Positions 1 through 64,000 of a stretch of 64,000 bases of DNA are shown piece after piece; within the stretch, counting starts at the first letter, position 1; each line of letters opens with the position of its first letter. The notes beneath the pieces were generated by a model. The model ran no database searches and was not told the origin of the DNA. It was given only the letters and a program-made list of their open reading frames with translations. Where the stretch lies: NCBI GenBank assembly GCA_050251055.1, contig JBFWNL010000004.1, forward strand, positions 192,001-256,000, written 5' to 3'. The DNA is from Bacteriovoracia bacterium (GTDB lineage: Bacteria; Bdellovibrionota; UBA1018; JBFWNL01). The translations under genes were made by a program, and so were the position numbers.

Positions 1-432
1 TTGTATTCATTTACATTCCAATCTCGACCATACTCCCATAAGCCCGAAAAAATCAAAAAAATGTATCTCGAAGAGAGAATGAGTGCTCGCGAAATCGCGG
101 ATGAACTCAACGTCTCACAAACGCATATATTAGATCGTCTCAATCGAATGGGCATAGGTTTGAAAAGTGGCAAAGGTCGCATGACCGATCCCAATAATTA
201 CAAATGTCCTAAGCCCCCTTACGGCTGGAAGCTAAGAGACAGAAAGCTTGTTCCCAACAAAGCGGAACTGCAAATTTGTCGGTATGTCGTCAATCGTGTG
301 CGCCAAGGAAAAAATGTGGCTGAAGTGCAACGCGAAATGACACAAAAGAATTTTAAAAACCGCAATGAAAACTCCAATTGGGATCACAAGGCGGTCATGA
401 ATATTTACAAAAAATGGAAAGATAAACTGTAA
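1..432 (+). CDS. HTH + recombinase-type DNA-binding domain protein (open at window edge; alternative start ATG 61)
   Basis: MSAREIADELNVSQTHILDRL helix-turn-helix, then PPYGW..LVPN..E...W motif typical of the serine-recombinase DNA-binding domain; no catalytic domain. Confidence 0.7.
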   Translation: MYSFTFQSRPYSHKPEKIKKMYLEERMSAREIADELNVSQTHILDRLNRMGIGLKSGKGRMTDPNNYKCPKPPYGWKLRDRKLVPNKAELQICRYVVNRVRQGKNVAEVQREMTQKNFKNRNENSNWDHKAVMNIYKKWKDKL

Positions 433-448
433 GCGGAAGGAGCAGGAA

Positions 449-622
449 ATGAGCTTGGGTAATTTAATTAATGTATTTTGTATTTTAGCTTTAGCCATCG
501 GTACACCTGTCGCAGGTTACAAAGCCTATAAATTTGTACGCCAAGAGGTCATAAAACAGACTCAGAAGGGATTGCCTTCGTTGGAAAAGTTTTCAAATGC
601 GCTTACTAAGCCCACTAAATAA
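449..622 (+). CDS. small membrane protein, 57 aa (MSLGNLINVFCILALAIGTPVAGYKAYKFVRQEVIKQTQKGLPSLEKFSNALTKPTK)
   Basis: Read manually (below ORF-track cutoff); AAGGAG RBS upstream of ATG 449; one hydrophobic segment. Confidence 0.55.
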   Translation: MSLGNLINVFCILALAIGTPVAGYKAYKFVRQEVIKQTQKGLPSLEKFSNALTKPTK

Positions 623-783
623 TGTGCGGGAAGTATACTTTACTAAAAATACGGAGTTAACAGCCTCTCAAATGATTGGCGGTTATCCGATGAACTCAAC
701 CACCTCAATTTGTTCCTTTGTCGTAACAATGAAGTCTTCTGTCAAGAAGACTAAGTTTTTGAACCGAAGGAGAGCCTTAAAAC

Positions 784-1197
784 TCAAAACGCTCTTGTCA
801 TGATTTCAAGATTGACTCGATTGGGGTCACAAAAATAAAAATGTTTGAAGCTTTTTCCAAGCTCTTCATGCCTTACGGGTTCGCCTGGACTTGCATCTAA
901 ATTCGGAAGCGAGCGAATCTGAATTTTATGGCTCGCGCAGTTAGCCAGGATCTCTCCAAAGAATTCTTCATCGACTTCAAAAGCAATGTGCTGCGGATTT
1001 GGAAGTCGCTCCTTTGAAAACGGAACCAGTAACAATTCGGGGCCATCTTCATGGGACAACACGACGCCTGTATTTCCAGTGCCAATATCAACGAAAGGCG
1101 AGACTTGCTTGTACCCGAAGAGGGTCGAGTAAAATTTCGCTGTCGATTCGATATCGAGAGTCCCCAATATAATGTGGTTGATTCGTAAAAGGCCCAT
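784..1197 (-). CDS. VOC/glyoxalase family protein
   Basis: RINHIILGT, FYSTLFG, HIAFEV and FYFCDPNRVNLE motifs; start moved to ATG 1197 behind a GGCGG RBS. Confidence 0.85.
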   Translation of the reverse strand: MGLLRINHIILGTLDIESTAKFYSTLFGYKQVSPFVDIGTGNTGVVLSHEDGPELLLVPFSKERLPNPQHIAFEVDEEFFGEILANCASHKIQIRSLPNLDASPGEPVRHEELGKSFKHFYFCDPNRVNLEIMTRAF

Positions 1198-1354
1198 GTG
1201 TCCGCCGAGCATAACTCGTGAGTGAGATTTTGCTGTAGAGATTTTTCCAAAAAGTTTTAAGAATCCAAGAAAACCCCTGTACCGAAGTACACTATCGCCC
1301 TGCATTTGAGTTCTCTAAAATTCCACAGATTTCAAGGCGGGCAAAATATGTTCT

Positions 1355-2161
1355 CTAATTTCTCTCCACGAGGTGACGCTTCCGATAGCCTTCGTTTAAA
1401 CTATCCAGTAGGAGAACCACGACAAAGATGGCGAGTAGAACCGTACAGAATCGGTCCCACTGATAATATTCCTGATATTGATGAAGAAGAGTACCGAGTC
1501 CCCCCGCCCCGACGTATCCGATGATCGAAGCCGATCGGATGTTATACTCTAGCATCCAGAGGGAATGGCTGACAATTAGCGGCCGAACAGACGCAAAGAC
1601 ACCGTATTGAAAAGCCTGAACGGTGTGAGCCCCCGTTGCCCTAAGATGACGAGCCACTCCCAAATCGAGTGAGTTCAGCGCATCCACAAAAAATTTTCCG
1701 AGATACCCAAGGCTATAGAAGCTTAAGGCAATTACACCAGCCAGCGGATGCGGGCCTACTAAAGCAACGGCTAATAGAGCCCAAATCAAACTCGGAATCG
1801 TTCGTAATCCGTTTAAAGAGAAGCGCGTGATTTTCCGAAGCCATTCATGATGATGGAGCCTTGATCCAAAGAGCGCGATGGGAATCGAAATCACGACCGC
1901 AACGACTGTCGACAGAATGGCTATTCTTATCGTCTCTAGCAGACTCTCGAGAAGTGGGCGCCAAACGGAGAAATCAGGAGGAAAAAAACGTTTTAAAAAA
2001 CGAAGGGCATTGTCAAAGTAGTTTAATTCTCGATCCGGTAAATCAAATGAAAGAAGGGACCAAAGGACCGCTCCGGAAAAAAGAAGAAAGGAGATGTAAA
2101 AGGAAAGCGAAGGTCTTTGAGAAATGAACCTTTCTTCTTTCGCCACTAAATAAATCTCCAA
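1355..2161 (-). CDS. phnE: phosphonate/phosphite ABC transporter permease
   Basis: RTIPSLIWALL, GYLGKFF, LEYNIRSASIIGYVGAGGLG motifs. Confidence 0.9.
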   Translation of the reverse strand: MEIYLVAKEERFISQRPSLSFYISFLLFSGAVLWSLLSFDLPDRELNYFDNALRFLKRFFPPDFSVWRPLLESLLETIRIAILSTVVAVVISIPIALFGSRLHHHEWLRKITRFSLNGLRTIPSLIWALLAVALVGPHPLAGVIALSFYSLGYLGKFFVDALNSLDLGVARHLRATGAHTVQAFQYGVFASVRPLIVSHSLWMLEYNIRSASIIGYVGAGGLGTLLHQYQEYYQWDRFCTVLLAIFVVVLLLDSLNEGYRKRHLVERN

Positions 2162-2793
2162 GTGCTCTGATCGAGAATTAAAATTTGATCGGCGTAATCT
2201 TTGAGAAGTTTTTCATTGTGAAGAACACAAACAACACTCGATCCTTTAGAGGTTTGATTTTTTAGAAGGTCGAGAGCTCTCACCTGGAGTACTTCGGGAA
2301 GCATAGAAACGGGCTCATCCGCGAGTAGTAGATCTGCGTTTTGATAGAGGGCTCTCGCGATGGAGATTCTTTGTCGTTCTCCTCCCGAAAGTAGGCCCAC
2401 TCTGATAGACAATGGGACCTGAAAATCGAGTTGTTCGAGAATGCCGGGGACTTCGCTACCGTTCAAAGACGAGAGACCGAAAAGAGTTTGAAGCCAGGAA
2501 CGCCTATGTAGACAGCCGAGCAAAATATTCTCTCCGGCCGAAAGGCTGGGCGTTAAAGAACAGTGTTGATCGATCCAGGCGAGAGACGAACGAGGTCGCT
2601 GAAATGAACCCTCGGTGAGAATTGAAGTCTGAGCCATCACTTCCAGAAGACTCGTTTTTCCGGCCCCTGATGGACCCCGGATTCCCAAGAAATGGCCCTT
2701 CGGAATTTCGAGATTCAGATCTCGAAAGAGCCACTTTTCTCCTTTCTCTAATCCTCCCGCCGTTATCTTTAAAGCGCAGGCGGAATTTTTCAC
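2146..2793 (-). CDS. phnC: phosphonate ABC transporter ATP-binding protein
   Basis: Walker A GPSGAGKT, signature LSGGERQR, Walker B LLLADEP; probable GTG start at 2793 just after the phnD stop. Confidence 0.85.
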   Translation of the reverse strand: MKNSACALKITAGGLEKGEKWLFRDLNLEIPKGHFLGIRGPSGAGKTSLLEVMAQTSILTEGSFQRPRSSLAWIDQHCSLTPSLSAGENILLGCLHRRSWLQTLFGLSSLNGSEVPGILEQLDFQVPLSIRVGLLSGGERQRISIARALYQNADLLLADEPVSMLPEVLQVRALDLLKNQTSKGSSVVCVLHNEKLLKDYADQILILDQSTWRFI

Positions 2794-2794
2794 T

Positions 2795-3685
2795 TCAAAG
2801 TTTCGCTCCCGTAAGTTGAAGGGCTTCTTTCGTGCCGGCGAGATGCCGATCCTGCTGAATTTCAGCGAGAGTCGAATTAAAAAGTTTATCTCTGAGAGTT
2901 GTATTCTTGGAGACATTCAGTTTTTTTAAAGCAGCTTGAAGACGCTCCTGATTCTTTTTCTCCAAGGAAGTGCGAATCGCGATGACATGGGTCGGGATCG
3001 GACCTTGACGATCAATGACCTTCAGTTTGGCCTTTTGATCGAGTGTGAGATATTTGTCGTGATTGATCACGTAGTCACTAATCGCAGCGGCTTCCGCTTG
3101 GCCCTGAAGAACTTGCTCAATCGCAGACACATAGCCTGTCCCGTACCAAACATTACCCTTACCAAAAAACTTTTCGGGCGCTTCTTGTTCTTTAAGTAGC
3201 CCCTTTTTAATAAGAGTCGCGTGAGGGATGAGATAACCTGAAGTACTGGTTCGACTGGCAAAGGCAATCGGCTTGCCTCGAAGATCTTGGACACCCTTAT
3301 AGGGTTTATCTTTTAGACTGACCCAATAACTTTCGTAGAATGTCCTTCCGTCAAACTCGACTCCAAGAAGGGCTCGGGCGGATTTTTGCTCGATGGCATT
3401 CAACATATCGAGGGAACCCAAGAAGGCCAGATCAATACTTCCGTTAGCAAATCCCTCCAGAATTACCGCCGAGCTCAGCGGCACGATGACTTTGACAGGG
3501 AGTTGCAATTCCTTCGAGAGAAACGCTTCTAAAGATTTTCTTTCTTCTTGCATCGCATCCGGATTTTTGTCTGGCTTCAAGGCGAACACTATTTGTTTAA
3601 TGTTTTCGGTCTCGGCAAAAGCTCCGAAGGTGAAGGTTAGGCCGAACATTAAAGAGAAAACGAAGTGAAGGAATTTAGTGATCAT
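2795..3685 (-). CDS. phnD: phosphate/phosphite/phosphonate ABC substrate-binding protein
   Basis: Signal peptide; DLRGKPIAFASRTSTSGYLIP motif. Confidence 0.88.
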   Translation of the reverse strand: MITKFLHFVFSLMFGLTFTFGAFAETENIKQIVFALKPDKNPDAMQEERKSLEAFLSKELQLPVKVIVPLSSAVILEGFANGSIDLAFLGSLDMLNAIEQKSARALLGVEFDGRTFYESYWVSLKDKPYKGVQDLRGKPIAFASRTSTSGYLIPHATLIKKGLLKEQEAPEKFFGKGNVWYGTGYVSAIEQVLQGQAEAAAISDYVINHDKYLTLDQKAKLKVIDRQGPIPTHVIAIRTSLEKKNQERLQAALKKLNVSKNTTLRDKLFNSTLAEIQQDRHLAGTKEALQLTGAKL

Positions 3686-4634
3686 TTCAAGTACTCCTTA
3701 ATTAGATCTTGAACTTGGGTGAGTGCTTCACTTCGAGCAATTTCGTCATTTTGAATTTTTTCAAACCAGTCATTCTCGAGCGCCCAAAGGCGTGCAAATA
3801 ACGGTTGTCCTCCGATTTGAGGTACGACCTGAATCAAGCGATGGCCATCGAGCACTTCAGCCCAAGCAATCTGCGAAAGTGTCCAGAAAGTCATTCGGGG
3901 AGAAGCCCATTCTTGTGCTTCTTGACAGTGGTTATCCGGCAAGCGGATATAAAAATCTTTTCCAACCTCTTCGGCGAGAGGAGTCTTTTCACCTTCACTC
4001 CAGATAATTTTTTGATTTCTTTGTCTTTCGAGCCAACCCCAGGGAAGCGAAAGAACACGAGTTCGACGTTGCATCGAGTTATAATCTTTTCGCTTCATAT
4101 CTCGATATTCGCGACCCGGAATCGGTGAAAAATTTTCGCATTCCCACTGTGGGTCTCGCCCAGAATAGTTCCAAGCCGCTGAACATTGGTATCTCGGGCC
4201 ATCTCCAAATTGGTTATTTCTCGAGTCCATTGGCCCTGAGGATTCTCAAGTTGTCGGGGCTCATACCGACCATCCCCGACAAAGTCATAGAGACTTTGAT
4301 TTTCATAGGTCCAGGTTTCTCCATGGTGCTTCATCTTCACGAGTGTGCCCGAAGCGTCTTGAACGAGAAGAACATGTTGTAGGCGGATTCGAGCGGGTTC
4401 ATCGCTAAGAACCGTAATATATTCTTTCACCGACTTTCCATCAGTTGCATCGTAGACACGCGAATCGAGTGTATACCCCTCTTTGAGGGCTTTCGTCTCA
4501 GCATAGGAGTAATCGACCTGAAAACATCCGGACATATTGAGGATGTTTTTTCGATCATTTTCAAATGTTGAGGCAGACGCTCCCGTGCTCAGCAGGGCAA
4601 GAGTCATTGTGAAGGAGGTAAACTTATATCTCAT
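3682..4634 (-). pseudogene. DUF6607-like exported protein split by a single frameshift near 4204
   Basis: 5' ORF (signal peptide, DRKNILNMSGCFQVDY, RLQHVL, KHHGETW) ends at REITNL; the expected continuation DGPRY...SPIPGREY lies in another frame; translationally coupled to phnD. Confidence 0.7.
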
Positions 4635-4698
4635 GGGGTAAATCCTTTCGAGTTAAACAGTCTGTAAGACCAAGCAAAAACCCTTGCCAAGCCTTATT

Positions 4699-4717
4699 GA
4701 TAATGATTCTCATTATC
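4699..4717. promoter_or_regulatory. Fur box
   Basis: GATAATGATTCTCATTATC, 17/19 match to the consensus GATAATGATAATCATTATC, between divergent genes. Confidence 0.85.
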
Positions 4718-4770
4718 CTAAGTCTTTAGCTCTGCCGAAGGATAAATGACAAGCCTGAGATCAGTTAATT

Positions 4771-5079
4771 TTGTGGTCTTGCTTCGGACGATGCTTTGCT
4801 TGGGGGTTAAGCGTGACAGGACAGTTTTCTTTTTCCAACGACGATGTTCAAAATTTTTTGGCAGAGTGGTGCCGATGTGGGACGGTTCATGTGACATTAG
4901 GAGGATTGTGTTTTAATTTAAAGCCTGAGGACTTTAGGATTTTAGCCCAAAAGATGTCGGGGACTGCCGCTTACTTTGAAAATCATCGAAGACAAACTGA
5001 GTGTTCACTAGACAAAGTAAGAATGGCAAAAGTGTTCCAGCTTTTTCGAAGAGATGCTACCGGCGAGATCAAGGACTGA
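4771..5079 (+). CDS. small hypothetical protein with CxCG..H motif (start may be GTG 4813)
   Basis: ORF divergent from the Fur box; WCRCGTVHVTLG potential metal site. Confidence 0.5.
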   Translation: MWSCFGRCFAWGLSVTGQFSFSNDDVQNFLAEWCRCGTVHVTLGGLCFNLKPEDFRILAQKMSGTAAYFENHRRQTECSLDKVRMAKVFQLFRRDATGEIKD

Positions 5080-5118
5080 AAATGAGCGCTTTTTACATAT
5101 TTTTATATAGTTTTAGTT

Positions 5119-5790
5119 TCAGTCATCTGATTTCTTCGGCCGTTGGGATGTATTTGCTGATTCTCCATTGAAATGTTTCCAGCTTTCTAAAAGAACGCGG
5201 AACGAGAAAAAGACAATGAGACCCGCGATCAGAAAGCCCCCAATGATGTCTGGCCACTTTGAATTGAAAAGGTACACACATCCGGCAGCGATCAGCGTGA
5301 AAAAGTTATTCAGAATATCATTACGCGTGCACATCCACACTGCTTTCATATTGATATCTTTATGTCGATGAGCCAGGAGAATGGCTCCCGAGGTGAGATT
5401 TGCCAGTAGTGCAAGCGAACCAACAATGAGCATGGTCGATGAGATTGGTTGAACGTCACGAAAGATTTTTGAAATCACTTCAATTAGAACTACCAATCCC
5501 AGAATGAGTTCAAACCCTGAATTGAAAAGAGCCACTTTTGATTTCGATTTTAAGCTTCGATTGAGAGCTAAAAGGCTAAGAAAATAAACGAAGGCGTCAC
5601 CCCCCATGTCTACAGCGTCAGCCAATAAACTCGAAGATTGCGCGAGAATTCCAGCGATTCCCTCTCCAAAGAAAAATAAAAGGTTAATGATTAATACGAG
5701 AAGGATCGCTCTCTTTTGAGAAGGATCATTAGACACTTCGGGGTTCGTACAACAGCTATCGTTCACTTGTTCCATCTTCGTATTTTTCAT
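5119..5790 (-). CDS. cation diffusion facilitator (CzcD-like, no C-terminal domain)
   Basis: SLLADAVDMGGD, DINMKAVWMCTRND, WPDIIG motifs; multiple TM helices. Confidence 0.85.
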   Translation of the reverse strand: MKNTKMEQVNDSCCTNPEVSNDPSQKRAILLVLIINLLFFFGEGIAGILAQSSSLLADAVDMGGDAFVYFLSLLALNRSLKSKSKVALFNSGFELILGLVVLIEVISKIFRDVQPISSTMLIVGSLALLANLTSGAILLAHRHKDINMKAVWMCTRNDILNNFFTLIAAGCVYLFNSKWPDIIGGFLIAGLIVFFSFRVLLESWKHFNGESANTSQRPKKSDD

Positions 5791-6577
5791 CGAATTTCCA
5801 ATAATCTCGCTGACGGCGAAATGGAAGCAACATCAGCAACCCGACCCGGTTGACTCTTTCTGGATAGGCCGGAACCCCAATCGCGACCTGTTTTGCAGGA
5901 ACGTTCAAACGCAATGTCCGATGAAGAACATCCCACATTCGAAGGACAACAGAAAAATTTGAATTTGTCTCTTCCTTCACCTGCGAGTGATGAATTGTAT
6001 GCATTCGAGGAGTTACGATCAAAAGGTTCAGGTAGCGTTCAATTCGAATAGGCAACCTCAAATTGCTGTGATGAAAAAACGTTCCAAGCTGAAAAATCGT
6101 TTCATAAATTACGAAAACTGAAAACGTTGGGCCAATTAGCATAATTTGCAAAAATCGAAATCCACTTGAAAGGGCAACTTCGCCGAAGTGGAATCGAAAA
6201 GATGTGGAGACATCTAGCTCGGGATCGACGTGATGGACGTTATGAAAACGCCATAGGAATGGAATCGCGTGATTGACTCGATGCCAGTAATAAACACTCA
6301 AATCCAGCAAAAGAAAACCCAATACCGCTCCCATCCATTGGGGTAGCGCCAACCAGGACAAAAGGCCAAAATTCCATTTATCCGTTAAATTAAAAGAACT
6401 CATGATGGTTGGTCGAACCACAAAAAAAGCGACGATCAGCAGCCCGGCAGTAAAAATTCCATTGACGATGAGATGCCTAAGAGGACGCATTTGAGGCCGC
6501 AAAGGAAAAATGCGTTCAAAAATGAATAAAAGAGCAAAGAATGAAAGAACAATAATAATGGTCGAGGACTCACTCAT
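5756..6577 (-). CDS. sterol desaturase / fatty acid hydroxylase family protein
   Basis: His boxes YYWHRVNH, FHNVHH, FHHSN, HTIHH. Confidence 0.9.
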   Translation of the reverse strand: MSESSTIIIVLSFFALLFIFERIFPLRPQMRPLRHLIVNGIFTAGLLIVAFFVVRPTIMSSFNLTDKWNFGLLSWLALPQWMGAVLGFLLLDLSVYYWHRVNHAIPFLWRFHNVHHVDPELDVSTSFRFHFGEVALSSGFRFLQIMLIGPTFSVFVIYETIFQLGTFFHHSNLRLPIRIERYLNLLIVTPRMHTIHHSQVKEETNSNFSVVLRMWDVLHRTLRLNVPAKQVAIGVPAYPERVNRVGLLMLLPFRRQRDYWKFDEKYEDGTSER

Positions 6578-6630
6578 CGAATTTCATTTTATCCTGATGT
6601 GGTTCAAAAATCAGTAAATCTATGCGGATC

Positions 6631-8745
6631 TCAACGAAGCGAATACTTTCTCGTGAGATTAATAAATTTAACCGCCTTTTCAAGATCCGTCGTCGGCAGT
6701 TGGCAGACATGATTTTCACAAACATAAATTGTGGGTTTTCCGTTCTGGGCGGTTTTTCCCTTAAGAAGGGGGACCGCGCCTCTCCCCAACCCAATAGCAA
6801 TCACTTTGTTGGGATTAAAGATTTCAAAAATAGAATTTCGAGCGGAATGAACAGCCAAATCCTCTTGATCCGCAATAACTGCAATTTCTTTGGAGCGGTC
6901 CAAATTAAAATCCACGGCCATCAAGAATTGAGAAAAGGCAGTCGGATATTGCTCAACGAAGACAGGCATCGACTGAAAGATTTGTGCAGCTTTCTGTTGA
7001 TAGCTATCCTTAAAAGTTATCCCAAATAATCGAAGATAGTTTAGTGCCGTCACCGAAACACCCGAAGGCGTCACATTGTCCTCGAAATCTTGAACCCGGT
7101 GAAGGAGGGAGGGGTCATGTCCACTCGTCAAAAAGTATGTTCCTGATTTTGAATCAAAAAACATTTCGTCTTGTAATTTTTGTAAGCGCTCAGCCTCCGT
7201 AAGCCATTTCGTTTCACTAGTCGCCTGAAAAAGTTCGATCAATGCATCAATTAGGAATGCATAGTCTTCTAGAAAAGACTCTCCTTTCGCTTCGTTTGCA
7301 ATCCATCGTCTTAAAAGTTTTCCATCTTTGGTGAGGTGCGCCTGAATAAATTCAGCAGCTTTTTCCCCGGCCTCCAGATAGCGGGGTTCTTTAAAAATAG
7401 TGGATGCTCTCACAAGAGCGCTGATCATCAAACCATTCCACGCTGTTAAAATTTTTTCATCGCGAGCCGGTCTTATCCGCTTACTTCGGACTTGAGCCAT
7501 TTTTTCTAAAGCAGATTTTACGATCAGTGGTCGCGTCTCCCGCGATGCAGTGGCCTTAAGAGACAGCACATTCTGCTCATCTTCAAAATTACCTCCGCGT
7601 GAAATTAAAAACGTTGATCCAATGGCGGAGAATTCGTCTTTCGTTAAGATTTGGGAAAGCTCTTTGAGTTTCCAAACGTAGAACAGCCCTTCTTTCCCGC
7701 TACTGTCAGCATCTTCTGCCGAATAGAAGCCGCCCTTCGGATCGCGTAAGTCTCTCAGAACATAATCGGCGGTTTCTCGTGCAACTAGTTCATGTTCTTT
7801 TTTCCGAGTGACCTGAAAACCTTCCGTATAAGCGCTCAAGAGTGCTGCCTGGTCGTAGAGCATTTTTTCAAAATGCGGGATCAGCCATTTTCCATCCGTT
7901 GAATAACGATGAAAGCCGCCGCCGACATGATCGTAAATTCCCCCCTTCGCCATTTCATCGAGGGTTTTCGTGACCATTTCGAGTGCACGTGGGTCATCGG
8001 TACGTCGATAGATACGAAGGAGGAGCCTGAGATCGTAAGCGGGCGGAAATTTGGGAGCTCCCTTTCTTCCTCCATAAGTTGAATCGAAAGAGCCACTCCA
8101 GTTTTTAAAAAATGTTACAAAGATCCGATCGGAGAACGATGAAGAAATTTTATCCCATTTTCTATCTTTCAGAGAGCTAGCGATTCGTTTTCCATCTTCC
8201 CTAATTTTTTGAGGATTATTTTTCCAAACTTCTTCGATTTGATTAAGAACCTGGAGAAGTTGTGTTCTCGGAAAAAAGGTGCCGCCAAAGAAGGGTTCTC
8301 GATCGGGAGTAAGAAGCACGGTCATCGGCCAACCGCCAGAGCCCGTAAACGCTTGGACCGCCTCCATATAAATCTTATCGACGTCTGGCCGCTCCTCTCT
8401 ATCCACCTTGATCGCGATAAAAGCTCGATTCAAAACTTCGGCAACTTCGGGACGGGTGAATGAATCTTCCTCCATCACGTGACACCAGTGACAAGTGGAA
8501 TACCCCACCGAAAGAAAAATGGGCTTGTTCTGTTCTTTGGCTGCTTTAAACGCCTCGTCACCCCAGGGGTACCACCACACGGGATTTTCAGCATGCTGCT
8601 GAAGATAAGGACTTTTCTCCGATTTAAGATGGTTGAAGCCTTTCGCGTCTGAACTGTTACCCGCTGATGGCGAGTGATTGTCACGACATCCAATTGCGAG
8701 AATAAGAAGCAAAAAAGGAAGTAGTAACTTCTTCAATCGACTCAT
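6631..8745 (-). CDS. thioredoxin-domain protein YyaL/SSP411 (DUF255) with lipoprotein-like N-terminus
   Basis: [52 protein letters not shown]. Confidence 0.92.
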
Positions 8746-8751
8746 TTAGAA

Positions 8752-9465
8752 TTAAATTCCATAAATAATTTCCTTCGAGACGAGCCGGTGAAGCACTTTG
8801 GACAAAGCTTCAGATGTAATCATATATTTGTCGAGCGCCTTACCGAGAGTCGACCCCGTTTTGAGTGAATTCAGAAACTCGAATAGATGCTTGTCGATAA
8901 TTTCTACGGTAACAGAGTCATGATCGCGAAAAATGAAAGAATACTCTTTTTTGTTCTCAAGTGGGGAAATCGAATTTCTGCGTTTCCATATTTCAGCAAC
9001 GTTCCACTCGGATTCAAAAAGGAACAGTGAGTCTTGAAGGAGAAATTGAGTGTCCCCACTAATCTGAGTTAGGGCGTCAGGCCGAAGCATGATTTCTTTT
9101 TGATGAGCATGAAACGAATGCCAAATTTTCAGTTCGAAATCGGCGACTGCAAGCCAACGACGATCTACGCCTAATTGATCTAGAAATTCGGGAAAACTTT
9201 CACCAATATGATTGAAAGAATAGTTCTTTGACGGACGGAGGCGAACATAAGCTCCGCCCAAACGATGCCACTCTTCTTCACCAATCAATTTGGGTAAGAG
9301 TTCAAAAATTTCTTCCATGGCGGACTGCGTTCGAAGCGAATAACCTTCCGCATAGATTCGAAATCGATCGGAAAGACTGCCTCTCTTCGGGGGTTTCAAA
9401 AAATCGAGAGCACTTTCGGGGAATTTTTGAATGGCTTCATCAAAAATCTTCAGCTCAGAGTGCAT
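8752..9465 (-). CDS. DUF2063 MNIO partner protein (BufC/HvfC-like)
   Basis: RFRIYAEGY, GESFPEFL, VADFEL motifs; directly downstream of the DUF692 gene; ATG 9465 overlaps the upstream gene end. Confidence 0.8.
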   Translation of the reverse strand: MHSELKIFDEAIQKFPESALDFLKPPKRGSLSDRFRIYAEGYSLRTQSAMEEIFELLPKLIGEEEWHRLGGAYVRLRPSKNYSFNHIGESFPEFLDQLGVDRRWLAVADFELKIWHSFHAHQKEIMLRPDALTQISGDTQFLLQDSLFLFESEWNVAEIWKRRNSISPLENKKEYSFIFRDHDSVTVEIIDKHLFEFLNSLKTGSTLGKALDKYMITSEALSKVLHRLVSKEIIYGI

Positions 9466-10279
9466 ATTTTTTTCGTTCCATGCCCTGAGTGATTTCATAT
9501 GCTTTTTTGACTTCTTGAACGAGAATTGAAAACTCTGGAATTTTATCATCGCGTTCAATCAAGAAAGGTTTGGCCCCCAAGTGCCGCCAGACGAATTCGA
9601 AGAGGTCCCAAACGGGATCGGTGATATCGGCATCGTGTGTATCAAATAGAAAATCTCCCATATCTGTGTGACCGGCCAGATGATACTGGACGACGCGATT
9701 GGCGGGAATTCTTAAAATATAGTCATAAGGATCGAACCCATGATTGATCGAGTTCACGTACACATTGTTAATATCGAGAAGAAGATCACAGTCCGCGCGT
9801 TCGATAACTAAACGAACAAAATCAGCTTCATCGAGTTCGTCGGATTGGAATCGAACGTAAGTCGAAATATTTTCGAGTGCAATGCGGCGTCCTAAAACAT
9901 CTTGTACCTTTTGAATACGAGAGACTAATAAGTCGATCGTCACTTCATTCATGGGAAGCGGCAAAAGATCGTGCCAGTTTCTTTGTTCGATCCCGGTCCA
10001 ACACAGATGATCTGAAACAATAAAAGGATCGATTCTCTCCACGAGAGTTTTAAGATTTTTAAGGTAATTCGGATTCAGGGGGTCCGAACTTCCGATATTG
10101 AGAGACACCCCGTGAAGAGCGACAGGAAATATGTCTCTTACTTTGAGTAGCGTTGAGAGCGGTCGGCCACCAGTGTCCATATAATTTTCAGATATGACTT
10201 CACACCAATCGACGGACGATGGATTCGAAAGAATGTCCTTATAGTGGGAAGGCCTCAGCCCTAGACCGCGCGTTTTCAT
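9455..10279 (-). CDS. bufB: DUF692 multinuclear non-heme iron oxidase (MNIO), bufferin maturase
   Basis: GLGLRPSH, EVISENY, LHGVSLNIG, SDHLCW, LENIS, LLDINNVYVN, HLAGH, DTH, IERD. Confidence 0.93.
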   Translation of the reverse strand: MKTRGLGLRPSHYKDILSNPSSVDWCEVISENYMDTGGRPLSTLLKVRDIFPVALHGVSLNIGSSDPLNPNYLKNLKTLVERIDPFIVSDHLCWTGIEQRNWHDLLPLPMNEVTIDLLVSRIQKVQDVLGRRIALENISTYVRFQSDELDEADFVRLVIERADCDLLLDINNVYVNSINHGFDPYDYILRIPANRVVQYHLAGHTDMGDFLFDTHDADITDPVWDLFEFVWRHLGAKPFLIERDDKIPEFSILVQEVKKAYEITQGMERKKYAL

Positions 10280-10336
10280 AAATATTTGATAGGGGAGCCA
10301 AAAAACCTTGAAGTCGTTTTGGCTCCCATATCCTTC

Positions 10337-10621
10337 CTACATCTTTGCAGGTTCGAATTTAATTTTTGGATTCTTCGCTGCAAGTTTATCGCAGTCTGCC
10401 TTCGTAAGTTCCAAAAACCCCTTTCCTTTGCATGAATTTTTTCCAGCACACTCATGGCCTTTACCGCCGCAGGCCCCCTTACCCTTGCATGAATTTGCGC
10501 CAACGCAATGTCCTTTTGCTTCAGCATTGTCATCGGCTGCAAAGACCGGAGCCGTAGTGGCAAGACTGACCAGTCCAGCGACTGCGGCCGAGATTAACAT
10601 TTCTTTCGTTTTTGAATTCAT
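10337..10621 (-). CDS. Cys-rich exported MNIO precursor peptide, BufA2-type bufferin
   Basis: Signal peptide, then duplicated CxGxNSCKGKG motif (CVGANSCKGKGAC...CAGKNSCKGKGF...C); AAGGAG RBS; directly upstream of DUF692. Confidence 0.88.
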   Translation of the reverse strand: MNSKTKEMLISAAVAGLVSLATTAPVFAADDNAEAKGHCVGANSCKGKGACGGKGHECAGKNSCKGKGFLELTKADCDKLAAKNPKIKFEPAKM

Positions 10622-10693
10622 ATTCGCTCCTTATTGATTTTTGTTAACTGAGGTCGGGAGATCTTCCCGTTCTCAAATTCTTTTTTACCCAAT

Positions 10694-11314
10694 TCATTTT
10701 TTAGCGCTCGTCTCTTCTTGGGGCTCCTCCTTCTCTTTTCCTTCACCATTCACTTCAATTTTAACGTCATCTCCAACAAGTACTCCTCCTGCTTCAATGG
10801 CTTTATTCCATTTAAGATCGTAATCTTTTCGATTTACCGTAAGTGTTGCATCGAGTGCGGCTTTCTCATTACCCCATGCGTCTTTGATAGTTCCCCCATA
10901 ACTGACATCCCAAATGACGGGACGTGTGACTCCACGGATTGTAAGCTTTCCAGGCATTTTTCCGGATTCTCCTTTTTTTATAGTGAAGGGATCGGAAATA
11001 AACTTGATTGTTTCATGTCCTTTCGTTGTCGCGTCAAAAAAATCGGGAGATCGAAGATGTTTATCTCGATCAGGTTCGTTCGTATTGATGCTCTTGGCTT
11101 GAACGATGGAATGAACTGCGGTAAGTGCCCCAGTTTTATCATCGATTTCAATAGTTCCTTTGAACTGATCGAATCGACCCTGGACGGTGCTAATCATGAG
11201 ATGCTTAATACGAAACCCAATGGTTGTATGCGCTTCATCCAGTTCGAATGTTTTAGCCCAGAGCGTTGAACTACCTAAAATCCCTAAAATGCAAAAAACG
11301 GCCCATCTCATCAT
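10694..11314 (-). CDS. YceI family periplasmic lipid/quinone-binding protein
   Basis: HTTIGFRIKHLMIS, RDKHLRSPDFFD, GKLTIRGVT, NRKDY. Confidence 0.92.
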   Translation of the reverse strand: MMRWAVFCILGILGSSTLWAKTFELDEAHTTIGFRIKHLMISTVQGRFDQFKGTIEIDDKTGALTAVHSIVQAKSINTNEPDRDKHLRSPDFFDATTKGHETIKFISDPFTIKKGESGKMPGKLTIRGVTRPVIWDVSYGGTIKDAWGNEKAALDATLTVNRKDYDLKWNKAIEAGGVLVGDDVKIEVNGEGKEKEEPQEETSAKK

Positions 11315-11343
11315 TAAAAATTCCTCCTGCTACTACTTTTGAA

Positions 11344-11369
11344 TTCGCTGAGACCCTAGAAAAAGTTAC
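11344..11369 (-). promoter_or_regulatory. SigF (ECF16)-type promoter for the yceI-buf operon
   Basis: GTAACT-N16-CGAA on the minus strand, matching the Caulobacter sigma-F consensus GTAACC-N16-CGAA. Confidence 0.75.
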
Positions 11370-11437
11370 AAATGCCTCTCTTATTAATATGAGAAAGCCA
11401 TGTCTAAAGTCGTTTAAATCCAATAAAATGAGACCTT

Positions 11438-11463
11438 GTAACTTTTTGAATCTTGAAAGCGAA
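11438..11463 (+). promoter_or_regulatory. SigF-type autoregulatory promoter (probably leaderless mRNA)
   Basis: GTAACT-N16-CGAA ending 7 nt before ATG 11471. Confidence 0.75.
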
Positions 11464-11470
11464 TACTCAA

Positions 11471-12049
11471 ATGAAGGTTAGTAGCTCAACCGAAAAATCG
11501 ACTCCAAGAGCTGTGCGAGACGAGCGTTGGTCGAGCCTTATGATTCGAGCGCAAGAGGGTGACAAAGGAGCGTACCAAAATTTATTGAAAGAAGTGGCCG
11601 ATTTTCTGAATCCCTATTTTCTTCGAAAGATCGGCTCTGCTTTTGATGTCGATGATCTGATTCAGGAGGTTTTGATCGGAATGCATCATGCCCTTCAAAC
11701 TTATGATCGAACCCGATCCTTTACAAATTGGATACTGGCCATTGCGCGGTACAAAAGCATCGATCATTTTCGACGCCTTCAAAGACGTCTTGAGGTTGCA
11801 ATCGACACCGATGAACTGGCGCAGCTTGCAGCCCCTGAAGCCGTGAACAATTCGATCGGAGAGCGACTCGGTGAGGTCGTATCCGCGCTTCCCGAAAAGC
11901 AGAGAAAAATTATTGAGCTTGTAAAACTTAAAGGTTTTTCGATGAGACAAGCGGCTAATTTTCTTGGAATGACGGAAGGAGCTGCAAAGGTAGCAGCCCA
12001 CCGAGCTTACCGAACTCTCAGAGAAAGATTACAAGAATCAGAAGAATGA
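11471..12049 (+). CDS. ECF sigma factor, SigF/ECF16-like
   Basis: RAQEGDKGAYQNLL, DDLIQE, WILAIARYKSIDHFRR, region 4 KVAAHRA; followed by NrsF. Confidence 0.9.
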   Translation: MKVSSSTEKSTPRAVRDERWSSLMIRAQEGDKGAYQNLLKEVADFLNPYFLRKIGSAFDVDDLIQEVLIGMHHALQTYDRTRSFTNWILAIARYKSIDHFRRLQRRLEVAIDTDELAQLAAPEAVNNSIGERLGEVVSALPEKQRKIIELVKLKGFSMRQAANFLGMTEGAAKVAAHRAYRTLRERLQESEE

Positions 12050-12675
12050 AGACGGAAGAACTTATCAATAAACTTAGCCATTCGTTGAGACCGCAGTCTC
12101 GCCGAGATCTCTGGCGCGACTACGTCAAATGGATTGCCGTAACTTTTCTTGTGATCGCGATAGGCGTCTTCTTAATGGGATTAAGGAAGGACCTCAGCGA
12201 CACTCTTTTTAAAGAGTGGTTTCAATATGAGAGTTTTTTTCTTCTGACTTTTGGTCTGCTTTGCGCATGGGTTGCCCTAAGGGCGGGACGACCCGAACAA
12301 AAGTTTGGTCCTCTCGCTTATAGTTTTTTGATCCTGGGAATCGTCGGGTGGATTGCATTTTTAGTGCGAGCTTTTAAGGGAGAGTCTTTCGATTTTGCAG
12401 CGGCGGCACCTGGGTGGAGTTGTTTTATGGCGGTCATTCTTTTTTCGATGATCCCGGGAATCATCCTTGTTCGTAAACTACGAAAAATGGCTCCAACTTC
12501 TTTAGGTCAAACTGGGCTTTGGGCTGCAACATCAGTTGGAATCTTAAGTGCGCTTGGAGTAAGTCTGATTTGTTCGGATTCTAACGCCGAACATCTTTTG
12601 CTCTGGCATTTCGTTCCAGTGTTGGTAATTTCTATACTTGGATTTATTTTAGGGCGGTTTGTACTGAAATGGTAA
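12046..12675 (+). CDS. nrsF: NrsF (DUF1109) membrane anti-sigma factor
   Basis: MKTEELINKL N-terminus, multiple TM helices, conserved Cys pair and HLLLWH; ATGA overlap with the sigma gene. Confidence 0.85.
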   Translation: MKTEELINKLSHSLRPQSRRDLWRDYVKWIAVTFLVIAIGVFLMGLRKDLSDTLFKEWFQYESFFLLTFGLLCAWVALRAGRPEQKFGPLAYSFLILGIVGWIAFLVRAFKGESFDFAAAAPGWSCFMAVILFSMIPGIILVRKLRKMAPTSLGQTGLWAATSVGILSALGVSLICSDSNAEHLLLWHFVPVLVISILGFILGRFVLKW

Positions 12676-12690
12676 GGCAAGATTGAAGAT

Positions 12691-13773
12691 CTATGATTCT
12701 TTTTTGTTTTCTCTCAGGCGCTTGCCCTCGCTTTTTTTGTAATCGAAATGAGCATCTCGATTTAACCCAAGTCGCTCTTGCTCAGCAGGAGAAGAATTGG
12801 GGGGTGCCTTTCCAAATCGCATTCGAAGCTCGCGCCATTTAAGTTTGATATCAGCCCATTTATGAGACGGGGGCTTATATCCAAATGCGCGATATTTTCC
12901 CGGCTGAACTTTGCCTTTTTGAGAAACGAACCCTGCAAATACATCGCACCAACTATCGAAGGCTTTTAAGAATTTTTGATCCCTGGCCATATGCTCGGCT
13001 TGATTGTCGCTATACTTTCTTCCTTTTCCAAAATCCTCATGGCGCCATAGTTCATCAGGCACTTCAATTCCACTGAAACGACATTGCCAGGCCAAAGGAG
13101 CAAAACAATCTCTTAAGTTTCGATAAGGCTCTTTTTTGGGATCAAAATATTCTGGGTGACGAAGATAAATGGGTCGCCCTGTTTCGTCTTTTTCTTCATC
13201 AGCATCATCACCGTAGGTAAAAAATCCAGCCGTTCTTCCCTCCAAGTGATTGAGACTTATCTTTTTCCACTCGGATGCATGTTCCAATTTCATCGCGAGT
13301 TCTGGGTTTTTGTGTTCGATAAGATCTTCGCGAGGATTTCCACCATTCATGCAAACAAGCCGATCAAACATCAATTTCAAATTGCTTGTGGGAGAATACC
13401 AATTGATCGGACTAATAATGGCCCAAGCATCGGCAAGATCGAGCCTCGCATAAAGATCGAGATCCCACATGAGATCGGGTTCTTTTCGATTGTTTTTCTC
13501 GTAACAATTGCACGGCCAAACGCAAAGAGCCATTGAGGTCGATACACAGGCATTGCAACTTTGGATTTTGTGTCGCTTGTAGATATTTCCAAGATCTTCT
13601 ATATCAATCTCCCATTCTTGGGGCAGGCGATCGGACATTCGAAACATCAGCATTCGAGCTTTTGAATCCACCCCCGGGCAGTTGTACTGACGTCGGTTGG
13701 ACCCTGCGATAATCAAGACTCGAAATGGACGCTTCTCGGTGGGAAGATTGCCATTAGAATCATTCGGTCTCAT
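12691..13773 (-). CDS. NAD(P)H-dependent FMN oxidoreductase / iron-sulfur flavoprotein-like
   Basis: VLIIAGSNR, CNAC...CVWPCNC, SPINWYSPTSNLKLMFDRL. Confidence 0.8.
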   Translation of the reverse strand: MRPNDSNGNLPTEKRPFRVLIIAGSNRRQYNCPGVDSKARMLMFRMSDRLPQEWEIDIEDLGNIYKRHKIQSCNACVSTSMALCVWPCNCYEKNNRKEPDLMWDLDLYARLDLADAWAIISPINWYSPTSNLKLMFDRLVCMNGGNPREDLIEHKNPELAMKLEHASEWKKISLNHLEGRTAGFFTYGDDADEEKDETGRPIYLRHPEYFDPKKEPYRNLRDCFAPLAWQCRFSGIEVPDELWRHEDFGKGRKYSDNQAEHMARDQKFLKAFDSWCDVFAGFVSQKGKVQPGKYRAFGYKPPSHKWADIKLKWRELRMRFGKAPPNSSPAEQERLGLNRDAHFDYKKSEGKRLRENKKES

Positions 13774-13828
13774 GGATGAACCTCAAGTTTCATAAAAACT
13801 TTTATACTCCGAGTGGACGCCACCTGCT

Positions 13829-13846
13829 ATGTTCATATATAAACTT
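13829..13846. promoter_or_regulatory. 18-bp palindromic operator, copy 1
   Basis: ATGTTCATATATAAACTT, 16/18 to ATGTTTATATATAAACAT. Confidence 0.65.
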
Positions 13847-13876
13847 TTGGCTAGATCGAAAACCCGAGTGTACCCT

Positions 13877-14560
13877 ATGGATTTCAAAGGTGATTTTAAA
13901 AGTCGTTTCAGGATCATCTATCTTGCGGCGTTTCTTGTTCCTCTAGATCCATCGGATGCTTGGTTTCAGATTCGATACTCCAAAATTCCAGTCAGCACTT
14001 ATCAATTTAAAGGCAACTCTCTTTTAGTAGATGTAAAACAATCCGCTGGTCCCCTGATCTATCGTCTTTCTGAACCGAAAATCGTAAAGCGATTATCAAT
14101 ATCGGGACGTTTTTCCGATTTGCCGAAAATCCCCGAGGGATCGGTTCAAGGGGACCGAAAAAGCGACGATTTCATCTTACGAATTGGCGTTATCGATGAA
14201 GGCAAAGAGACAGTGAGCGGTTTCTCACGACTTTTTGCACCGAGCTGGCTCGTTGACCTTGTCGATCATCTAACACCTAAAAAAGCTGGATACGGCGGAC
14301 TTCGACTGTTTCTGATTTCCAATATGCCTGGGCCTTTATGGACAGAGCGAAGCCACCCAAGTCATTCTTCCATACACGAAAACATTATTCGTCGAATCAA
14401 GTCCGTCGGTCGTTTTAAAGAGAATATCGAATTAGACGACTTTTCCAAGCGGAGCATCGGAATTTGGATTGGTCCAGATGGCGACGATACCAAATCCAAT
14501 TTTCAGGTGATCATTGACCGATTAGAAATTACATTTACAGAAGAAGGTAAAGAAAAATGA
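13877..14560 (+). CDS. DUF3047-like hypothetical protein
   Basis: KSDDFILRIGV and IGPDGDDTKS motifs resemble DUF3047; start moved to ATG 13877 because the first ATG lies inside the operator. Confidence 0.6.
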   Translation: MDFKGDFKSRFRIIYLAAFLVPLDPSDAWFQIRYSKIPVSTYQFKGNSLLVDVKQSAGPLIYRLSEPKIVKRLSISGRFSDLPKIPEGSVQGDRKSDDFILRIGVIDEGKETVSGFSRLFAPSWLVDLVDHLTPKKAGYGGLRLFLISNMPGPLWTERSHPSHSSIHENIIRRIKSVGRFKENIELDDFSKRSIGIWIGPDGDDTKSNFQVIIDRLEITFTEEGKEK

Positions 14561-14943
14561 AAGTGCTTTTTTTGTGTGTCGCCAACTCCGCACGTAGTCA
14601 GATGGCCGAAGCTCTGGCGCGCCATTTCTTTCCCAAGATCGAAGTCCAAAGTGCAGGTTCTAGTCCTACATTTCTACACCCGAAGGCCAAACAGGTCCTT
14701 GAAGAAGTCGGCATCAATTGTTCGGCGCTTTATTCCAAAAGTATTGATCAAATTCCGCCATCATTTTTGAGCGATCTCGACAACGTGATTACGCTTTGTC
14801 AGGGAGAAGTATGCCCGATCGGAATCCGAGCCAAGAGAAAACTTCACTGGCCTTTTCCGGATCCCGCCGTTGCAAACACAGTTGAGTCTTTTCGAATTGT
14901 TCGAGACGAGTTAAAGACGCGTATTTCTGAGATGGAAATATAG
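14557..14943 (+). CDS. arsC: arsenate reductase, LMW-PTP/thioredoxin type
   Basis: LFLCVANSARSQMAE P-loop, ITLC...CP, HWPFPDPA. Confidence 0.92.
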   Translation: MKVLFLCVANSARSQMAEALARHFFPKIEVQSAGSSPTFLHPKAKQVLEEVGINCSALYSKSIDQIPPSFLSDLDNVITLCQGEVCPIGIRAKRKLHWPFPDPAVANTVESFRIVRDELKTRISEMEI

Positions 14944-15039
14944 CGCACACCAATTTCGAGCGTTCCTTCGACAATGTCATTCGAAATGAAACGCGGTCCA
15001 CCAGTTCAGGCAGCTTTCGCTTTTGTTTCCCTCCCATTA

Positions 15040-15057
15040 TTGTTTATATATAAACAT
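15040..15057. promoter_or_regulatory. 18-bp palindromic operator, copy 2
   Basis: TTGTTTATATATAAACAT, overlapping the ATG at 15056. Confidence 0.7.
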
Positions 15058-17308
15058 GCAAAATCCACATGCCGAGGCCTCGTCTAACCCATTGTGGGAA
15101 AAGCTTTCTTTTCTTCTTTTTGGCATCACTCAAGGCCTTTGTTCCTTTTTGTTGTTTTCAATTCAACCTCTTGCGGCGCGAATGTTGCTGCCACGCTTTG
15201 GCGGCTCTCCAACCGTTTGGATTGTTTGTCTCAGCTTTTTTCAAACGATTCTTGTAGTCGGGTATATTTTTGCACACTGGATTCGAGGCCAACCGTTTCG
15301 ACAGCTCGGTGCCTATTCCTATCCCTTTCTCATTCTTTTAGGTCTTAGTTGGATATGGGTCGTGCCTCTCAGCATTATGGTAGGCGGTGAAGCGCCGTAT
15401 TCATCGTCCCTGGCCCCCTTTCATTTGCTGGGGATTCTCGCTTTTTGGATTGGGCCGCCTCTGATTATTCTGTCTTCATCTTCGCCGATGCTTCAGGCGC
15501 TGCTTGCTTCTTCTCGTCATTCGATGAGGGCGAATCCTTATCCCCTCTATTCCATAAGCAACGGGCTGAGTATTTTGGCATTGCTGAGCTATCCGATCTT
15601 GATTGAACCCTTATTGGGACTGAGAGCTCAGTATCGCTTATGGACGATGGGTCTTTCGATAGCGATTCTGCTTTTAGTCTCTTGTTTTATTTGGTCGAGA
15701 ATTTATCGAGTGCGCTCGAAGAAAGGAGTAAGTTCACGAACTTCCCGTATACAAAATTCGACTCGATCTTATCTGACTTGGATTCTTTGGGCGGCGATCC
15801 CGGCGATTTATCTTCCCGCGATCACTCTTTATTTTTCGACCGATCTTTTATCGGTTCCTCTCCTTTGGGTACTTCCTTTGTTCCTTTACTTAGCCTCGTT
15901 TGTAGTTGTTTTTTCAAATCGTTTTGAGGCGACGAAAAAAATTCTCGATTTCATTTACCGTGTGTTTGCCTTTGGGGCTCTTTTGATCCTCATCGCGCTT
16001 GTCAGTGGCATCGGGCAACCGCTTCTTTTCTTTATTCCTCTTCATTTTTCGGTGTTTTTCGTCGCTTGTCTCTATGTGCATGGAAAAGTGGTTTCCCTGA
16101 AGCCCGAGCCTCAATTTCTGACTCACTTTTATGTATCGATCGCGATCGGTGGAATGTTAGGTGGACTTTTTGTGGCTCTTGCTGCCCCCGTTTTATTTTC
16201 TGAAATTTCTGAATATCCGTTGGCCATTCTCCTGATCTTCTTCTTGAGTTGGAGTGATTGGCGGCAATTAAAGAATCTCAGCTGGCTCTCGAAACTTAAC
16301 CCTGTATTGGTCGCAGGGGTGATTTTCGGTGGGATGTACCTTATTTCAATTTCCGGATGGGAACCCGATTCACGCCTCTCTCTTTTTGCTCTCACTATTA
16401 TTCCCGGTCTTTTGACTTATCGATACGTGAAATCTCCAATCATCTATGGATTAAGTTTAGCTGCATTATTTATTCTCGTTCACTATTCAGTGTCCACATC
16501 GAGCACGACGATTCATCGATCCAGAAGTTTCTTCGGTACGGTCAAAATTATCGATGATGGAAAATTCAAAAAAATGATTCATGGCAACACCCTTCATGGT
16601 CTTCAGTCGATCGATCCGTCCTTATCTCGTAATCCCGGAAGCTATTATGCTCGATCAGGGCCCATCGGAGATATTATCGCGATGCTGCAAGAAAAACGCG
16701 TCCCTTCGAATGTTGGCGTTGTCGGTCTTGGGGTCGGGGCACTTTCTGCCTATGCCGAGAGGGGGGAGAGCTGGACTTTCTTTGAGCTCAATCCAGAAAT
16801 TTCGAAAATTGCTTATGACACAGCACTTTTTTCTTATCTGAATGAGGCGAACCGCCGTTCCTATATTCAGATTGTGCTCGGAGACGCAAGACTCACTCTC
16901 GCCTCAGAAATGGATCATCGTTTTGATCTCCTCGTTCTTGATGCCTTTAGTTCAGATGGAATTCCTTTTCATCTTCTGACCCGCGAAGCCCTCGAACTCT
17001 ATTGGCAAAAAACCAAAGCGTCTGGACTGATTGTTTTTCATATCTCCAATCGATATTTTGATTTCTCGGGCCCGCTTTCAAATCTTGCAGATTCATTCGA
17101 TGCTCAAATTCTTATACGAGATGACAAAGTGGAGAATGATGAAACGAAAAGTGGATTTAAAACAACTTCTGTCTGGGTCGTGATCTCCAAGAATGAAGAG
17201 CAGATTAAGTGGCTTCTTCAAAAAGCGGGCTGGGTTAAGTTACATGGAACTGGCGAGTTGCCGTGGTCAGATGATTATATGAATTTATTTGAGATTTTTA
17301 AACGGTGA
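15056..17308 (+). CDS. fused membrane domain / spermidine-synthase-like SAM methyltransferase
   Basis: FLLFSIQPLAARMLLPRFGGSPTVW, many TM helices, HGNTLHG, GVVGLGVG, GDARL, VLDAFSSD, HISNRY. Confidence 0.88.
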   Translation: MQNPHAEASSNPLWEKLSFLLFGITQGLCSFLLFSIQPLAARMLLPRFGGSPTVWIVCLSFFQTILVVGYIFAHWIRGQPFRQLGAYSYPFLILLGLSWIWVVPLSIMVGGEAPYSSSLAPFHLLGILAFWIGPPLIILSSSSPMLQALLASSRHSMRANPYPLYSISNGLSILALLSYPILIEPLLGLRAQYRLWTMGLSIAILLLVSCFIWSRIYRVRSKKGVSSRTSRIQNSTRSYLTWILWAAIPAIYLPAITLYFSTDLLSVPLLWVLPLFLYLASFVVVFSNRFEATKKILDFIYRVFAFGALLILIALVSGIGQPLLFFIPLHFSVFFVACLYVHGKVVSLKPEPQFLTHFYVSIAIGGMLGGLFVALAAPVLFSEISEYPLAILLIFFLSWSDWRQLKNLSWLSKLNPVLVAGVIFGGMYLISISGWEPDSRLSLFALTIIPGLLTYRYVKSPIIYGLSLAALFILVHYSVSTSSTTIHRSRSFFGTVKIIDDGKFKKMIHGNTLHGLQSIDPSLSRNPGSYYARSGPIGDIIAMLQEKRVPSNVGVVGLGVGALSAYAERGESWTFFELNPEISKIAYDTALFSYLNEANRRSYIQIVLGDARLTLASEMDHRFDLLVLDAFSSDGIPFHLLTREALELYWQKTKASGLIVFHISNRYFDFSGPLSNLADSFDAQILIRDDKVENDETKSGFKTTSVWVVISKNEEQIKWLLQKAGWVKLHGTGELPWSDDYMNLFEIFKR

Positions 17309-17343
17309 TAGAGTGCCCTCGTCCTGCGGCATTCAATCAATTC

Positions 17344-18438
17344 TCATTTCATAAGAATCGCTAAGAGTAAGGTGAGCCCCATTGATATTGGAAGCGTCAC
17401 TATCCATGCGAACAGAATTTTTGTGAGCTCGCGCCTTTTTAAAGCGGCCTCACCTGCGCCGGTTCCAGCGATTGCTCCACAGGAAGTATGGGTCGTCGAA
17501 ACAGGTAGTCCTAGCCCCGAAGCAAAGATAACGAGACCGCTGGTTACCACATTCGTCCAAACAGAGGTGGAACCATTCATCGAAGCGATCTGAAATGAAA
17601 TTCGATCGGCAATTCTTTTTGAGTGAAGTAGGCCACCCAGAACCATCGCTATAGAAAGGGCTACAAAGGCAGCTAAAGGTAAAGCTGTTGCAGATGTGAG
17701 AAGAAGAAGGCCCGCAATTTTCGGCGCATCATTCATGGCTCGCGCAGCGCACACCGACGCTGCACTTCCGATGTGCACGATGTCTCTCGAAGGCAAACTG
17801 ATTAAACTTTTAAGACCACTCGATCGACAGTCTTCGGTTCTTCCCATCACCAAGGCCGGGAGAGCCACGACTGCCGAAGAAAATGCTGCGGGTGAGTTAA
17901 CAGCAGGAACCGTCTCCGATACGCAAAGGCAAGATTCGTCGGTCCCCCATTTGCTTTTGAATAAATTTTTAAGCAAAAAAATACCTGCAATGGCTAATGC
18001 TGCTGCTATCGCGGGGCTGAGAAGAAGGGGAACAAGGAATTTCTGAAGGAACTGCGAAAATTGAACTCCGTTACCCAGCATAAAACCAGCCGCCGTTAAA
18101 GCTCCTAAAAGAGAATGCGTTGTGGAAATCGGCATTCCAAATCGCGTGGCAAGAGCTACGGTGATCGCAGCGCCTGACGCTACAAGAAATGGAAATCGAC
18201 CATCCGATAAAACCGAGGCTGCAACCAAACCATTGCCACTAAATCGTACAGCCAATTCATGTGAAACAAGAACAGCAAGAGCGCAACCTAAGAGCGTGGC
18301 CGCACTCGCAAGGAAAAGTGCTTGTCTATAACTGAGAATCGATGAGCCGTAGAGTGTGGCTACACCTTTAAAATTATCATTAGCCCCGTTGATATAGGCC
18401 AAAAAGAAAACAGCAATGAGTGTGAGACTTTCAAACAT
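17344..18438 (-). CDS. inorganic phosphate transporter (PiT family)
   Basis: NGANDNFKGVATL, GMPISTTH, GLPVSTTH. Confidence 0.88.
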   Translation of the reverse strand: MFESLTLIAVFFLAYINGANDNFKGVATLYGSSILSYRQALFLASAATLLGCALAVLVSHELAVRFSGNGLVAASVLSDGRFPFLVASGAAITVALATRFGMPISTTHSLLGALTAAGFMLGNGVQFSQFLQKFLVPLLLSPAIAAALAIAGIFLLKNLFKSKWGTDESCLCVSETVPAVNSPAAFSSAVVALPALVMGRTEDCRSSGLKSLISLPSRDIVHIGSAASVCAARAMNDAPKIAGLLLLTSATALPLAAFVALSIAMVLGGLLHSKRIADRISFQIASMNGSTSVWTNVVTSGLVIFASGLGLPVSTTHTSCGAIAGTGAGEAALKRRELTKILFAWIVTLPISMGLTLLLAILMK

Positions 18439-19747
18439 CGAGATGTCTCCTTAAATTGTCATTTTCTTGAATGAATTCCTCTAGATCAGATTTGATATCG
18501 AGATCGCGCGCGACTGGCAGATAGTAAATTTCTGAATTTTGTCCGATATTTTCGACTAACCGCTCGCAGGTATCGGAGCGACTATAAGGAACGGAGTTCC
18601 AAAATTGAAGATCAAGGAGGTGTCCAGAACCAAAAAGATAAAAGCCCCCGTCTTTGGCTGGACCAATCAAGGAGCTCGTTGGTTTTTTTTCTAAAAATTT
18701 AAGACCAGCTAGGATTTCTGGAATTGGAATCAGGGGCGAATCCGCTCCGACAACCACGGCGATATCGTGCCGCTCTCTGAGATTCTTATATATATTATGA
18801 AGACGATCACCGAGCGCACCCTCACCTTGCCAAATTCTTGGAAAGCAAGACCAGCGGCGATCAAGCAGAGCCTCATTCTCAGCCACTGCCCAATAGATCT
18901 GGAGCTTTCCGTTGAACTTAGCTGAGACTTTCGCGTATTCTTTCTCAACGCGTGACACACACCATTCATAAGCCCGGAGCGCTTTTTCTTCCCCAATGTC
19001 CCGAGCAAGTCTTGTTTTCACAGGGCTTAAGCCAGGTGGTTTAACAAAGATGGCAAGTCCCACTGAAGCGCTCATCTTCTCCCCAAAAAGTTCCTGCTTT
19101 GCTGTCAAAACGAGATGCCGCCAAGTGACATGCGCCCAGCCGTCTCGTTGGTATTTTCGGCTGCTTGTCAGGAGAGGAGCTCGGAGAGAGCTAATGAGTA
19201 TCCTTTTTTTTCGTGCGCTTTGGATAAAGGCATGGTCTTCTCCCGAAAGAAAATGAGTGGGAAACATTCCAAGTTCTAAAAATAAGGCTTTTGTTAAAAG
19301 AAAGCTTTGATCCCCAAAAGGCATTTTTAAAAGTCTTGAGCGAAGGTTTCCGAAGCATTCGTTAAGGCGACAAAGCCCGGGACCGTCATCACCAAACTGA
19401 AGATCAAAATAATAAATCTCCCTTTGAAGCGGATTTGCCCGTACCACCGAGACAATCGACTCAAAATTCTGAGCATTGGGTGAAGAGTCTGCATGCAGAA
19501 ACCAAATCCAATGCCCAGCAGCTTCGGAAGCTCCAAAATTTTGTTGATAAGAGCGCCCAGACTTTAGACAATGGAGCCAGCGCACACCCGAAATAGTGGG
19601 AGCTTCATTTCGTTTATTTTCGTAACTACAAATCAGAACTTCAAAATCAATCTGTCGAAGCGCGGCCGCTGAAGTAATACTTAGAATAAGATCCTTAAGA
19701 CCTCGTTCCTCGCTTTGCACTGGAATGACGATAGAGAGCTGTCGCAT
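18431..19747 (-). CDS. fusion of the two arsenosugar-associated glycosyltransferase-like domains (GT2 TIGR04283-type + DUF2064 TIGR04282-type)
   Basis: N-half GRSYQQNFGA, FLHAD, FGDQ, TSSRKY; C-half FVKPP..VKTRLA, QGEGALGDR, GADSP, GPAKDGGFYL. Confidence 0.85.
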   Translation of the reverse strand: MRQLSIVIPVQSEERGLKDLILSITSAAALRQIDFEVLICSYENKRNEAPTISGVRWLHCLKSGRSYQQNFGASEAAGHWIWFLHADSSPNAQNFESIVSVVRANPLQREIYYFDLQFGDDGPGLCRLNECFGNLRSRLLKMPFGDQSFLLTKALFLELGMFPTHFLSGEDHAFIQSARKKRILISSLRAPLLTSSRKYQRDGWAHVTWRHLVLTAKQELFGEKMSASVGLAIFVKPPGLSPVKTRLARDIGEEKALRAYEWCVSRVEKEYAKVSAKFNGKLQIYWAVAENEALLDRRWSCFPRIWQGEGALGDRLHNIYKNLRERHDIAVVVGADSPLIPIPEILAGLKFLEKKPTSSLIGPAKDGGFYLFGSGHLLDLQFWNSVPYSRSDTCERLVENIGQNSEIYYLPVARDLDIKSDLEEFIQENDNLRRHLDV

Positions 19748-19748
19748 C

Positions 19749-20609
19749 CTACTTCCTTAAAATTTCCAAGATCGACTTCCACTCTGCAGAAATGGATTCA
19801 GGAGAAGTGAGAAGGGCATTTTTCAGAGCATTTCGGGAGGGACAAGACTCAATCAGGTTGTCCGAATACAATGGAATGAAATTTTCTATGGCCTTTACGA
19901 CAGCCGAAAGGCTCTCTTTATAGAGAGCGAAGACTTGCGATACATCAACATGTTGTGTGGGATCTTCAAGCCAACTGTCATAGTCGGTCACAATAGCCAA
20001 AGTGCAGTACGCAAGTTGAGCCTCGCGGGCTAAGAAAACCTCTGGCACATTCGTCATTCCGACAAGATGCGCCCCTAAATTTTTTAACATATGGCTTTCA
20101 GCCTGAGTTCCAAGTCTTGGGCCCTCAACGCATGCATAAGTACCATTCCTATGAAAGCTCCTGCCTAAGTTTTCAACTCGCCCAACAGCAGTATGGAGCA
20201 GATCTTGCAGAATCTTTGAGATTGGTTGAGCAGTTGCCACATGGGCGGCAACACCTTTTCCAAAAAATGTAGTTTCTCGTCGTCCTTTGGTTAAATCCAA
20301 ATACTGATCGGGGAGAACAAAGTCTCCAGGCCTGAATTCTTTACAGAGACTTCCCACCGCTGATACCGAAAGGATCGCGGTGGCGCCTAAGTGTTTCAAT
20401 CCAAAAATATTGGCTCGATAATTGATTTCATGCGGAAGTAATTTATGGCCCGTTCCATGCCTAGAAAGAAATAGAACTTCTTTTTCGCCTAATCGTCCCC
20501 GAATAAAAACTCCTGAAGGATCACCAAATGGAGTTGAAAGAGGGAGTTCTTCATCTATCTGCAGGCCTGGAATTTGATAGAGGCCGGTGCCCCCGATAAT
20601 TCCAAGCAT
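19749..20609 (-). CDS. mtnP: 5'-methylthioadenosine (purine nucleoside) phosphorylase
   Basis: GIIGGTG, SRHG..H, INYRANI, EGPR..TQAES, VGMTNVPE, VTDYD. Confidence 0.92.
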   Translation of the reverse strand: MLGIIGGTGLYQIPGLQIDEELPLSTPFGDPSGVFIRGRLGEKEVLFLSRHGTGHKLLPHEINYRANIFGLKHLGATAILSVSAVGSLCKEFRPGDFVLPDQYLDLTKGRRETTFFGKGVAAHVATAQPISKILQDLLHTAVGRVENLGRSFHRNGTYACVEGPRLGTQAESHMLKNLGAHLVGMTNVPEVFLAREAQLAYCTLAIVTDYDSWLEDPTQHVDVSQVFALYKESLSAVVKAIENFIPLYSDNLIESCPSRNALKNALLTSPESISAEWKSILEILRK

Positions 20610-21655
20610 TAGCAGCACCCTCCTGGAGAAGTATTCTCAGAACTTTTCAGGACTGAACTAGGCAAACAATCAAAAAGACCGAAATGTTTCGATTGATCAC
20701 CGAGAATAGAAAAATATTCACCGTAGCGACTTTTTGAAAGCATATCCGCCGTATTGCTACAAACGAGCATCGGGCGATTTCGCTCAAAGGTATGATGATC
20801 ATCCAATATGAAAATTTCTTCGGAATGGGGAATTCCACCTTTATAAATAGCGGCCTGCCCATAATCTTCACATCGATCCTCAAGGTCCAATTTAAAAGCT
20901 CTGATCGTATTTGAATAAAATTCGGTGGCTCCTAATTTTGCCTCCGTTGTGGGATCAGATACTTTGATTTTTGATGAAGAAACGATCCGATAATCCCGAA
21001 TTCCGAGATTTAAGAGTAGCCTTCGAAAATCTTCGAAATAGAGCGCTCCACCCAAACACTCGCCAAGAAGAACCGGATCCTGAGAGAGTGTTTCCGGAAG
21101 ACGTCTAGAAGCGAAAACATCTGAAAAGTAAAGCTCGCCTCCAGGCTTTAGCACTCGAAAAATTTCGCGAAAGACCGACGCCTTGTCTGGAGAAAGATTA
21201 ATCACGCAATTGGAAACAATGATATCAATGGAATTGTCCTCGATGCCCACATCGCGAAGATTTTCGATAAAGCCTTTTTTAAATTCGACAGCTTCCTTCG
21301 GAAAACGAAAGCGATCGAGATGTGCGGGAAGTGCTCGCTTTGCAACGGCGAGTTGTTCATCAGTCATATCGATGCCGATCAGTCTGCTCTGAGATCCAGC
21401 AAGAGCAGATAGAAGAAAAACATCTCGACCCGAGCCGCAACCCAAATCCAATATTATTTTTCCTTTGAGCGCTAGTGGAATGGGCGATCCACATCCGTAG
21501 AATTTCTCAAGCACCTCTGCAGGAATCTGAGAGAGAATCTCTCTTTGATAAGCGGGAATAGATTCACTTAAACAACAAGCGTTGGTTTTGAGATCTTGAT
21601 TTGTTTTCAGAATTTTTCCGTAATATTCTTTGACCTGTTCTGTTGTTGTTTCCAT
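20609..21655 (-). CDS. arsM: arsenite SAM methyltransferase
   Basis: DLKTNACC, FYGCGSP, LDLGCGSGRD, SNCVINL, GECLGGALY, C-terminal CC. Confidence 0.9.
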   Translation of the reverse strand: METTTEQVKEYYGKILKTNQDLKTNACCLSESIPAYQREILSQIPAEVLEKFYGCGSPIPLALKGKIILDLGCGSGRDVFLLSALAGSQSRLIGIDMTDEQLAVAKRALPAHLDRFRFPKEAVEFKKGFIENLRDVGIEDNSIDIIVSNCVINLSPDKASVFREIFRVLKPGGELYFSDVFASRRLPETLSQDPVLLGECLGGALYFEDFRRLLLNLGIRDYRIVSSSKIKVSDPTTEAKLGATEFYSNTIRAFKLDLEDRCEDYGQAAIYKGGIPHSEEIFILDDHHTFERNRPMLVCSNTADMLSKSRYGEYFSILGDQSKHFGLFDCLPSSVLKSSENTSPGGCC

Positions 21656-22656
21656 TATCCATTTTCCTTTCCAGTGAGAGATCCGGTGCAAGAGCTGCCG
21701 CAACCTGCGGTACATCCGTAGCAGTGATCGTCAACGGCAATCGATGAGTCATTGAGATCCGAGAAGCTTTGAATATCCCAAATCGTTTTCATGTTTGTAA
21801 CGAGATGCGGAATATCGAGCATCTGGTTAAAATCACAATCGTAAATTCTACCGTCCCAGCTGACTGATACCAGGCTTCGACACATGATATTTTCGAGTGC
21901 CTGAGGATTAAAACTATTTCTCAGAAGTTCCAGATATTCGTTGAGTTTTCCTGAACGCCTGAGATCTTCTAAAAAGCGCTTGATGGGCATATTCGTAATC
22001 GTAAAAAGATTATCAAACTCGATGTCGAAATCTTCTTTCAATTCCTTTTTGTACTTCGTTTCGAGTTGCATCTGATCGGGAGGAAGAAATGTTCCCAGCG
22101 GATTGTAAACGAGACTCAGCTGCAACGAGCCCTTCCCATAACCTAGAGAATTGAGGCGTTTCAAGGCACGAATACTTTTATCAAAAACGCCGTTTCCGCG
22201 CTGTCGATCGACATTTTCACGCGAGTAACAAGGAAGCGAAGCAACGACATGCACTTTCAGTTTAGCTAAAAATTCCGCTGTCTCTTCCTGGCCTGGCTCA
22301 AAAAGAACAGTAAGATTGCATCGATCAATCACTTCAAGTCCTTGCCCCGAGGCAAACTGAACTAAATCTTTAAAATGGGGATTAAGCTCAGGCGCACCAC
22401 CCGTCATATCCACCGTCTCTAATTGCGGACTCTCCCTAATGAGCATCTTGATGCGTTCGACAGTTTTCGAATCCATATTTTCTCTGCGCTTGGTGGGTCC
22501 TGCTTCGACATGGCAGTGACGACACGCCTGATTACAAAGCTTTCCAAGATTGATTTGAAGAGTCATTACCTGCTCGCGCTTAGGCTCAAAACCAAGGTCC
22601 ATTAGTCGATCCTGAAAGGAGGATTGAGTTTTAATGGATTGTAAATCGATCATCAT
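21655..22656 (-). CDS. arsS: arsenosugar biosynthesis radical SAM protein
   Basis: QINLGKLCNQACRHCHV, DRCNLT, ASLPCY, ITNMPI, DCDFNQ, HCYGCTAGCGSSC (DUF3641 tail). Confidence 0.93.
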   Translation of the reverse strand: MMIDLQSIKTQSSFQDRLMDLGFEPKREQVMTLQINLGKLCNQACRHCHVEAGPTKRRENMDSKTVERIKMLIRESPQLETVDMTGGAPELNPHFKDLVQFASGQGLEVIDRCNLTVLFEPGQEETAEFLAKLKVHVVASLPCYSRENVDRQRGNGVFDKSIRALKRLNSLGYGKGSLQLSLVYNPLGTFLPPDQMQLETKYKKELKEDFDIEFDNLFTITNMPIKRFLEDLRRSGKLNEYLELLRNSFNPQALENIMCRSLVSVSWDGRIYDCDFNQMLDIPHLVTNMKTIWDIQSFSDLNDSSIAVDDHCYGCTAGCGSSCTGSLTGKENG

Positions 22657-23056
22657 GATCCCTCATACTATAGAGCACATAACATGCGGCCAGCATCGGC
22701 CAGGCAGCGAAGAAAAGCAGATTTGGATTCTGCCACGGATTTAAATATTGTTTGAATGATGAGACGGTCGAAACAAAATGAATGAGAAAGACCAGTCCGT
22801 AGGTGAATCGCTTTTGGAAGCCCACGAGAAAGGCAAGAATCAAAACCAATTCCAGAGCGCCAATGAGCCACATTGCCAGGTCCTCAAAACCGGACAGAAA
22901 ATAGAAATTCTCAAAAACTGCTTTCGCGTGAGACGGATTCACGAACTTATCGAGCGTCCACATGAACATCACTACGAACACGCCAACTCTTAGCGTGAAC
23001 AGTCCCAGGGATAGCTTTTTCTTAAGTTCAAAATCGGAATTCATCCTCTCCTCCAT
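22631..23056 (-). CDS. DoxX-like membrane protein
   Basis: LRVGVFVVMFMWTLDKF, LLFFAAWPML; four TM helices. Confidence 0.75.
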   Translation of the reverse strand: MEERMNSDFELKKKLSLGLFTLRVGVFVVMFMWTLDKFVNPSHAKAVFENFYFLSGFEDLAMWLIGALELVLILAFLVGFQKRFTYGLVFLIHFVSTVSSFKQYLNPWQNPNLLFFAAWPMLAACYVLYSMRDHDDRFTIH

Positions 23057-25209
23057 TCATGAAATTTTTTCACCCAATTTAAAATTCTTTCGGGTTTGTG
23101 CGCCTGTTTCCAAAGTCCGGCAGCGTATTTATTGGCCTCAGGAAACGTCGGATAAATATGAATCGTTCCCAGAATTTTGTTGAGTCCGAGCCCATGCTTC
23201 ATGGCCAAAATAAACTCGGTGATCATATCACCGGCATGTGTTCCTACGATCGTAGCTCCTAGGATTTTATCAGAACCTTTTTTTGTGATGACTTTCACAA
23301 ACCCTTCATCTTCGGAATCAGCCATGGCACGATCGAGATCATCGAGACCATAGTGAGTCACTTCAAATTCAATTTTTTGTTCTTCGGCCTCTTGTTCATT
23401 AAGACCCACACGAGCGACTTCGGGCTCCGTAAATGTGCACCAGGGAATCACCCGATAGTCGGCTTTAAATTTCTTCAATGGCTGTAGAAGACCGTTGACC
23501 GCCGCGTACCAAGCTTGATGAGCAGCGGTATGAGTAAACTGATAGGGACCCGCTACATCACCGCAGACTAAAATATTTGGATATTTTGTTCTTAGGTACG
23601 CATCATGCTCAATGGTTCCCTTGGAGCTAAGATCAATACCCAGCTCTTCGAGTCCAAAGCCCTTAGTATTAGGAGATCGACCCAAAGCTAAAATCACTTG
23701 ATCAAAATCAAGCTCAGTAGGCCCGTTTGGCCCTTCACATTTCAATGTCCTTTTTTCATCGGGCGCTTTCAAAAATTCAAGAGCTTTATGACGGACTAAA
23801 ACGTGCATTCCCTCAGACCGAAAGACTTTTTCGATATTTTCTGACACATCAATATCTTCTCGAATCAAAAGGCGAGGCGCCATTTCAACCAACGTCACTT
23901 GAGAGCCGAGTCTTTGAAAGGCTTGAGCGAGTTCGCATCCAATGGGCCCACCTCCCAATACAAGCAAACGCTCGGGCAACTTTCGAAGCGACCAAACTGT
24001 ATCGCTGGTCAAATAGGAAATACGATCAAGTCCCAGAATTTTAGGAACTAGAGGGCGCGCCCCCGTGGCAATCACAATTGTCTTTGTCGTGAGCACACGA
24101 TCACCGACTTGAACTTCAAAAGGACTTTTGATTTTGGCCTCACCCTGGATACATTCGACACCGAGTTTCGAATAGCGCTCGACAGAATCGTGAGGTTCCA
24201 CCTTTTGAATAATCTTATGAACGCGATCCATAACTTCTTCAAAATGAACTCCCTTTGATTCCGCCTCAATTCCATAATGGCGAGCTTTTGAAAGAAGATG
24301 CTGAACCTTAGCACTTTTAATGAGCGACTTACTGGGAACGCATCCCGTGTTCAGACAATCTCCGCCCATGCGATGTTTCTCAATGAGCGCTACTTTTGCC
24401 TTAAGTGCGGCTCCAATATAGGCCGTCACAAGACCCGCAGATCCCGCACCTATGACAATGAGATTGTAATCAAATTTCTTGGGTCGCTTTGTCTTTCCAT
24501 AGATACGTCTCGATTTAAAAAATTCTAAAAGCCTCTTTGAAATCAACGGCAAAATTCCAAGAATCGCAAAGGCGATAAGAACCGAGGGGCTTAGGATCCC
24601 TGAAAGAGACTCGATTTCAGAGAGTTCCGTTCCCGCATTTATATAGGCAATAGTGCCAGGAAGCATGCCGAGCTGACTTACCCAATAGAAGTTCCACGCA
24701 CGGATAGGCGTCAGCCCCATGAGAAGATTCACAAGAAAAAAAGGGAAAAGAGGAACCAATCGAAGAGAAAATAAATAAAAGGTTCCTTCTTTTTTAAAAC
24801 CCTCCTCAAGGGTCTTTAATCTTTCTTTGAATTTACTTTGAATCCAATCTCTTAAAAAAAATCTGGAAAGAAGAAAAGCAAGAGTCGCGCCGATGGTACT
24901 TGCAAAAGATACAAGAATCACTCCTTCCACGAGACCAAAGATAAATCCTGCGGCCAGAGTCAGGACGGCTGCCCCGGGCAGAGAAAATGCTGTTGTCAAA
25001 ACATAAATGAAAAAAAAGACCGTCCGAAAAACAAAGGGGCTTTGATCCATTTGGGTCTTAAGCCAGGACTGATTTGATTTTAAAGATTCGAGATTGAGCC
25101 GAGAGAGCCAGCCCTGCTGATAAGCAATTCCAACGGCAGCAACCAAAAAAATAAAAATACCAATTTTAATGAGCCGATTACGATTTCCTTTACGATTATT
25201 TGCTATCAT
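23041..25209 (-). CDS. VTT/DedA (SNARE-associated) domain fused to a pyridine nucleotide-disulfide oxidoreductase
   Basis: N-terminal SLPGAAVLTL and LRLVPLFPFFLVN; GAGSAG, GGDCLNTGCVPSK, GGGPIG, HIYPT. Confidence 0.92.
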   Translation of the reverse strand: MIANNRKGNRNRLIKIGIFIFLVAAVGIAYQQGWLSRLNLESLKSNQSWLKTQMDQSPFVFRTVFFFIYVLTTAFSLPGAAVLTLAAGFIFGLVEGVILVSFASTIGATLAFLLSRFFLRDWIQSKFKERLKTLEEGFKKEGTFYLFSLRLVPLFPFFLVNLLMGLTPIRAWNFYWVSQLGMLPGTIAYINAGTELSEIESLSGILSPSVLIAFAILGILPLISKRLLEFFKSRRIYGKTKRPKKFDYNLIVIGAGSAGLVTAYIGAALKAKVALIEKHRMGGDCLNTGCVPSKSLIKSAKVQHLLSKARHYGIEAESKGVHFEEVMDRVHKIIQKVEPHDSVERYSKLGVECIQGEAKIKSPFEVQVGDRVLTTKTIVIATGARPLVPKILGLDRISYLTSDTVWSLRKLPERLLVLGGGPIGCELAQAFQRLGSQVTLVEMAPRLLIREDIDVSENIEKVFRSEGMHVLVRHKALEFLKAPDEKRTLKCEGPNGPTELDFDQVILALGRSPNTKGFGLEELGIDLSSKGTIEHDAYLRTKYPNILVCGDVAGPYQFTHTAAHQAWYAAVNGLLQPLKKFKADYRVIPWCTFTEPEVARVGLNEQEAEEQKIEFEVTHYGLDDLDRAMADSEDEGFVKVITKKGSDKILGATIVGTHAGDMITEFILAMKHGLGLNKILGTIHIYPTFPEANKYAAGLWKQAHKPERILNWVKKFHEWRRG

Positions 25210-25966
25210 TCAAGTTCCAATCGTATTTAAGAAATTGAATCGAAGCATGCTTTGCTTTTTCGATTTCGACGGTTTTCAATGTCATACGAGGAATAACAAA
25301 GTCACGGATAGCCTGTTCATCGGGCCCAAAATCTTTTCCGTACCATTTGAAGAGGCTCGAAAGATAAAGCACGGGGGATGCGCCCCCTTCATAACGATTT
25401 CGGGATCTGTCGTTGAGAAAAGCTTTAGCTGCATTCTCTAATTGAGCGTTCAGTCGAGCGGCCACATAGGGCTCCGAAGCGAGGTTTGGGCAACCGATTG
25501 AAGCGCAAACAAGTGCGAAATGAATACGCGGTTCCTTGTATTTCGGTCGAATCAGATCGTGTTCGATATGGTCGAGATGAGTTTCAGCTCCAAAAAGCAA
25601 AAAGAATTTTTTCTTCCATGGCGAGGAAAATAATCCACCAATGTCTTTGATAGATTTCACGGGATAATTATCCGTCACGAGCTTTAGTGTGAACGCATTG
25701 TAAGCATTAATCAGAAAAGCAAGTTGTTCGTTTTTTGACCATTTATCAAATTCGGATTCTTTTACCGAAGAGAGTGCGCCAAGGTAATTCAGGAGCTTTT
25801 CTGGATTTCTCTTGAGGTGACTATAATTCACGACTGAAGATGCGTTTCGCCCGCTCACATGCTCTTTGAGAATTTCATGGAAGAGCTCGTGAGAGTGATC
25901 AAAGGCGAAGGCTTCAGCGGAAAGTACAAAGATCATCAGAAATAGGCCCACAAGACAGCATCTCAT
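25196..25966 (-). CDS. DUF547 domain exported protein
   Basis: LAFLINAYNA, IEHDLIR, RIHFALVCASIGCP, FKWY..DF, YDWNLND. Confidence 0.9.
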   Translation of the reverse strand: MRCCLVGLFLMIFVLSAEAFAFDHSHELFHEILKEHVSGRNASSVVNYSHLKRNPEKLLNYLGALSSVKESEFDKWSKNEQLAFLINAYNAFTLKLVTDNYPVKSIKDIGGLFSSPWKKKFFLLFGAETHLDHIEHDLIRPKYKEPRIHFALVCASIGCPNLASEPYVAARLNAQLENAAKAFLNDRSRNRYEGGASPVLYLSSLFKWYGKDFGPDEQAIRDFVIPRMTLKTVEIEKAKHASIQFLKYDWNLNDSK

Positions 25967-25967
25967 A

Positions 25968-25985
25968 ATGTTTATATATAAACAT
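25968..25985. promoter_or_regulatory. 18-bp perfect palindromic operator, copy 3, over the promoter of the DUF547-arsS-arsM operon
   Basis: ATGTTTATATATAAACAT directly upstream of the start codon at 25966; TTGAAA -35-like hexamer upstream on the minus strand. Confidence 0.75.
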
Positions 25986-26030
25986 ATGCGGCGGACTCTT
26001 TCAAGAATCCGCCGGCTAACGCCTCGCTTT

Positions 26031-26501
26031 TTATAATTTATTCAGAGGATGTCCGTCCGCGAGATGAAGGAGCGATTTCAGCACAGCAGCGGGCATTTTT
26101 GGCACAAGTTTACGCACACGTTCAATATGCCGAGGAAAGACAGCCTCAAAGGTTTTTTCGGCGCGAGGCGTAAGTCGATAAAGAGGACGTTGCATGCTGG
26201 GACTCGTTGGACACATCATAATCTGACCATCTTTTTCAAGGCGCCGAAGGAACATCGAAATGTTGCCTCGCGTCACAAGAAGATGTCTAGCGAGTTCAGC
26301 CGCTGACATCGCGCCTTGAAAATACAAATAGAAAAAAATTTGAAATCGAGAAACATGAAATCCTTCGCTCATGAGCCCCTTTTCAAGCGTAGAAAAGACA
26401 CCTTGAAAGGCCGTCATAATCGCTCGCCATGATCGCACACTCGGATCATCGAGTAGTTTTTTCATGGCTCGATACTGACGCGGTTTTTTCTCTGTTTTCA
26501 C
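26031..26501 (-). CDS. MarR family transcriptional regulator
   Basis: AELARHLLVTRGNISMFLRRLEKDG winged helix, YRLT. Confidence 0.88.
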   Translation of the reverse strand: MKTEKKPRQYRAMKKLLDDPSVRSWRAIMTAFQGVFSTLEKGLMSEGFHVSRFQIFFYLYFQGAMSAAELARHLLVTRGNISMFLRRLEKDGQIMMCPTSPSMQRPLYRLTPRAEKTFEAVFPRHIERVRKLVPKMPAAVLKSLLHLADGHPLNKL

Positions 26502-26580
26502 TTAAGTGACACTATACCAAACTCTCCTAAGGAGATGGAATAGTGCACTTGGAAAATTAAAAAATGCACGAACTTCAAGT

Positions 26581-26598
26581 ATGTTTACATATAAACCA
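26581..26598. promoter_or_regulatory. 18-bp palindromic operator, copy 4, upstream of marR (autoregulation)
   Basis: ATGTTTACATATAAACCA, 80 bp upstream of the marR start. Confidence 0.65.
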
Positions 26599-26631
26599 GC
26601 GTCGAGTCCTGGGCCCAGATCTAAGACGCAC

Positions 26632-26904
26632 TCAGGATTTTCCCACACCGGCTGCACGAAGGGCCTGCTCCGTCACCGATCCAGCTCGACAACAGTCCAA
26701 CAATTTTCCGTCAACCACAACGGCGGGAACGCGGGTGACCCCATACTGTTTCGCCAGGTCTCGACATTCGTTGGTTGTACAGTCAGCATTCAAATCGTAG
26801 ATAACCACATCACAAGAGGGGCATGCTGTCTTTTTCACGAGGTCAATGATAGGTTCACAAACAGGGCATCCAGAGGTGAAGACTTCAATTTTTCTTTTTG
26901 TCAT
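26632..26904 (-). CDS. small thioredoxin/glutaredoxin-fold protein (CPVC, CC)
   Basis: IEVFTSGCPVC, YGVTRVPAVVVDGKLLDCC. Confidence 0.85.
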   Translation of the reverse strand: MTKRKIEVFTSGCPVCEPIIDLVKKTACPSCDVVIYDLNADCTTNECRDLAKQYGVTRVPAVVVDGKLLDCCRAGSVTEQALRAAGVGKS

Positions 26905-26925
26905 AATTGGGTCCTTTCTAATCTT

Positions 26926-26957
26926 ATCCTTCAGTCTATACCTAGGTATAAGGTCAA
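26926..26957 (-). promoter_or_regulatory. MerR-type promoter/operator for the thioredoxin gene
   Basis: TTGACC -35 followed by the dyad TATACCTAGGTATA (26937-26950) in an elongated spacer. Confidence 0.7.
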
Positions 26958-26992
26958 GGCGGGTTTAAATTTCAGCACTTTAGCGCTCAATC

Positions 26993-27024
26993 TTGACTCT
27001 ATACCTAGGTATAGGGTGTATGAT
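26993..27024 (+). promoter_or_regulatory. MerR-type promoter/operator for the merR operon
   Basis: TTGACT-N20-TATGAT with the perfect 16-bp dyad CTATACCTAGGTATAG (26999-27014) in the spacer. Confidence 0.85.
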
Positions 27025-27033
27025 GTTTTAAGT

Positions 27034-27456
27034 ATGGGTTCGCCGAAAAAGTCTGAGTATTCGATTGGGCAGCTTGCCAAGATGGCACACGTTAATGTTC
27101 AAACAATTCGCTTCTATGAACGTCGAGGTATTCTCAGGCCAACGACAAGGCAGGATTCGGGTTACCGAGTCTACGATACCGAAAGCCTCAAACGACTTCA
27201 CTTTATTCGGCAAGCGAAAGACCTGGGATTCAGCCTGAAAGAAATTCAAAGTCTCCTGAATTTAAGGGTCCGTTCCGTTGGACGTTGCGATCAGGTCAGA
27301 GCCAAAGCCGAACACAAGCTGAAAGACATTCAACAGAAGATCGCTCATTTGAAAACGTTGGAGCGCACGCTGAAGCGTCTTATTTCTGATTGCGAAAATC
27401 GCGTCGTTTCGGACTGCTGTCCGATCGTAACTCGAATGGAGGTAGGAAATGTCTAA
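27034..27456 (+). CDS. MerR family heavy-metal-responsive regulator
   Basis: SIGQLAKMAHVNVQTIRFYERRG, GYRVY, FIRQAKDLGFSLKEI, Cys sites C..C...CCP; true start ATG 27034, not 26506. Confidence 0.92.
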   Translation: MGSPKKSEYSIGQLAKMAHVNVQTIRFYERRGILRPTTRQDSGYRVYDTESLKRLHFIRQAKDLGFSLKEIQSLLNLRVRSVGRCDQVRAKAEHKLKDIQQKIAHLKTLERTLKRLISDCENRVVSDCCPIVTRMEVGNV

Positions 27457-28144
27457 ACTTAAACTGCTTTATTTTGAGGGCTGTCCCAACGCGGAAGGAA
27501 TACGAAAGATTTTAGTGAATTCGGGGCATGAATTCGAGGAGATCAGGCAAGATGACCTCAGCTCTCAGGACCCGCTGAAGCAGTATTCTTCCCCGACTCT
27601 TCTTAAGGGGAATGATCTAATTTTCGGAACGCCAACCGGGGCCGCAGGGGGCTGTTCATTACAGATCCCCTTAGCTAAAGAACTTTTAGCCAAAATCGAG
27701 AAATCGCGATTGGACTCGCCCACAAAAGGAACCAATCTCGTTACGTCTTCCGGTTCGCTGGGCTCGATCCTAACGGTGATCTTGTGTCCGGTCTGTAAAC
27801 CAGCGATAGCTCTTTTATTAAGCTCTCTTGGGTTGGGTTTCGTCATTCAAGAGGCCGCCTTACAAAAAATACTCATTGTCTTTCTCTCGCTCATGATACT
27901 TGGCTTGCTGTGGTCTTACTGGAAGATCCACAAAAACTTTGCGCCGGTTCTTGTTGGATTTCTCATGGCTGTTGGACTTTATATAAGTCGTTATATGTAT
28001 TTTGGAGATGCGATTAATACTGTCCTTATGTACGGAAGTATCGGGGGTCTTGTTGCAGTGAGTATTTGGAATTTATTTCTCAAACGACCGGTCTCCTGCG
28101 AGACTTGTGTCGTCGCCAATCGGGAAAGGAGATCAAAGCTGTGA
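27449..28144 (+). CDS. thioredoxin-like domain fused to a MerC/MerT-like membrane transporter
   Basis: LYFEGCPN...SPTLL N-domain; TM CPVC motif and C-terminal CETC. Confidence 0.7.
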   Translation: MSKLKLLYFEGCPNAEGIRKILVNSGHEFEEIRQDDLSSQDPLKQYSSPTLLKGNDLIFGTPTGAAGGCSLQIPLAKELLAKIEKSRLDSPTKGTNLVTSSGSLGSILTVILCPVCKPAIALLLSSLGLGFVIQEAALQKILIVFLSLMILGLLWSYWKIHKNFAPVLVGFLMAVGLYISRYMYFGDAINTVLMYGSIGGLVAVSIWNLFLKRPVSCETCVVANRERRSKL

Positions 28145-28428
28145 GATGCATTCTTGCTTCACTTTTACTCATTTTTAGTCTTTCGGTTCCGGCCGCATTC
28201 GCTGGACCGACCACAACCATAATCGTAGACGGAATGACCTGTGCCTCCTGTGCGCGATCTATCGAGCGCCAGTTTAAAAAATTTCCTGAAGTGGAATCTG
28301 TCGATATCTCTATCAGATCCGGCGAGGTGACCCTCAAATATACTGATAGCAAAGTGCTCACTCCCGAACAGATCAAACGAGCGGTTCAAGATGCCGGCTA
28401 TTCGGTCAAAGCGATAGAAAGTCACTGA
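28141..28428 (+). CDS. periplasmic HMA (MerP/CopZ-like) metal-binding protein
   Basis: GTG start overlapping the upstream stop; signal peptide; GMTCASC; AVQDAGY. Confidence 0.88.
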   Translation: MRCILASLLLIFSLSVPAAFAGPTTTIIVDGMTCASCARSIERQFKKFPEVESVDISIRSGEVTLKYTDSKVLTPEQIKRAVQDAGYSVKAIESH

Positions 28429-28514
28429 TGATAGTCAGTAAAAAGCTAGTTCGGCCGCTCTTGTTTCATCGATTCTCTTCTTAGTCTTTGGCTTCTTCTA
28501 GAAAATTAACGACC

Positions 28515-29234
28515 TCAACGTTTTGCAAAGACGAAGGAGGTCGCCGCTCGAACTGTGATGACTCCGATCAGAATTCCGAAAATACTTCCTAAAATCCAAA
28601 AAGGAACAAAAGCTCTTAAATTCATATCGAGAATTTGTAACGTCATAATTGGAATATGACTAAGAAGAGCAAGAGCTCCAGCTCTCAAAAGATCCCGCGA
28701 TGCACTTTTCGAGATGATTTTCGTTATAAATGAAAACGTGAGGGTCGCCCCGAGCCCCGCAAACAAAAATCCGCATCCAAACATACAAACCCGCATCCCT
28801 CCCCACTGCATAAAGAGATCCGTCAGAGGGGCGAAGGCATTCCAGGCAAGTGCGTCCGAATGAAGAAAGACAAATGACGGACAAACGAGAATCTCAAGAC
28901 AGGTCAGAAATGTCATGGCGATTAAAACTTTCGCAAAAACCCATTTGCTCCAAAAACCTGCAACAGCGAGGCGCGGTTGAGGATAAAAATAAAGAAAAAA
29001 CCCCAGAATAAAGCAGAGCCACCAGAGGATGCTCGCTATAACCAGATCCCGATTCAGTTCATTTCTGGTCATTATCAAAAGAGGAATCAAAAATACGATA
29101 GTAAGAGTCGTGCTGAGTAAAAGAATTTTTAGCCACCTTCGTGAGGCAGGAATCTTTTCTTCCCGAAGCGCTCCTTGAATGGCATGAAGGACTCGTTCAC
29201 TCACTTCTTTGGGAACAGCTTCATTTCCTGTCAT
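28515..29234 (-). CDS. multi-TM putative anti-sigma factor
   Basis: Coupled to the ECF gene by an ATGA overlap; about 6 TM helices with Cys/Met motifs (CP, CMFGCG). Confidence 0.7.
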   Translation of the reverse strand: MTGNEAVPKEVSERVLHAIQGALREEKIPASRRWLKILLLSTTLTIVFLIPLLIMTRNELNRDLVIASILWWLCFILGFFLYFYPQPRLAVAGFWSKWVFAKVLIAMTFLTCLEILVCPSFVFLHSDALAWNAFAPLTDLFMQWGGMRVCMFGCGFLFAGLGATLTFSFITKIISKSASRDLLRAGALALLSHIPIMTLQILDMNLRAFVPFWILGSIFGILIGVITVRAATSFVFAKR

Positions 29235-29800
29235 GAATTTTCTCCACCAAAATGAGTACGTAATTTTGATTTCGCGCGATGGATGAGTTGGCGCACACTT
29301 TCCTCCGAAACTTTCAAAATTTCTGAGATTTCCTTTCCGGTCATTCCTTCCCACTCACTCAGCACTAAGGCCTCTCTTTGATTGAGAGGGAGTAATTCAA
29401 GCGCCTTCTCAACGCGCTTTAAATCAAGATGAAGATGGACTTTCGATTCGTCTCCCTGCTGATGACCGAAGATTTGCGAATCATCGAATGGGTGGCTCTC
29501 GTTATCTTGATAAGCCAAGTCGAGTTGGTCTCTCAAAGCATTAAGAGCAATCGTATAGAACCAAACCGAGAACTTTTTTGTGGGATCGAATCGAGCACGG
29601 GAGGAGTGAATTTTTAGCCACGTCTTTTGAAAAAGATCCGTTTTTAAATCCTTTTTGGATGGCGGGAGCCTTCTTTGAAAAAAAGCATACAGGCACGATT
29701 CATATCTTTTATAAAGACAAAGAAAAGCCTCAGCATTCCCCTGGCTATAAGCCCTCATGAGTGCCTCGTCTGGCGCATGCTGCAAGTCGTCGATTTCCAT
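29231..29800 (-). CDS. ECF sigma factor
   Basis: DEALM...GNAEAF, DLFQKTW, WFYTIALN, LPLNQREAL, region 4 HTH. Confidence 0.9.
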   Translation of the reverse strand: MEIDDLQHAPDEALMRAYSQGNAEAFLCLYKRYESCLYAFFQRRLPPSKKDLKTDLFQKTWLKIHSSRARFDPTKKFSVWFYTIALNALRDQLDLAYQDNESHPFDDSQIFGHQQGDESKVHLHLDLKRVEKALELLPLNQREALVLSEWEGMTGKEISEILKVSEESVRQLIHRAKSKLRTHFGGENS

Positions 29801-29823
29801 AATGAATTCTTCACATCTATTAT

Positions 29824-29883
29824 ATACGACGCCTTAAGAAAAACGTGACGAGATCCTGTCACAAAATAAAAATAGCCCCGTAT
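29824..29883. promoter_or_regulatory. back-to-back ECF promoters GTCAC-N16-CGTAT
   Basis: Minus-strand copy 29824-29849 faces the sigma gene; plus-strand copy 29858-29883 faces cusC; identical elements and spacing. Confidence 0.7.
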
Positions 29884-29903
29884 TACATCCATAGGGAACA
29901 AAA

Positions 29904-31214
29904 TTGATCATGAATAAACTTGGCATTTTAGTCGGTCTAATGGTCTCGGGTTTGTACTCGCTCCCGTCTTTGGCGGATTCCCATAATGAGTCGCGCCCTA
30001 TGAATTCTAAAGACGAATCCATTTCGTTAGAGCAAGTTTTGCAGCTTGCCACTCACCAAAATCCTCAAAGGAAAGAAGCCGATGCCGGTGTGAAAGCGGC
30101 GGCCGAAGCCATCACTGCCCGCGAACCTCTTTTACCTCCTCCCACTTTTACTGTGGGGTCGATGGGAAGCAGTGGCCCGTTCTCGTCTTCGGGGCATATG
30201 GAAACTTCCTTTGCCATCAGTCAGACGATTCCATTTCCGACAAAAACTTTTTCGAATCGAAGTGCGTTAAGAAGTTCCTTGAAAGCGACTCAAGCCTCGG
30301 AGCAAGCGTTCACCCTTGAATTAAAAAACAGAGTCAAAAAAGCCTATTACGCTTATTTGGAAGCAAGCCAGAAACTAAGTCTCCTTCAAGAACTTCGTGG
30401 TGTTTATCGTCACCATTTGAAACGCCTTCGCTCGGGTCCGGTACAGGATCAACTTATGAAAGCTCACCTCATGAGTGCTCAAACAGAAATTGATTTGATT
30501 CAAAACGAAATGATTGAAGCCACTGAACGTTTAGAGATTCATCGAGGCGAGCTTAATGTGCTCATCGGAAAGGATGCCTATGCGCCATTGGGTAACCCCG
30601 AAAGTCGACCTCTTTCGCCTCTTCCAGAAAAACTGGATCAAAAAAAATTCCAAGAACTCTCAGCTCGGCATCCTGAACTCCTAGCAGTGGATGCAGGACT
30701 TCAAGCGGTTACAGCCGAAAGAGCGGCGGCTCGCTCAGCTTGGTTACCCGATTTCATGCTGAGTTACCGCGTGAATCGACGCTACGATACTGTCCCGAAT
30801 AATTCAGAAGTAATGGTTGGTGTTTCACTGCCGTTTGTGACGTTTTGGCAGCCTCGCTCTCAGAACGCTGAAATGAATGCGCGCCTTGATATGGCCCACG
30901 CTCAGCAACTCCAAAAGCAGAACGAATTTTCACTCCGTTCTCTTAGAACTCAAGCCATGCTTTCCAGCCTTCATCAGCAACTCATCAACCTAGAAAACCG
31001 TCTCGTTCCTCAAGCCAAACGTCGAGTCGATTTAGTAACAAGTTCTTCCCCGACCGACATGAATTATCTCGATGAGCATCGAGCCGCACTCGAACAATAT
31101 GTGAAACTTAAACTCCAAGCCGTTGAAAAGAAAACGCAATACGAAATGGCCATTTCTGAGCTTGAGAGTCTTACAAATTTAAGTGCGTCAGACGTAAGCG
31201 GAGCCAAGGAGTAA
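29904..31214 (+). CDS. TolC/CusC-family outer-membrane efflux protein
   Basis: Signal peptide, SQTIPFP, VKKAYY, WLPD, GVSLP; first gene of the RND operon. Confidence 0.85.
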   Translation: MIMNKLGILVGLMVSGLYSLPSLADSHNESRPMNSKDESISLEQVLQLATHQNPQRKEADAGVKAAAEAITAREPLLPPPTFTVGSMGSSGPFSSSGHMETSFAISQTIPFPTKTFSNRSALRSSLKATQASEQAFTLELKNRVKKAYYAYLEASQKLSLLQELRGVYRHHLKRLRSGPVQDQLMKAHLMSAQTEIDLIQNEMIEATERLEIHRGELNVLIGKDAYAPLGNPESRPLSPLPEKLDQKKFQELSARHPELLAVDAGLQAVTAERAAARSAWLPDFMLSYRVNRRYDTVPNNSEVMVGVSLPFVTFWQPRSQNAEMNARLDMAHAQQLQKQNEFSLRSLRTQAMLSSLHQQLINLENRLVPQAKRRVDLVTSSSPTDMNYLDEHRAALEQYVKLKLQAVEKKTQYEMAISELESLTNLSASDVSGAKE

Positions 31215-31218
31215 TGGT

Positions 31219-32211
31219 ATGAAACTTTTTACAAAGGTCATGATCCCGATGAGCGTCTTGTCGCTTGGTATTTTAAGCAGCTGCCAAAATTCTCAAAATA
31301 CAGATTCGAAGGCCGAACATCAGCATGCGCCTCAGACTTCAGCCATGGCAGAGCATTACACCTGCCCCATGCATCCCCATGTAAAAATGGATAAGCCAGG
31401 CTCGTGCCCGATCTGCCATATGCCTCTTGTGAAAGTGACTGGCTCGAATTCTGAGAACTCTGTATCTAAAGAAAATTCAAAACCTCGAATTAAATTCTAC
31501 CGGCATCCTATGAATCCAAGCATCACCTCCCCCGTACCCGCAAAAGACGATATGGGCATGGATTATATTCCGGTGTTCGAAAGCAGTGACGATAGCACCA
31601 GGCAAGATGGATCGATTGAAGGTCGATCTTCGGTGACATTAAATTCCAATCAATGGAAGGCCACAGGAACTCAGCTCATTGCTGTTCAAGCGAAAGATAT
31701 CGACTACGAGATCGAAGCTCCCGGACGGGCTCTTTCTTCCAGCCAAATTTCGATTCAAATCTTTGAACAAGATTTATCGTTGATAAAAAGAGGACTCAAA
31801 GTGAAGGCTAGAAGTCCGCTTTTGCCGGACCAAGAACTGGAAGGTCAGGTGACATCGATAGATTCGTTTCTTGATCCGATGACTCGAACCGCACGCGTCA
31901 ATGCAGTGTTGAAAAATTCTTCTCCTCTTCAATCCGAAAGTTCGCTTATTGCTCGGATCATCATCTCCCTTCCCAACCGACTCGTCATTCCAGAATCGGC
32001 CGTTCTTCATACTGGAAAACAAGATCTCGTCTTTGTTCAGGTAAGCGAAAACACGCTGAAGCCACGAGCGATCATTCTTGGCGTGAAATCAAAGGGCGAA
32101 TACGAAGTTTTAGCAGGCTTAAGTAAAGAAGAAAAAATCGCCACTGGGCCTAATTTTCTTCTCGATTCCGAAGCGCAAATTCGGGGTCTCGCCGAAGGCG
32201 AGCGAAAGTGA
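31219..32211 (+). CDS. cusB: CusB-like periplasmic adaptor with heavy-metal-binding domains
   Basis: Lipobox, YTCPMHP..CPICHM, FYRHPMNP..DDMGMD, IPESAV, FLLDSE. Confidence 0.88.
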   Translation: MKLFTKVMIPMSVLSLGILSSCQNSQNTDSKAEHQHAPQTSAMAEHYTCPMHPHVKMDKPGSCPICHMPLVKVTGSNSENSVSKENSKPRIKFYRHPMNPSITSPVPAKDDMGMDYIPVFESSDDSTRQDGSIEGRSSVTLNSNQWKATGTQLIAVQAKDIDYEIEAPGRALSSSQISIQIFEQDLSLIKRGLKVKARSPLLPDQELEGQVTSIDSFLDPMTRTARVNAVLKNSSPLQSESSLIARIIISLPNRLVIPESAVLHTGKQDLVFVQVSENTLKPRAIILGVKSKGEYEVLAGLSKEEKIATGPNFLLDSEAQIRGLAEGERK

Positions 32212-32217
32212 TCAGCC

Positions 32218-35200
32218 ATGATTCAAAAAATCATTAGGTTCTCTGCAGAAAATCGGCTCCTCGTAATTATTTTTACCGCGATTGCCTGCATCGGTGGCGT
32301 GCTTGCATTAAAGCATATTCCTATTGATGCGATTCCGGATCTTTCAGATACACAGGTCATTATCTATTCGAAATGGGACCGCTCACCGGATCTCGTTGAG
32401 AATCAGCTTACGTATCCCATTGTTTCAGGGCTTTTAGGAGCTCCCAAGATCAAAGCTATTCGCGGATTTTCTGATTTTGGATTCTCCTACGTCTATGTGA
32501 TTTTTGAGGATGGAACAGATCTCTATTGGGCCCGATCCCGAGTTTTAGAGTACCTCAATCAAATTATTCCGAAACTTCCAGAAGGAGCGGTCACCGAACT
32601 CGGGCCCGACGCCACGAGTGTCGGTTGGGTTTATCAATATGCCCTGATCGACAAATCCAGAAAAAGAGATGCTTCCGATTTAAGAACTCTGCAGGACTGG
32701 TCGCTTAAATTTCAACTCCAATCCGTGCCAGGTGTAGCCGAAGTGGCATCGGTCGGAGGGTTTCAAAAACAATACCAAGTTCAGGTGAATCCAACCAAAC
32801 TGCGCACCTTCCATGTGACCTTTGATCAAGTGATGAAAGCGGTCCGCGACTCCAATCAGGAAAGCGGAGGTCGCGTGATCGAATTTTCCGGCACGGAAGC
32901 AATGGTCCGAAGTCGGGGACTCATTTCCACGGTGGAAGATATTGAAAACACCGTTGTCGCTTACAATCCTCAAACGCGCGCTTCTGTTCTCGTCAAACAG
33001 GTCGCGCATGTTGCTCTTGGTCCTGAGATGCGACGAGGTGTAACCGATCTTAACGGCGAGGGTGACGCGGTGGGTGGTATCATTGTCATGCGCCACGGCG
33101 AAGACACGGTTTCGGTGATCGACCGCGTGAAACAAAAAATAGAAGAATTGAAACCGGGGTTACCCCACGGGGTGGAGGTCGTAACGGTGTATGATCGCTC
33201 GGATCTCATTCATCGTGCGATTAATACTCTCAAACATAGCCTCATTGAAGAACTGATTATTGTGAGCTTAGTCATTCTCTTTTTCCTCTGGCATTTTCCT
33301 TCGGCTTCCATTCCCATCATCACGATTCCGGTTTCCATTTTGCTCGCCTTCATTCCACTTTATTTCATGGGTATGACGGCCAACATCATGTCGTTAGCGG
33401 GTATTGCGATTTCGATTGGAGTGCTTGTCGATGGAGCAATTGTAGAAGTCGAAAATGCCTACAAGAAAATTCAGCACTGGGATCAAACGGGGAGAAAAGA
33501 AAGTTTTCATAAAGTCCGACTCGAAGCTTTATTGGAAGTCGGTCCTTCGGTTTTCTTTTCCCTGCTCGTCATCGCGGTGGCATTCCTCCCAATTTTTACC
33601 CTCGTCGATCAAGAGGGAAGGCTTTTTCGACCTCTCGCGTGGTCAAAGAATCTTACGATGGCCGTAGCCGCAATTCTTGCTATTACCTTAGATCCCGCAC
33701 TTCGTATGCTCTTTGCGCGCTTCGAACCTTTTCAGACGCGCTTTCGCTGGCTGAACCCTTTCCTGAACACCACACTCATTGGAAAATATTATGCCGAAGA
33801 AAAGCATCCGATCAGTCGAAGGCTGCATCGCCTCTATGAACCCGTTGTGCATTGGGTGCTTGCACGTCGAGGTTTGACTTTGGGTCTCGCAGCTCTGCTG
33901 ACGTTAACGACCGTTCCAGTCTATTTTCAATTGGGCCGAGAATTCATGCCGACCCTGCATGAAGGAAGTCTTCTTTATATGCCAACGGCTTTGCCTGGAA
34001 TGTCGATTCCAGAAGCAGCGCGTGTACTTCAAAAGCAAGATGAAATTTTAAAATCATTTCCTGAAGTGGAAACCGTTTTTGGGAAAGCCGGACGCGCCGA
34101 CACTTCGACCGATACAGCACCGGTCTCGATGGTCGAAACCACCATCATTCTTAAGCCAAAATCGGAATGGCGAAAAGTTGATCGCTGGTACTCCCGTCTT
34201 CCAGATATTCTTGAATTTCCATTCCGCCCCTTTTGGCCGGATCGCCTTGATGAGGAAATGCTCATTTCTGAAATGAATGAAAAACTTCAGTTTCCTGGGA
34301 TGCCCAATATCTGGACGATGCCTATTAAAAATCGCATCGATATGCTCTCTACCGGCATTCGAAGTGCTTTAGGTATTAAAATTTTTGGTCCTGATCTGAA
34401 GATAATTGAAACGATCGGGAAGAATATCGAAGAGGCGTTGAAAAATTCGTCTGGCGCACGGTCCGTGGTGGCTGAACGAGCTGCCAGTGGCTTTTTCTTG
34501 GATGTCGATTTCAACAGAACGGCTCTGTCAGCTTATGGTTTAAATCTTAAAGACGCGCAAGACCAGGCGATGGCTGCTATTGGAGGAGAGAATGTCTCGG
34601 TTTCACTTTCAGGACGCGAACGTTATCCGATCCAGGTACGCCTGGCGCGGGATTATCGAAATGACATTGAAACGATTAAAGCACTTTTCATTTCAACACC
34701 TTCCGGTGGAAGCATTCCCCTTTCAACGATTGCTGACATTCAAGTGAGACAAGGTCCGAGCATGGTACGAAATGAAAATGCCATGCCGGTTGGCTACGTT
34801 TTTGTTGATGTGGATCCCGCCAAAACGGACATCGGTAGTTTCGTCAAACGCGCCAAAGAAATTGTTCAAACGAAGGTTGAGCTGCCAGACGGCTACTTTC
34901 TTTCTTGGAGTGGACAATATGAAAATATGACACGGGTCAAAGACAGGTTGATGATCATTGTCCCACTCACTCTTTTGGTGATTGCTTTTCTCCTTTTTTT
35001 AAACACGCAGTCCTGGATCAAAGTGGGAATTGTGCTCCTGGCTGTTCCCTTTTCTTTGATTGGAGCGGTTTGGCTGCTCTGGCTTCTTGACTACAATCTT
35101 TCTATCGCGACGTGGGTCGGCATGATCGCGCTTATGGGTCTTGATGCCGAAACGGGTGTGTTTATGCTCCTCTACTTAGACCTGGCGTTTAATCGCCGAA

Positions 35201-35484
35201 AACAAGAAGGAAAGATGGCCACAAAACAGGATTTAACCGACTCCATTATTGAGGGAGCGGTCCATCGTCTTCGACCCAAGTTGATGACAGTGGCGGCAGC
35301 ATTTCTCGGTCTCTTTCCCATCATGTGGTCCACGGGAGCGGGCGCGGATGTGATGAAGCGAATTGCCGCCCCGATGATTGGGGGTCTGTCCACATCATTT
35401 CTACTCGAACTTCTGATCTATCCCGTCATTTTTTATATCTGGAAAATAAAACAAGAGCCAAAACTAAAAGTCGTTCGCCAATAA
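32218..35484 (+). CDS. cusA: CusA/SilA heavy-metal efflux RND transporter
   Basis: DAIPDLSDTQVII, LGPDATSVGWVYQY, MPIKNRIDMLSTG, RLRPKLMT, MKRIAAPMIGG. Confidence 0.95.
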   Translation: MIQKIIRFSAENRLLVIIFTAIACIGGVLALKHIPIDAIPDLSDTQVIIYSKWDRSPDLVENQLTYPIVSGLLGAPKIKAIRGFSDFGFSYVYVIFEDGTDLYWARSRVLEYLNQIIPKLPEGAVTELGPDATSVGWVYQYALIDKSRKRDASDLRTLQDWSLKFQLQSVPGVAEVASVGGFQKQYQVQVNPTKLRTFHVTFDQVMKAVRDSNQESGGRVIEFSGTEAMVRSRGLISTVEDIENTVVAYNPQTRASVLVKQVAHVALGPEMRRGVTDLNGEGDAVGGIIVMRHGEDTVSVIDRVKQKIEELKPGLPHGVEVVTVYDRSDLIHRAINTLKHSLIEELIIVSLVILFFLWHFPSASIPIITIPVSILLAFIPLYFMGMTANIMSLAGIAISIGVLVDGAIVEVENAYKKIQHWDQTGRKESFHKVRLEALLEVGPSVFFSLLVIAVAFLPIFTLVDQEGRLFRPLAWSKNLTMAVAAILAITLDPALRMLFARFEPFQTRFRWLNPFLNTTLIGKYYAEEKHPISRRLHRLYEPVVHWVLARRGLTLGLAALLTLTTVPVYFQLGREFMPTLHEGSLLYMPTALPGMSIPEAARVLQKQDEILKSFPEVETVFGKAGRADTSTDTAPVSMVETTIILKPKSEWRKVDRWYSRLPDILEFPFRPFWPDRLDEEMLISEMNEKLQFPGMPNIWTMPIKNRIDMLSTGIRSALGIKIFGPDLKIIETIGKNIEEALKNSSGARSVVAERAASGFFLDVDFNRTALSAYGLNLKDAQDQAMAAIGGENVSVSLSGRERYPIQVRLARDYRNDIETIKALFISTPSGGSIPLSTIADIQVRQGPSMVRNENAMPVGYVFVDVDPAKTDIGSFVKRAKEIVQTKVELPDGYFLSWSGQYENMTRVKDRLMIIVPLTLLVIAFLLFLNTQSWIKVGIVLLAVPFSLIGAVWLLWLLDYNLSIATWVGMIALMGLDAETGVFMLLYLDLAFNRRKQEGKMATKQDLTDSIIEGAVHRLRPKLMTVAAAFLGLFPIMWSTGAGADVMKRIAAPMIGGLSTSFLLELLIYPVIFYIWKIKQEPKLKVVRQ

Positions 35485-35724
35485 GAAAAAAAAGTATGAA
35501 AATATTAATTCAAAATCTGATTGTTCTCTCCACACTCGCCCTTGGTCGCTTAGAGAAAGGCGAAACCCGATTGGATTGCGGCATGAATATGATGCAGGGC
35601 GGCCAGATCTTAATGCAATGACGCTAACTGAATTCTCATGGACGTAGCACATCATTTGGAAAAAATGGTCGCCGAGTTCTTCACAACGTATCATGTAGTC
35701 TGAAAAGTATGAAGGGGGAGGACC

Positions 35725-36492
35725 ATGGAAGGGAAACCGCTAACGGAGAACTGCAAACGTGTTTACGATTCGAAAGAGCATGTCTGTTTTGGCATCAGTC
35801 CCTTTAATAGCTATTTTTCCGAACGGCGTCTTCGCGACCTGGCGCATTGGGGACGCTCCCATTTCCAGTCGATGCATTTTTTTGTGCCAGATGTACCCGC
35901 CGCTTACACGCTTGAAGCTTTAGGCTACACGCCTGAGCGTGCCGCCTGGAAAGCTCGCCGCCAGGCAAATTGGCTAAGAAACAAAATTATCCGTTCCCTC
36001 ATCAGCCTCAGTTTCACTCACCACGAATCAGAAAAAATGGTCTTGGATTGGGAAAAACTAGTCAGCATTTCCCGGTTTCAAGAAATTTATAGGGAGATTC
36101 AAGGTCTTTTTCGTAAAGATTCCGCCTTTCGAGGTGCGTGTATCGAAGCTTCGCATTGGATTTTAGAAAAGCGAGTTGCGGATACTTTAGCTCTTACTGA
36201 TGAAGCTCTTTTACGAGCTGTTGAGTATTTTCTTGCCGAGATCCCCCTCTTCCTTGATGCAGCAAGCATTTTAAATCAAAAAGCATCGGTCTTCGCTTAC
36301 CACCAGAGTATTCCATTTCTCGAAAATCTTTATCGAAACCAGTTCTTCTGCCAGGTCCCATCCGAGCGACAGGGCTATGTCATTCTTGCGGCAAAAAAAG
36401 AAAATGAAATAAGGGACGCAAATTCACTTCACTTGCAGCCGCCTATCTCTGAATCAGGGAATTATGAAGTGTCTCTTCCATCTGAAGATTAG
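35725..36492 (+). CDS. tRNA-dependent cyclodipeptide synthase (NYH subfamily)
   Basis: HVCFGISPFNSYF (HxxxGISxxNxxF), YFLAEIP (YxxxExP), AYH; GGAGG RBS. Confidence 0.9.
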   Translation: MEGKPLTENCKRVYDSKEHVCFGISPFNSYFSERRLRDLAHWGRSHFQSMHFFVPDVPAAYTLEALGYTPERAAWKARRQANWLRNKIIRSLISLSFTHHESEKMVLDWEKLVSISRFQEIYREIQGLFRKDSAFRGACIEASHWILEKRVADTLALTDEALLRAVEYFLAEIPLFLDAASILNQKASVFAYHQSIPFLENLYRNQFFCQVPSERQGYVILAAKKENEIRDANSLHLQPPISESGNYEVSLPSED

Positions 36493-36499
36493 ATCTTCG

Positions 36500-36721
36500 T
36501 TATGTTTTTTGGTTTCGATGAGTCCCGACACTTCGGCGAATCAAAAAAACTGTTAATGAGATGAGAGTCGCTATCAAAACAAGACCGATTAAAACCATGA
36601 CCCACATCATGATTCCACCCTAGAGGCCCTGACACATTGGGCACATTCCAATCATTCCATCCCTACCGATCTCTTGCGCAATATTTAGTAATGGAAAAAG
36701 AACGAGATAGCATGGAAACAC
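36500..36721 (-). pseudogene. small Met/Cys-rich membrane protein interrupted by an in-frame TAG
   Basis: Manual translation ...GMIGMCPMCQGL*GGIMMWVMVLIGLVLIATLISLTVFLIRRS...; stop at 36620-36622. Confidence 0.4.
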
Positions 36722-36727
36722 GTTCTA

Positions 36728-37081
36728 TCAAGCGGCGCGCCGCGTTTCCATCCGGCGGCAAGACTCTGCACATTTGCGACAGATATCGGCACAGCGCTGC
36801 ATTTCTTTGTCATCGGTGAATTTTGCGCAATCTTCAGCGCATGCATCACATAAACGCGTGCAAGTCCGGCAGGCATCCGCATAGAAATTTGAGTTGCGAA
36901 GCATAAAGTTCGCACTTGTTTGGCAAATCTCGGCACAATCCAATAAAAGACTAATGTGTTTCGTTTCAGCGTGACGTCCACCCTTATCGAGACAGTGCGG
37001 CAAAATTTCGTTACAAACCGCGTGGCAGCCAAGACAATTATCGATACATTCTTGAAAATCTTTTTGTGACATATGAGGCAT
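36728..37081 (-). CDS. four-helix-bundle copper storage protein (Csp3/DUF326)
   Basis: Repeated CxxxCxxC pattern (CIDNCLGCHAVC, DCAEIC, CRTC..LC.AC...C, RCADICRKCAESC); no signal peptide. Confidence 0.9.
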   Translation of the reverse strand: MPHMSQKDFQECIDNCLGCHAVCNEILPHCLDKGGRHAETKHISLLLDCAEICQTSANFMLRNSNFYADACRTCTRLCDACAEDCAKFTDDKEMQRCADICRKCAESCRRMETRRAA

Positions 37082-37159
37082 GGTTGATTCTCCTTTGATG
37101 GTTTCAAATAAATTTCAATTTTTTAGTGGGCCACGTATGGACCAGATCTCGCTGAGTGC

Positions 37160-37175
37160 TGCAATTTCAATACCA
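37160..37175 (-). promoter_or_regulatory. sigma-54 (-24/-12) promoter for csp3
   Basis: TGGTATTGAAATTGCA (GG-N10-GC) about 80 bp upstream of the start codon. Confidence 0.55.
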
Positions 37176-37350
37176 ATGTACTTCGTTGCCAACCAAATTT
37201 AATATTTTAAACTGACAATAAGAGCTAGATACCGACTTTGGTTAGTAAAGTTAGAGAAAATTAACCCAAAGCTTTTCTGAACGAAAACCTCAAATCAAAC
37301 AGCTCGGTGATGAGGACCCCACTCAAAAGTCCTTCTCCGATCCCATATTT

Positions 37351-39543
37351 TCAAAGTAAAGCGACTTTCTGTTTTTGCGCTTGTTCAACACTTCCTTGCG
37401 ATTCGAAGCATGCGATCACTTGATTGAGATCCTTCCGAACAATTCTTTCGATCCAGTACATTCCTTCGGGATACTGTTCTTTAAAATGCTGTTTTTCATA
37501 TCCCGTGTTTAAAACGATTCGTTTGAATCCATAATTGTCGTAAAGATCGCGCGCATGCTCTTCGCCCTTCTCACCAAACCGTAGACGAGAATCAACTACG
37601 ATGACTTTATTTTTATCGAGTAGATGAAGATGTTCTCGCATTTCAGCAAAACTTCGATAGAAAAGAAGATTCTTTTTCTTTTCGCGGGCTAATTTTCTGA
37701 GATGGATTACATGAAGGTCGTCGTCGTCAATTACAACTCCATCAAAAGGTTGCGAAACCTCTAAGCGATTCACCGAGAAATCTATTTTTTCAAGCAGGAT
37801 TTTCGGCAAAAGCTTGATTCCTTTTCGATCACATTCATCCAAGAGACGTGAATTACCATAATTATGAGTCAGAAGAATTGATCGCTTTTCTAAACCGAAG
37901 CGTTCAATCGTATCTGTTCCTGTAATTTTTGCATCGCCGAGATCATAGTCCATGAAGACAAAATCCGATTGAGGAAAATTTGTCTCTTTAGCCCATGATT
38001 GAAAGCCCTCAAGGTCATGGAAAACAGTAGTTTCTATTTTGGGCGCCTGTCTTTTAATAAGATCATCGACCTTCTTTGCGAACTCTCTATCGTTTTCGAC
38101 AATAATTACCCGATGAAATCCATTCAAGCTCGTCGTTCCAACAAAAGAGCGTCGTGGCGCGTATTCCAAAAAAGCCAGGCGAATGGTTGTTCCTAGCCCT
38201 TCTTTAGATTCAATAGAAAGCTCGCCATCATCTTTTCGGACAATTTCAATCGCTTTGCTAAGACCTTTGCCTCGTCCTGCTCCACCTTTCGTTGAAAATC
38301 CGTACTGCTTTACGTCCTCTAAGAGTCCTTCGGGAATTCCGCAACCGGTATCTTCAATGAATATAGCGGCCAAATCGTTCGTTCTTTTCGTTGAGAGAGT
38401 GACACTTCCAGTTTCTTGGATGGATTCAACTGCATTATTCACAAGATTGGAAATAGCGGTTCCAAGTTCAACGGGATCTACCTTCACAAAAAGCCCAAGA
38501 TCGCTGGCTAAAAAATCAAAATGAATTTGCAGCCGATCCTGATGGCTGTACTCAATAGCTTTCAGTTCAACAAGATGGGCGATAAAAGCATCGAGTTGCA
38601 AAACGAAACTGCGTTCGACTTCATCAAGGCTCTCGGCTCCTACTTTCTGGAGCTGCTGCATTTTGACAGAAATATCGCTCGCCGCTTTCTGAAGGATGAG
38701 AAGATCATCTTCACCGATTTTTGAGCGAAGATTTTGGATCGAATGGAGCAAAATGCTCGTGTAAGATTTCAAATCATGAGCCAGTTGAGCCGCAAGCTTT
38801 CCGCGTTCCTCTTCGACCGACTGATTTAAAAGAGCTGATTGCTGCCGTTCAATACGATCCTGAAGTAAATCGAATTTATCTTTAATACTTTTTGTTTCGA
38901 CGAGCCTTTCTGATTCATAAGCGATCTTACTGTTCGAGTCGTTTCGGTCGAAATGCTCAATATAGTCACGCAGGTTTTCCAGAGGTTGGCTGATTCTTCT
39001 AAGTACAGCTTTCAAACGAAGGAGGAGAATCAAAAATAGGGCGATTGAGATAATGAGAGTCGTAAAAAACGTGTACCTAATGACTTGTTCCCGGATTGAA
39101 TTTGGAAAAGCCACTTTCACCGTAAAGTTTTCGGGACGATCTGGATACACAGAGAAAACTGACTGTTGAACGACGTAAGGAGATAAAAGAACATCGAGAT
39201 AACCCGTTTCCTTTAAATCTCGAATATCTCCACTTGCAAGTTCGGAAACAACCAACGGTCGAATCGCGTCGCCCGTGATGGCAATAGAGAGAACATCAGA
39301 GGTTTCGAGCGTTTTCGAAAGAATACCTCGAATCTCAATTTCATCGCCGATTTGAATTTTGGGCTTAATGATGGCTACCAATTGTTGCGTAAGAAGCCTG
39401 ATTTTACTGTGCTCACTATTTGAAAAGGCAACCGTAAGCACGCATGCGATCAAAGGCACTACTAGAAGAATCGAATAAACGAGAATGCCAAAAGAGGAAG
39501 AGCGAAATAAAAGTTGAAGAGTTTGGTGTTTATCTTTTCTCAT
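37351..39543 (-). CDS. membrane hybrid sensor histidine kinase with two C-terminal receiver-like domains
   Basis: Two TM helices with a periplasmic loop; H-box LAHDLKS, N-box NLVNNA, DTGCGI, GKGL; receiver-like RVIIVEND..FMDYDL and VVIDDD..VVDSRL. Confidence 0.9.
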   Translation of the reverse strand: MRKDKHQTLQLLFRSSSFGILVYSILLVVPLIACVLTVAFSNSEHSKIRLLTQQLVAIIKPKIQIGDEIEIRGILSKTLETSDVLSIAITGDAIRPLVVSELASGDIRDLKETGYLDVLLSPYVVQQSVFSVYPDRPENFTVKVAFPNSIREQVIRYTFFTTLIISIALFLILLLRLKAVLRRISQPLENLRDYIEHFDRNDSNSKIAYESERLVETKSIKDKFDLLQDRIERQQSALLNQSVEEERGKLAAQLAHDLKSYTSILLHSIQNLRSKIGEDDLLILQKAASDISVKMQQLQKVGAESLDEVERSFVLQLDAFIAHLVELKAIEYSHQDRLQIHFDFLASDLGLFVKVDPVELGTAISNLVNNAVESIQETGSVTLSTKRTNDLAAIFIEDTGCGIPEGLLEDVKQYGFSTKGGAGRGKGLSKAIEIVRKDDGELSIESKEGLGTTIRLAFLEYAPRRSFVGTTSLNGFHRVIIVENDREFAKKVDDLIKRQAPKIETTVFHDLEGFQSWAKETNFPQSDFVFMDYDLGDAKITGTDTIERFGLEKRSILLTHNYGNSRLLDECDRKGIKLLPKILLEKIDFSVNRLEVSQPFDGVVIDDDDLHVIHLRKLAREKKKNLLFYRSFAEMREHLHLLDKNKVIVVDSRLRFGEKGEEHARDLYDNYGFKRIVLNTGYEKQHFKEQYPEGMYWIERIVRKDLNQVIACFESQGSVEQAQKQKVALL

Positions 39544-40838
39544 TTTATTTCCTTTGCCATAGCCAAAGGACGTTCCAGCGAAATCGTTACGAATGAAAAC
39601 AGAAGGGACAGTATAACAACGGATACAAATGCTTCTTTTATAGATGGAGCTCCGTTTCTAAGCGTACTGATATAAAGACTGTATAATCCGACCCAGAGAT
39701 AACCGGGAATATTTTGAAAACTTAAGGCAGTCGCATAGTCTTGTCGTTTTACTTCTCCCATCAATTGATTCATCGACATATTTTGAATTGCGGACGTAGC
39801 AGTATGAAACAATGCGCCAAAAACAAAAATATAAGTGATCTGCACAAATACCGGAGTGTTCCCATAAAGGGCCAAGTACCCAAGGCTCATAACAAGAGTG
39901 AGCCCATAAAAAATGAGAAGATACTGTCTTGGAGTTACACACCGAATGAGCACTGGCAATAAATGTCCTTTTAAAATCCATCCGAACGCCGAGTAGCCGA
40001 GCATAAATGCCGCCATGAACGACCACTGAATGAGTTCAGCGCTTTGGTTATGCTCTCGACCTAACGATAGGGGGAGATAGCCAGCAATTATGACAGTCAT
40101 CATCCAGAACGAAAGATTGTAGATCGTCGCAATTTTTGCGCGAGGTGCTAAAAAGGTCACTTTAAAAATGTCTTTAAGAGGCGACACATGGAGCTGTTTG
40201 TCGCGATCTCCGAGTTGAAGATAATCCCGCCACAACGTCACAATACACGAAGCGTAGAGAGCGATGCCTATGAGAAATGTATGAGGAAGCCACTGCTTCT
40301 GTTCGAACACCCATGCCAAAGCGAAAGCCGCGATAACAGCAATCGTCGTAAAATATTTTCCGTAGTTTTGACTCGTAGTCAAACTCGTTGCAGCTACCTT
40401 CTCGTGATCATCATTCAAGCAACGCACCTTTATCGCATCCTGGTAAAAGGCTTCAATGGAACCAGAGCTAAGGGGCTTTGCTATTCCAATGAGAATTCCA
40501 TGAGCAATGAAAAGAATTCGCGCCATCGCACCATCGAAAACAAGCGCTACATACACACAGGCGAGCCCACTCATCACGAGTAACAAACTCAAAATGATAG
40601 AAGGAATTCGTCCAATGCGATCAGATATATAACCGCAAGGAACCTCTAGTAAGCCATTCAGTGTGAATTCAATAAGAGTAACGAGAGCTACGGTGTCTGC
40701 GGGAACCCCAAAGGAAAGCGCGAGGACACCAACAATTACTCGAAACAAAACGGAGTTGAATTGTACCGCCGCTGCATAGAGCGCGCGAAAGACTCCGAGG
40801 CGAATCAAAATGTCATGCACTGACATTTCTTGTTTCAT
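39540..40838 (-). CDS. MFS transporter (putative peptide exporter)
   Basis: LEVPCGYISDRIGR MFS motif A, SGSIEAFYQD; about 12 TM helices. Confidence 0.85.
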   Translation of the reverse strand: MKQEMSVHDILIRLGVFRALYAAAVQFNSVLFRVIVGVLALSFGVPADTVALVTLIEFTLNGLLEVPCGYISDRIGRIPSIILSLLLVMSGLACVYVALVFDGAMARILFIAHGILIGIAKPLSSGSIEAFYQDAIKVRCLNDDHEKVAATSLTTSQNYGKYFTTIAVIAAFALAWVFEQKQWLPHTFLIGIALYASCIVTLWRDYLQLGDRDKQLHVSPLKDIFKVTFLAPRAKIATIYNLSFWMMTVIIAGYLPLSLGREHNQSAELIQWSFMAAFMLGYSAFGWILKGHLLPVLIRCVTPRQYLLIFYGLTLVMSLGYLALYGNTPVFVQITYIFVFGALFHTATSAIQNMSMNQLMGEVKRQDYATALSFQNIPGYLWVGLYSLYISTLRNGAPSIKEAFVSVVILSLLFSFVTISLERPLAMAKEIK

Positions 40839-41689
40839 CGTGCGCTCACCCTCGACGAAGGAGATTTCGAGTCTAACAACTCGTCTCGAATGATATGAAT
40901 AATGTCTGTGATATGCTCATCAAACCTGAGAAGGCCGCGCCCGCAAATAGTTTCGTAATCTTTTTGGAAAGTCGACGTGAATCTTTCAAGAATTCGATAA
41001 GCGCCTTGGTCATACTTTCGATCAATCTTCTTACTTCTTAAAATTCGAAGAGCTAAGCCAAGCATACACGCTTGAGCAAAGGCACCATGATAAATGCCAA
41101 TCAGGGGTCGATCAATATCCCGAATCGCAGAGTATCTTGTTTCATCCCAAGGCTGGTCAAAGATTTCTTGCTCGTCGTGCGTGGTAATTACGATGTTTAA
41201 ATAATGATGTCCAAGCTCATGGACTAAAATTTCAGCCCACTTTACGGGGCAATCACTATCCATCCGATAGAGAATTTGGCCAAACGTTTGTGGATCTGAA
41301 GCAGATTCGAAGGGATCATCTATTGTGGTCTGCGCCAAACGAGGCTGAATGGCTTTAACAATTTTAAAGTATTCAGGCCACGTAGACGCGATCAGACTGA
41401 TTGCTTCCTGATAGATTTTTTCTTTTTCCGAGTAGATTTCACTTTCATGAGATCGGAAAATATCATTTCCAGTGACTAGCTTCCTGCGCTTTTGATCACG
41501 CAAGAATAGCTCACCCCACTGTTTAGATCTATTGAGATCTTCAGCCGAAAAATAACACGAGGACACAATCGGTAGACTTAATTTCGAAAGGTCTATTTTT
41601 GAAATTTCTGGCCGGGAAGAGAGAATCGCACGAACTCCCTCTTCCCGCAGAAACTCGACATAGGAACTGATCATTCCCAAGTCAAACAT
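40835..41689 (-). CDS. aKG-HExxH peptide-modifying enzyme
   Basis: EILVHELGHHYL plus downstream YSAIRDIDRPLIGIYHGAF; probable start ATG 41689 after the peptide ORF. Confidence 0.82.
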   Translation of the reverse strand: MFDLGMISSYVEFLREEGVRAILSSRPEISKIDLSKLSLPIVSSCYFSAEDLNRSKQWGELFLRDQKRRKLVTGNDIFRSHESEIYSEKEKIYQEAISLIASTWPEYFKIVKAIQPRLAQTTIDDPFESASDPQTFGQILYRMDSDCPVKWAEILVHELGHHYLNIVITTHDEQEIFDQPWDETRYSAIRDIDRPLIGIYHGAFAQACMLGLALRILRSKKIDRKYDQGAYRILERFTSTFQKDYETICGRGLLRFDEHITDIIHIIRDELLDSKSPSSRVSAR

Positions 41690-41700
41690 CTTCGAAACTC

Positions 41701-41778
41701 TTAGTAACTTGCGCGAGCTTCGCCGATTAGTTTGTTCCTGAGAATCGCGAGATTGAACGAGCGCTTTCTGTTTTTCAT
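41701..41778 (-). CDS. 25-aa putative precursor/pheromone peptide MKNRKRSFNLAILRNKLIGEARASY
   Basis: Read manually: AAAGGAGG RBS 8 nt before ATG 41778, TAA at 41701-41703, 11 nt before the HExxH start. Confidence 0.75.
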   Translation of the reverse strand: MKNRKRSFNLAILRNKLIGEARASY

Positions 41779-41811
41779 GGCTTTTGCCTCCTTTCATTTG
41801 ATTGACGTTTT

Positions 41812-43308
41812 TCATTTACGCACCAGATTCGCAATTTGAACGTCCTGGTACGAAAAGTCCCAAAACTTCACACTCATATTTTCCGAGTTCTTCACGGATA
41901 GCCCTCGGCGGTACCAGGTGGTGAACACGGGATAGAACAAAGGAATCGCAGGAATATCTGCAAAGAAAGTATCTTCCATTTGGTGTAGCACTCTGAGCTG
42001 GTGATCTTTCGCCGTTTGGTTCTCATAATCAATGAGCAAACGATTGAGCGTAGGACTGTAATAGCCAGAAAACTTTTCAATTATTCTTCCGAGGTAGCCA
42101 TCAAAGGTCGTAGATGGGTCAAAATTAATCGGAGAATCACCTTTCAGGATCATATGGAGATGACCCTCGCGAAATCCGCGAAGTACATCGTTAAATGGTA
42201 GAAACTGAACCTGGAGGTTTAGGCCGATGTCTTTGAACCGACCAACAAGGTATTTTTCAACCGCCATGTTCCCTTTAAATTTTTCTCGCGCGCCTAAAAC
42301 GACATTGCGTTCTTGAAGCGTCGTATTTTTTTCGATTAAAGCTCTCGCCATTTCAAGATCGATAAGATGACGTTTCTCGCGATGGCCCACATATCCACGC
42401 GGAATCATGCCGCCAGCGGGAATATCTTCTCCTCCTGCATATTCATGGAAAGCAATCGGATCGATGACGCTTGCGACAGCAAGCCGATTTTCCTTTTTCC
42501 GAAATATGCCGTGTTTGAAAGAAAAGACTAGAGCGTAAGTTCCAGCAATTTTCTGACTGTAAGAAAGTCCTTTCGGTAAAACCGATCGATTAACCTGTGA
42601 TTCAACGTCCGTAATCGTATCGAGCTCTTCCTTCAAGAACTTATTGATGGCTGTTTCAGAGTCTAATTTTTGGTAAATGATCTTTTGGAACTTCGCTCGC
42701 GCATCAAATCGTTCAGCGATGATTTGATCATCTCCAATTCGCACGATCTTGTAAGGACCGGTTCCCAAATAGTTCCCGTCCATCTTTTTAACGATGCAGC
42801 CCTTAGCGCTTGCCAATTTTTTCATTAGCAAAGGATAGTTCTTATTTTGAATCCGAATAACAAATCGAGAGTCATCGAGTGTTTGAAATCCATCACATGA
42901 TGTGCGTTGTATGCAGCCCCCAAGAGCCTTGAATTGTGAAAGGATTTCGTTTTTGTTTTTGAAAGCTTCAAGAATTGAATTTAGGACGTCTTGCGATCGA
43001 ACTGGAGAACCGTCATGAAACCGCTTGTTTCTATCAATCTCGAATTCAATCTCATTCGTCTCACGGCGAATTGTCCAACGAGAAGCAACCTCGGGGATGG
43101 GCGAAAGACTTTCATCCACGCCAACCAGGTGCTCAAATACATTATCAATCACCTTATTCGCATTGATTTCGTTCCCGCGCTTAAGCTCAAGATCGGGAAT
43201 CGCCGTAATCGGCACTCTAAGTACCGTGTTCGATGACACGGAATCGTTTTCCTGCGTACAGGCAGAAAATATTCCTATTGCTAAAGAAAAAAACAGAAGT
43301 AAGCGCAT
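41812..43308 (-). CDS. family-5 (oligopeptide-type) solute-binding lipoprotein, no cognate permease
   Basis: Lipobox FSAC, VFEHLV, FHDGSPVRSQDV, GTGPYKI, IPAIPLFY. Confidence 0.88.
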   Translation of the reverse strand: MRLLLFFSLAIGIFSACTQENDSVSSNTVLRVPITAIPDLELKRGNEINANKVIDNVFEHLVGVDESLSPIPEVASRWTIRRETNEIEFEIDRNKRFHDGSPVRSQDVLNSILEAFKNKNEILSQFKALGGCIQRTSCDGFQTLDDSRFVIRIQNKNYPLLMKKLASAKGCIVKKMDGNYLGTGPYKIVRIGDDQIIAERFDARAKFQKIIYQKLDSETAINKFLKEELDTITDVESQVNRSVLPKGLSYSQKIAGTYALVFSFKHGIFRKKENRLAVASVIDPIAFHEYAGGEDIPAGGMIPRGYVGHREKRHLIDLEMARALIEKNTTLQERNVVLGAREKFKGNMAVEKYLVGRFKDIGLNLQVQFLPFNDVLRGFREGHLHMILKGDSPINFDPSTTFDGYLGRIIEKFSGYYSPTLNRLLIDYENQTAKDHQLRVLHQMEDTFFADIPAIPLFYPVFTTWYRRGLSVKNSENMSVKFWDFSYQDVQIANLVRK

Positions 43309-43311
43309 AAG

Positions 43312-43530
43312 TTATTCGCCCACCTCTTTGAAATTACATTTGAGTTGACCCCACTTTTCCAAAAGCTGATCGCCTCGACGGCAGGCGAGATTGAGTACAG
43401 TTTCACAATACTCAGGATCGTTGGTTAAGTTGGCACGAACCTGCTCAATCGTTGAAATAATGGAATGAAGATCAGCTTGAAAATCATGAATCATGTCTTC
43501 TGCTGAGAGTTTATTTTTCGCCATCATCAC
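43312..43530 (-). CDS. small stand-alone HisKA/DHp-like protein
   Basis: MIHDFQADLHSII resembles the H-box LAHDLKSYTSIL of the kinase in this operon; coupled to the RR gene. Confidence 0.55.
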   Translation of the reverse strand: MMMAKNKLSAEDMIHDFQADLHSIISTIEQVRANLTNDPEYCETVLNLACRRGDQLLEKWGQLKCNFKEVGE

Positions 43531-44897
43531 AACTCGGCCTCCTTCAATTCATCGAGAAGACTGGTAACCTTCTTTTGTGAATAACCTAAGTGCCGCATGA
43601 GAGGACGAATGGGACGATCCTTCCCAAGCTTTCTCCGGAAATGATCTGCAACTTCTTTCTCCAGTTCAGCGAGAAACGCTTTAAGACCAACCTCTTCGAC
43701 GTACTTGATCTGTCGTTCGGTCAGGAGATTGTAAGCATGCTTGCCCGGATATGAGTTTGTTGCAATTTTATGAGGAAGATCTTCAACAGAAAATACAGGC
43801 TTTTTTGTTTTCGCTTTGGACTTCCAAAATTCAAAAAATTCTCTCTCGTTACCCGGCCAATCGTATTCGAGCAGCGCTTTCTTAGCACTTGGTCGGATCG
43901 CCATTCCACGGCCTTCTCCAAAATTCTTCTGCACATGATTAAGGAGAAGTTCAATATCCTGGCGACGTTCTTTGAGCGGTTTGAACTTTACCGTGACCCC
44001 CGAGATGCGATTAAAGAAATCTTCACGAAATTGTTTAGCAGAAATTTTTTCGTGTAATTCTTCGCATGTCGCCGTGATGAGCTTGAAATCAGAATAAAGT
44101 CGCTCGTTTGATCCAACAGGTGAGAAATGTCCGTTTGCCAATGGAACAAGAAGAGTGTGTTGCATACGAGTGCCAATCGTTCCGATTTCGTCAATAAAGA
44201 GCGTTCCTTGATCAGCCTGCGCAATTTTTCCGATTCGCTTTTTATGTGCTCCCGTGAAAGCGCCGTCGACATGCCCAAGCAATTCGGATTGCAGCAATGT
44301 ATCGGACAAACTATTCGCGTTGATTTCGACAAAGCGATCCTTATGACCGTGCCATCCTTCATGCAATATTTCGGCTAAAACGCTTTTGCCTACGCCGGAA
44401 GGACCCGTGATGAGAATAGGTAACTTTTTAATTCCCATGCTCTCGACAAGAATATCAAACTGCTGAAGATGATCGGGGTCTTGGGTAATCATCTTTTGAG
44501 CAATGAGTTTACGAAGTCTCGTCTTCTGTGATGAACCACGATAGTTCAAAAGAATTTCATCAACGGCTGTGGCCTTAAAAGGTTTCGTTAAATAGTCATC
44601 GCATTCTTTTCCGTATCCTTCTTCCACATAAGCTTCTTCGCGATGGCCCGAAAGAATAACGCTGTAAACGCCCTTCTTCTTGAGAAGCGGAATCAGATCG
44701 AAACCGGCTCTTCGTTCATCGAGATCAAGATCAACGAACGAAAGATCGAACTGTCCGTTTGAAATTTTGTCGAGAGCCTGAGCCTTGGAGGCAGCCTGTT
44801 GAATTTCGTGACCTTGATTAGAAAGCTGCTTCGCAAGATTGTGTCGATGCAGATCATCATCTTCGACAACTAAAATTTTTAACGACGATTGTTTCAC
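43527..44897 (-). CDS. sigma-54-dependent response regulator (NtrC-family enhancer-binding protein)
   Basis: Receiver ILVVEDD..FVDLDL..KPF; Walker A GPSGVGKS; GAFTGA loop; LFIDEIG; FREDFFNRI; WPGN. Confidence 0.93.
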   Translation of the reverse strand: MKQSSLKILVVEDDDLHRHNLAKQLSNQGHEIQQAASKAQALDKISNGQFDLSFVDLDLDERRAGFDLIPLLKKKGVYSVILSGHREEAYVEEGYGKECDDYLTKPFKATAVDEILLNYRGSSQKTRLRKLIAQKMITQDPDHLQQFDILVESMGIKKLPILITGPSGVGKSVLAEILHEGWHGHKDRFVEINANSLSDTLLQSELLGHVDGAFTGAHKKRIGKIAQADQGTLFIDEIGTIGTRMQHTLLVPLANGHFSPVGSNERLYSDFKLITATCEELHEKISAKQFREDFFNRISGVTVKFKPLKERRQDIELLLNHVQKNFGEGRGMAIRPSAKKALLEYDWPGNEREFFEFWKSKAKTKKPVFSVEDLPHKIATNSYPGKHAYNLLTERQIKYVEEVGLKAFLAELEKEVADHFRRKLGKDRPIRPLMRHLGYSQKKVTSLLDELKEAEL

Positions 44898-44958
44898 TAC
44901 TCAGACACTCCAAACTTTCGATTACGCGTAGCACAAAATTTTTAGTCTCCAAAATAAA

Positions 44959-44992
44959 TTCGTATCACTACACGTATTACTAGTGATACGAA
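44959..44992. promoter_or_regulatory. perfect 12-bp inverted repeat, candidate enhancer (UAS) for the sigma-54 activator
   Basis: TTCGTATCACTA-N10-TAGTGATACGAA, about 110-140 bp upstream of the sigma-54 site. Confidence 0.65.
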
Positions 44993-45099
44993 ATCGAGCA
45001 TCCGCAAACCCGCATTCTATCTGACTCAGAGAAGACAAGATCATGAATCTACAGACTTTTTAAGAAGTTGTGGCTTCGACCAGCATCACTTTTCTTGCT

Positions 45100-45115
45100 C
45101 GGCATAAAAAATGCG
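45100..45115 (+). promoter_or_regulatory. sigma-54 (-24/-12) promoter facing the transfer region
   Basis: CGGCATAAAAAATGCG: GG at 45101-2, GC at 45113-4, 10-nt spacer; 45 bp before ATG 45160. Confidence 0.65.
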
Positions 45116-45159
45116 ATTGACTCCCTTTGTGTCGAAAAAAATCAAAAGGAGTAAGAGCA

Positions 45160-45369
45160 ATGGAACTTCAATACGGACAAACCAAAAATCAGAACCAGAT
45201 CAAGAAACCCTCGGACATTTTCAAACACTGTCCTCACTGCAAAAGTCGCGACCAATTTCGATTTGATGGCGAAGTCTTTTGCAATTCGTGCGGATGGAAC
45301 AGTGTCCTTGTGAGTGCGGAGTGTTCCTACGGTGTCGCTTCTCGAATGAGAAAGCCACTTCCATCATAA
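45160..45369 (+). CDS. small zinc-ribbon protein
   Basis: CPHC...CNSCGW; AAGGAG RBS. Confidence 0.65.
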   Translation: MELQYGQTKNQNQIKKPSDIFKHCPHCKSRDQFRFDGEVFCNSCGWNSVLVSAECSYGVASRMRKPLPS

Positions 45370-45384
45370 GCCGCACGCACTTCA

Positions 45385-45424
45385 CCTTTCACTAAATAGG
45401 GAAAACAACAGTCAGTACAGACAG
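45385..45424 (-). promoter_or_regulatory. conserved motif, copy A (faces the signalling operon)
   Basis: Minus strand reads CTGTCTGTACTGACTG-TTGTTTT-CCCTATTTAGTGAAAGG, nearly identical to copy B. Confidence 0.55.
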
Positions 45425-45451
45425 TGGTCATCAGACCTAAGGAGCTAATGC

Positions 45452-45988
45452 GTGAAAAATAATGATCAATTTCATAACTCGAAAATAAACCAAACAGACA
45501 TTCCATGGAAAGACGCGAACGGAAATCTAAAACCAGATAAAGAAATTAAAAAAATGGCAGCCCAGTGGAAAGCGTCTACTTGGGAGGCTTTTTTGGCAGA
45601 CACTGGAATGTCAGAAAACATTGGAAGTGATACTGAAAACGAAGTTTTGATAGCAGATACTGCGGGCTACGAAAGATTTTCTGCGGATGAATCCCTTAGC
45701 AGTCTTTTATCCGACATCGAATCTTTCCCAAGAGTCGCGAAAAGCTTAAAGAAAGCAATCTCGAAACTTTCTCCTCGGCAAAAGGAACTCGTCGGGCTGT
45801 ATTATTGGGAAGGTCTCTCACAGATGCAAATTGCTGCCACTCTTGGGATCACCCAGCAGACAGTAAGCATCCAACTCGTCCGAGCCATTCAGAGACTGCG
45901 CATCGAGATATTTCTCGGAATCAAATCTGACTCGCCGGCGCCTGAAAAATCTCAATCCGAGCATTCTGTCTGTATGCAAATTGGATAA
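45452..45988 (+). CDS. sigma-70 region-4 domain regulator
   Basis: AISKLSPRQKELVGLYYWEGLSQMQIAATLGITQQTVSIQLVRAIQRLR; no region 2 recognised. Confidence 0.85.
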   Translation: MKNNDQFHNSKINQTDIPWKDANGNLKPDKEIKKMAAQWKASTWEAFLADTGMSENIGSDTENEVLIADTAGYERFSADESLSSLLSDIESFPRVAKSLKKAISKLSPRQKELVGLYYWEGLSQMQIAATLGITQQTVSIQLVRAIQRLRIEIFLGIKSDSPAPEKSQSEHSVCMQIG

Positions 45989-46020
45989 GAGAAATAATTC
46001 CAACGAGTTGGGTGGTGGGC

Positions 46021-46059
46021 CTGTCTGTACAGACTGTGCATTCCCCCTATTAGTAGAGG
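46021..46059 (+). promoter_or_regulatory. conserved motif, copy B (faces the tra operon)
   Basis: CTGTCTGTACAGACTG-TGCATTCC-CCCTATTAGTAGAGG, 34 bp before ATG 46094. Confidence 0.55.
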
Positions 46060-46093
46060 CCCATCACTTCAACTTCAAATCAGAGGAGACTCA

Positions 46094-46264
46094 ATGTCAC
46101 CAAAACAAAAATTGAAGGCGCAAATTCAAGCGTGGATGAGAAAGCTTAAACGCAGTCTTGCAAATGAACAAAAAGCTCATATCTATGCTCACGTACAAGA
46201 CTTTCGAACTTACAAGGATGAGTTAATCAGCAAATACTACCACCTTCTTCCGAGAAATTTTTAA
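46094..46264 (+). CDS. small basic hypothetical protein, 56 aa (MSPKQKLKAQIQAWMRKLKRSL...)
   Basis: Read manually; GAGGAG RBS; stop abuts the next gene. Confidence 0.6.
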   Translation: MSPKQKLKAQIQAWMRKLKRSLANEQKAHIYAHVQDFRTYKDELISKYYHLLPRNF

Positions 46265-46648
46265 GTGCGGATGTCTTTACCCTGGGCGGAGGAGATCGCA
46301 ACAGACCCCAGAAAAATCCAAGAGCTGATCGAAAATAAAGCTTTGGAAGATTGGTATTCAGAACATTCAGGAGAGTCAAAAGTGCGGAAAGTCGACGATT
46401 CTACATTCAGTTTCCTTTCGAATGAAAAACGCAGAATTCGAAAATTCATTTCCAAGCTTTCGGATGTGGAGCAAGTCATCGTGTATTTACGCTATTGGGA
46501 AAATCTCATGACGATCGAAATCGCATCCGTTGTAGGACTTTCTGAAAATAAAATTCATGACCTTTTAGAGCGTGCCATAAAGAAACTTAGAATTTTTTAC
46601 ATTCAGGAATTGAGCAGAGTGCAAGCCACAGCGCTTGCCTGCGTATGA
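46265..46648 (+). CDS. second sigma-70 region-4 domain protein
   Basis: LSDVEQVIVYLRYWENLMTIEIASVVGLSENKIHDLLERAIKKLR. Confidence 0.8.
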   Translation: MRMSLPWAEEIATDPRKIQELIENKALEDWYSEHSGESKVRKVDDSTFSFLSNEKRRIRKFISKLSDVEQVIVYLRYWENLMTIEIASVVGLSENKIHDLLERAIKKLRIFYIQELSRVQATALACV

Positions 46649-46703
46649 AGGACACTTACATTTTTATTCATCAACAGAATTTTAATTCAAAGGATTTTAA
46701 TTA

Positions 46704-47072
46704 ATGGAAAATACCGAACAACGAAATGATCGTGGACATGAACTTTTTTGGATGAACCCCGTGACGGGAAAACGCCTTCATGCAGGCAAAGCTTTTTATG
46801 ATGAGAAGTTTTGCGAATATCGACTCAAAATCGATGAAGCCTCTGAAGAGAAACAATATTATTTGAAACCCATCGGCCTCATCAACGACGAGCTTCGCTA
46901 TCGCTTAGAACAGGTCATCAAAAAGGGCGGAAAGTTTCATCACCGCGAAGAAAAGGGAGATGGGAAAAGTAGCGATGCCACCGGAGGCGAAGTCTATATC
47001 GATTTTGGCTCCAGCATGAAAGTGCTCGTGCTCAGTTTCAATCCCCATTCCAAGAGAAAGGACGTTGCTTAA
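46704..47072 (+). CDS. hypothetical protein (ICE backbone)
   Basis: ORF with RBS inside the tra operon. Confidence 0.6.
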   Translation: MENTEQRNDRGHELFWMNPVTGKRLHAGKAFYDEKFCEYRLKIDEASEEKQYYLKPIGLINDELRYRLEQVIKKGGKFHHREEKGDGKSSDATGGEVYIDFGSSMKVLVLSFNPHSKRKDVA

Positions 47073-47077
47073 AAAAC

Positions 47078-47380
47078 ATGACCAAGTCCACATACGGTTG
47101 GGTTTTTATGATCGGATTTATCGGAATGCTTTCACTGATGCTCTTAAGTGAGCCTGCGATGGCGTTTGGCTTTGAAAGTAAAATGCAAAATCTCACAGGC
47201 CAGCTCATCAATACGGTGCTGCCTTTAATGTCGATTCTAGGTCTTGTGTACGCAGCGATTCTCGCGCTTTCGGGCGATGCCGCTGCCAAAGCAAAAATCA
47301 TTACGGTGATCGCTGTCTCTGTGGTCGGGTTTCTCGCTCCCGCCATCATTCAGTGGTTACAACGCGCGACGGGTAACTAA
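47078..47380 (+). CDS. VirB2/TrbC-like pilin
   Basis: Signal peptide ending PAMA, two hydrophobic helices, position before virB3/virB4. Confidence 0.75.
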   Translation: MTKSTYGWVFMIGFIGMLSLMLLSEPAMAFGFESKMQNLTGQLINTVLPLMSILGLVYAAILALSGDAAAKAKIITVIAVSVVGFLAPAIIQWLQRATGN

Positions 47381-47698
47381 ATGGAAGAACTTCGTAGTTC
47401 GACAATTCATCGAAATCTCGATTCCAAAATCAAGATCGTGGGCATGGAGGTCCACGATCTCCTTTTGGTTTTGATTTTAGCAGCGACCATGAATCTTCTT
47501 TTTGGAAGAACGAGTTTCGCTTTTATTTTTGTGATCGTTCTTCCAGGAATTTTGGGACTCACACTTTATTTTGTGAAACGAAATAAGCCCGAAGGCTTTT
47601 TATCAGACTACGTTCGCTATCATCTTTCGCCCGGTTGGTTTTCGGCAGGAATGAATGTCAAAGATTTCGAAACTAGACCAAGGAAAATTTATTCATGA
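47381..47698 (+). CDS. VirB3-like membrane protein
   Basis: IHRNLDSKIKIVGME, two TM helices, KRNKPEGFL; position. Confidence 0.7.
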   Translation: MEELRSSTIHRNLDSKIKIVGMEVHDLLLVLILAATMNLLFGRTSFAFIFVIVLPGILGLTLYFVKRNKPEGFLSDYVRYHLSPGWFSAGMNVKDFETRPRKIYS

Positions 47699-47868
47699 AC
47701 GAAATGATTCCAACGAAATTTAAGTTCGATGGTTTGAAAACAAAGTGCTTCGAGATCCTTTCCTTTGTGCCCATCGTGCTTTGTTTTCTAGGTTGGCTCG
47801 CTCTCGTCATCGGCTTCTTTATGGAGGCCTCGAAATTCGTAGAACTTCAGCAGGGACTTCCGCGATGA
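47695..47868 (+). CDS. 57-aa single-TM protein between virB3 and virB4
   Basis: Read manually: MNEMIPTKFKFDGLKTKCFEILSFVPIVLCFLGWLALVIGFFMEASKFVELQQGLPR; ATGA overlaps at both ends. Confidence 0.6.
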   Translation: MNEMIPTKFKFDGLKTKCFEILSFVPIVLCFLGWLALVIGFFMEASKFVELQQGLPR

Positions 47869-50297
47869 ATTTTACATCACGCGCCTTAGCGGACCGGATT
47901 CCGCTTTGGCATTTTGAAGGGAATTCCGCTGTATTTTCGGACGGCTCACTCGGAGCAGGCTTCAAACTCAAAGGTTTTGATGCCAGTGTTTCCGGCGTTG
48001 AAAGTTTTAATCAATTTGCTTTTGCGCTTGAAAACCTCATTCATACGGCTAGGGAAGGTTTGACGTTACAGCTTTATTACAAGGTGGGTCATGATGTCTC
48101 ACTTCTTCTCCATAAACACGAGGAGCTAACAGGATCAAAAGAAGGGGCCTATCAAGAAGTGGCGTACGCTCGTTTTGAAGATCTTCAAGCGAGAGCCAAG
48201 CAAGGAAAATTCTTTCAGGCGGATATTTATCTTTTTATTCGCAGTGAGGGCCAAAAATATCAGAAGAAGAAATTTTGGGAGGCTGAAAAGAAGTTTATTG
48301 CGCTGACTCAAAAGCAATTTTTAGAACAAAAAGAAAAATTTGAGCGCGATCTAAAACAAATGGAATCGTCTCTGACTCAGGCTGGCTTAGAACCGATCGC
48401 TCTGAATGCGCGAACATGGGTCCGTCTTTTGTTTGATTCGCTGAATCCGGGCCGCGCGGATAAAATTGGATATCCTCAGTTCAACTTCGAGGATGAAGTT
48501 TTTCCTCAACCCATTTCGCAGCAAATTCTTTTGTCGGATGTGATCGTCAACGAAGAAAGCGTTCAGATTAACGAAGAGCATTTAAAGTGCTTGAGTCTCA
48601 AAACTCTTCCCGAGGCGAAGTCTACGATTGGCATGGTGCTTCCACTTCTGGAATTGCCCTTTGCGTATGAAATCTCCCAAACCATCAAAATTTGCGATCA
48701 GAAGAGAGAAATCGATAAACTCCACGTTCAAAGGCGTGTCACGCATTCCTTTGCGAGTGGTTCCGGAAAAATGAGTGATTTGGAGTCCGAATCAAAACTC
48801 GGACACATCGAGGAACTTATTCGTGAGCTGTTAGAAGGCTCCGAAAAAATTGTGGCTTCGAGTGTCAATGTTCTCATCAAAACCAAAGATCGAAATGAGC
48901 TTCAGGAGCGATCCGATGAAGTCTTGAAAGCCTTTCGGTCTGTGAATCAAAGCGAAGGAATCGCAGAAACCCTTGGAACCTTCGATGGTGTTTTAGCATC
49001 GCTTCCAGGCTTGGGGCTCACATTCAGAGATAAGAAAATGAAATCAAGTAACGCGACACACTTGATGTCGCTCTACACCTCATGGGGCGGCAATGCGCGT
49101 CCCATCTGCCTGCTTCCAAATCGCGACGGCGAACTGGTGCGCATCGACCCCTTTGCTTCGAGTCTCCCGAACTGGAATGGCCTTATCTTTGGAGGAAGTG
49201 GTGCGGGAAAAAGTTTTACGATTCTGCATCTCATGCTCATGTTCTATGGGCAAAGGCCAACGCCAAAAATTGTTTGGATTGATAATGGAGCGTCTTCTCA
49301 AAAGCTTCTCGAAGTTTTGGACGGAGAATTCGTTGATCTCAATATTAAATCATCCATCCGAATTAACCCATTTGATTTGGAGCCAGGGCTCGATGCACCA
49401 ACTCCTTCTAAAATCAAACTGATCTTAGCAGTCCTCGAAAGTATTCTGAAAGAAGGTCCGAATACGGGACTTCCCAAGCGGAACAAAGCGCTTTTAGAAG
49501 AAGCTATTTTTCAAATCTATGAAATGAAAAGAGGAGACGTACCGACACTTTCAGATTTGAAAGTCTTTCTGAAGGCTCATTCCAATCTTGAAATGAAAGC
49601 CTATGCGGATACCCTCTTTTCTTGGACGGGAGAAACCGCCTACGGACAAATGCTCGATGGAAAAACGAATATTGCTCTTCAAAAGGATCTGATCACAGTT
49701 GAAACGAAAGGGCTCGATGATTATCCCGATTTGCAAAATGTTTTTCTTTTGCTTTTTACGGATTATATCAAATCAGAAGCATCCCGAGATAAAAGTAGGC
49801 CCTATCTTCTCATTCTCGATGAGGCCTGGAAAATGTTTCAAACGCCAAGTGGACTTCAATTTACGATTGAAGCTTACCGGACGTTTCGAAAATTCTTTGG
49901 AGGAATTTGGTGCATTAGCCAAAATTACAAAGACTTTCTTTTCAATCAGGAAATTAGAAATGCCATTTTTCCGAATACGACGAGCACCTTTGTTTTAAAA
50001 CAGAGAGCGATTGACTGGAAAGATTTTGCGGAAACGCTTCAACTCAATGAAGCAGAGATTGAGGCGATTAAAAGTATCCAGGTAAAAAAAGGGGAATATT
50101 CGGAAATCTTCTTTATGCAAGATACCGGACGATCGATTCTCAGAATCGTTCCTGATCCCTTGGGCTACTATATTTGCACGAGTGATCCCGTCGATAAGAG
50201 TCTTATCGAAGAGCAAAGACAGAAAAATCCAGAGCTTTCACAGCTTGAAGTCTTAAAGCTTCTTGCCAACAAACGAAGGGAACATCTTTATCAATAA
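47865..50297 (+). CDS. virB4: VirB4/TraC-like conjugation ATPase
   Basis: NGLIFGGSGAGKS Walker A, LLILDEAW Walker B, RTFRKFFGGIWCISQ; start ATG 47865. Confidence 0.9.
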   Translation: MNFTSRALADRIPLWHFEGNSAVFSDGSLGAGFKLKGFDASVSGVESFNQFAFALENLIHTAREGLTLQLYYKVGHDVSLLLHKHEELTGSKEGAYQEVAYARFEDLQARAKQGKFFQADIYLFIRSEGQKYQKKKFWEAEKKFIALTQKQFLEQKEKFERDLKQMESSLTQAGLEPIALNARTWVRLLFDSLNPGRADKIGYPQFNFEDEVFPQPISQQILLSDVIVNEESVQINEEHLKCLSLKTLPEAKSTIGMVLPLLELPFAYEISQTIKICDQKREIDKLHVQRRVTHSFASGSGKMSDLESESKLGHIEELIRELLEGSEKIVASSVNVLIKTKDRNELQERSDEVLKAFRSVNQSEGIAETLGTFDGVLASLPGLGLTFRDKKMKSSNATHLMSLYTSWGGNARPICLLPNRDGELVRIDPFASSLPNWNGLIFGGSGAGKSFTILHLMLMFYGQRPTPKIVWIDNGASSQKLLEVLDGEFVDLNIKSSIRINPFDLEPGLDAPTPSKIKLILAVLESILKEGPNTGLPKRNKALLEEAIFQIYEMKRGDVPTLSDLKVFLKAHSNLEMKAYADTLFSWTGETAYGQMLDGKTNIALQKDLITVETKGLDDYPDLQNVFLLLFTDYIKSEASRDKSRPYLLILDEAWKMFQTPSGLQFTIEAYRTFRKFFGGIWCISQNYKDFLFNQEIRNAIFPNTTSTFVLKQRAIDWKDFAETLQLNEAEIEAIKSIQVKKGEYSEIFFMQDTGRSILRIVPDPLGYYICTSDPVDKSLIEEQRQKNPELSQLEVLKLLANKRREHLYQ

Positions 50298-50979
50298 AAA
50301 ATTTATGGTGGGAGTGGTGACGGTACTTTCTTTAAGTATTGTCAGCCGCCCTGTTCGCGCCGATCTCTTTGGTGGCGACGTGGCGGTGCTGACACAAATC
50401 TTGGCGCAGAATATTAAACATTATTACCAGTTTCAGCAGATGATTTCGGAAGCACGCGGACAGCGCGACTTTTGGAGGTTACTGAATGCCGGGATCGATA
50501 ATCTCTCAGGCTTAATGATGGTCATGCCCATTAAGGATCAAAAACTTCTCGAAGAACTCACGACGTTTAAGTCCGCCATGAAAAGAGTGGAAGTGCTCTA
50601 TGGAACCATTCCTGTGAGCGCGGAAGCGCCTCTTCAACTTCTTCATGATCAAACAGTTGCGGAAAGCATCAAACTTACAAATGATTCGAAGGACTATGCG
50701 GATAAGCAAGAACAAAATGCGGTGCGCATTATTGCAGAAACGCGAGGGGCGAGCCCCAAAGGGGCTGCTCGAATTTCGGCCCAAGCGAATGCGGAGATTT
50801 TACATACACTCAATCAACTTTTGAAACTGAATGGTCAAATGCTGAAGCTCCAAAGTGAGCAGCTCGCGGTCAGAAACAAAGAAGAGAAGGATTCGGTTCG
50901 CCACTTTAAACGTGTGCAAGCCGATGTCGGCCATTCTGCATCCACCTACCGAGCGGATCTTGGTTTTCCTAAGTTTTAA
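50263..50979 (+). CDS. VirB5/TrbJ-like exported protein (true start may be slightly downstream)
   Basis: Signal peptide then ADLFGGDVAVLTQIL; helical/coiled-coil; position. Confidence 0.6.
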   Translation: MPTNEGNIFINKKFMVGVVTVLSLSIVSRPVRADLFGGDVAVLTQILAQNIKHYYQFQQMISEARGQRDFWRLLNAGIDNLSGLMMVMPIKDQKLLEELTTFKSAMKRVEVLYGTIPVSAEAPLQLLHDQTVAESIKLTNDSKDYADKQEQNAVRIIAETRGASPKGAARISAQANAEILHTLNQLLKLNGQMLKLQSEQLAVRNKEEKDSVRHFKRVQADVGHSASTYRADLGFPKF

Positions 50980-50981
50980 AT

Positions 50982-51842
50982 ATGTACGACTGGTTACCCC
51001 AGGTCTGTCGCGAGATTCGCGCGGAAATGATTCAAATTTATTGGATTCTCATTATCCCTTTCATGATTGTCTGCGCTCTTTTTATTTTAGCCAAAGGGGG
51101 CGAAGAGGCGGGTGCTGGAGCGAAGCTTCTGAAAAGGACTTTTCTCTCGATCCTTCTTCTTTTGGTCTTTGATGATTGTATGAACTTGATTGCGCAAGTC
51201 GCCGATGGAGTGTCTGAAAAAATTAATGGATTGGCGCAACTCAAAGCCGTTTTGGAAGAGACGGGAAAGGTCATTGAAAATCAAAAGACCGGTTGGCTTG
51301 AGTTTCGGCAGTGGATGATTTTTTTCATCAATTTCTTTGCGTATTGCGTAGCGTATTTAGGATTTTTCTTGGCGGAAGCCATTATTCATTTTGTGTGGGC
51401 GATCCTATATATCGCCTCTCCCTTAATGATTTTGATGTACGTCTCGGAAAAAACGGCTTTCGTCACAGGAAATTTATTTAAGGGACTTATCAATGTGGCG
51501 ACTTGGAAAGTGCTCTGGTCGATTTTGGCCGTCTTGTTACTGAAACTGATGACAACACCTCAGGTGGGTGGTGCCGATAATTTCCTATCGTCCGCCATTA
51601 TGAATCTTTGTGTGGGTATCAGTATGCTTTTTGTGCCTTTCGCCGCGAAATCTCTTATTGGAGACGGAATGTCCGGCATGGCGAATCTTGCCGGGGGGTT
51701 CTCTGCCGGTCTGATTGCGAAACTTACGTATGGCAAAGTGATGGAACTTGGAAAGAAAGGAATTAAGGCGCCGCTTAATTTGCTCACTCCTAAAAAGGGG
51801 GGTCGAGCGAATTACACGAAACCAAAAGGAAATCCTCGATAA
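50982..51842 (+). CDS. VirB6-like polytopic membrane protein
   Basis: Multiple TM helices, YIASPLMIL, Gly-rich tail; position. Confidence 0.7.
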   Translation: MYDWLPQVCREIRAEMIQIYWILIIPFMIVCALFILAKGGEEAGAGAKLLKRTFLSILLLLVFDDCMNLIAQVADGVSEKINGLAQLKAVLEETGKVIENQKTGWLEFRQWMIFFINFFAYCVAYLGFFLAEAIIHFVWAILYIASPLMILMYVSEKTAFVTGNLFKGLINVATWKVLWSILAVLLLKLMTTPQVGGADNFLSSAIMNLCVGISMLFVPFAAKSLIGDGMSGMANLAGGFSAGLIAKLTYGKVMELGKKGIKAPLNLLTPKKGGRANYTKPKGNPR

Positions 51843-52452
51843 CTTATTATTAGGAGAAATTTTGATCACAAATCCTCTGAAAACGGAAAATCAATGGAAG
51901 GAACTCAATCGAACCTTAAACTTTTATAAACTACTCGCCCTTATTTCAGGAAGTGCGGCTCTTCTTTGTCTCATCATGACCATAGGCGGCGCATTTTCAA
52001 ACCCCATCGTCGTGATGAAGAATGAAACAGAGCATTGTTTCGTAAAAGCCAACAAGGAGGCGATTGATATTACGGACAATGATGTCACGGAGTTTGTACG
52101 CGACTGGGTCGTCACTCGCTATGAATGGGAAACACTTAATGAAGAAAAACTCATTCGAAGTTTGTCTCCCTTTACGAGTGAGGGTCTTCTTCAGAAAATT
52201 CGCGAGCAATTTAGGAGTGGCGCTGAGAAAGAGTTTAAAGAAAAACAAGTTTCTCAATATGTTTCTAAAAGCATCCGCGTGAAACTTGCGGACAAACAGG
52301 TGCTCGTGAACTTCGATCGAATTTTACGAGTGAATAATATTCCTCTGATTGATCCCGCCCAAATGAGTTTTACTTTAGTGCGCGGAACGAAATCTAAAGT
52401 GAATCCTCAAGGGATTTATGTGAATGGAATCACCGAACATAAATCAAACTGA
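51748..52452 (+). CDS. VirB8/TraK-like bitopic protein (true start probably ~51860)
   Basis: One TM helix, FVRDWV..RY, C-terminal NPQGIYV motif typical of VirB8. Confidence 0.7.
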   Translation: MERKELRRRLICSLLKRGVERITRNQKEILDNLLLGEILITNPLKTENQWKELNRTLNFYKLLALISGSAALLCLIMTIGGAFSNPIVVMKNETEHCFVKANKEAIDITDNDVTEFVRDWVVTRYEWETLNEEKLIRSLSPFTSEGLLQKIREQFRSGAEKEFKEKQVSQYVSKSIRVKLADKQVLVNFDRILRVNNIPLIDPAQMSFTLVRGTKSKVNPQGIYVNGITEHKSN

Positions 52453-53153
52453 TGAAATATCTTATTGTGGTGTGGATAGCGGTATTTTTTCTTTTTGCTT
52501 CTCAAGCAAGAGCTGCTGTGCGAACAGTGGATGCAAGCGAGCGGTCGATGACGCCCATTTTTTTAAGTCTTGGGCGCTCGACCGTGTTGAGGTTTCCCGA
52601 GAAGCCTCGAAAAGTCGTTCTTGGAAATAAAAACTATTTCAATATTGAATTTATTGAAAACGATGTGGCGATCCAACCGCTTGGTGTGGTGACGACAAAC
52701 CTCTTTGTGTACGGCGAAGCGCATAGCTTTGGCTTTATACTTCATTCGGGCGGAGGCGCCGACGATTTGGTCCATGTGCGATGGGCTTTGCCAACTGAAC
52801 TTAAGACCCATCTTCAATCTCAAGTCGTTCAAATCAGAAAAATCGGAAAGCAGTTCTCCATTGGAAAAAAACTTCAGCTTCGCTTAGAGCGACTCGCTCA
52901 ACTGCGATCGAAAAATCTTTTTTGGGTAGAAGCTTTGCTTCTTTCGCATGAGGAAAAAACAATCTCCGTGAAAGAAGTTTCGGTGAATCTTTTTGAGGGG
53001 AGCCGAGAAGTGAAAGCCAAATGGGTTTGCCAGAAGGATGCCTTGGAACCTCTTCAGGGAAATCCTTGTCGTTTGTTCTTACCGAATTCCAAAACAGGGG
53101 GCTATACACTCAAAGTCAAATATCACGGCACGAATGTGCAAGTGAGTTTTTAA
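52452..53153 (+). CDS. VirB9/TrbG-like protein
   Basis: Signal peptide, LGRSTVLRFPEKPRKVVLGN, IQP...TNLFV. Confidence 0.7.
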   Translation: MKYLIVVWIAVFFLFASQARAAVRTVDASERSMTPIFLSLGRSTVLRFPEKPRKVVLGNKNYFNIEFIENDVAIQPLGVVTTNLFVYGEAHSFGFILHSGGGADDLVHVRWALPTELKTHLQSQVVQIRKIGKQFSIGKKLQLRLERLAQLRSKNLFWVEALLLSHEEKTISVKEVSVNLFEGSREVKAKWVCQKDALEPLQGNPCRLFLPNSKTGGYTLKVKYHGTNVQVSF

Positions 53154-53156
53154 TTT

Positions 53157-54107
53157 ATGAAATCTTTAAAATGGAAAGTGTCAGATCTGACGGATGGGGT
53201 GAGAGCGAAATTAAAAAAACTGAAAGAGAACCTTTACATTCAAGACGGACAAAAACGCCGCCTGAATGGTTGGTTCATTGCTCTTATGGGCATTCCTCTA
53301 TTGATCACGGGCGCACTCGTGAATACCTTTTGGGAACGCAAGGATACAAGCTACCTCGCTCAAAGTTCGGACGTTCCTAAAATATCGGAGACGGAGCCAG
53401 AAAAAACTATTGGCCCCGGGAATCAGAACTCCCATTCGTCCGTAGTTCTACGGGAAGAAAGCGCCATGTCGTCACGCACAGTCTCTACAGGAATGAAGCT
53501 TCGGTATTCAGCGAAACAAGTGATTGATCGTTTTTCTGGAATGCCTGCTGGAACAAATTTTATCGGGAAACTCATTACAGGCATCGACACGCGAGACCCA
53601 AGTCAGATGGTCAAAGTCGCGCTGCCCTATGGAGTGGTCTACCAAGGCTCGAGAAATATCGAACGCGGTGCAGCGCTTATGGGCTCAGCTCAATATACAG
53701 GCAACGGCGACAAGGTGTTTATTAGATTCAATCGTCTGATCAACACCGATGGCACCGAATATCCTGTTCAAGCCCAGGCCCTTAACAGTCGCGATTTCAC
53801 TGCCGGGATCAGCGGGGATCTCAACACCAATATGGATTCTCGCATGATGGCTGCGATGGGGCTTAAAATGATCGCCGCAGGTTCGGATGTGCTTGTTGAA
53901 AAAGAATCATTAGGCAACAGCTTTCAACCAACTCCAAAGTCCTCTCTTAAAAATGCAGCGATCGCAGGCGTTTCAGAGGCAACTGAGATGGAAGCGGAAC
54001 GAAGGCTCTCTCAAGCAGGCTCCCAAGAGGACTACGTGATCGTGGAACCTGGTGTCGAAATGATCATCAGTCTCATGGAACCCTTTCGTGGAGAAGCTCG
54101 ACCTTGA
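53157..54107 (+). CDS. VirB10/TrbI-like protein
   Basis: N-terminal TM helix, PAGTNFIGKL, VFIRFNRLI, GISG, IVEPG. Confidence 0.75.
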   Translation: MKSLKWKVSDLTDGVRAKLKKLKENLYIQDGQKRRLNGWFIALMGIPLLITGALVNTFWERKDTSYLAQSSDVPKISETEPEKTIGPGNQNSHSSVVLREESAMSSRTVSTGMKLRYSAKQVIDRFSGMPAGTNFIGKLITGIDTRDPSQMVKVALPYGVVYQGSRNIERGAALMGSAQYTGNGDKVFIRFNRLINTDGTEYPVQAQALNSRDFTAGISGDLNTNMDSRMMAAMGLKMIAAGSDVLVEKESLGNSFQPTPKSSLKNAAIAGVSEATEMEAERRLSQAGSQEDYVIVEPGVEMIISLMEPFRGEARP

Positions 54108-55567
54108 AGGAAGCTCCTTTAAGGAAGGGACTTTTTCAGCTCAGAAAGATTATTAGCGCTGGACTGTCTCAGAATGGAAAAGGCTATCGATTCTATTTAA
54201 TAGCGGTAGCCTTTGCTGCCGGTGCTCTTATCTTTGCTCAGCGCCACGGGATGGAAGTGAAGTGGCTTTATTGCCATTCACATTACACAGGTCTTGTAAA
54301 AAATCTGTGTCAGACTCAAGGATGGCTTTTTCCACTCCTCCTAGGAAGTGTTGTCACCATTATGGCTTTGATTCTTTCGTCGTTTAGTGCCGGTCTCTTT
54401 CATCTGAAAAAGATCTGGAAACTTATTCGTTATCAAAAGGCATTTGAGACGATTGGACTTAAAAATGCCCAAGGAGAATACCCATTAGCAATTGATCTTC
54501 ATGAAAAGAAAGATCGCACCGAGTGTCTAACGGTAAAGTCCAAAGGAATTGGGATTGATCGCTATAAAGAAAAGATTCGAGATCTTGAAGCAGCGCTTGG
54601 ATTGGGAATCGACACTTTTGAAACTGGGATGAACCCAAGTATCGTGCGAATCTCTCTTTTTGGATCTGTTCTGCCCCGCCTCTGTGATTTCGAAAAACTG
54701 AAAGACGAACTTAGCGTTTCGTACAGTTTTTTGGTGGGAAGGAGTTCACGGGAAACCCTTGTTCAGAGCATTCTTTCTCTTCCACATATGATCATTGCGG
54801 GAATGACGGGTGGAGGGAAATCGGTCTTCTTTAAACAAGTATTACTCGGCCTTCTTTTCTCATCGCCACGCATTCAAATGTACCTGTTCGATTTGAAAGG
54901 AGGTGTGGAGATGAATGTCTTTTCACTCCTTCCGAATATACGGGTTTATAAGAGTGCGGATGAAGCGGTTCTCGCTCTTCAAAAAATCAATAAGGAAATG
55001 GATCGACGGCTCAAATATCTCGCCGAAAAAGGGTTTTCCAAAGTCGATTTCGACCGAGATAAATTCGATATCATCATCGTCGGAGTGGACGAAGCCTCTG
55101 AACTCTACGGGAAAAGCTCAAATAAATCCGAGCAAGAAACAGTTGAAAAAGCGCGGGAGCTCACGGATCGAATCACAAAATTGGCTCGCGCTACTGGCAT
55201 TCATGTGATTCTCGCAACTCAAAAAGTGTTAAAGGAAACGATTGATACAAAAATTCAAGAAAATATTGGAGGTCGAATGGTCTTTCGAATGAATACACTT
55301 CAAGGCTCCTTGAGTGTGCTTGGAAATAAAATGGCTCTCGATCTTCCAGACACTGCCGGTCGAGCTATCTGGACATCCGGCAGTCGATTTACTGAAGTGC
55401 AAGCTCCTTATTTATCGGAGGAAAACTTGAAAAAATATTTAAAGCAAATGGCATCAGATTTTGAGGAAGGCGAAAGGAAGAACTACGGAACGATGCTGGA
55501 AGTGATGACCACTCCCAACTCGATTTATGAAACTCCAACAAACCTCGAAGACATTAGTAAACGATGA
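54104..55567 (+). CDS. FtsK/SpoIIIE-type coupling protein (TcpA-like)
   Basis: Two TM helices; PHMIIAGMTGGGKS, DLKGGVE, EMDRR, VDEASEL, ARATGIHVILATQ. Confidence 0.88.
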   Translation: MKEAPLRKGLFQLRKIISAGLSQNGKGYRFYLIAVAFAAGALIFAQRHGMEVKWLYCHSHYTGLVKNLCQTQGWLFPLLLGSVVTIMALILSSFSAGLFHLKKIWKLIRYQKAFETIGLKNAQGEYPLAIDLHEKKDRTECLTVKSKGIGIDRYKEKIRDLEAALGLGIDTFETGMNPSIVRISLFGSVLPRLCDFEKLKDELSVSYSFLVGRSSRETLVQSILSLPHMIIAGMTGGGKSVFFKQVLLGLLFSSPRIQMYLFDLKGGVEMNVFSLLPNIRVYKSADEAVLALQKINKEMDRRLKYLAEKGFSKVDFDRDKFDIIIVGVDEASELYGKSSNKSEQETVEKARELTDRITKLARATGIHVILATQKVLKETIDTKIQENIGGRMVFRMNTLQGSLSVLGNKMALDLPDTAGRAIWTSGSRFTEVQAPYLSEENLKKYLKQMASDFEEGERKNYGTMLEVMTTPNSIYETPTNLEDISKR

Positions 55568-56316
55568 ATATTCGGGTTCCAAATGTTGTTCATACGGAGC
55601 GCGATCAGTCCCTTCTGCATTATTTATTTTTAAATAAGGTAGCGACCTTTCAGCAGATCCATCGCGATCTTTTTAAAGCGGTGAGAAGTTCTGTGCCATC
55701 TAGACATATTGCCAAGCTTCTAAGGCGAGAACTCATCACGAAAGTGCTCGTCAAAATCAATGGGCGATACAGAATCGTTTATGGGCTGGATGATGAAGCC
55801 AAAGAGTTCATTTCATATTTTGATTCTGAACTCCTGGCTGTAAATCAATTGAAAAGTGGAACGATTGGACATGATGTGCAACTTGTCGATGTAAGAGAAC
55901 GATTGCAAAGATTTCCAATGGTGAGATCTATCTATCCGGAAAATGCCCTGCAGTGCCTTCCAGACTTGAGGCAAGATCCGATTTTTATACCTTTCGTGAA
56001 ACTGAGATCGGATTCGGTGCTCGAATTGAGTACGGGCGGTAATCCGGTCTTTGTGGCTCTTGAGCTCGAACTCTCGAAAAAGACTCCGAAGCGTTATGAA
56101 CAAAAAATTTCGGATTACTACAAATGGAAAGCAATTTCGGGTGTTCTGTTCGTGTCCGGCAACCGCGAAATTCAAAGATCTGTTCAGCAGATTGAACAAT
56201 CCGAAAATAGCAATGAGAAGCTAAAGATATTCTATGCCCTTCTTGAAGATGTGCTGAAAGATGGAAATGAAATTACATTTTCAAACTCTTTGGATGGCCA
56301 ATTTGTTCTCGGATAA
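55564..56316 (+). CDS. Replic_Relax family protein (MOBL-like relaxase)
   Basis: TERDQSLL winged-helix N-terminus, HD, SD...ALELELSKKT..RY..KI..Y PD-(D/E)xK-like motif. Confidence 0.75.
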   Translation: MNIRVPNVVHTERDQSLLHYLFLNKVATFQQIHRDLFKAVRSSVPSRHIAKLLRRELITKVLVKINGRYRIVYGLDDEAKEFISYFDSELLAVNQLKSGTIGHDVQLVDVRERLQRFPMVRSIYPENALQCLPDLRQDPIFIPFVKLRSDSVLELSTGGNPVFVALELELSKKTPKRYEQKISDYYKWKAISGVLFVSGNREIQRSVQQIEQSENSNEKLKIFYALLEDVLKDGNEITFSNSLDGQFVLG

Positions 56317-56340
56317 CTGTTATCAGCTTGAATTTCGAGC

Positions 56341-56490
56341 TGTGTAGGAAGTGTGTAGTTAAGCTGTAGGTAGCCTGTAGAGCTGCCTACAGACTTTCTA
56401 CAGATTCATTTTTTTAACATATTGAAATCAGGTCAGATTTTTAGATGGATTTTTTATAAAATCAGACCCGGTCACGGGTTTTGAGATTTT
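56341..56490. repeat. oriT candidate: TGTAG/CTACA pentamers phased every 11 bp, plus hairpins
   Basis: TGTAG at 56343, 56354, 56365, 56376; CTACA at 56387, 56398; hairpin ACCCG-GTCA-CGGGT near 56465-56479; non-coding gap after the relaxase. Confidence 0.65.
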
Positions 56491-56512
56491 TTCAATTTTT
56501 TAGGAGGTATTC

Positions 56513-56896
56513 ATGAAAATACGAAAAGTCGTAGCGGGTGTTTTGGTCGGAACAAATCTTTGTGGCTGTGCCACGATGAGTAAATCATTGCTCGTTGGAG
56601 CAGGTACTGGGGCTGCTGTGGGAACGGCTGCGGGTGTAGGATTTTCTTCGCATGACCGAAGCGGTGGCGCTTGGAAAGGAGCACTGATAGGTGGAGCGGT
56701 CGGTCTTGTCAGTTCTTATTTTATTCATAATGGAATGGAAGAGCGCGATGCCGATGTCCGACGTGAAACCCTATTAAACCTAGAGCGCTTTGGAGTTGAA
56801 GGAATTCCTTCTTCGTCTCAGATGTATCCTGAGTTTTATGGGTTCAGCGGAACCGATACATCGCCAACGACCAATAAGAAAAAGGTTCGTCAGTGA
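56513..56896 (+). CDS. glycine-zipper lipoprotein
   Basis: Lipobox LCGC, GAGTGAAVG...GALIGGAVG; AGGAGG RBS. Confidence 0.75.
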   Translation: MKIRKVVAGVLVGTNLCGCATMSKSLLVGAGTGAAVGTAAGVGFSSHDRSGGAWKGALIGGAVGLVSSYFIHNGMEERDADVRRETLLNLERFGVEGIPSSSQMYPEFYGFSGTDTSPTTNKKKVRQ

Positions 56897-57294
56897 GGGG
56901 AACTTTTAAGGGTCGGCTCAATCTTTCGACAAAAGCGTCTGAAGCATTGACCTTCATGGTGCAACAATTGAAAGAAGAGAATCCTCATGTTCAGATTAAT
57001 CCCTCGAAACTCTGTTCGTGGATTATGGAGAATTACGTCCGCGATCATTTTTTAAAAGAAAGCTCTAGGATCGCGCAGGAGCACTTCAATCCAAAGCGCT
57101 ACCTACTCGATCAACTTAAGGAGGCTCAAACGGGTGAGGACATTAAAAGTCTGTTTCAGATAGCCCTTAATAAGATGGATAGCGGTCCGTTAAGTCCTGG
57201 GACTAGGAAAAAGGCAATTAAACCCAAAGTAATAACTAAGAAAGAAGAGCCCACATCTCCAAACCCCCTGCCGAGCTCGAATCAACCCTCTTGA
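56893..57294 (+). CDS. hypothetical protein (possible relaxosome accessory DNA-binding protein)
   Basis: GTGA overlap with the upstream gene; N-terminal strand-helix-helix-like pattern. Confidence 0.55.
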   Translation: MRGTFKGRLNLSTKASEALTFMVQQLKEENPHVQINPSKLCSWIMENYVRDHFLKESSRIAQEHFNPKRYLLDQLKEAQTGEDIKSLFQIALNKMDSGPLSPGTRKKAIKPKVITKKEEPTSPNPLPSSNQPS

Positions 57295-57342
57295 CATTGT
57301 ATCTAAATGGATATATCTATAATGGATAATTATAGTGGAGTT

Positions 57343-57585
57343 ATGGCCAAGCGAATTGATTTAGAAAATATCGAAGATATTAAAGAGCTTTTGAGGAAAG
57401 AGATCGTGGTTTTTATGAAAGCACACAGTATGAGTCAGTATGGGGTCAGCAAGGACTTGGGTTTGCCTGCGGCCTATATTAATCAAGTCTTGGGCGGCAA
57501 ACAAAAGGCCGTCAGCTTTGCCAAGCTCTGCGAGATCGCGAATAAGATTGGGATGAAGCTCACCCTCATCATTGGAAAGAAATAG
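57343..57585 (+). CDS. XRE-family HTH regulator
   Basis: MSQYGVSKDLGLPAAYINQVLGGK...SFAKLCEIANKIG; GGAG RBS; TTGACA at 57291 upstream. Confidence 0.8.
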   Translation: MAKRIDLENIEDIKELLRKEIVVFMKAHSMSQYGVSKDLGLPAAYINQVLGGKQKAVSFAKLCEIANKIGMKLTLIIGKK

Positions 57586-57634
57586 GAGATCCTTTTGAGA
57601 TTTTTAATGGAGCTATTCAATCGAAAAAATTCAA

Positions 57635-57850
57635 GTGGGAACGGTCCGAGTTGGACAACGAGAGATTCCCGTCTATGTAGGCGTTTTCAAATTATCGGAG
57701 AAGGAAAATGACGAACGACTTACGAGACTCGCAAAAAAAATCATCCGCCTCATGGAGGAACCAAGAGGTGGGACGCGACGGTCTGGAGCAACGGGTGAAG
57801 AGGGAGGGTTCAACTTCGAAGAAGAACTCAACCTCTCAGGCAAAATATAA
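57635..57850 (+). CDS. small protein overlapping the integrase 5' end (possible directionality factor)
   Basis: ORF position only; overlaps the integrase N-terminal extension in another frame. Confidence 0.4.
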   Translation: MGTVRVGQREIPVYVGVFKLSEKENDERLTRLAKKIIRLMEEPRGGTRRSGATGEEGGFNFEEELNLSGKI

Positions 57851-59546
57851 ATTAGCGGCCTATGTCCGCCTGTCGCCATCGAGTGAAGTTCGGGAAGAAG
57901 GATCTTTGGTATCTCACCCCCAGCGTATCGAGCAGTATGTCGAGATGCGCAATACTCAAATGGGTGGGAACTGGGGTGAGATCGTCGAATGGTATGTAGA
58001 TAAAGAACTTTCGGGTGGAACTCTGAATCGGCCATCCTTCCAACGGATGTGCCGAGATCTAAAGGAAGGAAAAATCAATGCAGTCATTTGCACAGAGATT
58101 TCGCGCCTCAGTAGAAGTGTAAAAGATTTCAGTAATTTTTGGGCTTTTGTCGAATCGTGCAATGGCACGTTCTTTAGCTTAAGAGAAAATTTTGACACGA
58201 CGACTCCAGCGGGAAGAGCGATGGTCTATACCTGCATGAGTTTCGCTCAGTTTGAGCGTGAAAATACAGTGGAGCGTATTCGACTTGGAGCTAAAGCCCG
58301 AGCTGAGCGGGGGTTGTCGAATGGCAATCAAAGAATCATTGGTTATGACCCTGATCCCATCAAGCGCTGCCACCTCGTCGTGAATGAACCTGAGAGACCA
58401 ATAGCCCAACTCATCTTTTCCAAATTTCTTGAACTTGGAAATCTGAGAAAATTAGGCACTTATCTCAATGCTGAAGGCTATAAAACCAAGGAGTACATAA
58501 CAAAGGACGGAAAGAAGCGAGGAGGGCATCGTTGGACGCTTTCAAGTCTGTTCCGAGCATTGACGAATCGTGTGTATATCGGTCAGAGGGAATTCAATAA
58601 GGAAAATCGCGGTAAAGATCAGACAAAGTTAAAAGAAATGGACCGCTATTTCTTCGTCAAAGCTCAGTGGCCCGCCATCATTGAGGAATCTCTTTTCAAC
58701 GCTGTGCAGGATCGTCTTGAGATCAACAGAAAACGTCGTCATCTCCATACGCATACGTTTCGGTTGACGGGTTTGTTGAGTTGCGGGCATTGCGGTGAGG
58801 CTTTGGTTGGAAAGTCGGGCACCAGTCATAACTCTTCGAAATATTATTACTATGGGCACAAAAGAAAAATGCTCATCGAAGGTAATCGACACCTTGAGCG
58901 ATGTGTCCAAGAAAGCATTCCAGCTTTAGGATTGGAAGAAGTGGTTATTTCGCAGCTTCGAACATTGGCGCATGACAAATCTTTTTTAAAGAAGATCATT
59001 GAAAACTCTTCCATCACTCGAAAGCAAGCATCGGGAGATTTAAAATCTCTTTTTGCATCGCGAGAGAATTATAGAAGAGAAGTTCACTCAAAAATTCATG
59101 CGCTTACGGAAGCACTCGCGGAAGCCGCGCAATCGGGAGCAAGGAAAATCGTTCTTGATAAAATCGAGGAATTGAAGGTGCTCGAAGAAAAAGTGGGATT
59201 GGAAGTCGAAGATCTGAAAAATGAGCTTTCTACACAGAAAGCGGAGATCATCGATATTGGCGAGGCTGTGAGATTTTTATCCACTTTTAAGGAGAGGTTT
59301 GAAACCTATTCGGTCCATAAACAGGCCGAAATTTTACAGGAATTCATCTCAAAAATTACCGTCTTTTCGGATCGCGTAGATATGGAAGTCTACGGGTCCG
59401 AAAGACGGATCTACTTTGCTGATATTGAATCGGAGAAAATTAGGAATGCCCTTGGACGAACCTGCCCGCCAGTTCGTCCGTTGTTTCAAGTGGCGGAGAG
59501 AGAGAGATTCGAACTCTCGAGACTCTTTTGGAGTCTGCTCCCTTAG
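57708..59546 (+). CDS. large serine recombinase (integrase)
   Basis: AYVRLS catalytic Ser, RPSFQRM, SRLSRS, AQFERE...R, recombinase domain, LTGLLSCGHCG zinc ribbon, coiled coil. Confidence 0.95.
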   Translation: MTNDLRDSQKKSSASWRNQEVGRDGLEQRVKREGSTSKKNSTSQAKYKLAAYVRLSPSSEVREEGSLVSHPQRIEQYVEMRNTQMGGNWGEIVEWYVDKELSGGTLNRPSFQRMCRDLKEGKINAVICTEISRLSRSVKDFSNFWAFVESCNGTFFSLRENFDTTTPAGRAMVYTCMSFAQFERENTVERIRLGAKARAERGLSNGNQRIIGYDPDPIKRCHLVVNEPERPIAQLIFSKFLELGNLRKLGTYLNAEGYKTKEYITKDGKKRGGHRWTLSSLFRALTNRVYIGQREFNKENRGKDQTKLKEMDRYFFVKAQWPAIIEESLFNAVQDRLEINRKRRHLHTHTFRLTGLLSCGHCGEALVGKSGTSHNSSKYYYYGHKRKMLIEGNRHLERCVQESIPALGLEEVVISQLRTLAHDKSFLKKIIENSSITRKQASGDLKSLFASRENYRREVHSKIHALTEALAEAAQSGARKIVLDKIEELKVLEEKVGLEVEDLKNELSTQKAEIIDIGEAVRFLSTFKERFETYSVHKQAEILQEFISKITVFSDRVDMEVYGSERRIYFADIESEKIRNALGRTCPPVRPLFQVAERERFELSRLFWSLLP

Positions 59547-59581
59547 CAAGGGAGTGCCTTCGACCACTCGGCCATCTCTCC
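59491..59581 (-). tRNA. tRNA-Ser(GCT)
   Basis: GGAGAGATGGCCGAGTGGTCGAAGGC...CTCCC-TT-GCT-AA-GGGAG, long variable arm, GTTCGAATC, encoded CCA. Confidence 0.95.
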
Positions 59582-59651
59582 ACCAATAGGAAGACTTATC
59601 TATAACAGCCCGGATGGGCCTCAGCAATCAAGGATTAACGGACTAAATGGC

Positions 59652-60740
59652 TCACTTAGTCAGGTCAGGTAGGCCATCTGGGTTGGTTTCCCCCGCGGGT
59701 GGGTTGATCCAAATCCAGTTCAGCGCGTCGCTCATTTCCTGGGGCCGGCTCACGCCGTTTAACCGCAGTTCCACGCGACGATTCTTCAAATGATCCTGCT
59801 CGGTATCGCCGCCGGCGACCGGCAGCTGGGAGCCAAAGCCTTTGGCCACCACGCGCTCGGAGGGCAGGCCCTGATTCACGAGGGTACGGCCTACGGCCGT
59901 GGCACGGTCAAAAGATAGCTTCACGTTGGTCTCGGCTTTGCCGCGCTTGTCGGTGTGGCCGCGCACTTCCACGCTTTGCCACGAACCGGGGTGGGTCTTC
60001 AGATACTCGGACAGGCGGTGCAACACACCCTCGGAACCTTTTTCGAGTTCGTCGCTCGCGGTTTTAAAGTGAAAGAAGCGGTCATCCAGGGTGACTTGTA
60101 CCCCTTGGTCATCCAAAATTTGAATATGCTCGGACTTCAGGCCGGCGCCGCGCTGGGCGTACTCGTCCGGTCCCTTGCGATCGATGAAGCCCAGGGAAAA
60201 ATCCACCTGCGCCCAGTAGATTTGGCGATTGGCGATCGTGAAATCCGTCATGAACTGGGTGCCCACGCGCATCGGATTCGCGGTTTCGGTCGCGAACTCT
60301 TTCTGCAGGCGTAAACCGCCAATCAAAGCCACGCTGTAGGTATTGACGGCGGACTGGGAAAAGCTGACGTCCGACCCCGCAAGCAGGGAAAACGTCGGGC
60401 CGAGATGCCATTCGTTTTCAAAACGATAGAGCGGACTCACCTGTACGTACCCAGCGGAAGTTTTCACATCGACCGAAGTTCCGGTTCCGCCCTTTAAGCG
60501 GTTGTACATCCAGCCCACGCTGCTATCGAGCACCCAGCGATGCAAGGGGACCGACAGCGTTAACTTCAGGTCCAGCTGGTATCCATTCTTGGATGGCTCG
60601 GTGGAAATCGATGACTGGCTCGAGACGTAACCCGCGCCCAAGCCCCCGTACACCGTGAACTTTCGTTCTTCGGCGTGGCTGCTCAACACGCAAATCAAGA
60701 TACCCAGTACGACCAAGAAAGATGCGAATCGGTTGCTCAT
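59652..60740 (-). CDS. OmpA family protein (beta-barrel + peptidoglycan-binding domain)
   Basis: VRGHTDKRG, NVKLSFDRA, KGFGSQLP, NRRVE. Confidence 0.9.
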   Translation of the reverse strand: MSNRFASFLVVLGILICVLSSHAEERKFTVYGGLGAGYVSSQSSISTEPSKNGYQLDLKLTLSVPLHRWVLDSSVGWMYNRLKGGTGTSVDVKTSAGYVQVSPLYRFENEWHLGPTFSLLAGSDVSFSQSAVNTYSVALIGGLRLQKEFATETANPMRVGTQFMTDFTIANRQIYWAQVDFSLGFIDRKGPDEYAQRGAGLKSEHIQILDDQGVQVTLDDRFFHFKTASDELEKGSEGVLHRLSEYLKTHPGSWQSVEVRGHTDKRGKAETNVKLSFDRATAVGRTLVNQGLPSERVVAKGFGSQLPVAGGDTEQDHLKNRRVELRLNGVSRPQEMSDALNWIWINPPAGETNPDGLPDLTK

Positions 60741-60760
60741 GATGTGATCCTTGCTGCTGA

Positions 60761-61918
60761 TTAACGGCTAAAGCAGTAGTGCTTGATCTTTTCGATGTAC
60801 TGGTCGACTCGACCGCTCGCCACGAGCTCATCGTATTCCAAGCCGTAAGTATCGTCGTCGATCTCGACGTTAGCGGTCAGCTCTTCCAGGAACCACTGCG
60901 GGCAGTGATAAGCCCAGCCACGACGGGGCCAGCGGTATCCGCCGGCGGCCCAGTGGGCGGCACCCTTCACACGGACGTTCTTGCCCCCGCTGACGGACGA
61001 GTACTTGCCGGCCACGAGGTTGTTGTGACCACCGGTGATCGTGTTGTATGAACCCGTAACCGTGTTATGGGCGCCGGAGGCAATGCCCCCGTATCCCAGG
61101 TAGTCGTTCCAGCTTCCGGTCACGACATAGTGGGAACCCGTGCGGTGACGGGCGGCGGTATCGGCTGCGTGGTCTTCGCGCATTTCGTTGTAGCCCACGA
61201 TGAGGTTACCTACGCCGTTTTCCGTCCAAGTCTTGCCCATGCCGTTACGCACGACCAGGTTAACTTTGTCGAAAACCACGGCGGGTTTTCCTTCGATCGT
61301 ATCGACCGTCTGGAATTGCGTGCGCTTTTCGAGATCGCCGATGCGGGCGTCAAACTTCTCTAAGCTCCAGTTGAGGAAATATTTTTCGTGCTTTTCCACG
61401 AGGTGGGTGAGCTTCTCCAGCCAGTGATCATGCTTGGCGATCAGGTTTTTATGCTGCTCTAAGATACCGTCGTGCTGGGCGGACTTTTCCGCCAAATAGG
61501 CTATCTTCGCGTCCTGATGCTGAACGGTGGCGGCCAGACCATCAAGGTTACCCCGGAGTTCGGCGATCAACGCCTTGAACTCCTCGTCGCGGGCATTGAG
61601 GCGATCGAGCATTTCTTTATGCTGCGTGAGGATGGCGCCGTATTCGTCGGCCACCTTCACGAGTTTCTCAATGCGCGTATTCTGGTTAGTGATCGTCGTT
61701 TCGAGCACGGTCAAACGATCCAGGACCGATTGGGGAATCTCTGTGGGCGATTGCGCCTGGAATTGCGTGCCGCCGTCCTCGTCGGTGAATTCCACCGCCT
61801 TGCTACAACCCGTGATGATGATGAAAATAGATGCTAATGCCGAAAGCTTGTTGCCCATGCCATACTCCTCTTGCCGAATCTCTTCTCTTGTCGACAATAA
61901 GAGCAGGGTCCGTGCCAA
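60761..61918 (-). CDS. coiled-coil lipoprotein with Gly/Asn-rich repeat C-domain (start probably at MGNKL, ~61858)
   Basis: Lipobox ITGC, long heptad region, GNLIVGYNE..RTGSH and GxxN repeats. Confidence 0.7.
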   Translation of the reverse strand: MARTLLLLSTREEIRQEEYGMGNKLSALASIFIIITGCSKAVEFTDEDGGTQFQAQSPTEIPQSVLDRLTVLETTITNQNTRIEKLVKVADEYGAILTQHKEMLDRLNARDEEFKALIAELRGNLDGLAATVQHQDAKIAYLAEKSAQHDGILEQHKNLIAKHDHWLEKLTHLVEKHEKYFLNWSLEKFDARIGDLEKRTQFQTVDTIEGKPAVVFDKVNLVVRNGMGKTWTENGVGNLIVGYNEMREDHAADTAARHRTGSHYVVTGSWNDYLGYGGIASGAHNTVTGSYNTITGGHNNLVAGKYSSVSGGKNVRVKGAAHWAAGGYRWPRRGWAYHCPQWFLEELTANVEIDDDTYGLEYDELVASGRVDQYIEKIKHYCFSR

Positions 61919-62014
61919 GGCGGAAAACGGGCGAGTTCCGGATAAAAGCCGGAATTACCGGGATTTAAGCCGTCGGAAGTGTCTAAACTTTAGACGGGTA
62001 TCTAAAGTATTTGG

Positions 62015-62716
62015 TCAGTACCAATAGCCGAATTCATCCGAATCGAACCCCGGCGGGTTGCGCGGCGGGATCCACATCTGCGCCCACATGAACTCCATGT
62101 GTTTCTCGAGCGACCGGTACATGAGCGGTTCGATGTGGTAGGCATCCATATAACTTGTCCGGAGCTGCTCGAGCGACGCCGGCTTGGAAAAGTCCCCATG
62201 ATCAGTGTCGGCGGCATAGTGGGAGAGCTCATGAAAGATCGTCGATGCCTGTGAAGTAGGGGAGTTATTAAAGAAGAGCGGGCAGACGTAGATGCGAGGC
62301 AGCCGATGACCCGCGATGTAATACACGTAAGCCATCGTATCGCCATCGGAGCATTGCCGATCGGAATTGGTCACGCATCTCAACTCGTAACCCGCTTCCG
62401 CGTCGCGATTCATCGCCGAGAGCACGCGCTGCATGCCCGCCAGGTAATCGGTGTAGGCGCGTTCCGTACGAGATGGATCGCCGGCAAACCAACGCGGCAC
62501 CCGGCCCTTGGCCTCGATGTAATTTTTCTGCACGTACTCCATCGAGTATTTCGAGATATCCGCCGCGGGCGGTACCAGCGTGCGCGACTTCTCCAAAACG
62601 GTTTTGGCCGCTACGCGCAGCTGCCCCGCTTGCGTGGTCGAGCACTGGACGATCCGAGTCTCCCCAGCCGCCGCCGAAACCGTGAAAAATAAAAATAAGA
62701 AAGTGAATCCCCGCAT
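62015..62716 (-). CDS. M35 (deuterolysin/lysine-specific) metalloendopeptidase family
   Basis: Signal peptide, IYVCPLFF, TIFHELSH, TD. Confidence 0.75.
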   Translation of the reverse strand: MRGFTFLFLFFTVSAAAGETRIVQCSTTQAGQLRVAAKTVLEKSRTLVPPAADISKYSMEYVQKNYIEAKGRVPRWFAGDPSRTERAYTDYLAGMQRVLSAMNRDAEAGYELRCVTNSDRQCSDGDTMAYVYYIAGHRLPRIYVCPLFFNNSPTSQASTIFHELSHYAADTDHGDFSKPASLEQLRTSYMDAYHIEPLMYRSLEKHMEFMWAQMWIPPRNPPGFDSDEFGYWY

Positions 62717-62852
62717 AATCCCCCCGGAAAGCGTCGTTCAAACCCAGGAGCGGTATAGACGATTCTTGGCTAAATGCAAAATTTTATTATGCTTCGCTTC
62801 ACACCCAGAAAGTCTTGAAACTACTCTGAATTATTTGTTGACTGTTTTTATT

Positions 62853-63692
62853 CTACTTCCCCATAAAGCAAGCCAGAACGGCCTTTTGGAGCTCCGTATA
62901 GTAGGGCTGCTCAAAATAATGGAGGCAAATCGGGTTTTCCACCCTCAGCTTCGGGTTCAGTACCCGCAACCCCCGTTCACCTTCCACCAGGTGGGCGGGC
63001 ACAACCGCCCGCCCCAACCCCAAACGAACCCCGTCGATCAGTCCGTAAACGTCGTCGACATAACGGCGACGATACCCGCGATAGCGTTCCGACTGCCGTG
63101 TCGTCCGAAGAAAATCGCTCGTGGCGCGGTCTTCCACGTCGTGGTCGAGGATAATATTCGCGCCCGCGTAACCGCGCTTTTCGATGAGCACGCTTTGCTC
63201 ATGACCTACGCGTTCCGATCTCACGCCCTCCCGCTGCCAGACGTAATCAAGCACCAGGTAATCAACGGCCCCATTGAGGAGGAGCGTCGGAAGCTCGCGT
63301 AACTCGCGCGTTTGAATTTCCAGCTGCAGCTCGGGGTGCTTTGCCACGAGTTCGCTGATCGCCGGTAAGATCCGAGAACGCATGACGGAAGAGTAACCGC
63401 CAATACGGATCACCCCCGTGAGCGCGGCGACATCTTTTCCTCCGCCGCGATACTCATCCTCCAATGCCTGTTTCTGCCGGCAATAGACCAGGAGCCGCTG
63501 TCCGGCTTCCGTGAGCTGCGCCCCCGTGCGATCACGCACGAAAAGGGAGGTTTCCAACTCTTCTTCCAGATTTTTGACCCGTTGGGAAAGGGCCGACTGG
63601 GTCAGACCGAGCTGCTTGGCGGTCCGCGTGAAGTTTCCTTCGCGCGCCAGCGCGTAAAAAGCATCTAAACCGAGGGAATTCAGGCTACTCAT
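62853..63692 (-). CDS. LysR family transcriptional regulator
   Basis: GNFTRTAKQLGLTQSALSQRVKNLEEEL...LTEAG. Confidence 0.93.
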   Translation of the reverse strand: MSSLNSLGLDAFYALAREGNFTRTAKQLGLTQSALSQRVKNLEEELETSLFVRDRTGAQLTEAGQRLLVYCRQKQALEDEYRGGGKDVAALTGVIRIGGYSSVMRSRILPAISELVAKHPELQLEIQTRELRELPTLLLNGAVDYLVLDYVWQREGVRSERVGHEQSVLIEKRGYAGANIILDHDVEDRATSDFLRTTRQSERYRGYRRRYVDDVYGLIDGVRLGLGRAVVPAHLVEGERGLRVLNPKLRVENPICLHYFEQPYYTELQKAVLACFMGK

Positions 63693-63788
63693 TTGTCATT
63701 AGTTAAATCGATTATTGCATTAAAACAATCTGTTTTTCTAATTCATTAATCCGCCGTACTAACGACCGGAGAAAGAGGAGAAAGACTT

Positions 63789-64000
63789 ATGAAAGTAGCG
63801 ATTTTGACGGTTTTAGCGATGTTGGGAACGGTGACTTCGGCGCAAGCCGCCGTGGTGAACTGCGTGGAGACGGAAAACAAGTACATCCCGACGCAGATCA
63901 AGTTCAACTTGTTCTCCGACGAGGAGCCAGAAGTTCACGTCTTTACGCGGACAGATCCAGACGGGCTGGTGCTTCACTATACCCAGATCAACAAGGTCGT
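63789..64000 (+). CDS. exported hypothetical protein (partial, runs off window)
   Basis: GAGGAG RBS, MKVAILTVLAMLGTVTSAQA signal peptide; divergent from lysR. Confidence 0.6.
   Translation, partial: MKVAILTVLAMLGTVTSAQAAVVNCVETENKYIPTQIKFNLFSDEEPEVHVFTRTDPDGLVLHYTQINKV

Follow-up and report, generated by a model that had tools for sequence, protein, structure and literature searches.

Does an ORF with DNA-binding motifs at one edge of a mobile element belong to the integrase gene at the other end? The window, by which we mean the whole 64,000-nucleotide stretch of DNA that was analyzed, opens inside a reading frame of this kind and carries, 59 kb away and on the same strand, a gene for a large serine recombinase that runs into a tRNA gene. 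The initial annotation had suggested that the left ORF may be the missing C-terminus of the integrase, which excision could join to it in frame. Comparison of the predicted proteins indicates that the left ORF is very probably the detached tail of the integrase gene, which would mean that a long integrase is made from the circle and a short one from the chromosome. We put at roughly three in four the probability of the whole reading, in which attP would lie inside a longer int gene, integration would detach a module composed of an HTH and a second recombinase-type domain, and the circle and the integrated copy would encode the long and the short form, respectively.

The left-edge ORF, the serine integrase and the element between them

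The left ORF occupies positions 1–432 of the + strand (143 codons, stop codon at 430–432) and is open at the first base of the window. Comparison with Pfam identified PF07508 (Recombinase; E 3.8e-5, 24.3 bits against a gathering cut-off of 21.1). The match is partial, residues 89–135 being aligned with profile positions 3–48 of 102. Fifteen HTH-type matches, all below threshold, were located at approximately residues 15–55, and no Resolvase catalytic domain was detected in this ORF with Pfam. These data agree with the initial annotation, which had described an ORF open to the window edge with HTH and recombinase motifs but no catalytic domain. In PHROGs the ORF matched phrog_95 ‘integrase’, in the recombinase-domain part of this phage serine-integrase family (E 2.3e-10). 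The nearest Atlas clusters consist of ‘recombinase domain-containing’ proteins of 135–188 amino acids, which are commonest in Bdellovibrionota. PF07508 was matched by 30 of 52 members of the left-ORF family (E<=1e-3), and when a profile of this family was compared with the ORFs of the window, ORF 1–432 was the sole match.

The full predicted left ORF, P0001, has 157 amino acids and is the same as the window ORF except for the codon at the edge, with 14 additional residues at the N-terminus. Positions 1–432 of the + strand thus hold the 3′ 429 nt and the stop codon of the tail gene, corresponding to residues 15–157 of P0001. The protein begins with a linker, which is followed by an HTH (approximately residues 29–63) and a second, partial recombinase-type DNA-binding domain (approximately residues 85–153). 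An AlphaFold2 model of this module, built from an alignment of 52 sequences, had a pLDDT of 88 overall and only 63–78 for residues 1–27; after residue 27 it showed a three-helix HTH, a hairpin and three helices. The best PDB matches found with Foldseek were complexes of serine integrases with DNA (9y66, 9dxh, 4kis and 6dnw; E 4e-3 to 7e-2, probability 1.00, TM by query 0.39–0.48).

A 57-codon ORF (449–622) with a hydrophobic N-terminal half starts 16 nt after the left ORF, and a terminator-like hairpin, apparently acting in both directions and located by consensus scan only (733–752), closes the short unit formed by these two ORFs. Similarity to the HTH of the left ORF extends to proteins of 400–820 amino acids (P0141, P0162, P0167, P0174 and others), which contain 4–10 tandem copies of a similar HTH unit and are without the recombinase-type domain.

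The integrase gene (57708–59546, + strand) has the same orientation as ORF 1–432, at a distance of 59 kb, and encodes 612 amino acids; this would be the short isoform of the integrated state. The protein is organized as a large serine recombinase: an N-terminal Resolvase domain (PF00239, residues 50–202, E 1.9e-29) is followed by a Recombinase domain (PF07508, residues 229–338) and a zinc ribbon (Zn_ribbon_recom, PF13408, residues 353–418) with a coiled-coil-like stretch at residues 462–536. S56, situated in a Y-V-R-L-S motif and at least 90% conserved among 52 sequences, is the putative catalytic nucleophile as judged from this motif. The N-terminus aligns from residue 1 with that of P0002 (63% identity). 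The best NCBIfam match was CcrB (NF047343, an equivalog), at 170.8 bits against a curated cut-off of 900; the integrase is a relative of CcrB and not a member. An intact gene for a Cro/C1-type HTH regulator, recognized by domain match and in PHROGs, lies directly upstream of int (57307–57585, + strand).

As the initial annotation had stated, the integrase ORF has no stop codon before the tRNA. It reads through 56 nt of the antisense strand of tRNA-Ser(GCT) and ends with a TAG at 59544–59546, 54–56 nt inside the tRNA gene, where it overlaps the anticodon loop. Residues 1–596 are encoded by the element and the last 16 by the antisense strand of the tRNA. The possibility of an incomplete integrase was rejected: no canonical domain is absent, and relatives are of matching length. 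The notion of a missing C-terminus needs one correction: a detached tail is supported, but the integrase without it lacks no canonical domain and the part lost would be an extra module.

The G+C content is 0.42–0.48 from the first base to 60000 and 0.55–0.56 beyond, to the right of the tRNA. We propose that the window contains nearly all of an integrative conjugative element (ICE) of approximately 59.5 kb situated at the extreme 3′ end of tRNA-Ser(GCT). Domain matches identified a conjugation/transfer module at 47745–56316 (+ strand) with a VirB4/TraC-like ATPase (47745–50297), a TrbI/VirB10-like protein (53157–54107), an FtsK/SpoIIIE-type translocase (54104–55567) and, as a weak match, Replic_Relax (55564–56316), all on the + strand. 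Cargo in the low-G+C stretch comprises genes for metals, phosphonate and others. The regions 26506–28144 and 29904–35484 encode a MerR-family fusion with a MerC-like membrane protein, an outer-membrane factor, a membrane-fusion protein with a heavy-metal-binding domain and an AcrB-type RND pump, a set that suggests metal resistance. The element also encodes, at 35725–36492, a cyclodipeptide synthase (PF16715, E 3e-63) and, at 9455–10279, an MbnB/TglH/ChrH-type RiPP-modifying enzyme (E 2e-103). The right flank (59600–64000) encodes an OmpA-family protein, an M35-type metallopeptidase, a LysR regulator and a coiled-coil protein with a weak match to an ice-binding-like repeat.

The tRNA target and the left junction

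The target, tRNA-Ser(GCT), is on the − strand at 59491–59581 according to ARAGORN and at 59494–59581 according to Rfam (RF00005). Apart from the tRNA itself, no match to the 25-nt tRNA 3′ end with up to three mismatches was found in the window, so that only one border of the element is visible there. A long duplicate of the tRNA at the far end, of the kind left by tyrosine integrases, was considered and rejected, the inferred identity being only about 7 nt, which is in keeping with a serine recombinase. Shared 9-mers between 1–700 and 59001–59500 amounted to eight short direct matches, none of which resembled accessory binding sites.

Positions 59472–59483 at the right border and residues 7–10 of P0001, described below, would belong to a 48-bp attP-like dyad centred at 59495/59496. 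The element-derived half-site of attR, the P arm, would be at 59472–59495 (+ strand) within the int frame, with GTTCG (59472–59476) at half-site bp 20–24. The host-derived half-site, the B′ arm, would be at 59496–59520 (+ strand) and would consist of the tRNA acceptor and T arm, with CGAACT at 59510–59515. The putative crossover dinucleotide at the dyad centre (59495–59496), placed by symmetry only, is GG on the + strand and corresponds to tRNA positions 72/71. The element would therefore supply only about the last five bases of the tRNA, namely CCA, the discriminator and position 72. The inverted pair AGTTCG/CGAACT occupies half-site bp 20–25 in the P arm and bp 15–20 in the tRNA arm, so that CGAACT in the B′ arm sits 5 bp nearer to the centre than its counterpart in the P arm. 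For serine integrases, the zinc-ribbon motif has been located at bp 16–24 in attP and bp 11–19 in attB, a shift of 5 bp (Rutherford et al. 2013, PMC3783163). The offset seen here would be a good fit to that shift, as judged from symmetry and not from mapping. Short att sites of serine integrases are imperfect dyads of about 40–50 bp; the P and B′ arms agree with this, and the P′ arm is represented by four amino acids only. Inside the 3′ end of int, at 59454–59479, two 8-nt stretches (GGACGAAC and GTTCGTCC) form a perfect inverted repeat around a 10-nt spacer and provide a second copy of CGAAC on the element side of the site.

The left junction was read at the protein level from the 14 residues of P0001 (42 nt) that precede the first base of the window. 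P0001 starts with Met-Ala-Asp, which fits xTG-GCN-GAY, the antisense of the GCCA end of the tRNA (TGGCGGA at 59491–59497). At the right border the integrase codons over TGGCGGAG at 59490–59498, the antisense of the tRNA end ...CTCCGCCA, are Val(gtg)-Ala(gcg)-Glu(gag). Met-Ala-Asp of P0001 and Val-Ala-Glu of the integrase would thus be encoded by the same seven bases in the same frame, Val(gtg)-Ala(gcg) lying over 59490–59495. The residue at the junction is Val in relatives and Ala here; the sole other relative listed with a Ser-type tail, P0043, also has Ala. Val is the residue that a discriminator A would encode, as opposed to the G of tRNA-Ser, if the junction is read as above.

The residues that follow point in the same direction. 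Translation of the reverse complement of 59472–59486, the codons for VRPLF in the integrase, gives KQRTN, and residues 6–10 of P0001 are EQRTN. Residues 7–10 (QRTN) equal the reverse-complement translation of 59472–59483 and are found at the mirror position; in the six-frame translation of the whole window QRTN occurs once, at 59472–59483. In the joined reading the two QRTN-related stretches are 48 nt apart and symmetric about 59495/59496. From the protein sequence, the left end beyond the window thus appears to bear the arm found inside int in inverted orientation, as expected if the two together make up a serine-integrase attP. The DNA of the element would start approximately 36 nt to the left of the first base, giving the element a length of about 59.5 kb.

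Position 1, taken by the initial annotation as the end of the island, is strictly the edge of the window; the N-terminus of P0001 would put attL a mere 14 codons or so away. The distance to attL would accordingly be short, no stop codon intervenes between the start of P0001 and the window ORF, and the frame is continuous with that of the integrase. Together with the fused relatives described below, the junction residues, the frame and the mirror arm argue for the proposed in-frame fusion upon excision.

Could the left-edge ORF instead be an unrelated recombinase remnant in a larger island, with the true attL far to the left? The window contains no tRNA duplicate and its low G+C content extends to the very edge, as would be expected of such an island. 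We nevertheless regard this explanation as highly improbable, since it leaves unexplained why the N-terminus of P0001 should agree with the tRNA end, with the frame and with the mirror arm, and why the whole family should share this junction. When a collection of genome contigs was scanned for the left ORF, two HTH matches came up (36% and 41% identity over 44–63 residues), both unrelated, and tblastn with P0001 gave no match in annotated collections of either plasmids or phages.

Relatives of the integrase and of the tail protein

A total of 290 integrase relatives were found, and the best 120 (33–63% identity) were examined. Those listed under a name belong to Bdellovibrionaceae, Bacteriovoracaceae and Oligoflexia. 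The C-terminal ends of the listed relatives are mostly antisense-tRNA peptides. A V-R..F.L-V motif was present in the C-termini of 62 of the 120, and in 47 of these 62 it was accompanied within 14 residues by an antisense T-arm peptide of the G[VIF]EP or R[FL]EL type or by a.RT. pattern; by our own estimate, chance alone would produce such short patterns in only a few per cent of tails. About 25 more of the 120 listed relatives read the antisense strand of a tRNA in another frame (...NRTLVRK, ...WIRTSD). This other-frame group (P0010, P0021, P0035, P0036, P0106–P0119 and others), with tails such as ...GGGGNRTLVRK and ...DWIRTSD, is largely separate on the tree.

Relatives of the tail were sought by phmmer with P0001 against 1.84 billion representatives. 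The search yielded 574 matches at E<=1e-3, including 134 at E<=1e-10, and the best 150 were examined; 99 of these were family-like and the rest were mostly proteins of repeated HTH units. Among the 99, an N-terminus of the form M-[V/A]-[D/E...] was found in 27, although in two of them (P0216 and P0152) the pattern appears to match by chance. Another 15 begin with the Val codon of the junction, 10 have an N-terminal extension with the junction motif internal, and for the other 47 the start is either further inside or unclear.

Relatives of the left ORF come either as proteins of about 156 amino acids starting at the junction or as the C-terminal domain of uninterrupted integrases of 702–741 amino acids. 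In the fused protein P0102 (702 amino acids) the last 128 residues match P0001 end to end (E 9e-11). The fused protein P0044 (739 amino acids) matched P0001 weakly in BLASTP (E 0.009 over 73 residues); its cluster mate P0274 (741 amino acids) is encoded on a 124-kb contig. P0044 and P0102 each contain two PF07508 stretches. P0137 and P0149 are each similar to the window integrase as well as to P0001 (E 2.6e-34 and 3.4e-29, respectively, for P0001), P0149 being without the catalytic half and located on a 2.4-Mb contig. The identity of these proteins (P0044/P0274, P0102, P0137 and P0149) to P0001 is 22–40%. Such fusions are rare, accounting for 2 of the 120 listed integrase relatives and no more than 10 of the 99 tail-family matches. 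In a tree of 107 integrases P0044 falls within a clade of 15 sequences, nine of them with tRNA tails (SH-aLRT 96); this nesting indicates that the fused form is a state of the same lineage. P0102 has a long branch and its placement is unsure. The occurrence of P0149 and P0274 on large contigs shows that the uninterrupted arrangement is not confined to small circles; tandem copies, carriage on a plasmid or decayed elements are possible explanations.

Other searches were negative. P0044 compared with plasmids by tblastn matched only distant integrases (up to 58% query cover, about 28% identity). A word-based search with P0001 at near lengths returned, among five candidates, only P0001 itself as a relative, and one with the left-ORF family alignment at longer lengths returned two multi-HTH proteins and no fused form; matches in the latter search are easily crowded out, and its negative result is weak.

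When aligned, the three states are in register: the integrase ending ...LV followed by a tRNA peptide, the stand-alone protein starting MV[D/E][R/Q]P...TN..., and the fused integrase ...LV[D/E][R/Q]P...TN... The arm columns on the integrase side, taken from 62 tails, are V, R, T/P/S, V/A/L and F/S; those on the tail side, from 40 junction-starting proteins, are N, T, G/W/R, Y/C/Q/H and E/G. Column by column these are reverse-complement partners, although only 52 of the 400 ordered residue pairs are compatible with such partnering. The column-wise agreement implies that what look like conserved peptide motifs are most simply explained as the two arms of attP read as protein.

These data also bear on a simpler explanation, namely that the left ORF stands on its own as a gene, for instance for a regulator or recombination directionality factor, lying beside attL with its own start at the junction, so that continuity of the frame has no functional meaning. 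The directionality factors of serine integrases are small and diverse, a description that the tail protein would fit. It is, moreover, a complete, confidently folded two-domain unit in the AlphaFold2 model, and 42 of the 99 family-like relatives start at the junction codons (27 with M-[V/A]-[D/E] and 15 on the Val codon). The relatives do not, however, have a ribosome-binding site and start of their own upstream, and the ‘start’ would arise by chance with three of the four possible flanking bases beside the antisense CCA. The internal Met at window position 61 is not conserved, being L, V or M in relatives. The low-confidence linker (residues 1–27) still carries the conserved mirror motif, which suggests a constraint at the DNA level, and the frame is open across the junction in the divergent and independent P0044/P0274, P0102, P0137 and P0149, which are fused in frame. 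We therefore consider an autonomous gene unlikely and favour the detached integrase tail.

A proposed state-dependent integrase and its relation to known systems

In the arrangement that we propose, attP would lie within the frame of a longer int gene, between the recombinase core (catalytic domain, recombinase domain and zinc ribbon with coiled coil) and the extra C-terminal module. The circle would contain a single ORF of about 750 codons, made up of integrase residues 1–596 followed by P0001 from residue 3. Integration would cut this ORF at the point corresponding to tRNA positions 72/71 and exchange its last 155 or so residues for 16 encoded by the tRNA. The right end would then encode the 612-residue integrase with its 16-residue tRNA-encoded tail, and the left end a headless tail ORF of 157 codons, whose first codon would come from the antisense CCA of the tRNA remnant. 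Because the arms of attP would have to be translated, they would be visible as mirror-image peptide motifs.

It follows from this arrangement that the integrating enzyme would be translated from the circle, as the long form, and the excising enzyme from the integrated copy, as the short form with or without the free tail protein. Different isoforms would thus serve the two directions, and the module would be a DNA-binding arm specific to one state. Its role is probably the control of direction: most likely it would help the synapsis of attP with attB or the choice of target, and its loss would bias or regulate the reverse reaction. The short form may be acted on in trans by the free 157-residue protein, whose start would come from the antisense CCA. 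A more far-reaching proposal, which we put forward tentatively and think less probable than not, is that this mainly Bdellovibrionota integrase family has a built-in directionality switch, the long form made only by the circle integrating at the CCA/acceptor end of the tRNA, and the short integrase with the tail protein governing excision with no conventional directionality factor.

The same architecture would also be compatible with one-way, self-disabling integration, in which the short form is inactive and the element is locked in place. The integrases of the SSV family are reported to have the recombination site inside the ORF, so that integration breaks up the integrase gene (PMC7253208), a ‘suicidal’ outcome; and among the relatives listed here, integrated truncated copies far outnumber fused ones. 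This seems to us rather improbable, slightly more so than an autonomous tail gene. The short form keeps every canonical serine-integrase domain, the conjugation module is apparently intact and would be useful only with excision, and the variety of tRNA genes in which truncated copies occur implies ongoing mobility. The reading with two functional isoforms is preferred.

Serine integrases are valued as tools of genome engineering because their direction is set by protein factors and not by the sites. If the proposal is right, different isoforms in the integrated and the free state would constitute a new, self-contained way of setting direction, in a family of serine recombinases that habitually uses the 3′ ends of tRNA genes. 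For annotation, Bdellovibrionota ‘recombinase domain-containing’ proteins of about 156 amino acids would mark the far end of islands and antisense-tRNA tails on integrases the near end, so that the two in combination would delimit an element on both sides.

The initial annotation had drawn an analogy with mycobacteriophage BPs, in which attP lies in the repressor gene and a 33-residue tail with a degradation tag is lost (PMC4557955). In BPs the difference in C-terminus between the two states is reported to serve as a switch. The logic is shared, attP lying inside a gene so that the integrated and the free state encode different C-termini, but the analogy goes no further: int itself would be the gene that is split here, and its product is a serine recombinase, which the enzyme of BPs is not. 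The piece lost here would be a DNA-binding module, and integration-dependent immunity of the BPs type is not what we see, the Cro/C1-type gene at 57307–57585 being intact.

Integrase ORFs that span attP are already known. Reported cases are IntP of the myxophage Mx8, whose ORF spans attP and is altered by integration (PMC4383910), and the SSV-type archaeal integrases, whose gene is split on integration (PMC7253208). As in these systems, the int ORF crosses the junction of element and host in the integrated state, here by 56 nt into the tRNA; the longer uninterrupted ORF is seen in the relatives P0044, P0274, P0102, P0137 and P0149 and, for this element, would follow from the frame and the junction residues. 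Unlike the present enzyme, those of Mx8 and SSV are tyrosine recombinases, and in SSV it is the catalytic protein that is split, whereas here the serine core would survive and an accessory module would be lost.

Serine recombinases at stable-RNA genes have also been described: mycobacterial AICEs in tRNA-Leu and phiRSM1 in tRNA-Ser (PMC3218068), and the CcrB-like DsiB of the Dehalococcoides ssrA islands at the tmRNA gene (PMC3146451). Such targets are called rare in these papers (PMC3218068, PMC3146451) and unknown in another (PMC4383910). The integrase studied here resembles these enzymes in being aimed at the 3′ end of a stable-RNA gene, and CcrB was its best NCBIfam match. It differs from them in that those papers report no int gene spanning attP, whereas here a whole, mainly Bdellovibrionota, family appears to have this arrangement at many tRNA genes.

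A search of CC-licensed PMC and bioRxiv literature brought up no serine integrase described as losing a complete folded C-terminal DNA-binding module upon integration into a tRNA gene; the nearest case is that of the streptococcal ICEs that target rumA. According to Ambroset et al. (2016, PMC4701971), rumA and the integrase gene of these ICEs each contain one of the two direct repeats, and integration exchanges the 3′ ends of rumA and int and alters the C-terminus of the integrase. In both systems, then, the enzyme is the large serine recombinase of an ICE with a C-terminus that is changed by integration. The rumA ICEs differ in that the target is a protein gene and in that the sequence, length and frame of the tail are altered, with no detachable folded DNA-binding domain reported by these authors. 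Here approximately 155 residues with two DNA-binding folds would be removed, and the stand-alone and fused forms recur across a large family. The new part would be the loss of the module as a family habit at the 3′ ends of tRNA genes.

Follow-up and report, generated by a model that had tools for sequence, protein, structure and literature searches.

A putative modified-peptide signalling circuit beside the transfer genes of an integrative conjugative element in a Bdellovibrionota bacterium

In the LuxP/LuxQ-LuxU-LuxO system of Vibrio, a periplasmic binding protein serves as co-receptor of a hybrid kinase, and a small His-phosphotransfer protein connects it to a sigma-54-dependent response regulator acting on a sigma-54 promoter. 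The signal is AI-2, the Qrr RNAs are the output, and the autoinducer switches LuxQ to phosphatase mode. A periplasmic SBP, a kinase and a sigma-54 activator are also employed for arsenite sensing in AioX-AioS-AioR, where the ligand is an environmental oxyanion. Control of transfer by peptides has been documented in Firmicutes, namely RapI/PhrI of ICEBs1 and cCF10/iCF10 of pCF10, which rely on unmodified peptides, Opp import and cytoplasmic receptors. Acyl-homoserine-lactone control by TraR/TraI governs transfer of the Ti plasmid and ICEMlSymR7A through a LuxR-type receptor and involves no peptide, sigma-54 or kinase. Characterised aKG-HExxH enzymes hydroxylate His, Asp, Phe, Gln and Pro of RiPP precursors; the portions of the two reports considered here describe clusters (ChlBH, BpmH, PflC/PosC, PesO) with extra tailoring enzymes (radical SAM, MNIO) and long leader peptides, and make no mention of a sensing system (PMC12636437, PMC13060819).

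The present locus lies in the window, i.e., the whole 64,000-nucleotide stretch analysed, from a predatory-type Bdellovibrionota bacterium. The window contains nearly all of a ~59.5-kb integrative conjugative element (ICE), an island of 44% GC in a genome of 58% GC. At its right end GC rises from 0.44 to 0.55–0.64 at tRNA-Ser(GCT) (59491–59581, minus strand), which is adjoined by a large serine recombinase (57708–59546, plus strand) whose reading frame continues into the tRNA gene. Cus-like and MerA-like metal genes are also found on the island. The signalling operon occupies 37351–44897 on the minus strand and encodes, in order, a sigma-54 response regulator, a 72-aa helical hairpin, an SBP_bac_5 lipoprotein, a 25-aa ORF, an aKG-HExxH enzyme, an MFS transporter and a hybrid kinase, the junctions being 4-base overlaps or gaps of 3, 33 and 11 bases. 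The sequence-only reading had claimed both an ICE and this operon. Both claims stand, as the tRNA gene, the recombinase and the GC break bound the island, and all seven ORFs are present on the minus strand, tightly coupled and of the families described. We lean, with modest confidence, to the interpretation that the operon is a peptide-signalling circuit complete in itself and connected to the start of the ICE transfer operon.

The likeness to LuxPQ-LuxU-LuxO would reside in the wiring of SBP, hybrid kinase, small relay protein and sigma-54 activator. However, the signal here would be a ribosomal modified peptide, the SBP is of family 5 (oligopeptide type), the putative relay is a 72-aa hairpin without Hpt match, and the output would be the ICE transfer operon instead of Qrr RNAs. 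The earlier description of the system as LuxP/LuxQ-like thus holds as an analogy of wiring and fails as homology, the SBP being of a different family and the activator being rejected as a LuxO equivalog (149 bits with the LuxO model, cut-off 800). An element-encoded small secreted peptide setting its own transfer would be common with RapI/PhrI and cCF10/iCF10, whereas sensing here would be periplasmic, in a diderm host, by an SBP without ABC partner and a two-component phosphorelay. With TraR/TraI the circuit would share quorum sensing as a gate on Gram-negative conjugation, while signal type and receptor differ. The three-component set of AioX-AioS-AioR is also found here, but the Aio ligand is not a self-made peptide and has no tie to the transfer genes of a mobile element. 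As in the aKG-HExxH RiPP clusters, so far as the sections considered describe them, the enzyme adjoins a short precursor peptide and a transporter; here, in contrast, it is the sole tailoring enzyme, the peptides are 22–32 aa long across cassettes, and SBP and kinase are always present (PMC12636437, PMC13060819). A literature search yielded no description of this architecture, in line with the initial statement that no description was known.

The precursor peptide of 25 aa, MKNRKRSFNLAILRNKLIGEARASY, is encoded at 41701–41778 (minus strand) and its ORF is preceded by a GGAGG of its own. The ORF is free-standing because the HExxH gene (40835–41689, minus strand; 284 aa from the corrected start) begins at 41689 and not at 41815. 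The longer frame (40835–41815, 326 aa), which overlaps the peptide ORF, was rejected since its 42-residue N-terminal extension is absent from homologues (14 of 14 aligned sequences begin at or near residue 43, most at that Met) and its first 42 residues are predicted with pLDDT of 36–63, against >86 for the remainder. Immediately 5′ of the HExxH gene, the peptide ORF was found in nine of ten distinct loci (the window, L039, L001, L002, L037, L038, L003, L006 and L040, the exception being L007), a comparison set of about ten loci, several of them closely related. The nine peptides share the core F[ND]L.I...[ND]..[IL]GE.R, in which L, E and R are invariant; a Ser is invariant in eight aligned sequences and replaced by Lys in L040. 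Among four close loci the variable nucleotide columns fall at codon positions 1, 2 and 3 in the numbers 2, 2 and 11, and a six-frame translation of the whole genome (3.77 Mb) contains the peptide motif once. Judged from these comparisons, the ORF is real, conserved and under coding constraint, which bears out the conserved peptide ORF of the sequence-only reading. The distant peptides have Asp/His-rich cores (DIHxD), and these Asp and His residues are lost from the ICE-type cores. Neither a recognisable leader or cleavage site nor a protease partner was found for the peptide.

The HExxH enzyme scores 58.4 bits with TIGR04267 (cut-off 40), and H199, E200 and H203 of its HELGH motif are invariant in 15 sequences. 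Its top fold match is the HExxH domain of ChlBH (8s5f; E 1.3e-6, TM 0.6). The gene of the MFS transporter (39540–40838, minus strand; 432 aa, MFS_1 1.6e-12), the presumed peptide exporter, lies directly 3′ of the HExxH gene in all loci examined. In the circuit as we infer it, the peptide would be translated from its own ribosome-binding site and oxidised by the HExxH enzyme, most likely by beta-hydroxylation at either of the two Asn/Asp positions that all cores conserve, of which one lies in F-N-L and the other precedes the G of the conserved GE by four residues, and would then be exported by the MFS protein.

The SBP_bac_5 periplasmic lipoprotein (41812–43308, minus strand; 498 aa, SBP_bac_5 1e-31) possesses a lipobox, and no ABC transporter partner genes for it are present in the operon. 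The membrane hybrid kinase (37351–39543, minus strand; 730 aa, HATPase_c 2.2e-15), aligned with five homologues, has two TM segments flanking a ~115-aa periplasmic stretch, followed by an H-box (AHDLKS), an ATPase domain and two receiver-like domains; it contains no Hpt domain. The microprotein (43312–43530, minus strand), with the conserved motif LLHDFQSxLHxIL, is a candidate DHp-like phosphotransfer protein. One His is retained by all 11 sequences and a second by 10 of them; the L037 hairpin is without the first His. In a profile alignment the HD motif of the hairpin falls on the H-box of the kinase's own DHp (P 0.005; 0.3–0.5 for three control segments), a match to which hhalign gives a probability of only 7%. 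The hairpin found no family match in family searches, and its fold matches were non-specific (best E 0.28). It is present in 5/5 loci with the activator and in 0/2 without. The proposed DHp-like nature therefore keeps the invariant His and a weak but specific likeness to the kinase DHp, and lacks a family match. Binding of the peptide by the SBP in the periplasm would set the activity of the membrane kinase, and the phosphate may move within the kinase from His to receiver, then to a His of the hairpin and finally to the receiver of the activator.

The sigma-54-dependent response regulator (43527–44897, minus strand; 456 aa, Response_reg 1.3e-17, Sigma54_activat 1.5e-46) comprises a receiver domain, an AAA+ domain with GAFTGA and a weak C-terminal HTH, which is not above the detection threshold (E about 0.1); rpoN was found in the host genome. 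A palindrome at 44959–44992, presumably the activator binding site, has 12-nt arms (44959–44970 and 44981–44992) of 100% complementarity and a core GTAT-N8-ATAC at 44974–44989; the window contains a single copy of its 18-bp core, where 0.01 are expected. At 120 bp from the palindrome centre lies a sigma-54-type −24/−12 element, CGGCATaaaaaATGCG (45100–45115, plus strand). The site is weak, matching 7/11 consensus positions, and a search of the window at this looseness is not above chance (31 matches, 23.9 expected). It is nevertheless supported by related loci, which keep both its position and its spacing: GG-N10-GC sites face the transfer genes in 4/5 activator loci, with distances from palindrome centre to GG of 120, 120, 120.5 and 119 bp (an extra L001 site lies at 229 bp). 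The related palindromes are GTAT-N8/9-ATAC, with half-sites that differ among loci and the GTAT...ATAC frame kept. L037 is without a canonical site, its best candidate having GT at −12 and its palindrome beginning ATAT. No sigma-54 site was found to face the peptide operon.

Past the sigma-54 site, all on the plus strand, come a 69-aa Zn-ribbon protein (45160–45369), an ECF-like sigma-70 region 4 protein of 178 aa (45452–45988), presumably the second tier of a cascade, a second such protein of 127 aa (46265–46648) and the transfer block (47078–56316). The latter encodes a VirB2-like pilin (47078–47380), VirB4 (47745–50297), a weak TrbL/VirB6-like protein (50982–51842), a TrbI/VirB10-like protein (53157–54107), an FtsK/SpoIIIE-type coupling ATPase (54104–55567) and a Replic_Relax-like protein below the Pfam cut-off (55564–56316). 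The activator bound at the palindrome would open the promoter; the products driven from it, the Zn-ribbon protein and a sigma-like protein, would then activate the type IV secretion genes. In 5/5 activator loci, with identities as low as 33%, the activator gene and the Zn-ribbon, sigma-like, VirB2 and VirB4 genes are transcribed divergently. In L037 the sigma-like gene alone adjoins the activator gene, and the T4SS genes are ~6 kb away, past an inserted trio of tyrosine recombinases. The operon divergent from a tra region and the sigma-54 promoter with upstream palindrome, both read from this sequence at the outset, recur accordingly, the promoter layout at fixed spacing in 4/5 activator loci.

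Peptide, HExxH and MFS genes stay adjacent, with SBP_bac_5 and kinase in the same operon, through three gene orders and at identities as low as about 25%. The distant cassettes L038 and L040 retain these five functions in other gene orders, with neither the activator nor nearby transfer genes. This makes the signalling cassette portable, the ICE version being one use, and the conjugation link, true of all five activator loci, belongs to one branch and not to the whole cassette family.

That more peptide means more transfer is slightly favoured, the sequence fixing neither sign. Under the opposite logic, which we consider less likely, the ICE-encoded peptide would report that neighbouring cells already carry the element, peptide-bound SBP would place the kinase in phosphatase mode and so shut transfer off, and transfer would occur mainly when donors are surrounded by element-free cells, as with PhrI of ICEBs1. 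The ligand lowers phosphorylation in LuxPQ-LuxU-LuxO, of which the wiring is the same, and, with no sigma-54 site found facing the peptide operon, positive feedback is not indicated. Ligand, however, turns on most SBP-assisted kinases (TorT/TorS, ChvE/VirA, AioX/AioS).

Whether peptide and SBP belong together at all bears on an improbable alternative, in which two functions share the operon: SBP and kinase would sense an outside cue, e.g., peptides from prey or neighbours, and peptide, HExxH enzyme and MFS protein would make a separate secreted product such as a metal-binding or antimicrobial hydroxylated peptide. The tie between peptide and SBP is drawn from gene content, hydroxy-Asp and hydroxy-His, which DIHxD cores could provide, can bind metals, and the island has metal genes. 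But the five functions are kept together throughout the cassettes, the ICE-type cores have lost these residues, and the operon is without metallophore receptor or uptake genes. It is very improbable that the kinase and activator act chiefly on synthesis of the peptide, in the manner of nisin, with the peptide having some other primary role and the transfer genes not being the target. The palindrome between two divergent operons could serve both, yet the conserved GG-N10-GC sites all face the transfer genes, transfer-gene synteny is kept in every activator locus, and activator-free cassettes retain the peptide genes.

The cassette can, as its distribution suggests, serve outputs other than conjugation. 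If the peptide-signalling circuit proposed here is true, a Gram-negative element would be timing its spread by unusual means.

Seven open reading frames lie on the minus strand between 37351 and 44897 of the window, which is the operon composition that had been proposed from the sequence alone. The first encodes a response regulator with a sigma-54 interaction domain and an intact GAFTGA motif (43527-44897; Response_reg 1.3e-17, Sigma54_activat 1.5e-46), hereafter the activator. It is followed by a 72-aa protein of no family (43312-43530), an SBP_bac_5 protein with a lipoprotein signal (41812-43308; 1e-31), a 25-aa ORF with GGAGG in front (41701-41778), an aKG-HExxH enzyme, an MFS transporter (39540-40838) and a 730-aa membrane kinase with two receiver-like domains and without Hpt (37351-39543). 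The genes are joined by 4-base overlaps or by gaps of 3, 33 and 11 bases. Scans of 36900-45500 for sigma-70 promoters and terminators gave no excess over shuffled sequences and the promoter of the peptide operon was not placed; a sigma-54 site directed into this operon was not found either.

The HExxH protein matches TIGR04267 (IPR026337) with an E-value of 8.8e-16 and 58.4 bits for a cut-off of 40. The longest frame of the gene starts at 41815, has 326 aa and overlaps the peptide ORF in another frame. This frame was rejected and, as a correction to the sequence-only reading, the start was set at 41689, because its 42-residue N-terminal extension is absent from all 14 aligned homologues, which begin at or near residue 43, and because these first 42 residues are modelled with low fold confidence. 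The motif residues H199, E200 and H203 are invariant in 15 sequences, as are R236 and H243. Foldseek places the AF2 model (pLDDT 86) closest to 8s5f, whose chains represent the ChlBH HExxH domain (TM 0.59-0.60, E 1.3e-6), and the same structure is reached by sequence profile (E 0.0019). By family score, motif and predicted fold, the operon enzyme is a member of the aKG-HExxH family. Characterised members are reported to be hydroxylases of His, Asp, Phe, Gln and Pro residues (PMC13060819), and PflC and PosC are reported to make an additional oxidative cut of the backbone at a C-terminal ARMD, which leaves an amide (PMC12636437). Relatives of the operon enzyme are few: a collection of 5.8 billion proteins yields 17 clusters at E <= 0.001 and a set of 1.84 billion representatives yields 33 at E <= 1e-30, with no relative in PLSDB plasmids or IMG/VR contigs. 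An apparently broken HExxH gene at L039, one of the homologous loci, was rejected as such, the interruption being a run of 100 N at about 10580-10680, that is, a gap in the record and not a mutation.

The absence of a conserved peptide ORF had been named in the sequence-only reading as grounds for abandoning the idea of a peptide signal. The 5′ flank of the HExxH gene was available at ten distinct loci, namely the window, L039 (genome G027), L001 (G096), L002 (G010), L037 (G113), L038 (G056), L003, L006, L007 and L040 (G353), after merging L005 and L008 with L002, and L010 with L003, as the same places. At nine of these ten, an ORF of 22-32 aa with its own Shine-Dalgarno sequence lies directly 5′ of the HExxH gene; none was present within the 2-kb contig of L007. 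The nine peptides have in common the core F[ND]L.I...[ND]..[IL]GE.R, with invariant L, E and R, and end in a short tail that varies. When the four close loci are compared, 2, 2 and 11 nucleotide columns vary at the first, second and third codon positions, which is the signature of selection on the peptide as a protein. On this comparative evidence the 25-aa ORF is a real gene. A pattern derived from the peptides gave a single match, this ORF, when run on the 3.77-Mb genome translated in all six frames; it was widened once L040 was known, so that its match there is not independent, and it gave no match at L015-L036, the 22 loci with more distant HExxH homologues. Nothing meaningful was obtained for the peptides in Pfam at E <= 10, nor anything usable for the peptide in the ESM Atlas.

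The two Asn/Asp positions universal in the peptide core are the candidate sites of modification. Oxidative trimming of the peptide by the enzyme would be a speculative alternative, put forward because the xR[AGV]S that is conserved just ahead of the tail loosely recalls ARMD. The FNL(D) of the peptide resembles the FNLD leader box of class I lanthipeptides, which we take to be a likeness only. A class I lanthipeptide precursor was rejected, as the seven operon genes include no LanB or LanC family and the peptide has no Cys. Complex modelling for L002, in which the SBP was paired with the 32-aa peptide of that locus, gave no support (score 0.02, mark 0.32) and is no evidence either way.

Five loci, including the window, carry the activator (also L039, L001, L002 and L037), and all of them keep the order activator, 72-aa protein, SBP, peptide, HExxH enzyme, MFS transporter and kinase. 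At the distant locus L038 the order is SBP, peptide, HExxH, MFS, a non-hybrid kinase and MFS, with secreted proteases nearby, while at L040 it is peptide, HExxH, MFS, amidohydrolase, SBP_bac_5 and kinase with overlapping junctions. Through three different arrangements, and at identities as low as about 25%, peptide, enzyme, exporter, SBP and kinase thus remain in one operon. The amidohydrolase of the L040 cassette is possibly a processing enzyme, and another HExxH-kinase pair is found on the 16-kb contig of this locus, at the left end where the contig is cut (for the two features together, 42-2728 and 9750-11036 in entry coordinates). Close HExxH orthologues (E <= 1e-35) were found in 7 of 401 sampled genomes of the phylum, spread over four families, and in 3 of the 14 genomes of the order to which G010 belongs. 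This patchy spread fits a mobile element.

On the output side, the activator consists of a receiver domain and an AAA+ sigma-54 interaction domain with GAFTGA, while its last 77 residues match only HTH_36 and HTH_28 at E 0.11-0.14; rpoN is present in the genome. The proposed linkage of the operon to transfer genes was borne out by synteny: in all five loci the activator, at identities from 85% down to 33%, is transcribed divergently from a group comprising a small Zn-ribbon gene, one or two genes for sigma-70 region 4 proteins, VirB2 and VirB4. At L037, a recombinase-in-trio element of three adjacent tyrosine recombinase genes (4883-7807) has inserted after the sigma-like gene and separates it from the remaining transfer genes. 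A sigma-54 promoter with an upstream palindrome had been proposed for the transfer region; in the window these elements lie at 45100-45115 (+) and 44959-44992, and the arrangement recurs so that it holds for four of the five loci. In these, a GTAT-N8-ATAC palindrome (with N9 at L002) is followed by a GG-N10-GC element directed toward the transfer-side genes, and the distance from palindrome centre to GG is nearly fixed at 120, 120, 120.5 and 119 bp. The arrangement did not extend to L037, which is without a canonical site and has only ATAT-N8-ATAC and a site with GT at -12. The elements match 7 of the 11 consensus positions in the window, 9 in L039, 10 in L002, and 10 and 11 at the two sites of L001. 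The extra, perfect L001 site, 229 bp from its own copy of the palindrome, drives an inserted gene (L001 5078-6467) for a 453-aa protein of no known family, which sits between the activator and the Zn-ribbon gene.

GTAT-N8-ATAC occurs exactly once in the 20 kb of L039 and exactly twice in the 20.8 kb of L001, in each case at the described sites. In the window, GTAT-N8-ATACG gave three matches for 0.17 expected, two of which are the palindrome counted once per strand; the third (56507-56523) falls on the translation start of a lipoprotein gene, over its start codon and ribosome-binding site, and was set aside as probably a chance match. The activator likely controls the divergent promoter. Another sigma-54-like site, TGGTATtgaaaTTGCA at 37160-37175 (-), matches 9 of 11 positions just downstream of the kinase gene; it is followed by an ORF (36728-37081, -) for a 117-aa protein with a Cys-rich DUF326 repeat, which has no counterpart in the other loci.

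The relay from the kinase to the activator would run through the 72-aa protein. The second receiver-like domain of the kinase is retained in all five activator loci, and the first is missing in L037. The 72-aa protein is modelled as a two-helix hairpin (pLDDT 84) and belongs to a tiny family of 9 clusters with a conserved LLHDFQSxLHxIL motif, in which H21 is present in all 11 sequences and H14 in 10 of them. No Pfam family, Hpt or HisKA match was obtained for it, with nothing meaningful in Pfam at E <= 10, nothing usable in the ESM Atlas and no Foldseek match at E <= 0.001 (best E 0.28); the weak Foldseek rows are a mixture of DHp domains from kinases, TraM and designed helical bundles. Alignment of its profile by hhalign to the DHp of the operon kinase gave P 0.005 at a probability of 7%, with HD placed on the H-box, while three control segments gave P 0.3-0.5. 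The likeness of the hairpin to the DHp of its own kinase thus appears weak but specific. A role in His-phosphotransfer is modestly favoured by these comparisons; as an alternative, the hairpin may be an anti-activator that binds the regulator.

The element that carries the operon has a GC content of about 44% in a genome of 57.8%. Its right end adjoins tRNA-Ser(GCT) at 59491-59581, and the frame of a large serine recombinase (57708 on) runs about 55 bases into the tRNA-Ser gene, so that its C-terminus would change on excision. On the left the island extends about 40 bases beyond the window, and this end carries a TGGCGGA repeat of the tRNA end; both ends have 14-nt inverted arms (AACAACGGACGAAC). 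Mating-pair-formation and coupling genes are represented by VirB2-like, VirB4, TrbI-like and FtsK/SpoIIIE-type ATPase genes, and a relaxase candidate has a weak Replic_Relax match (20.4 bits, below the cut-off of 25.3). Judged by its transfer genes, integrase and defined ends, the island has the make-up of an integrative conjugative element (ICE). CTGTAG repeats and inverted repeats at 56330-56405, just after the relaxase-like gene, make a candidate oriT. Only three DNA sequencing runs with this stretch were found, all from one landfill-metagenome study, two of which may be its source; no RNA run containing it is listed. The contigs of the three metagenome runs over 55000-64000 break at the tRNA and are silent on excision and empty sites. 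A metal-type cargo occupies 23041-35484, with a VTT-domain/pyridine-nucleotide-disulphide reductase fusion (MerA-like) and an OEP/HlyD/AcrB set with a heavy-metal-binding domain (a Cus-like RND pump). A cyclodipeptide synthase gene (35725-36492, +; 3.1e-63), absent from the related loci, lies about 860 bp past the point where the kinase gene ends; it may give the element a second small-molecule product.

In the circuit that we propose, a self-made peptide would be modified by the HExxH enzyme and exported by the MFS transporter, the SBP and the hybrid kinase would read it in the periplasm, the hairpin would relay the signal to the sigma-54 activator, and the activator would turn on the regulatory genes that head the transfer operon. 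That the peptide is the substrate of the enzyme and is exported is probable. The operon might instead house two unrelated functions. The main argument that the SBP and the kinase read the peptide of their own operon is the conservation of the operon despite rearrangement; this is an argument from gene neighbourhood and not a demonstration. That they do so is modestly favoured. Two further rivals are the same circuit with inverted logic and a nisin-like product that induces its own synthesis. The proposed circuit is the best-supported mechanism on sequence and comparative evidence, and as a whole we hold it to be slightly favoured; the likelihoods of its three steps were not multiplied, because they are not independent.

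The sequence-only reading had likened the system to LuxP/LuxQ. The likeness to LuxPQ-LuxU-LuxO holds for the wiring but not for the families, to which no part here belongs: the LuxO equivalog model gives the activator 149 bits for a cut-off of 800, LuxU has an Hpt fold whereas the hairpin has neither an Hpt nor a HisKA match, and the binding protein is SBP_bac_5 instead of LuxP. Conjugation-gating peptide pheromones are textbook matter for Firmicutes, and Gram-negative elements are known to use acyl-homoserine lactones or stress signals instead. The proposed circuit resembles RapI/PhrI, pCF10 and TraR in its biology but differs from them in parts throughout. No description of this architecture was found in the full-text library searched, outside which most subscription-journal papers fall, in agreement with the earlier impression, and the literature found on HExxH RiPP enzymes is biosynthetic work only. 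Peptide quorum control of conjugation is already known, and what appears new is the combination of parts and the host group.

We regard as evenly balanced the fuller reading that this is an undescribed form of Gram-negative quorum sensing. It would comprise a ribosomal autoinducer tailored by a single HExxH enzyme, an SBP without ABC partner, a hybrid kinase, a 72-aa stand-alone DHp-like relay and a sigma-54 activator, with which a family of Bdellovibrionota ICEs times the building of its transfer machinery, its core being a portable cassette with other outputs too in these predatory bacteria. The system is small, with seven genes and one promoter, and is directly testable in a heterologous host. 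If the reading is true, RiPP-type peptide signalling by way of a periplasmic SBP and a sigma-54 phosphorelay is within reach of a mobile element in a diderm host, and a minimal stand-alone DHp-like relay protein would join the parts list of two-component signalling. The aKG-HExxH family, which is large and still poorly understood, would gain a signalling role beside its roles in natural products. We know of no established cell-to-cell communication in Bdellovibrionota, and the system, if true, would point to it in this group.

Follow-up and report, generated by a model that had tools for sequence, protein, structure and literature searches.

A conserved short peptide encoded beside a stand-alone HExxH enzyme in predatory Bdellovibrionota probably gives rise to a small modified signalling molecule

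Upstream of an open reading frame with an HExxH motif, on the minus strand of a 64,000-nucleotide stretch from a Bacteriovoracia bacterium (contig JBFWNL010000004.1; the whole stretch is called the window here), the sequence-only reading had placed a hidden 25-residue precursor peptide. Is this short frame a gene, and what could its product do?

The peptide gene and the start of the HExxH gene

The peptide ORF occupies positions 41701..41778 of the minus strand (ATG at 41778-41776, 25 codons, TAA stop at 41703-41701), and the translation and coordinates proposed for it were recovered. A purine-rich octamer at 41787..41794 (minus strand, read from 41794 to 41787) serves as its Shine-Dalgarno site 8 nt before the ATG, as had been described, and the reported distance of 11 nt from the peptide stop to the probable HExxH start was measured again, up to the ATG at 41689 with which the HExxH frame begins. 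Since 196 ORFs of at least 20 amino acids overlap positions 36000-48000 of the window, a short ORF in this region is not significant by itself.

Comparison with related loci is more informative. A search for short ORFs upstream of HExxH orthologues, which had been put forward as a check, found an equivalent ORF of 23-70 amino acids, with a Shine-Dalgarno site of its own, directly upstream of the HExxH gene at every orthologue examined (15 of 15 related loci, 14 distinct peptides). A purine-rich site precedes the start by 5-10 nt in all 11 homologous peptide ORFs checked. Within the shared 17-codon block of ten sequences, with the near-duplicate L013 left out, pairwise differences at the three codon positions numbered 300, 167 and 479, and 238 of the 613 differing codon pairs were synonymous. 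A profile of the peptides matches the 3.77-Mb genome of the window once (E 3.8e-11) and nothing else at E ≤ 1. Thus, the comparison with related loci identifies the 25-codon ORF as a real gene. The gene is omitted from the public gene calls for the window and for five of nine homologous loci, as found by exact look-up.

The HExxH ORF was also given as a longer form of 326 amino acids (41815..40835, minus strand), whose first 42 codons (41690..41815) overlap the peptide gene in another frame. If this form were the true protein, with a low-complexity N-terminus, the peptide ORF would be a chance frame. The ATG of the long ORF overlaps the TGA of the upstream solute-binding protein gene by four bases, a common coupling arrangement, and the public gene call took this start, so that the public protein collection carries the 326-residue form as the protein of the window. 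However, 13 homologues of 166-297 amino acids all lack the extension, four of them beginning at the residue aligned with the ATG at 41689, and stop codons just upstream close the HExxH frame in G199, G124 and G139, whereas the peptide frame is kept with synonymous changes in every locus. A chance frame is therefore scarcely credible. The enzyme orthologues start at the 41689 ATG, so the 42-residue extension is spurious, as the sequence-only reading had judged, and the enzyme start is miscalled in the public record. The HExxH gene of G139 was also considered as split or broken; this was rejected, as the gap is a run of N in the contig.

The peptides are 23-32 amino acids long, except for a 70-residue form with two cores in G024; multi-core layouts are typical of RiPP precursors. 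None of 11 members matched an NCBIfam or Pfam family at E ≤ 1. Leu10, Glu20 and Arg22 are invariant in the alignment, with codons that vary synonymously. The residue before Arg22 is variable (Ala, Val, Ile, Leu, Ser or Thr), and position 23 can be Val or Ile. In the window peptide, which has no Asp, His, Gln, Pro or Cys, the small residues Ala21 and Ala23 flank Arg22. Some features proposed from the single sequence did not survive the alignment. The basic N-terminus holds for the clade of the window, but other members are acidic there. The terminal Ser-Tyr of the suggested GEARASY core is not among the invariant residues, and the suggested division into leader and core has no clean counterpart because Phe8 to Ser24 is conserved as a single block.

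The HExxH enzyme and its predicted complex with the peptide

The protein encoded at 40835..41689 (minus strand, 284 amino acids) carries its HExxH motif as His157-Glu158-x-x-His161 and matches TIGR04267, the aKG-HExxH peptide β-hydroxylase family (IPR026337), over residues 94-232 with 58.7 bits (cut-off 40, E 7e-16). A TIGR04267 search of the whole genome returned the same single locus, and no Pfam family was found for the enzyme. An alignment of 61 sequences, distant members among them, keeps Ser131, His157, Glu158, His161, Arg194 and His201 unchanged, and these probably include the residues that bind Fe or α-ketoglutarate. The AlphaFold2 model (pLDDT 95.7) gave as its best Foldseek match the crystal structure of the ChlB HExxH domain (8s5f; chains at E 1.7e-6 to 1.2e-5, TM 0.61-0.66), followed by SjiH (22ob; E 6.5e-4), for which we found no describing paper, with all other matches at E > 0.2. 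A PDB sequence search with the enzyme profile had no match at E ≤ 1, and ChlBH was found by fold only. Profile score and modelled fold together place the enzyme in the TIGR04267 aKG-HExxH family. Its first ~85 residues are specific to a small subfamily (32 of 1.84 billion representative clusters at E ≤ 1e-30).

PMC12636437 and PMC13060819 describe aKG-HExxH enzymes as acting on adjacent ribosomal precursors, with hydroxylation of Asp, His, Phe, Gln or Pro or with backbone cleavage at Ala. A precursor paired with a tailoring enzyme is what all 15 loci present, two of them found from the peptide side. A structure prediction of the complex, suggested by the sequence-only reading as a check, would fit such a pairing. 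The peptide and enzyme scored 0.93 in three runs against 0.02 for the best of three controls, with a peptide partner of fewer than 30 residues that falls outside the calibration and is shorter than any protein in it; 58 of 80 solved complexes attained this mark, as did 2 of 110 mismatched pairs. The input alignments were built by us. At least 93% of the contacts were common to the runs, and the partner pLDDT was 81-83. The model brings enzyme residues 126-134, 157-158, 161 and 201 into contact with peptide residues 6-10, 12-14 and 17-25 and lays the peptide across the HExxH site. Phe8-Asn9-Leu10 and Ile12-Arg14 would dock on the subfamily-specific N-terminal helices and on helix 165-173, and Gly19-Glu20-x-Arg22-x-Ser24 would span the metal site formed by HExxH and His201.

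We asked whether the ORF might have no role as a substrate and act instead as a regulatory leader, by translational coupling or ribosome arrest, for the HExxH, transporter and kinase genes. In most loci 4-28 nt separate the peptide stop from the HExxH start, and some HExxH genes have no good Shine-Dalgarno site of their own; given this short gap and these missing sites, translational coupling is likely. The Gly-Glu-x-Arg-[Ala/Gly]-Ser block also recalls what we take to be the SecM arrest motif. Against a purely regulatory ORF, this block lies between 1 and 9 codons from the stop, depending on the locus, G053 and G024 have a hairpin between the ORF and the HExxH gene, and the motif occurs twice within the single G024 ORF. 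In addition, the predicted complex puts the conserved residues in the catalytic cleft (controls at 0.02), and small precursors encoded next door are known substrates of the enzyme family. We regard a regulatory ORF as very unlikely.

We propose that the stand-alone Fe(II)/α-ketoglutarate HExxH oxygenase encoded next to the peptide uses it as substrate and would oxidise one residue of the Gly19-Ser24 segment. Side-chain hydroxylation (+16 Da) appears to be the most likely reaction, and α-hydroxylation with backbone scission, as in PosC and PflC, a less likely one. The variable residue before Arg22 argues against a cleavage site that must be Ala, as in PosC. Also against the proposal, the target residues reported so far for aKG-HExxH enzymes include neither Glu nor Arg, the invariant residues here, and Asp, His, Gln and Pro are absent from the window peptide.

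Alternatively, the HExxH protein could be mainly a peptidase, hydrolytic or oxidative, that frees a short unhydroxylated active fragment. Its fold is zincin-like, and small residues stand on either side of Arg22 in the window peptide. PMC12636437 describes hydrolytic cleavage of a truncated substrate by PflC and, for PosC and PflC alike, oxidative loss of a C-terminal tetrapeptide at Ala. The window has no gene for a separate protease; the earlier observation that neither a radical SAM enzyme nor a dedicated protease is adjacent held among ORFs of at least 90 amino acids from 29904 to 52452. However, larger residues occur at positions 21 and 23 in other members (Val, Ile or Leu at 21, Val or Ile at 23), and a Val substitution in PosC abolished cleavage (PMC12636437). 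Arg194 and His201, which are invariant with the wider aKG-HExxH family, also fit oxygenase chemistry, if their presumed roles are correct. A peptidase as the main activity is thus improbable, and oxygenation of the peptide is the reading followed below.

Putative exporter and sensor genes of the cassette

The peptide/HExxH pair is embedded in a cassette of exporter and sensor genes that was absent from the sequence-only reading. All genes lie on the minus strand in the order sigma-54 response regulator, small His protein, solute-binding lipoprotein, peptide, HExxH enzyme, major facilitator superfamily (MFS) transporter and histidine kinase.

The transporter (39540..40838, 432 amino acids, MFS_1 1.6e-12) has many hydrophobic segments, and its start overlaps the HExxH stop. 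It is presumed to be an exporter. Of the 13 loci with contig sequence beyond the HExxH gene, 11 have an MFS or MFS-like gene following it, the exceptions being G041 and G024; in G024 an MFS gene lies ~2.3 kb further on. The modified product, probably trimmed to a short fragment, would leave the cytoplasm through this co-transcribed transporter. An untrimmed peptide of 25 residues would be large for an MFS exporter, which counts against the export step.

Upstream of the pair, 41812..43308 encodes an orphan family-5 solute-binding protein (498 amino acids, SBP_bac_5 1e-31) with a hydrophobic N-terminus followed by Cys17, which resembles a lipoprotein signal. A solute-binding protein gene adjoins the peptide and HExxH genes in 14 of 15 loci. 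ORFs for an ABC permease or ATPase were not found in the cassette, and the NCBIfam Opp/Nik/Cnt equivalogs all scored far below cut-off for this protein (best 34.8 bits against 650). An ABC importer of the Opp/Nik/Cnt type was rejected on these two grounds.

The membrane histidine kinase (37351..39543, 730 amino acids, HATPase_c 2.2e-15) has hydrophobic segments at residues ~11-44 and 153-185, which by hydropathy flank a predicted outside loop of ~110 residues. Its C-terminal region is weakly receiver-like in the window (Response_reg 22.4 bits, cut-off 30.2), above the cut-off in G139 (33.4 bits) and without a match in G214, G487 and L011. The response regulator (43527..44897, 456 amino acids) combines a receiver with an AAA+ domain (Response_reg 1.3e-17, Sigma54_activat 1.5e-46) and has its GAFTGA loop at residue 212; rpoN is present in the same genome. 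The regulator is found in 8 of 11 loci with enough contig and was not found beside G165, G053 and G041. Precursor, enzyme, exporter, kinase and regulator occur as a full set in eight loci; the solute-binding protein and kinase are also present in G165, G053 and G041 and are still linked to the pair in G053 and G041 despite a rearranged gene order.

Between the regulator and the solute-binding protein, 43312..43530 encodes a protein of ~70 amino acids with one invariant His (His15), whose start overlaps the regulator stop. It has no Pfam family and no recognisable Hpt family. Its AlphaFold2 model is a helix-turn-helix hairpin (pLDDT 82.7) with no Foldseek match at E ≤ 0.001; non-significant matches include DHp domains of histidine kinases. 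As a lead, the protein may be Hpt-like or DHp-like.

As to sigma-54 sites, a loose pattern of two dinucleotides matched the window 24 times against 22.5 expected, and it is therefore uninformative alone. In G053, a -24/-12-type element was seen by eye ~75 nt upstream of the peptide ATG.

The association of these genes would fit sensing of the product by its own cassette. The periplasmic product would bind the orphan family-5 lipoprotein, which would signal via the membrane kinase to the sigma-54 response regulator, so that the cassette would form a self-contained circuit for producing, modifying, exporting and sensing a peptide. On this reading, the conserved peptide/HExxH cassette of this predatory lineage probably makes a small signalling peptide that carries a modification. 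We consider the whole reading, in which a single oxygenase makes a minimal RiPP that is exported and then detected by the cassette encoding it, to be moderately likely.

The same biosynthesis could also yield an antimicrobial or another effector, in which case the solute-binding protein would be a lipoprotein for immunity or binding and the two-component system would do no more than regulate production. Nisin provides a model for such an arrangement, with its immunity lipoprotein NisI and regulation by NisRK. The carriers belong to a predatory phylum, and accessory hydrolase genes in G165 (a trypsin-like protease) and G053 (an amidohydrolase) suggest maturation to a small bioactive fragment. 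In G024, the pair is part of what looks like an ordinary biosynthetic cluster, together with a second oxygenase (JmjC) and the MFS gene, and no solute-binding protein or kinase was found within 14 kb. Nevertheless, these are short linear peptides without Cys and with a single tailoring enzyme, the solute-binding protein comes from a ligand-binding family and has no ABC partner, and all 11 loci with the solute-binding protein and enough contig also have a linked kinase with an outside loop. An effector as the product is rather unlikely on this evidence. Autoinduction and bioactivity are, however, not mutually exclusive.

Relation to known systems and distribution

By HMM and fold (8s5f), the enzyme belongs to the same family as ChlBH (a radical-SAM fusion), BipH/BpmH from biphenomycin biosynthesis, PflC/PosC and PesO. 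Like the window enzyme, these have a small, adjacently encoded ribosomal precursor, the N-terminal part of which serves recognition and the C-terminal part of which is modified, roles that the window peptide would share. To our knowledge, all characterised aKG-HExxH members work inside multi-enzyme clusters. In contrast, the HExxH protein here has no radical SAM, MNIO, P450 or protease beside it and is the sole tailoring enzyme. The precursor is also only 23-32 residues long (70 in G024) and without a Pfam or NCBIfam family, its invariant Glu and Arg are no known targets, and the cluster is joined to a sensor system. MFS transporters are present in the bip and pfl clusters as well, as described in PMC12707348 and PMC12636437.

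In its layout, the cassette resembles comQXPA and agrBDCA, which we take to unite a precursor, a single modifying or processing enzyme, a membrane kinase and a regulator in one locus. There is no sequence relationship, and the carriers here are Gram-negative and add a periplasmic binding protein and an MFS transporter. The regulator is a sigma-54 activator and not of what we assume to be the ComA/AgrA type, and the modification would be oxidative where the other systems presumably use prenylation or a thiolactone. A second likeness is to LuxP-LuxQ-LuxU-LuxO of Vibrio, presumably also a combination of periplasmic binding protein, kinase, small His protein and sigma-54 regulator. LuxO is among the weak NCBIfam matches of the window regulator, but the score of 149 bits against a cut-off of 800 shows that it is not a LuxO orthologue. 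Unlike LuxP, the binding protein here is of family 5 (peptide/nickel/opine type), and unlike LuxU, the small His protein is a ~70-residue hairpin with no Hpt match, which also occurs in loci whose kinase lacks a receiver.

The FNLD box, given in PMC5294574 as a leader motif of class I lanthipeptides, has a counterpart in the N-terminal half of the peptides, which carry Phe/Ile/Val, Asn/Asp/Ser and Leu, followed by Asp or Glu in most members outside the clade of the window. This stretch is the best-defined enzyme contact in the predicted complex. The resemblance is one of a short motif only. A class I lanthipeptide was rejected, with no LanB or LanC among the neighbours scanned, no Cys, and Ser/Thr not conserved as targets.

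No published account of the cassette was found, and the similarity network of PMC12636437 might contain the subfamily as an unnamed cluster. Further, and more tentatively, the cassette could represent a complete peptide-pheromone circuit of an undescribed kind in Gram-negatives. A lone aKG-HExxH enzyme would act at Glu-x-Arg, followed by MFS export, capture by the solute-binding protein and signalling through the kinase and a DHp-like mini-protein to a sigma-54 regulator. Such a module would move between Bdellovibrionota lineages on mobile elements and could therefore couple cell density to element transfer or to predatory behaviour; we hold this extended version to be possible but somewhat doubtful.

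If sensing by the cassette is true, it would be a rare case of genetically self-contained peptide signalling in Gram-negative predatory bacteria and of a family-5 solute-binding protein acting as a histidine-kinase co-receptor. The chemistry of aKG-HExxH enzymes is called unpredictable at present in PMC13060819. The system is very small (one enzyme of 284 amino acids, one substrate of 23-32 residues, three invariant residues and a confident structural model) and would thus be a convenient test bed for peptide recognition by this fold and for site choice. For annotation, it is an example of public gene calls that overlook peptides and mis-start the enzyme gene in the window.

Among 401 genomes of the phylum, strong matches to the peptide profile were the eight training loci only. 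Two weak matches outside the training set, in G041 and G024, lie directly upstream of proteins that exceed the TIGR04267 cut-off (46.1 and 54.4 bits), and two others, in G230 and G192, fall inside open frames of 259 and 269 amino acids. The 60 nearest relatives gave weak matches only, and in the window's own order (116 genomes) the matches were G000 and a distant one, G053; thus, none of the close kin searched was found to carry the cassette. No further locus came from the order of G124 (14 genomes), and one, G487, from that of G214 (238 genomes). A single-sequence search for enzyme relatives returned 105 pattern matches, none of them confirmed, and relatives were found by alignment-based scans. 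A regular expression for the peptide, applied to L001-L035, matched nothing outside the subfamily, and no comparable upstream ORF was seen by eye at the distant HExxH loci L014, L023 and L028.

The stretch is present in three DNA runs of one landfill-metagenome study, two of which may be its source. Type IV secretion and conjugation genes lie beside the module in the window and in G041, and a transposase lies beside that of G053; these neighbours are the ground for the tentative idea of spread on mobile elements.

A short gene upstream of the HExxH gene

The sequence-only reading had proposed that a 25-residue precursor peptide is hidden just before the HExxH gene, in a region assigned to that gene by the ORF track. 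The minus-strand peptide ORF (ATG at 41778, TAA stop ending at 41701) has 25 codons with a translation identical to the one proposed, and a strong purine-rich Shine-Dalgarno octamer (41794-41787, minus strand) is located 8 nt upstream of its ATG. Its stop codon is separated by 11 nt from the ATG at 41689 opening the HExxH frame; both the ribosome-binding site and the spacing are as described earlier. The mechanical ORF list does miss the peptide and contains a 326-aa ORF for the HExxH frame (41815..40835), whose ATG shares four bases with the TGA of the preceding gene and whose first 42 codons overlie the peptide ORF in a different frame. Since 196 ORFs of at least 20 aa overlap positions 36000-48000, a short ORF alone is unremarkable, and the question must be settled by related loci.

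A search of 5.8 billion proteins produced 14 matches among 594 candidates, of which one is the 326-aa call from the window itself and 13 are homologues (166-297 aa, 41-67% identity). In alignment, the 42-residue extension is absent from all 13 homologues: four have their first residue at the position of the 41689 ATG, another starts five residues further on, and another carries 12 additional, unrelated residues. The HExxH frame is also closed by stop codons shortly upstream in three other genomes (G199, G124, and G139). Thus, the extension results artefactually from the overlap of two open frames, as the sequence-only reading had proposed, and the explanation that the short ORF arose by chance and the true enzyme has 326 aa is practically excluded. 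The HExxH gene of G139 appears split (locus contig L040, G139:C25) because the contig has a stretch of N at this point, and not through a frameshift or stop codon.

Related loci were gathered using alignment-based scans of genome and metagenome contigs and whole-genome searches in the phylum and two further orders. Among the 401 genomes of the phylum, the enzyme search revealed 20 matches at E <= 1e-8, with strong subfamily matches in seven genomes including the window's own (G000). The loci obtained from the enzyme side were those of G000, G139, G199, G124, G214, G487, G263, G165, and G053, and the metagenome contigs L010, L011, L012, and L013. In every subfamily locus, the HExxH gene is immediately preceded by a short ORF that has a Shine-Dalgarno site of its own, and the peptides of the enzyme-side loci contain 23-32 aa. 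An alignment of 11 peptides shows invariant Met1, Leu10, Glu20, and Arg22 and a nearly invariant Ser24, with a common 17-residue block from Phe8 to Ser24 (window numbering). In the 10 sequences kept after exclusion of the near-duplicate L013, pairwise differences in this block are distributed over the three codon positions as 300/167/479, and 238 of the 613 differing codon pairs are synonymous. The invariant Leu is encoded by five different codons and the invariant Arg by four. This substitution pattern indicates that the DNA of the block evolves as coding sequence.

The peptide profile has a single match in the window's whole genome (E 3.8e-11, with no other at E <= 1) and matches at E <= 0.01 in 12 of the 401 genomes of the phylum. 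Eight of these are strong matches from loci used to build the profile, which match by construction, two (G230 and G192) fall within long open frames, and two weak matches (G024 and G041) are new. Both new matches are located directly upstream of proteins above the TIGR04267 cut-off (54.4 and 46.1 bits, respectively), loci which the enzyme profile at its threshold had missed. The G024 precursor (L045, G024:C30, about 6752-6964, plus strand) is a 70-aa ORF with the conserved block present twice, followed by a terminator-like hairpin and the TIGR04267 enzyme gene, and is a two-core variant of the peptide family. In total, the equivalent short ORFs whose presence the sequence-only reading had proposed to check were found in 15/15 loci, encoding 14 different peptides. 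The 11 aligned peptides gave no match to any Pfam or NCBIfam family. By exact look-up in a public protein collection, the window peptide and five of nine homologous peptides were absent, and the other four were present but unnamed. These comparisons indicate that the 25-codon ORF is a conserved gene.

The HExxH enzyme and its predicted complex with the peptide

The 284-aa enzyme contains no Pfam domain and matches TIGR04267 (aKG-HExxH-type peptide beta-hydroxylase) with 58.7 bits (cut-off 40), being the only such gene in the window's genome; a language-model look-up returned the identical family name (score 0.97). Its profile retrieved 476 proteins at E <= 1e-3 from 1.84 billion representatives, including 32 at E <= 1e-30. 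The close relatives align along the full enzyme length and the others only from approximately residue 85 on, and therefore the N-terminal ~85 residues are specific to a small subfamily. Ser131, His157, Glu158, His161, Arg194, and His201 are invariant in an alignment of 61 sequences including distant members. The AlphaFold2 model of the enzyme (mean pLDDT 95.7, pTM 0.92) has only two significant structural neighbours, the crystal structure of the ChlB HExxH domain (8s5f, E 1.7e-6, TM 0.66) and SjiH (22ob, E 6.5e-4), with zincin peptidases next in the ranking at E > 0.2.

Three reports list Asp and His (ChlBH), Gln (PflC/PosC), Pro (PesO), and also Phe as residues hydroxylated by aKG-HExxH members, place BipH in biphenomycin biosynthesis, and describe an additional oxidative cleavage of the backbone by PflC/PosC, located at the Ala of a four-residue C-terminal motif and producing an amide (PMC12636437, PMC13060819, PMC12707348). 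Neither Glu nor Arg, both invariant in the peptide, is a known target of this family, which is a weak point of the proposed mechanism. Cleavage of the PosC type is also a poor fit, because the residue before Arg22 varies widely in the peptides, in contrast to the Ala requirement of PosC. The hydrolytic side activity of PflC would be compatible with a mainly proteolytic role of the HExxH protein, which we regard as rather improbable. Hydroxylation of the precursor receives about one half of our confidence, and oxidative or hydrolytic scission, summed over all readings including the one with the enzyme as primarily a peptidase, about one quarter.

The structure prediction of the peptide-HExxH complex suggested by the sequence-only reading was performed in three runs with the enzyme and peptide (each with its alignment) and Fe(II) as inputs. 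The complex score was 0.93 in all three runs, whereas none of the three controls, two with unrelated partners of 25 residues and one with an unrelated protein of enzyme size, exceeded 0.02; the scale was calibrated with partners of at least 30 residues and with neither of these alignments. In this calibration, 58 of 80 solved complexes attained the score mark, compared with 2 of 110 mismatched pairs. At least 93% of the contacts were common to the three runs, and the peptide pLDDT was 81-83. In the model, the Phe-Asn-Leu stretch of the peptide (residues 6-10 and 12-14) contacts enzyme residues 6-17 and 46-47, which form subfamily-specific N-terminal helices, as well as 165-173. Residues 17-25 of the modelled peptide contact the invariant loop (126-134), the HExxH helix (154, 157, 158, and 161), and residues 195-205 including His201. 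The predicted contacts make structural sense, and the model supports, rather than proves, the fit of the peptide to the enzyme.

A conserved short ORF could also act as a purely regulatory upstream ORF. This is very improbable given the variable distance between the conserved block and the stop codon, the hairpins between the ORF and the enzyme gene in two loci, the presence of two copies of the block in the single G024 ORF, and the predicted position of the block in the catalytic cleft.

The surrounding cassette and its distribution

The cassette genes are tightly packed, all on the minus strand. A sigma-54-dependent response regulator with receiver and AAA+ domains and a GAFTGA loop (44897..43527) is followed by a 72-aa protein with one invariant His and no family assignment (43530..43312) and by a family-5 solute-binding protein (SBP) with a lipoprotein-like N-terminus and without ABC partner genes (43308..41812). 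After the peptide and HExxH genes come an MFS transporter (40838..39540) and a membrane histidine kinase with an outside loop of ~110 residues (39543..37351). This order recurs in G139, G199, G124, G214, G487, L011, and L013, and more distant loci have an altered order with the partner genes retained. The SBP is adjacent in 14/15 loci (three truncated contigs show only its C-terminal end), the kinase is present in 11/11 loci having the SBP and enough contig, and the sigma-54 regulator in 8/11. The window's genome encodes rpoN, and in G053 a -24/-12-type element recognized by eye precedes the peptide start by ~75 nt.

The small His protein (~70 aa) is conserved between the sigma-54 regulator and the SBP in eight loci, and is also found where the kinase has no receiver domain. 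It is predicted to form a helical hairpin; it has no Hpt signature, and its likeness to kinase DHp domains in structural comparison was non-significant. It may represent a phosphotransfer or DHp-mimic protein, but the missing Hpt signature and its presence alongside receiver-less kinases are weak points of the proposed pathway.

Among the divergent loci, the order in G165 is trypsin-like protease, SBP, peptide, HExxH, MFS, kinase, and MFS-like gene; in G053, peptide, HExxH, MFS-like gene, amidohydrolase, SBP, and kinase; and in G041, peptide, HExxH, SBP, and a 1003-aa kinase. The protease gene (L038 5106-6185, plus strand) and the amidohydrolase gene (L039 5751-7037, minus strand) have no counterpart in the window and are candidates for peptide maturation.

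The cassette is rare and patchy. In the window's own order (116 genomes), only G000 and the distant G053 have the enzyme at E <= 1e-8, and in two other orders it occurs in 3/14 and 3/238 genomes. Two carriers, both within the window's phylum, are listed as Bacteriovoracaceae. The window cassette adjoins conjugation genes (47078-50297, plus strand) for a TrbC/VirB2-type pilin and a TraC/VirB4-like ATPase, the G041 cassette adjoins CagX, TrbI, and TraG homologues (L044 7988-11473, plus strand), and the G053 cassette a transposase gene (L039 10091-10888, plus strand). Such neighbours suggest horizontal spread, and this mobile-element context fits the patchy distribution. The literature searched contains no description of the peptide family or the cassette; the similarity network in the supplements of PMC12636437 lies outside that search. 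The enzyme family and the RiPP logic are known, and on this search the precursor family, the one-enzyme architecture, and the built-in sensor module are new.

Proposed pathway and neighbouring genes

The synteny, the pairing of the two genes, and the family and fold of the enzyme are established; beyond this, we infer that the locus encodes a minimal RiPP pathway and that its product is sensed by the cassette itself. The enzyme would bind the precursor via the Phe-Asn-Leu stretch and oxidise one residue of the Gly-Glu-x-Arg-x-Ser segment, and the MFS pump would export the product. SBPs of this family usually bind short peptides or small chelates. Together with the MFS exporter, these usual ligands indicate that the mature species is probably a short fragment, to which the hydrolase genes in G165 and G053 also point. 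The fragment would then bind the periplasmic SBP lipoprotein, which would modulate the kinase and, through it, the sigma-54 activator. This logic resembles that of comQXPA and agr, and the relay that of LuxPQ-LuxU-LuxO, as analogies without homology; the best score of the window's regulator is far under the LuxO cut-off.

Alternatively, the product could be an effector RiPP, for example an antimicrobial, in which case the two-component system would be regulatory and the SBP would serve as a binding or immunity lipoprotein. The G024 variant resembles an ordinary biosynthetic cluster, having JmjC oxygenase and MFS genes nearby and, as the sole such locus, no SBP or kinase within 14 kb. We consider this alternative unlikely and favour a product sensed by its own cassette.

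A Cys-rich DUF326/Csp1-like four-helix-bundle protein is encoded just downstream of the kinase (36728-37081, minus strand), with a loose -24/-12 pattern match (37161-37175, minus strand) ~80 nt upstream of its start. Control of this gene by the sigma-54 regulator is conceivable, but the pattern, with 24 matches in the window, occurs there at chance frequency. An RND efflux set of three genes (29904-35484, plus strand) encodes an outer-membrane factor, a CusB-like adaptor that contains a heavy-metal-binding domain, and an AcrB/CusA-type pump of 1088 aa; this set and the Csp1-like gene hint at metal handling in the neighbourhood. On the strand opposite to the cassette, ~0.9 kb beyond its kinase end, is a gene for a tRNA-dependent cyclodipeptide synthase (35725-36492, plus strand; TIGR04539 242.7 bits, Pfam CDPS 3e-63). 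Two small proteins with only sigma-70 region 4 domains are encoded between the cassette and the conjugation genes (45452-45988 and 46265-46648, plus strand).
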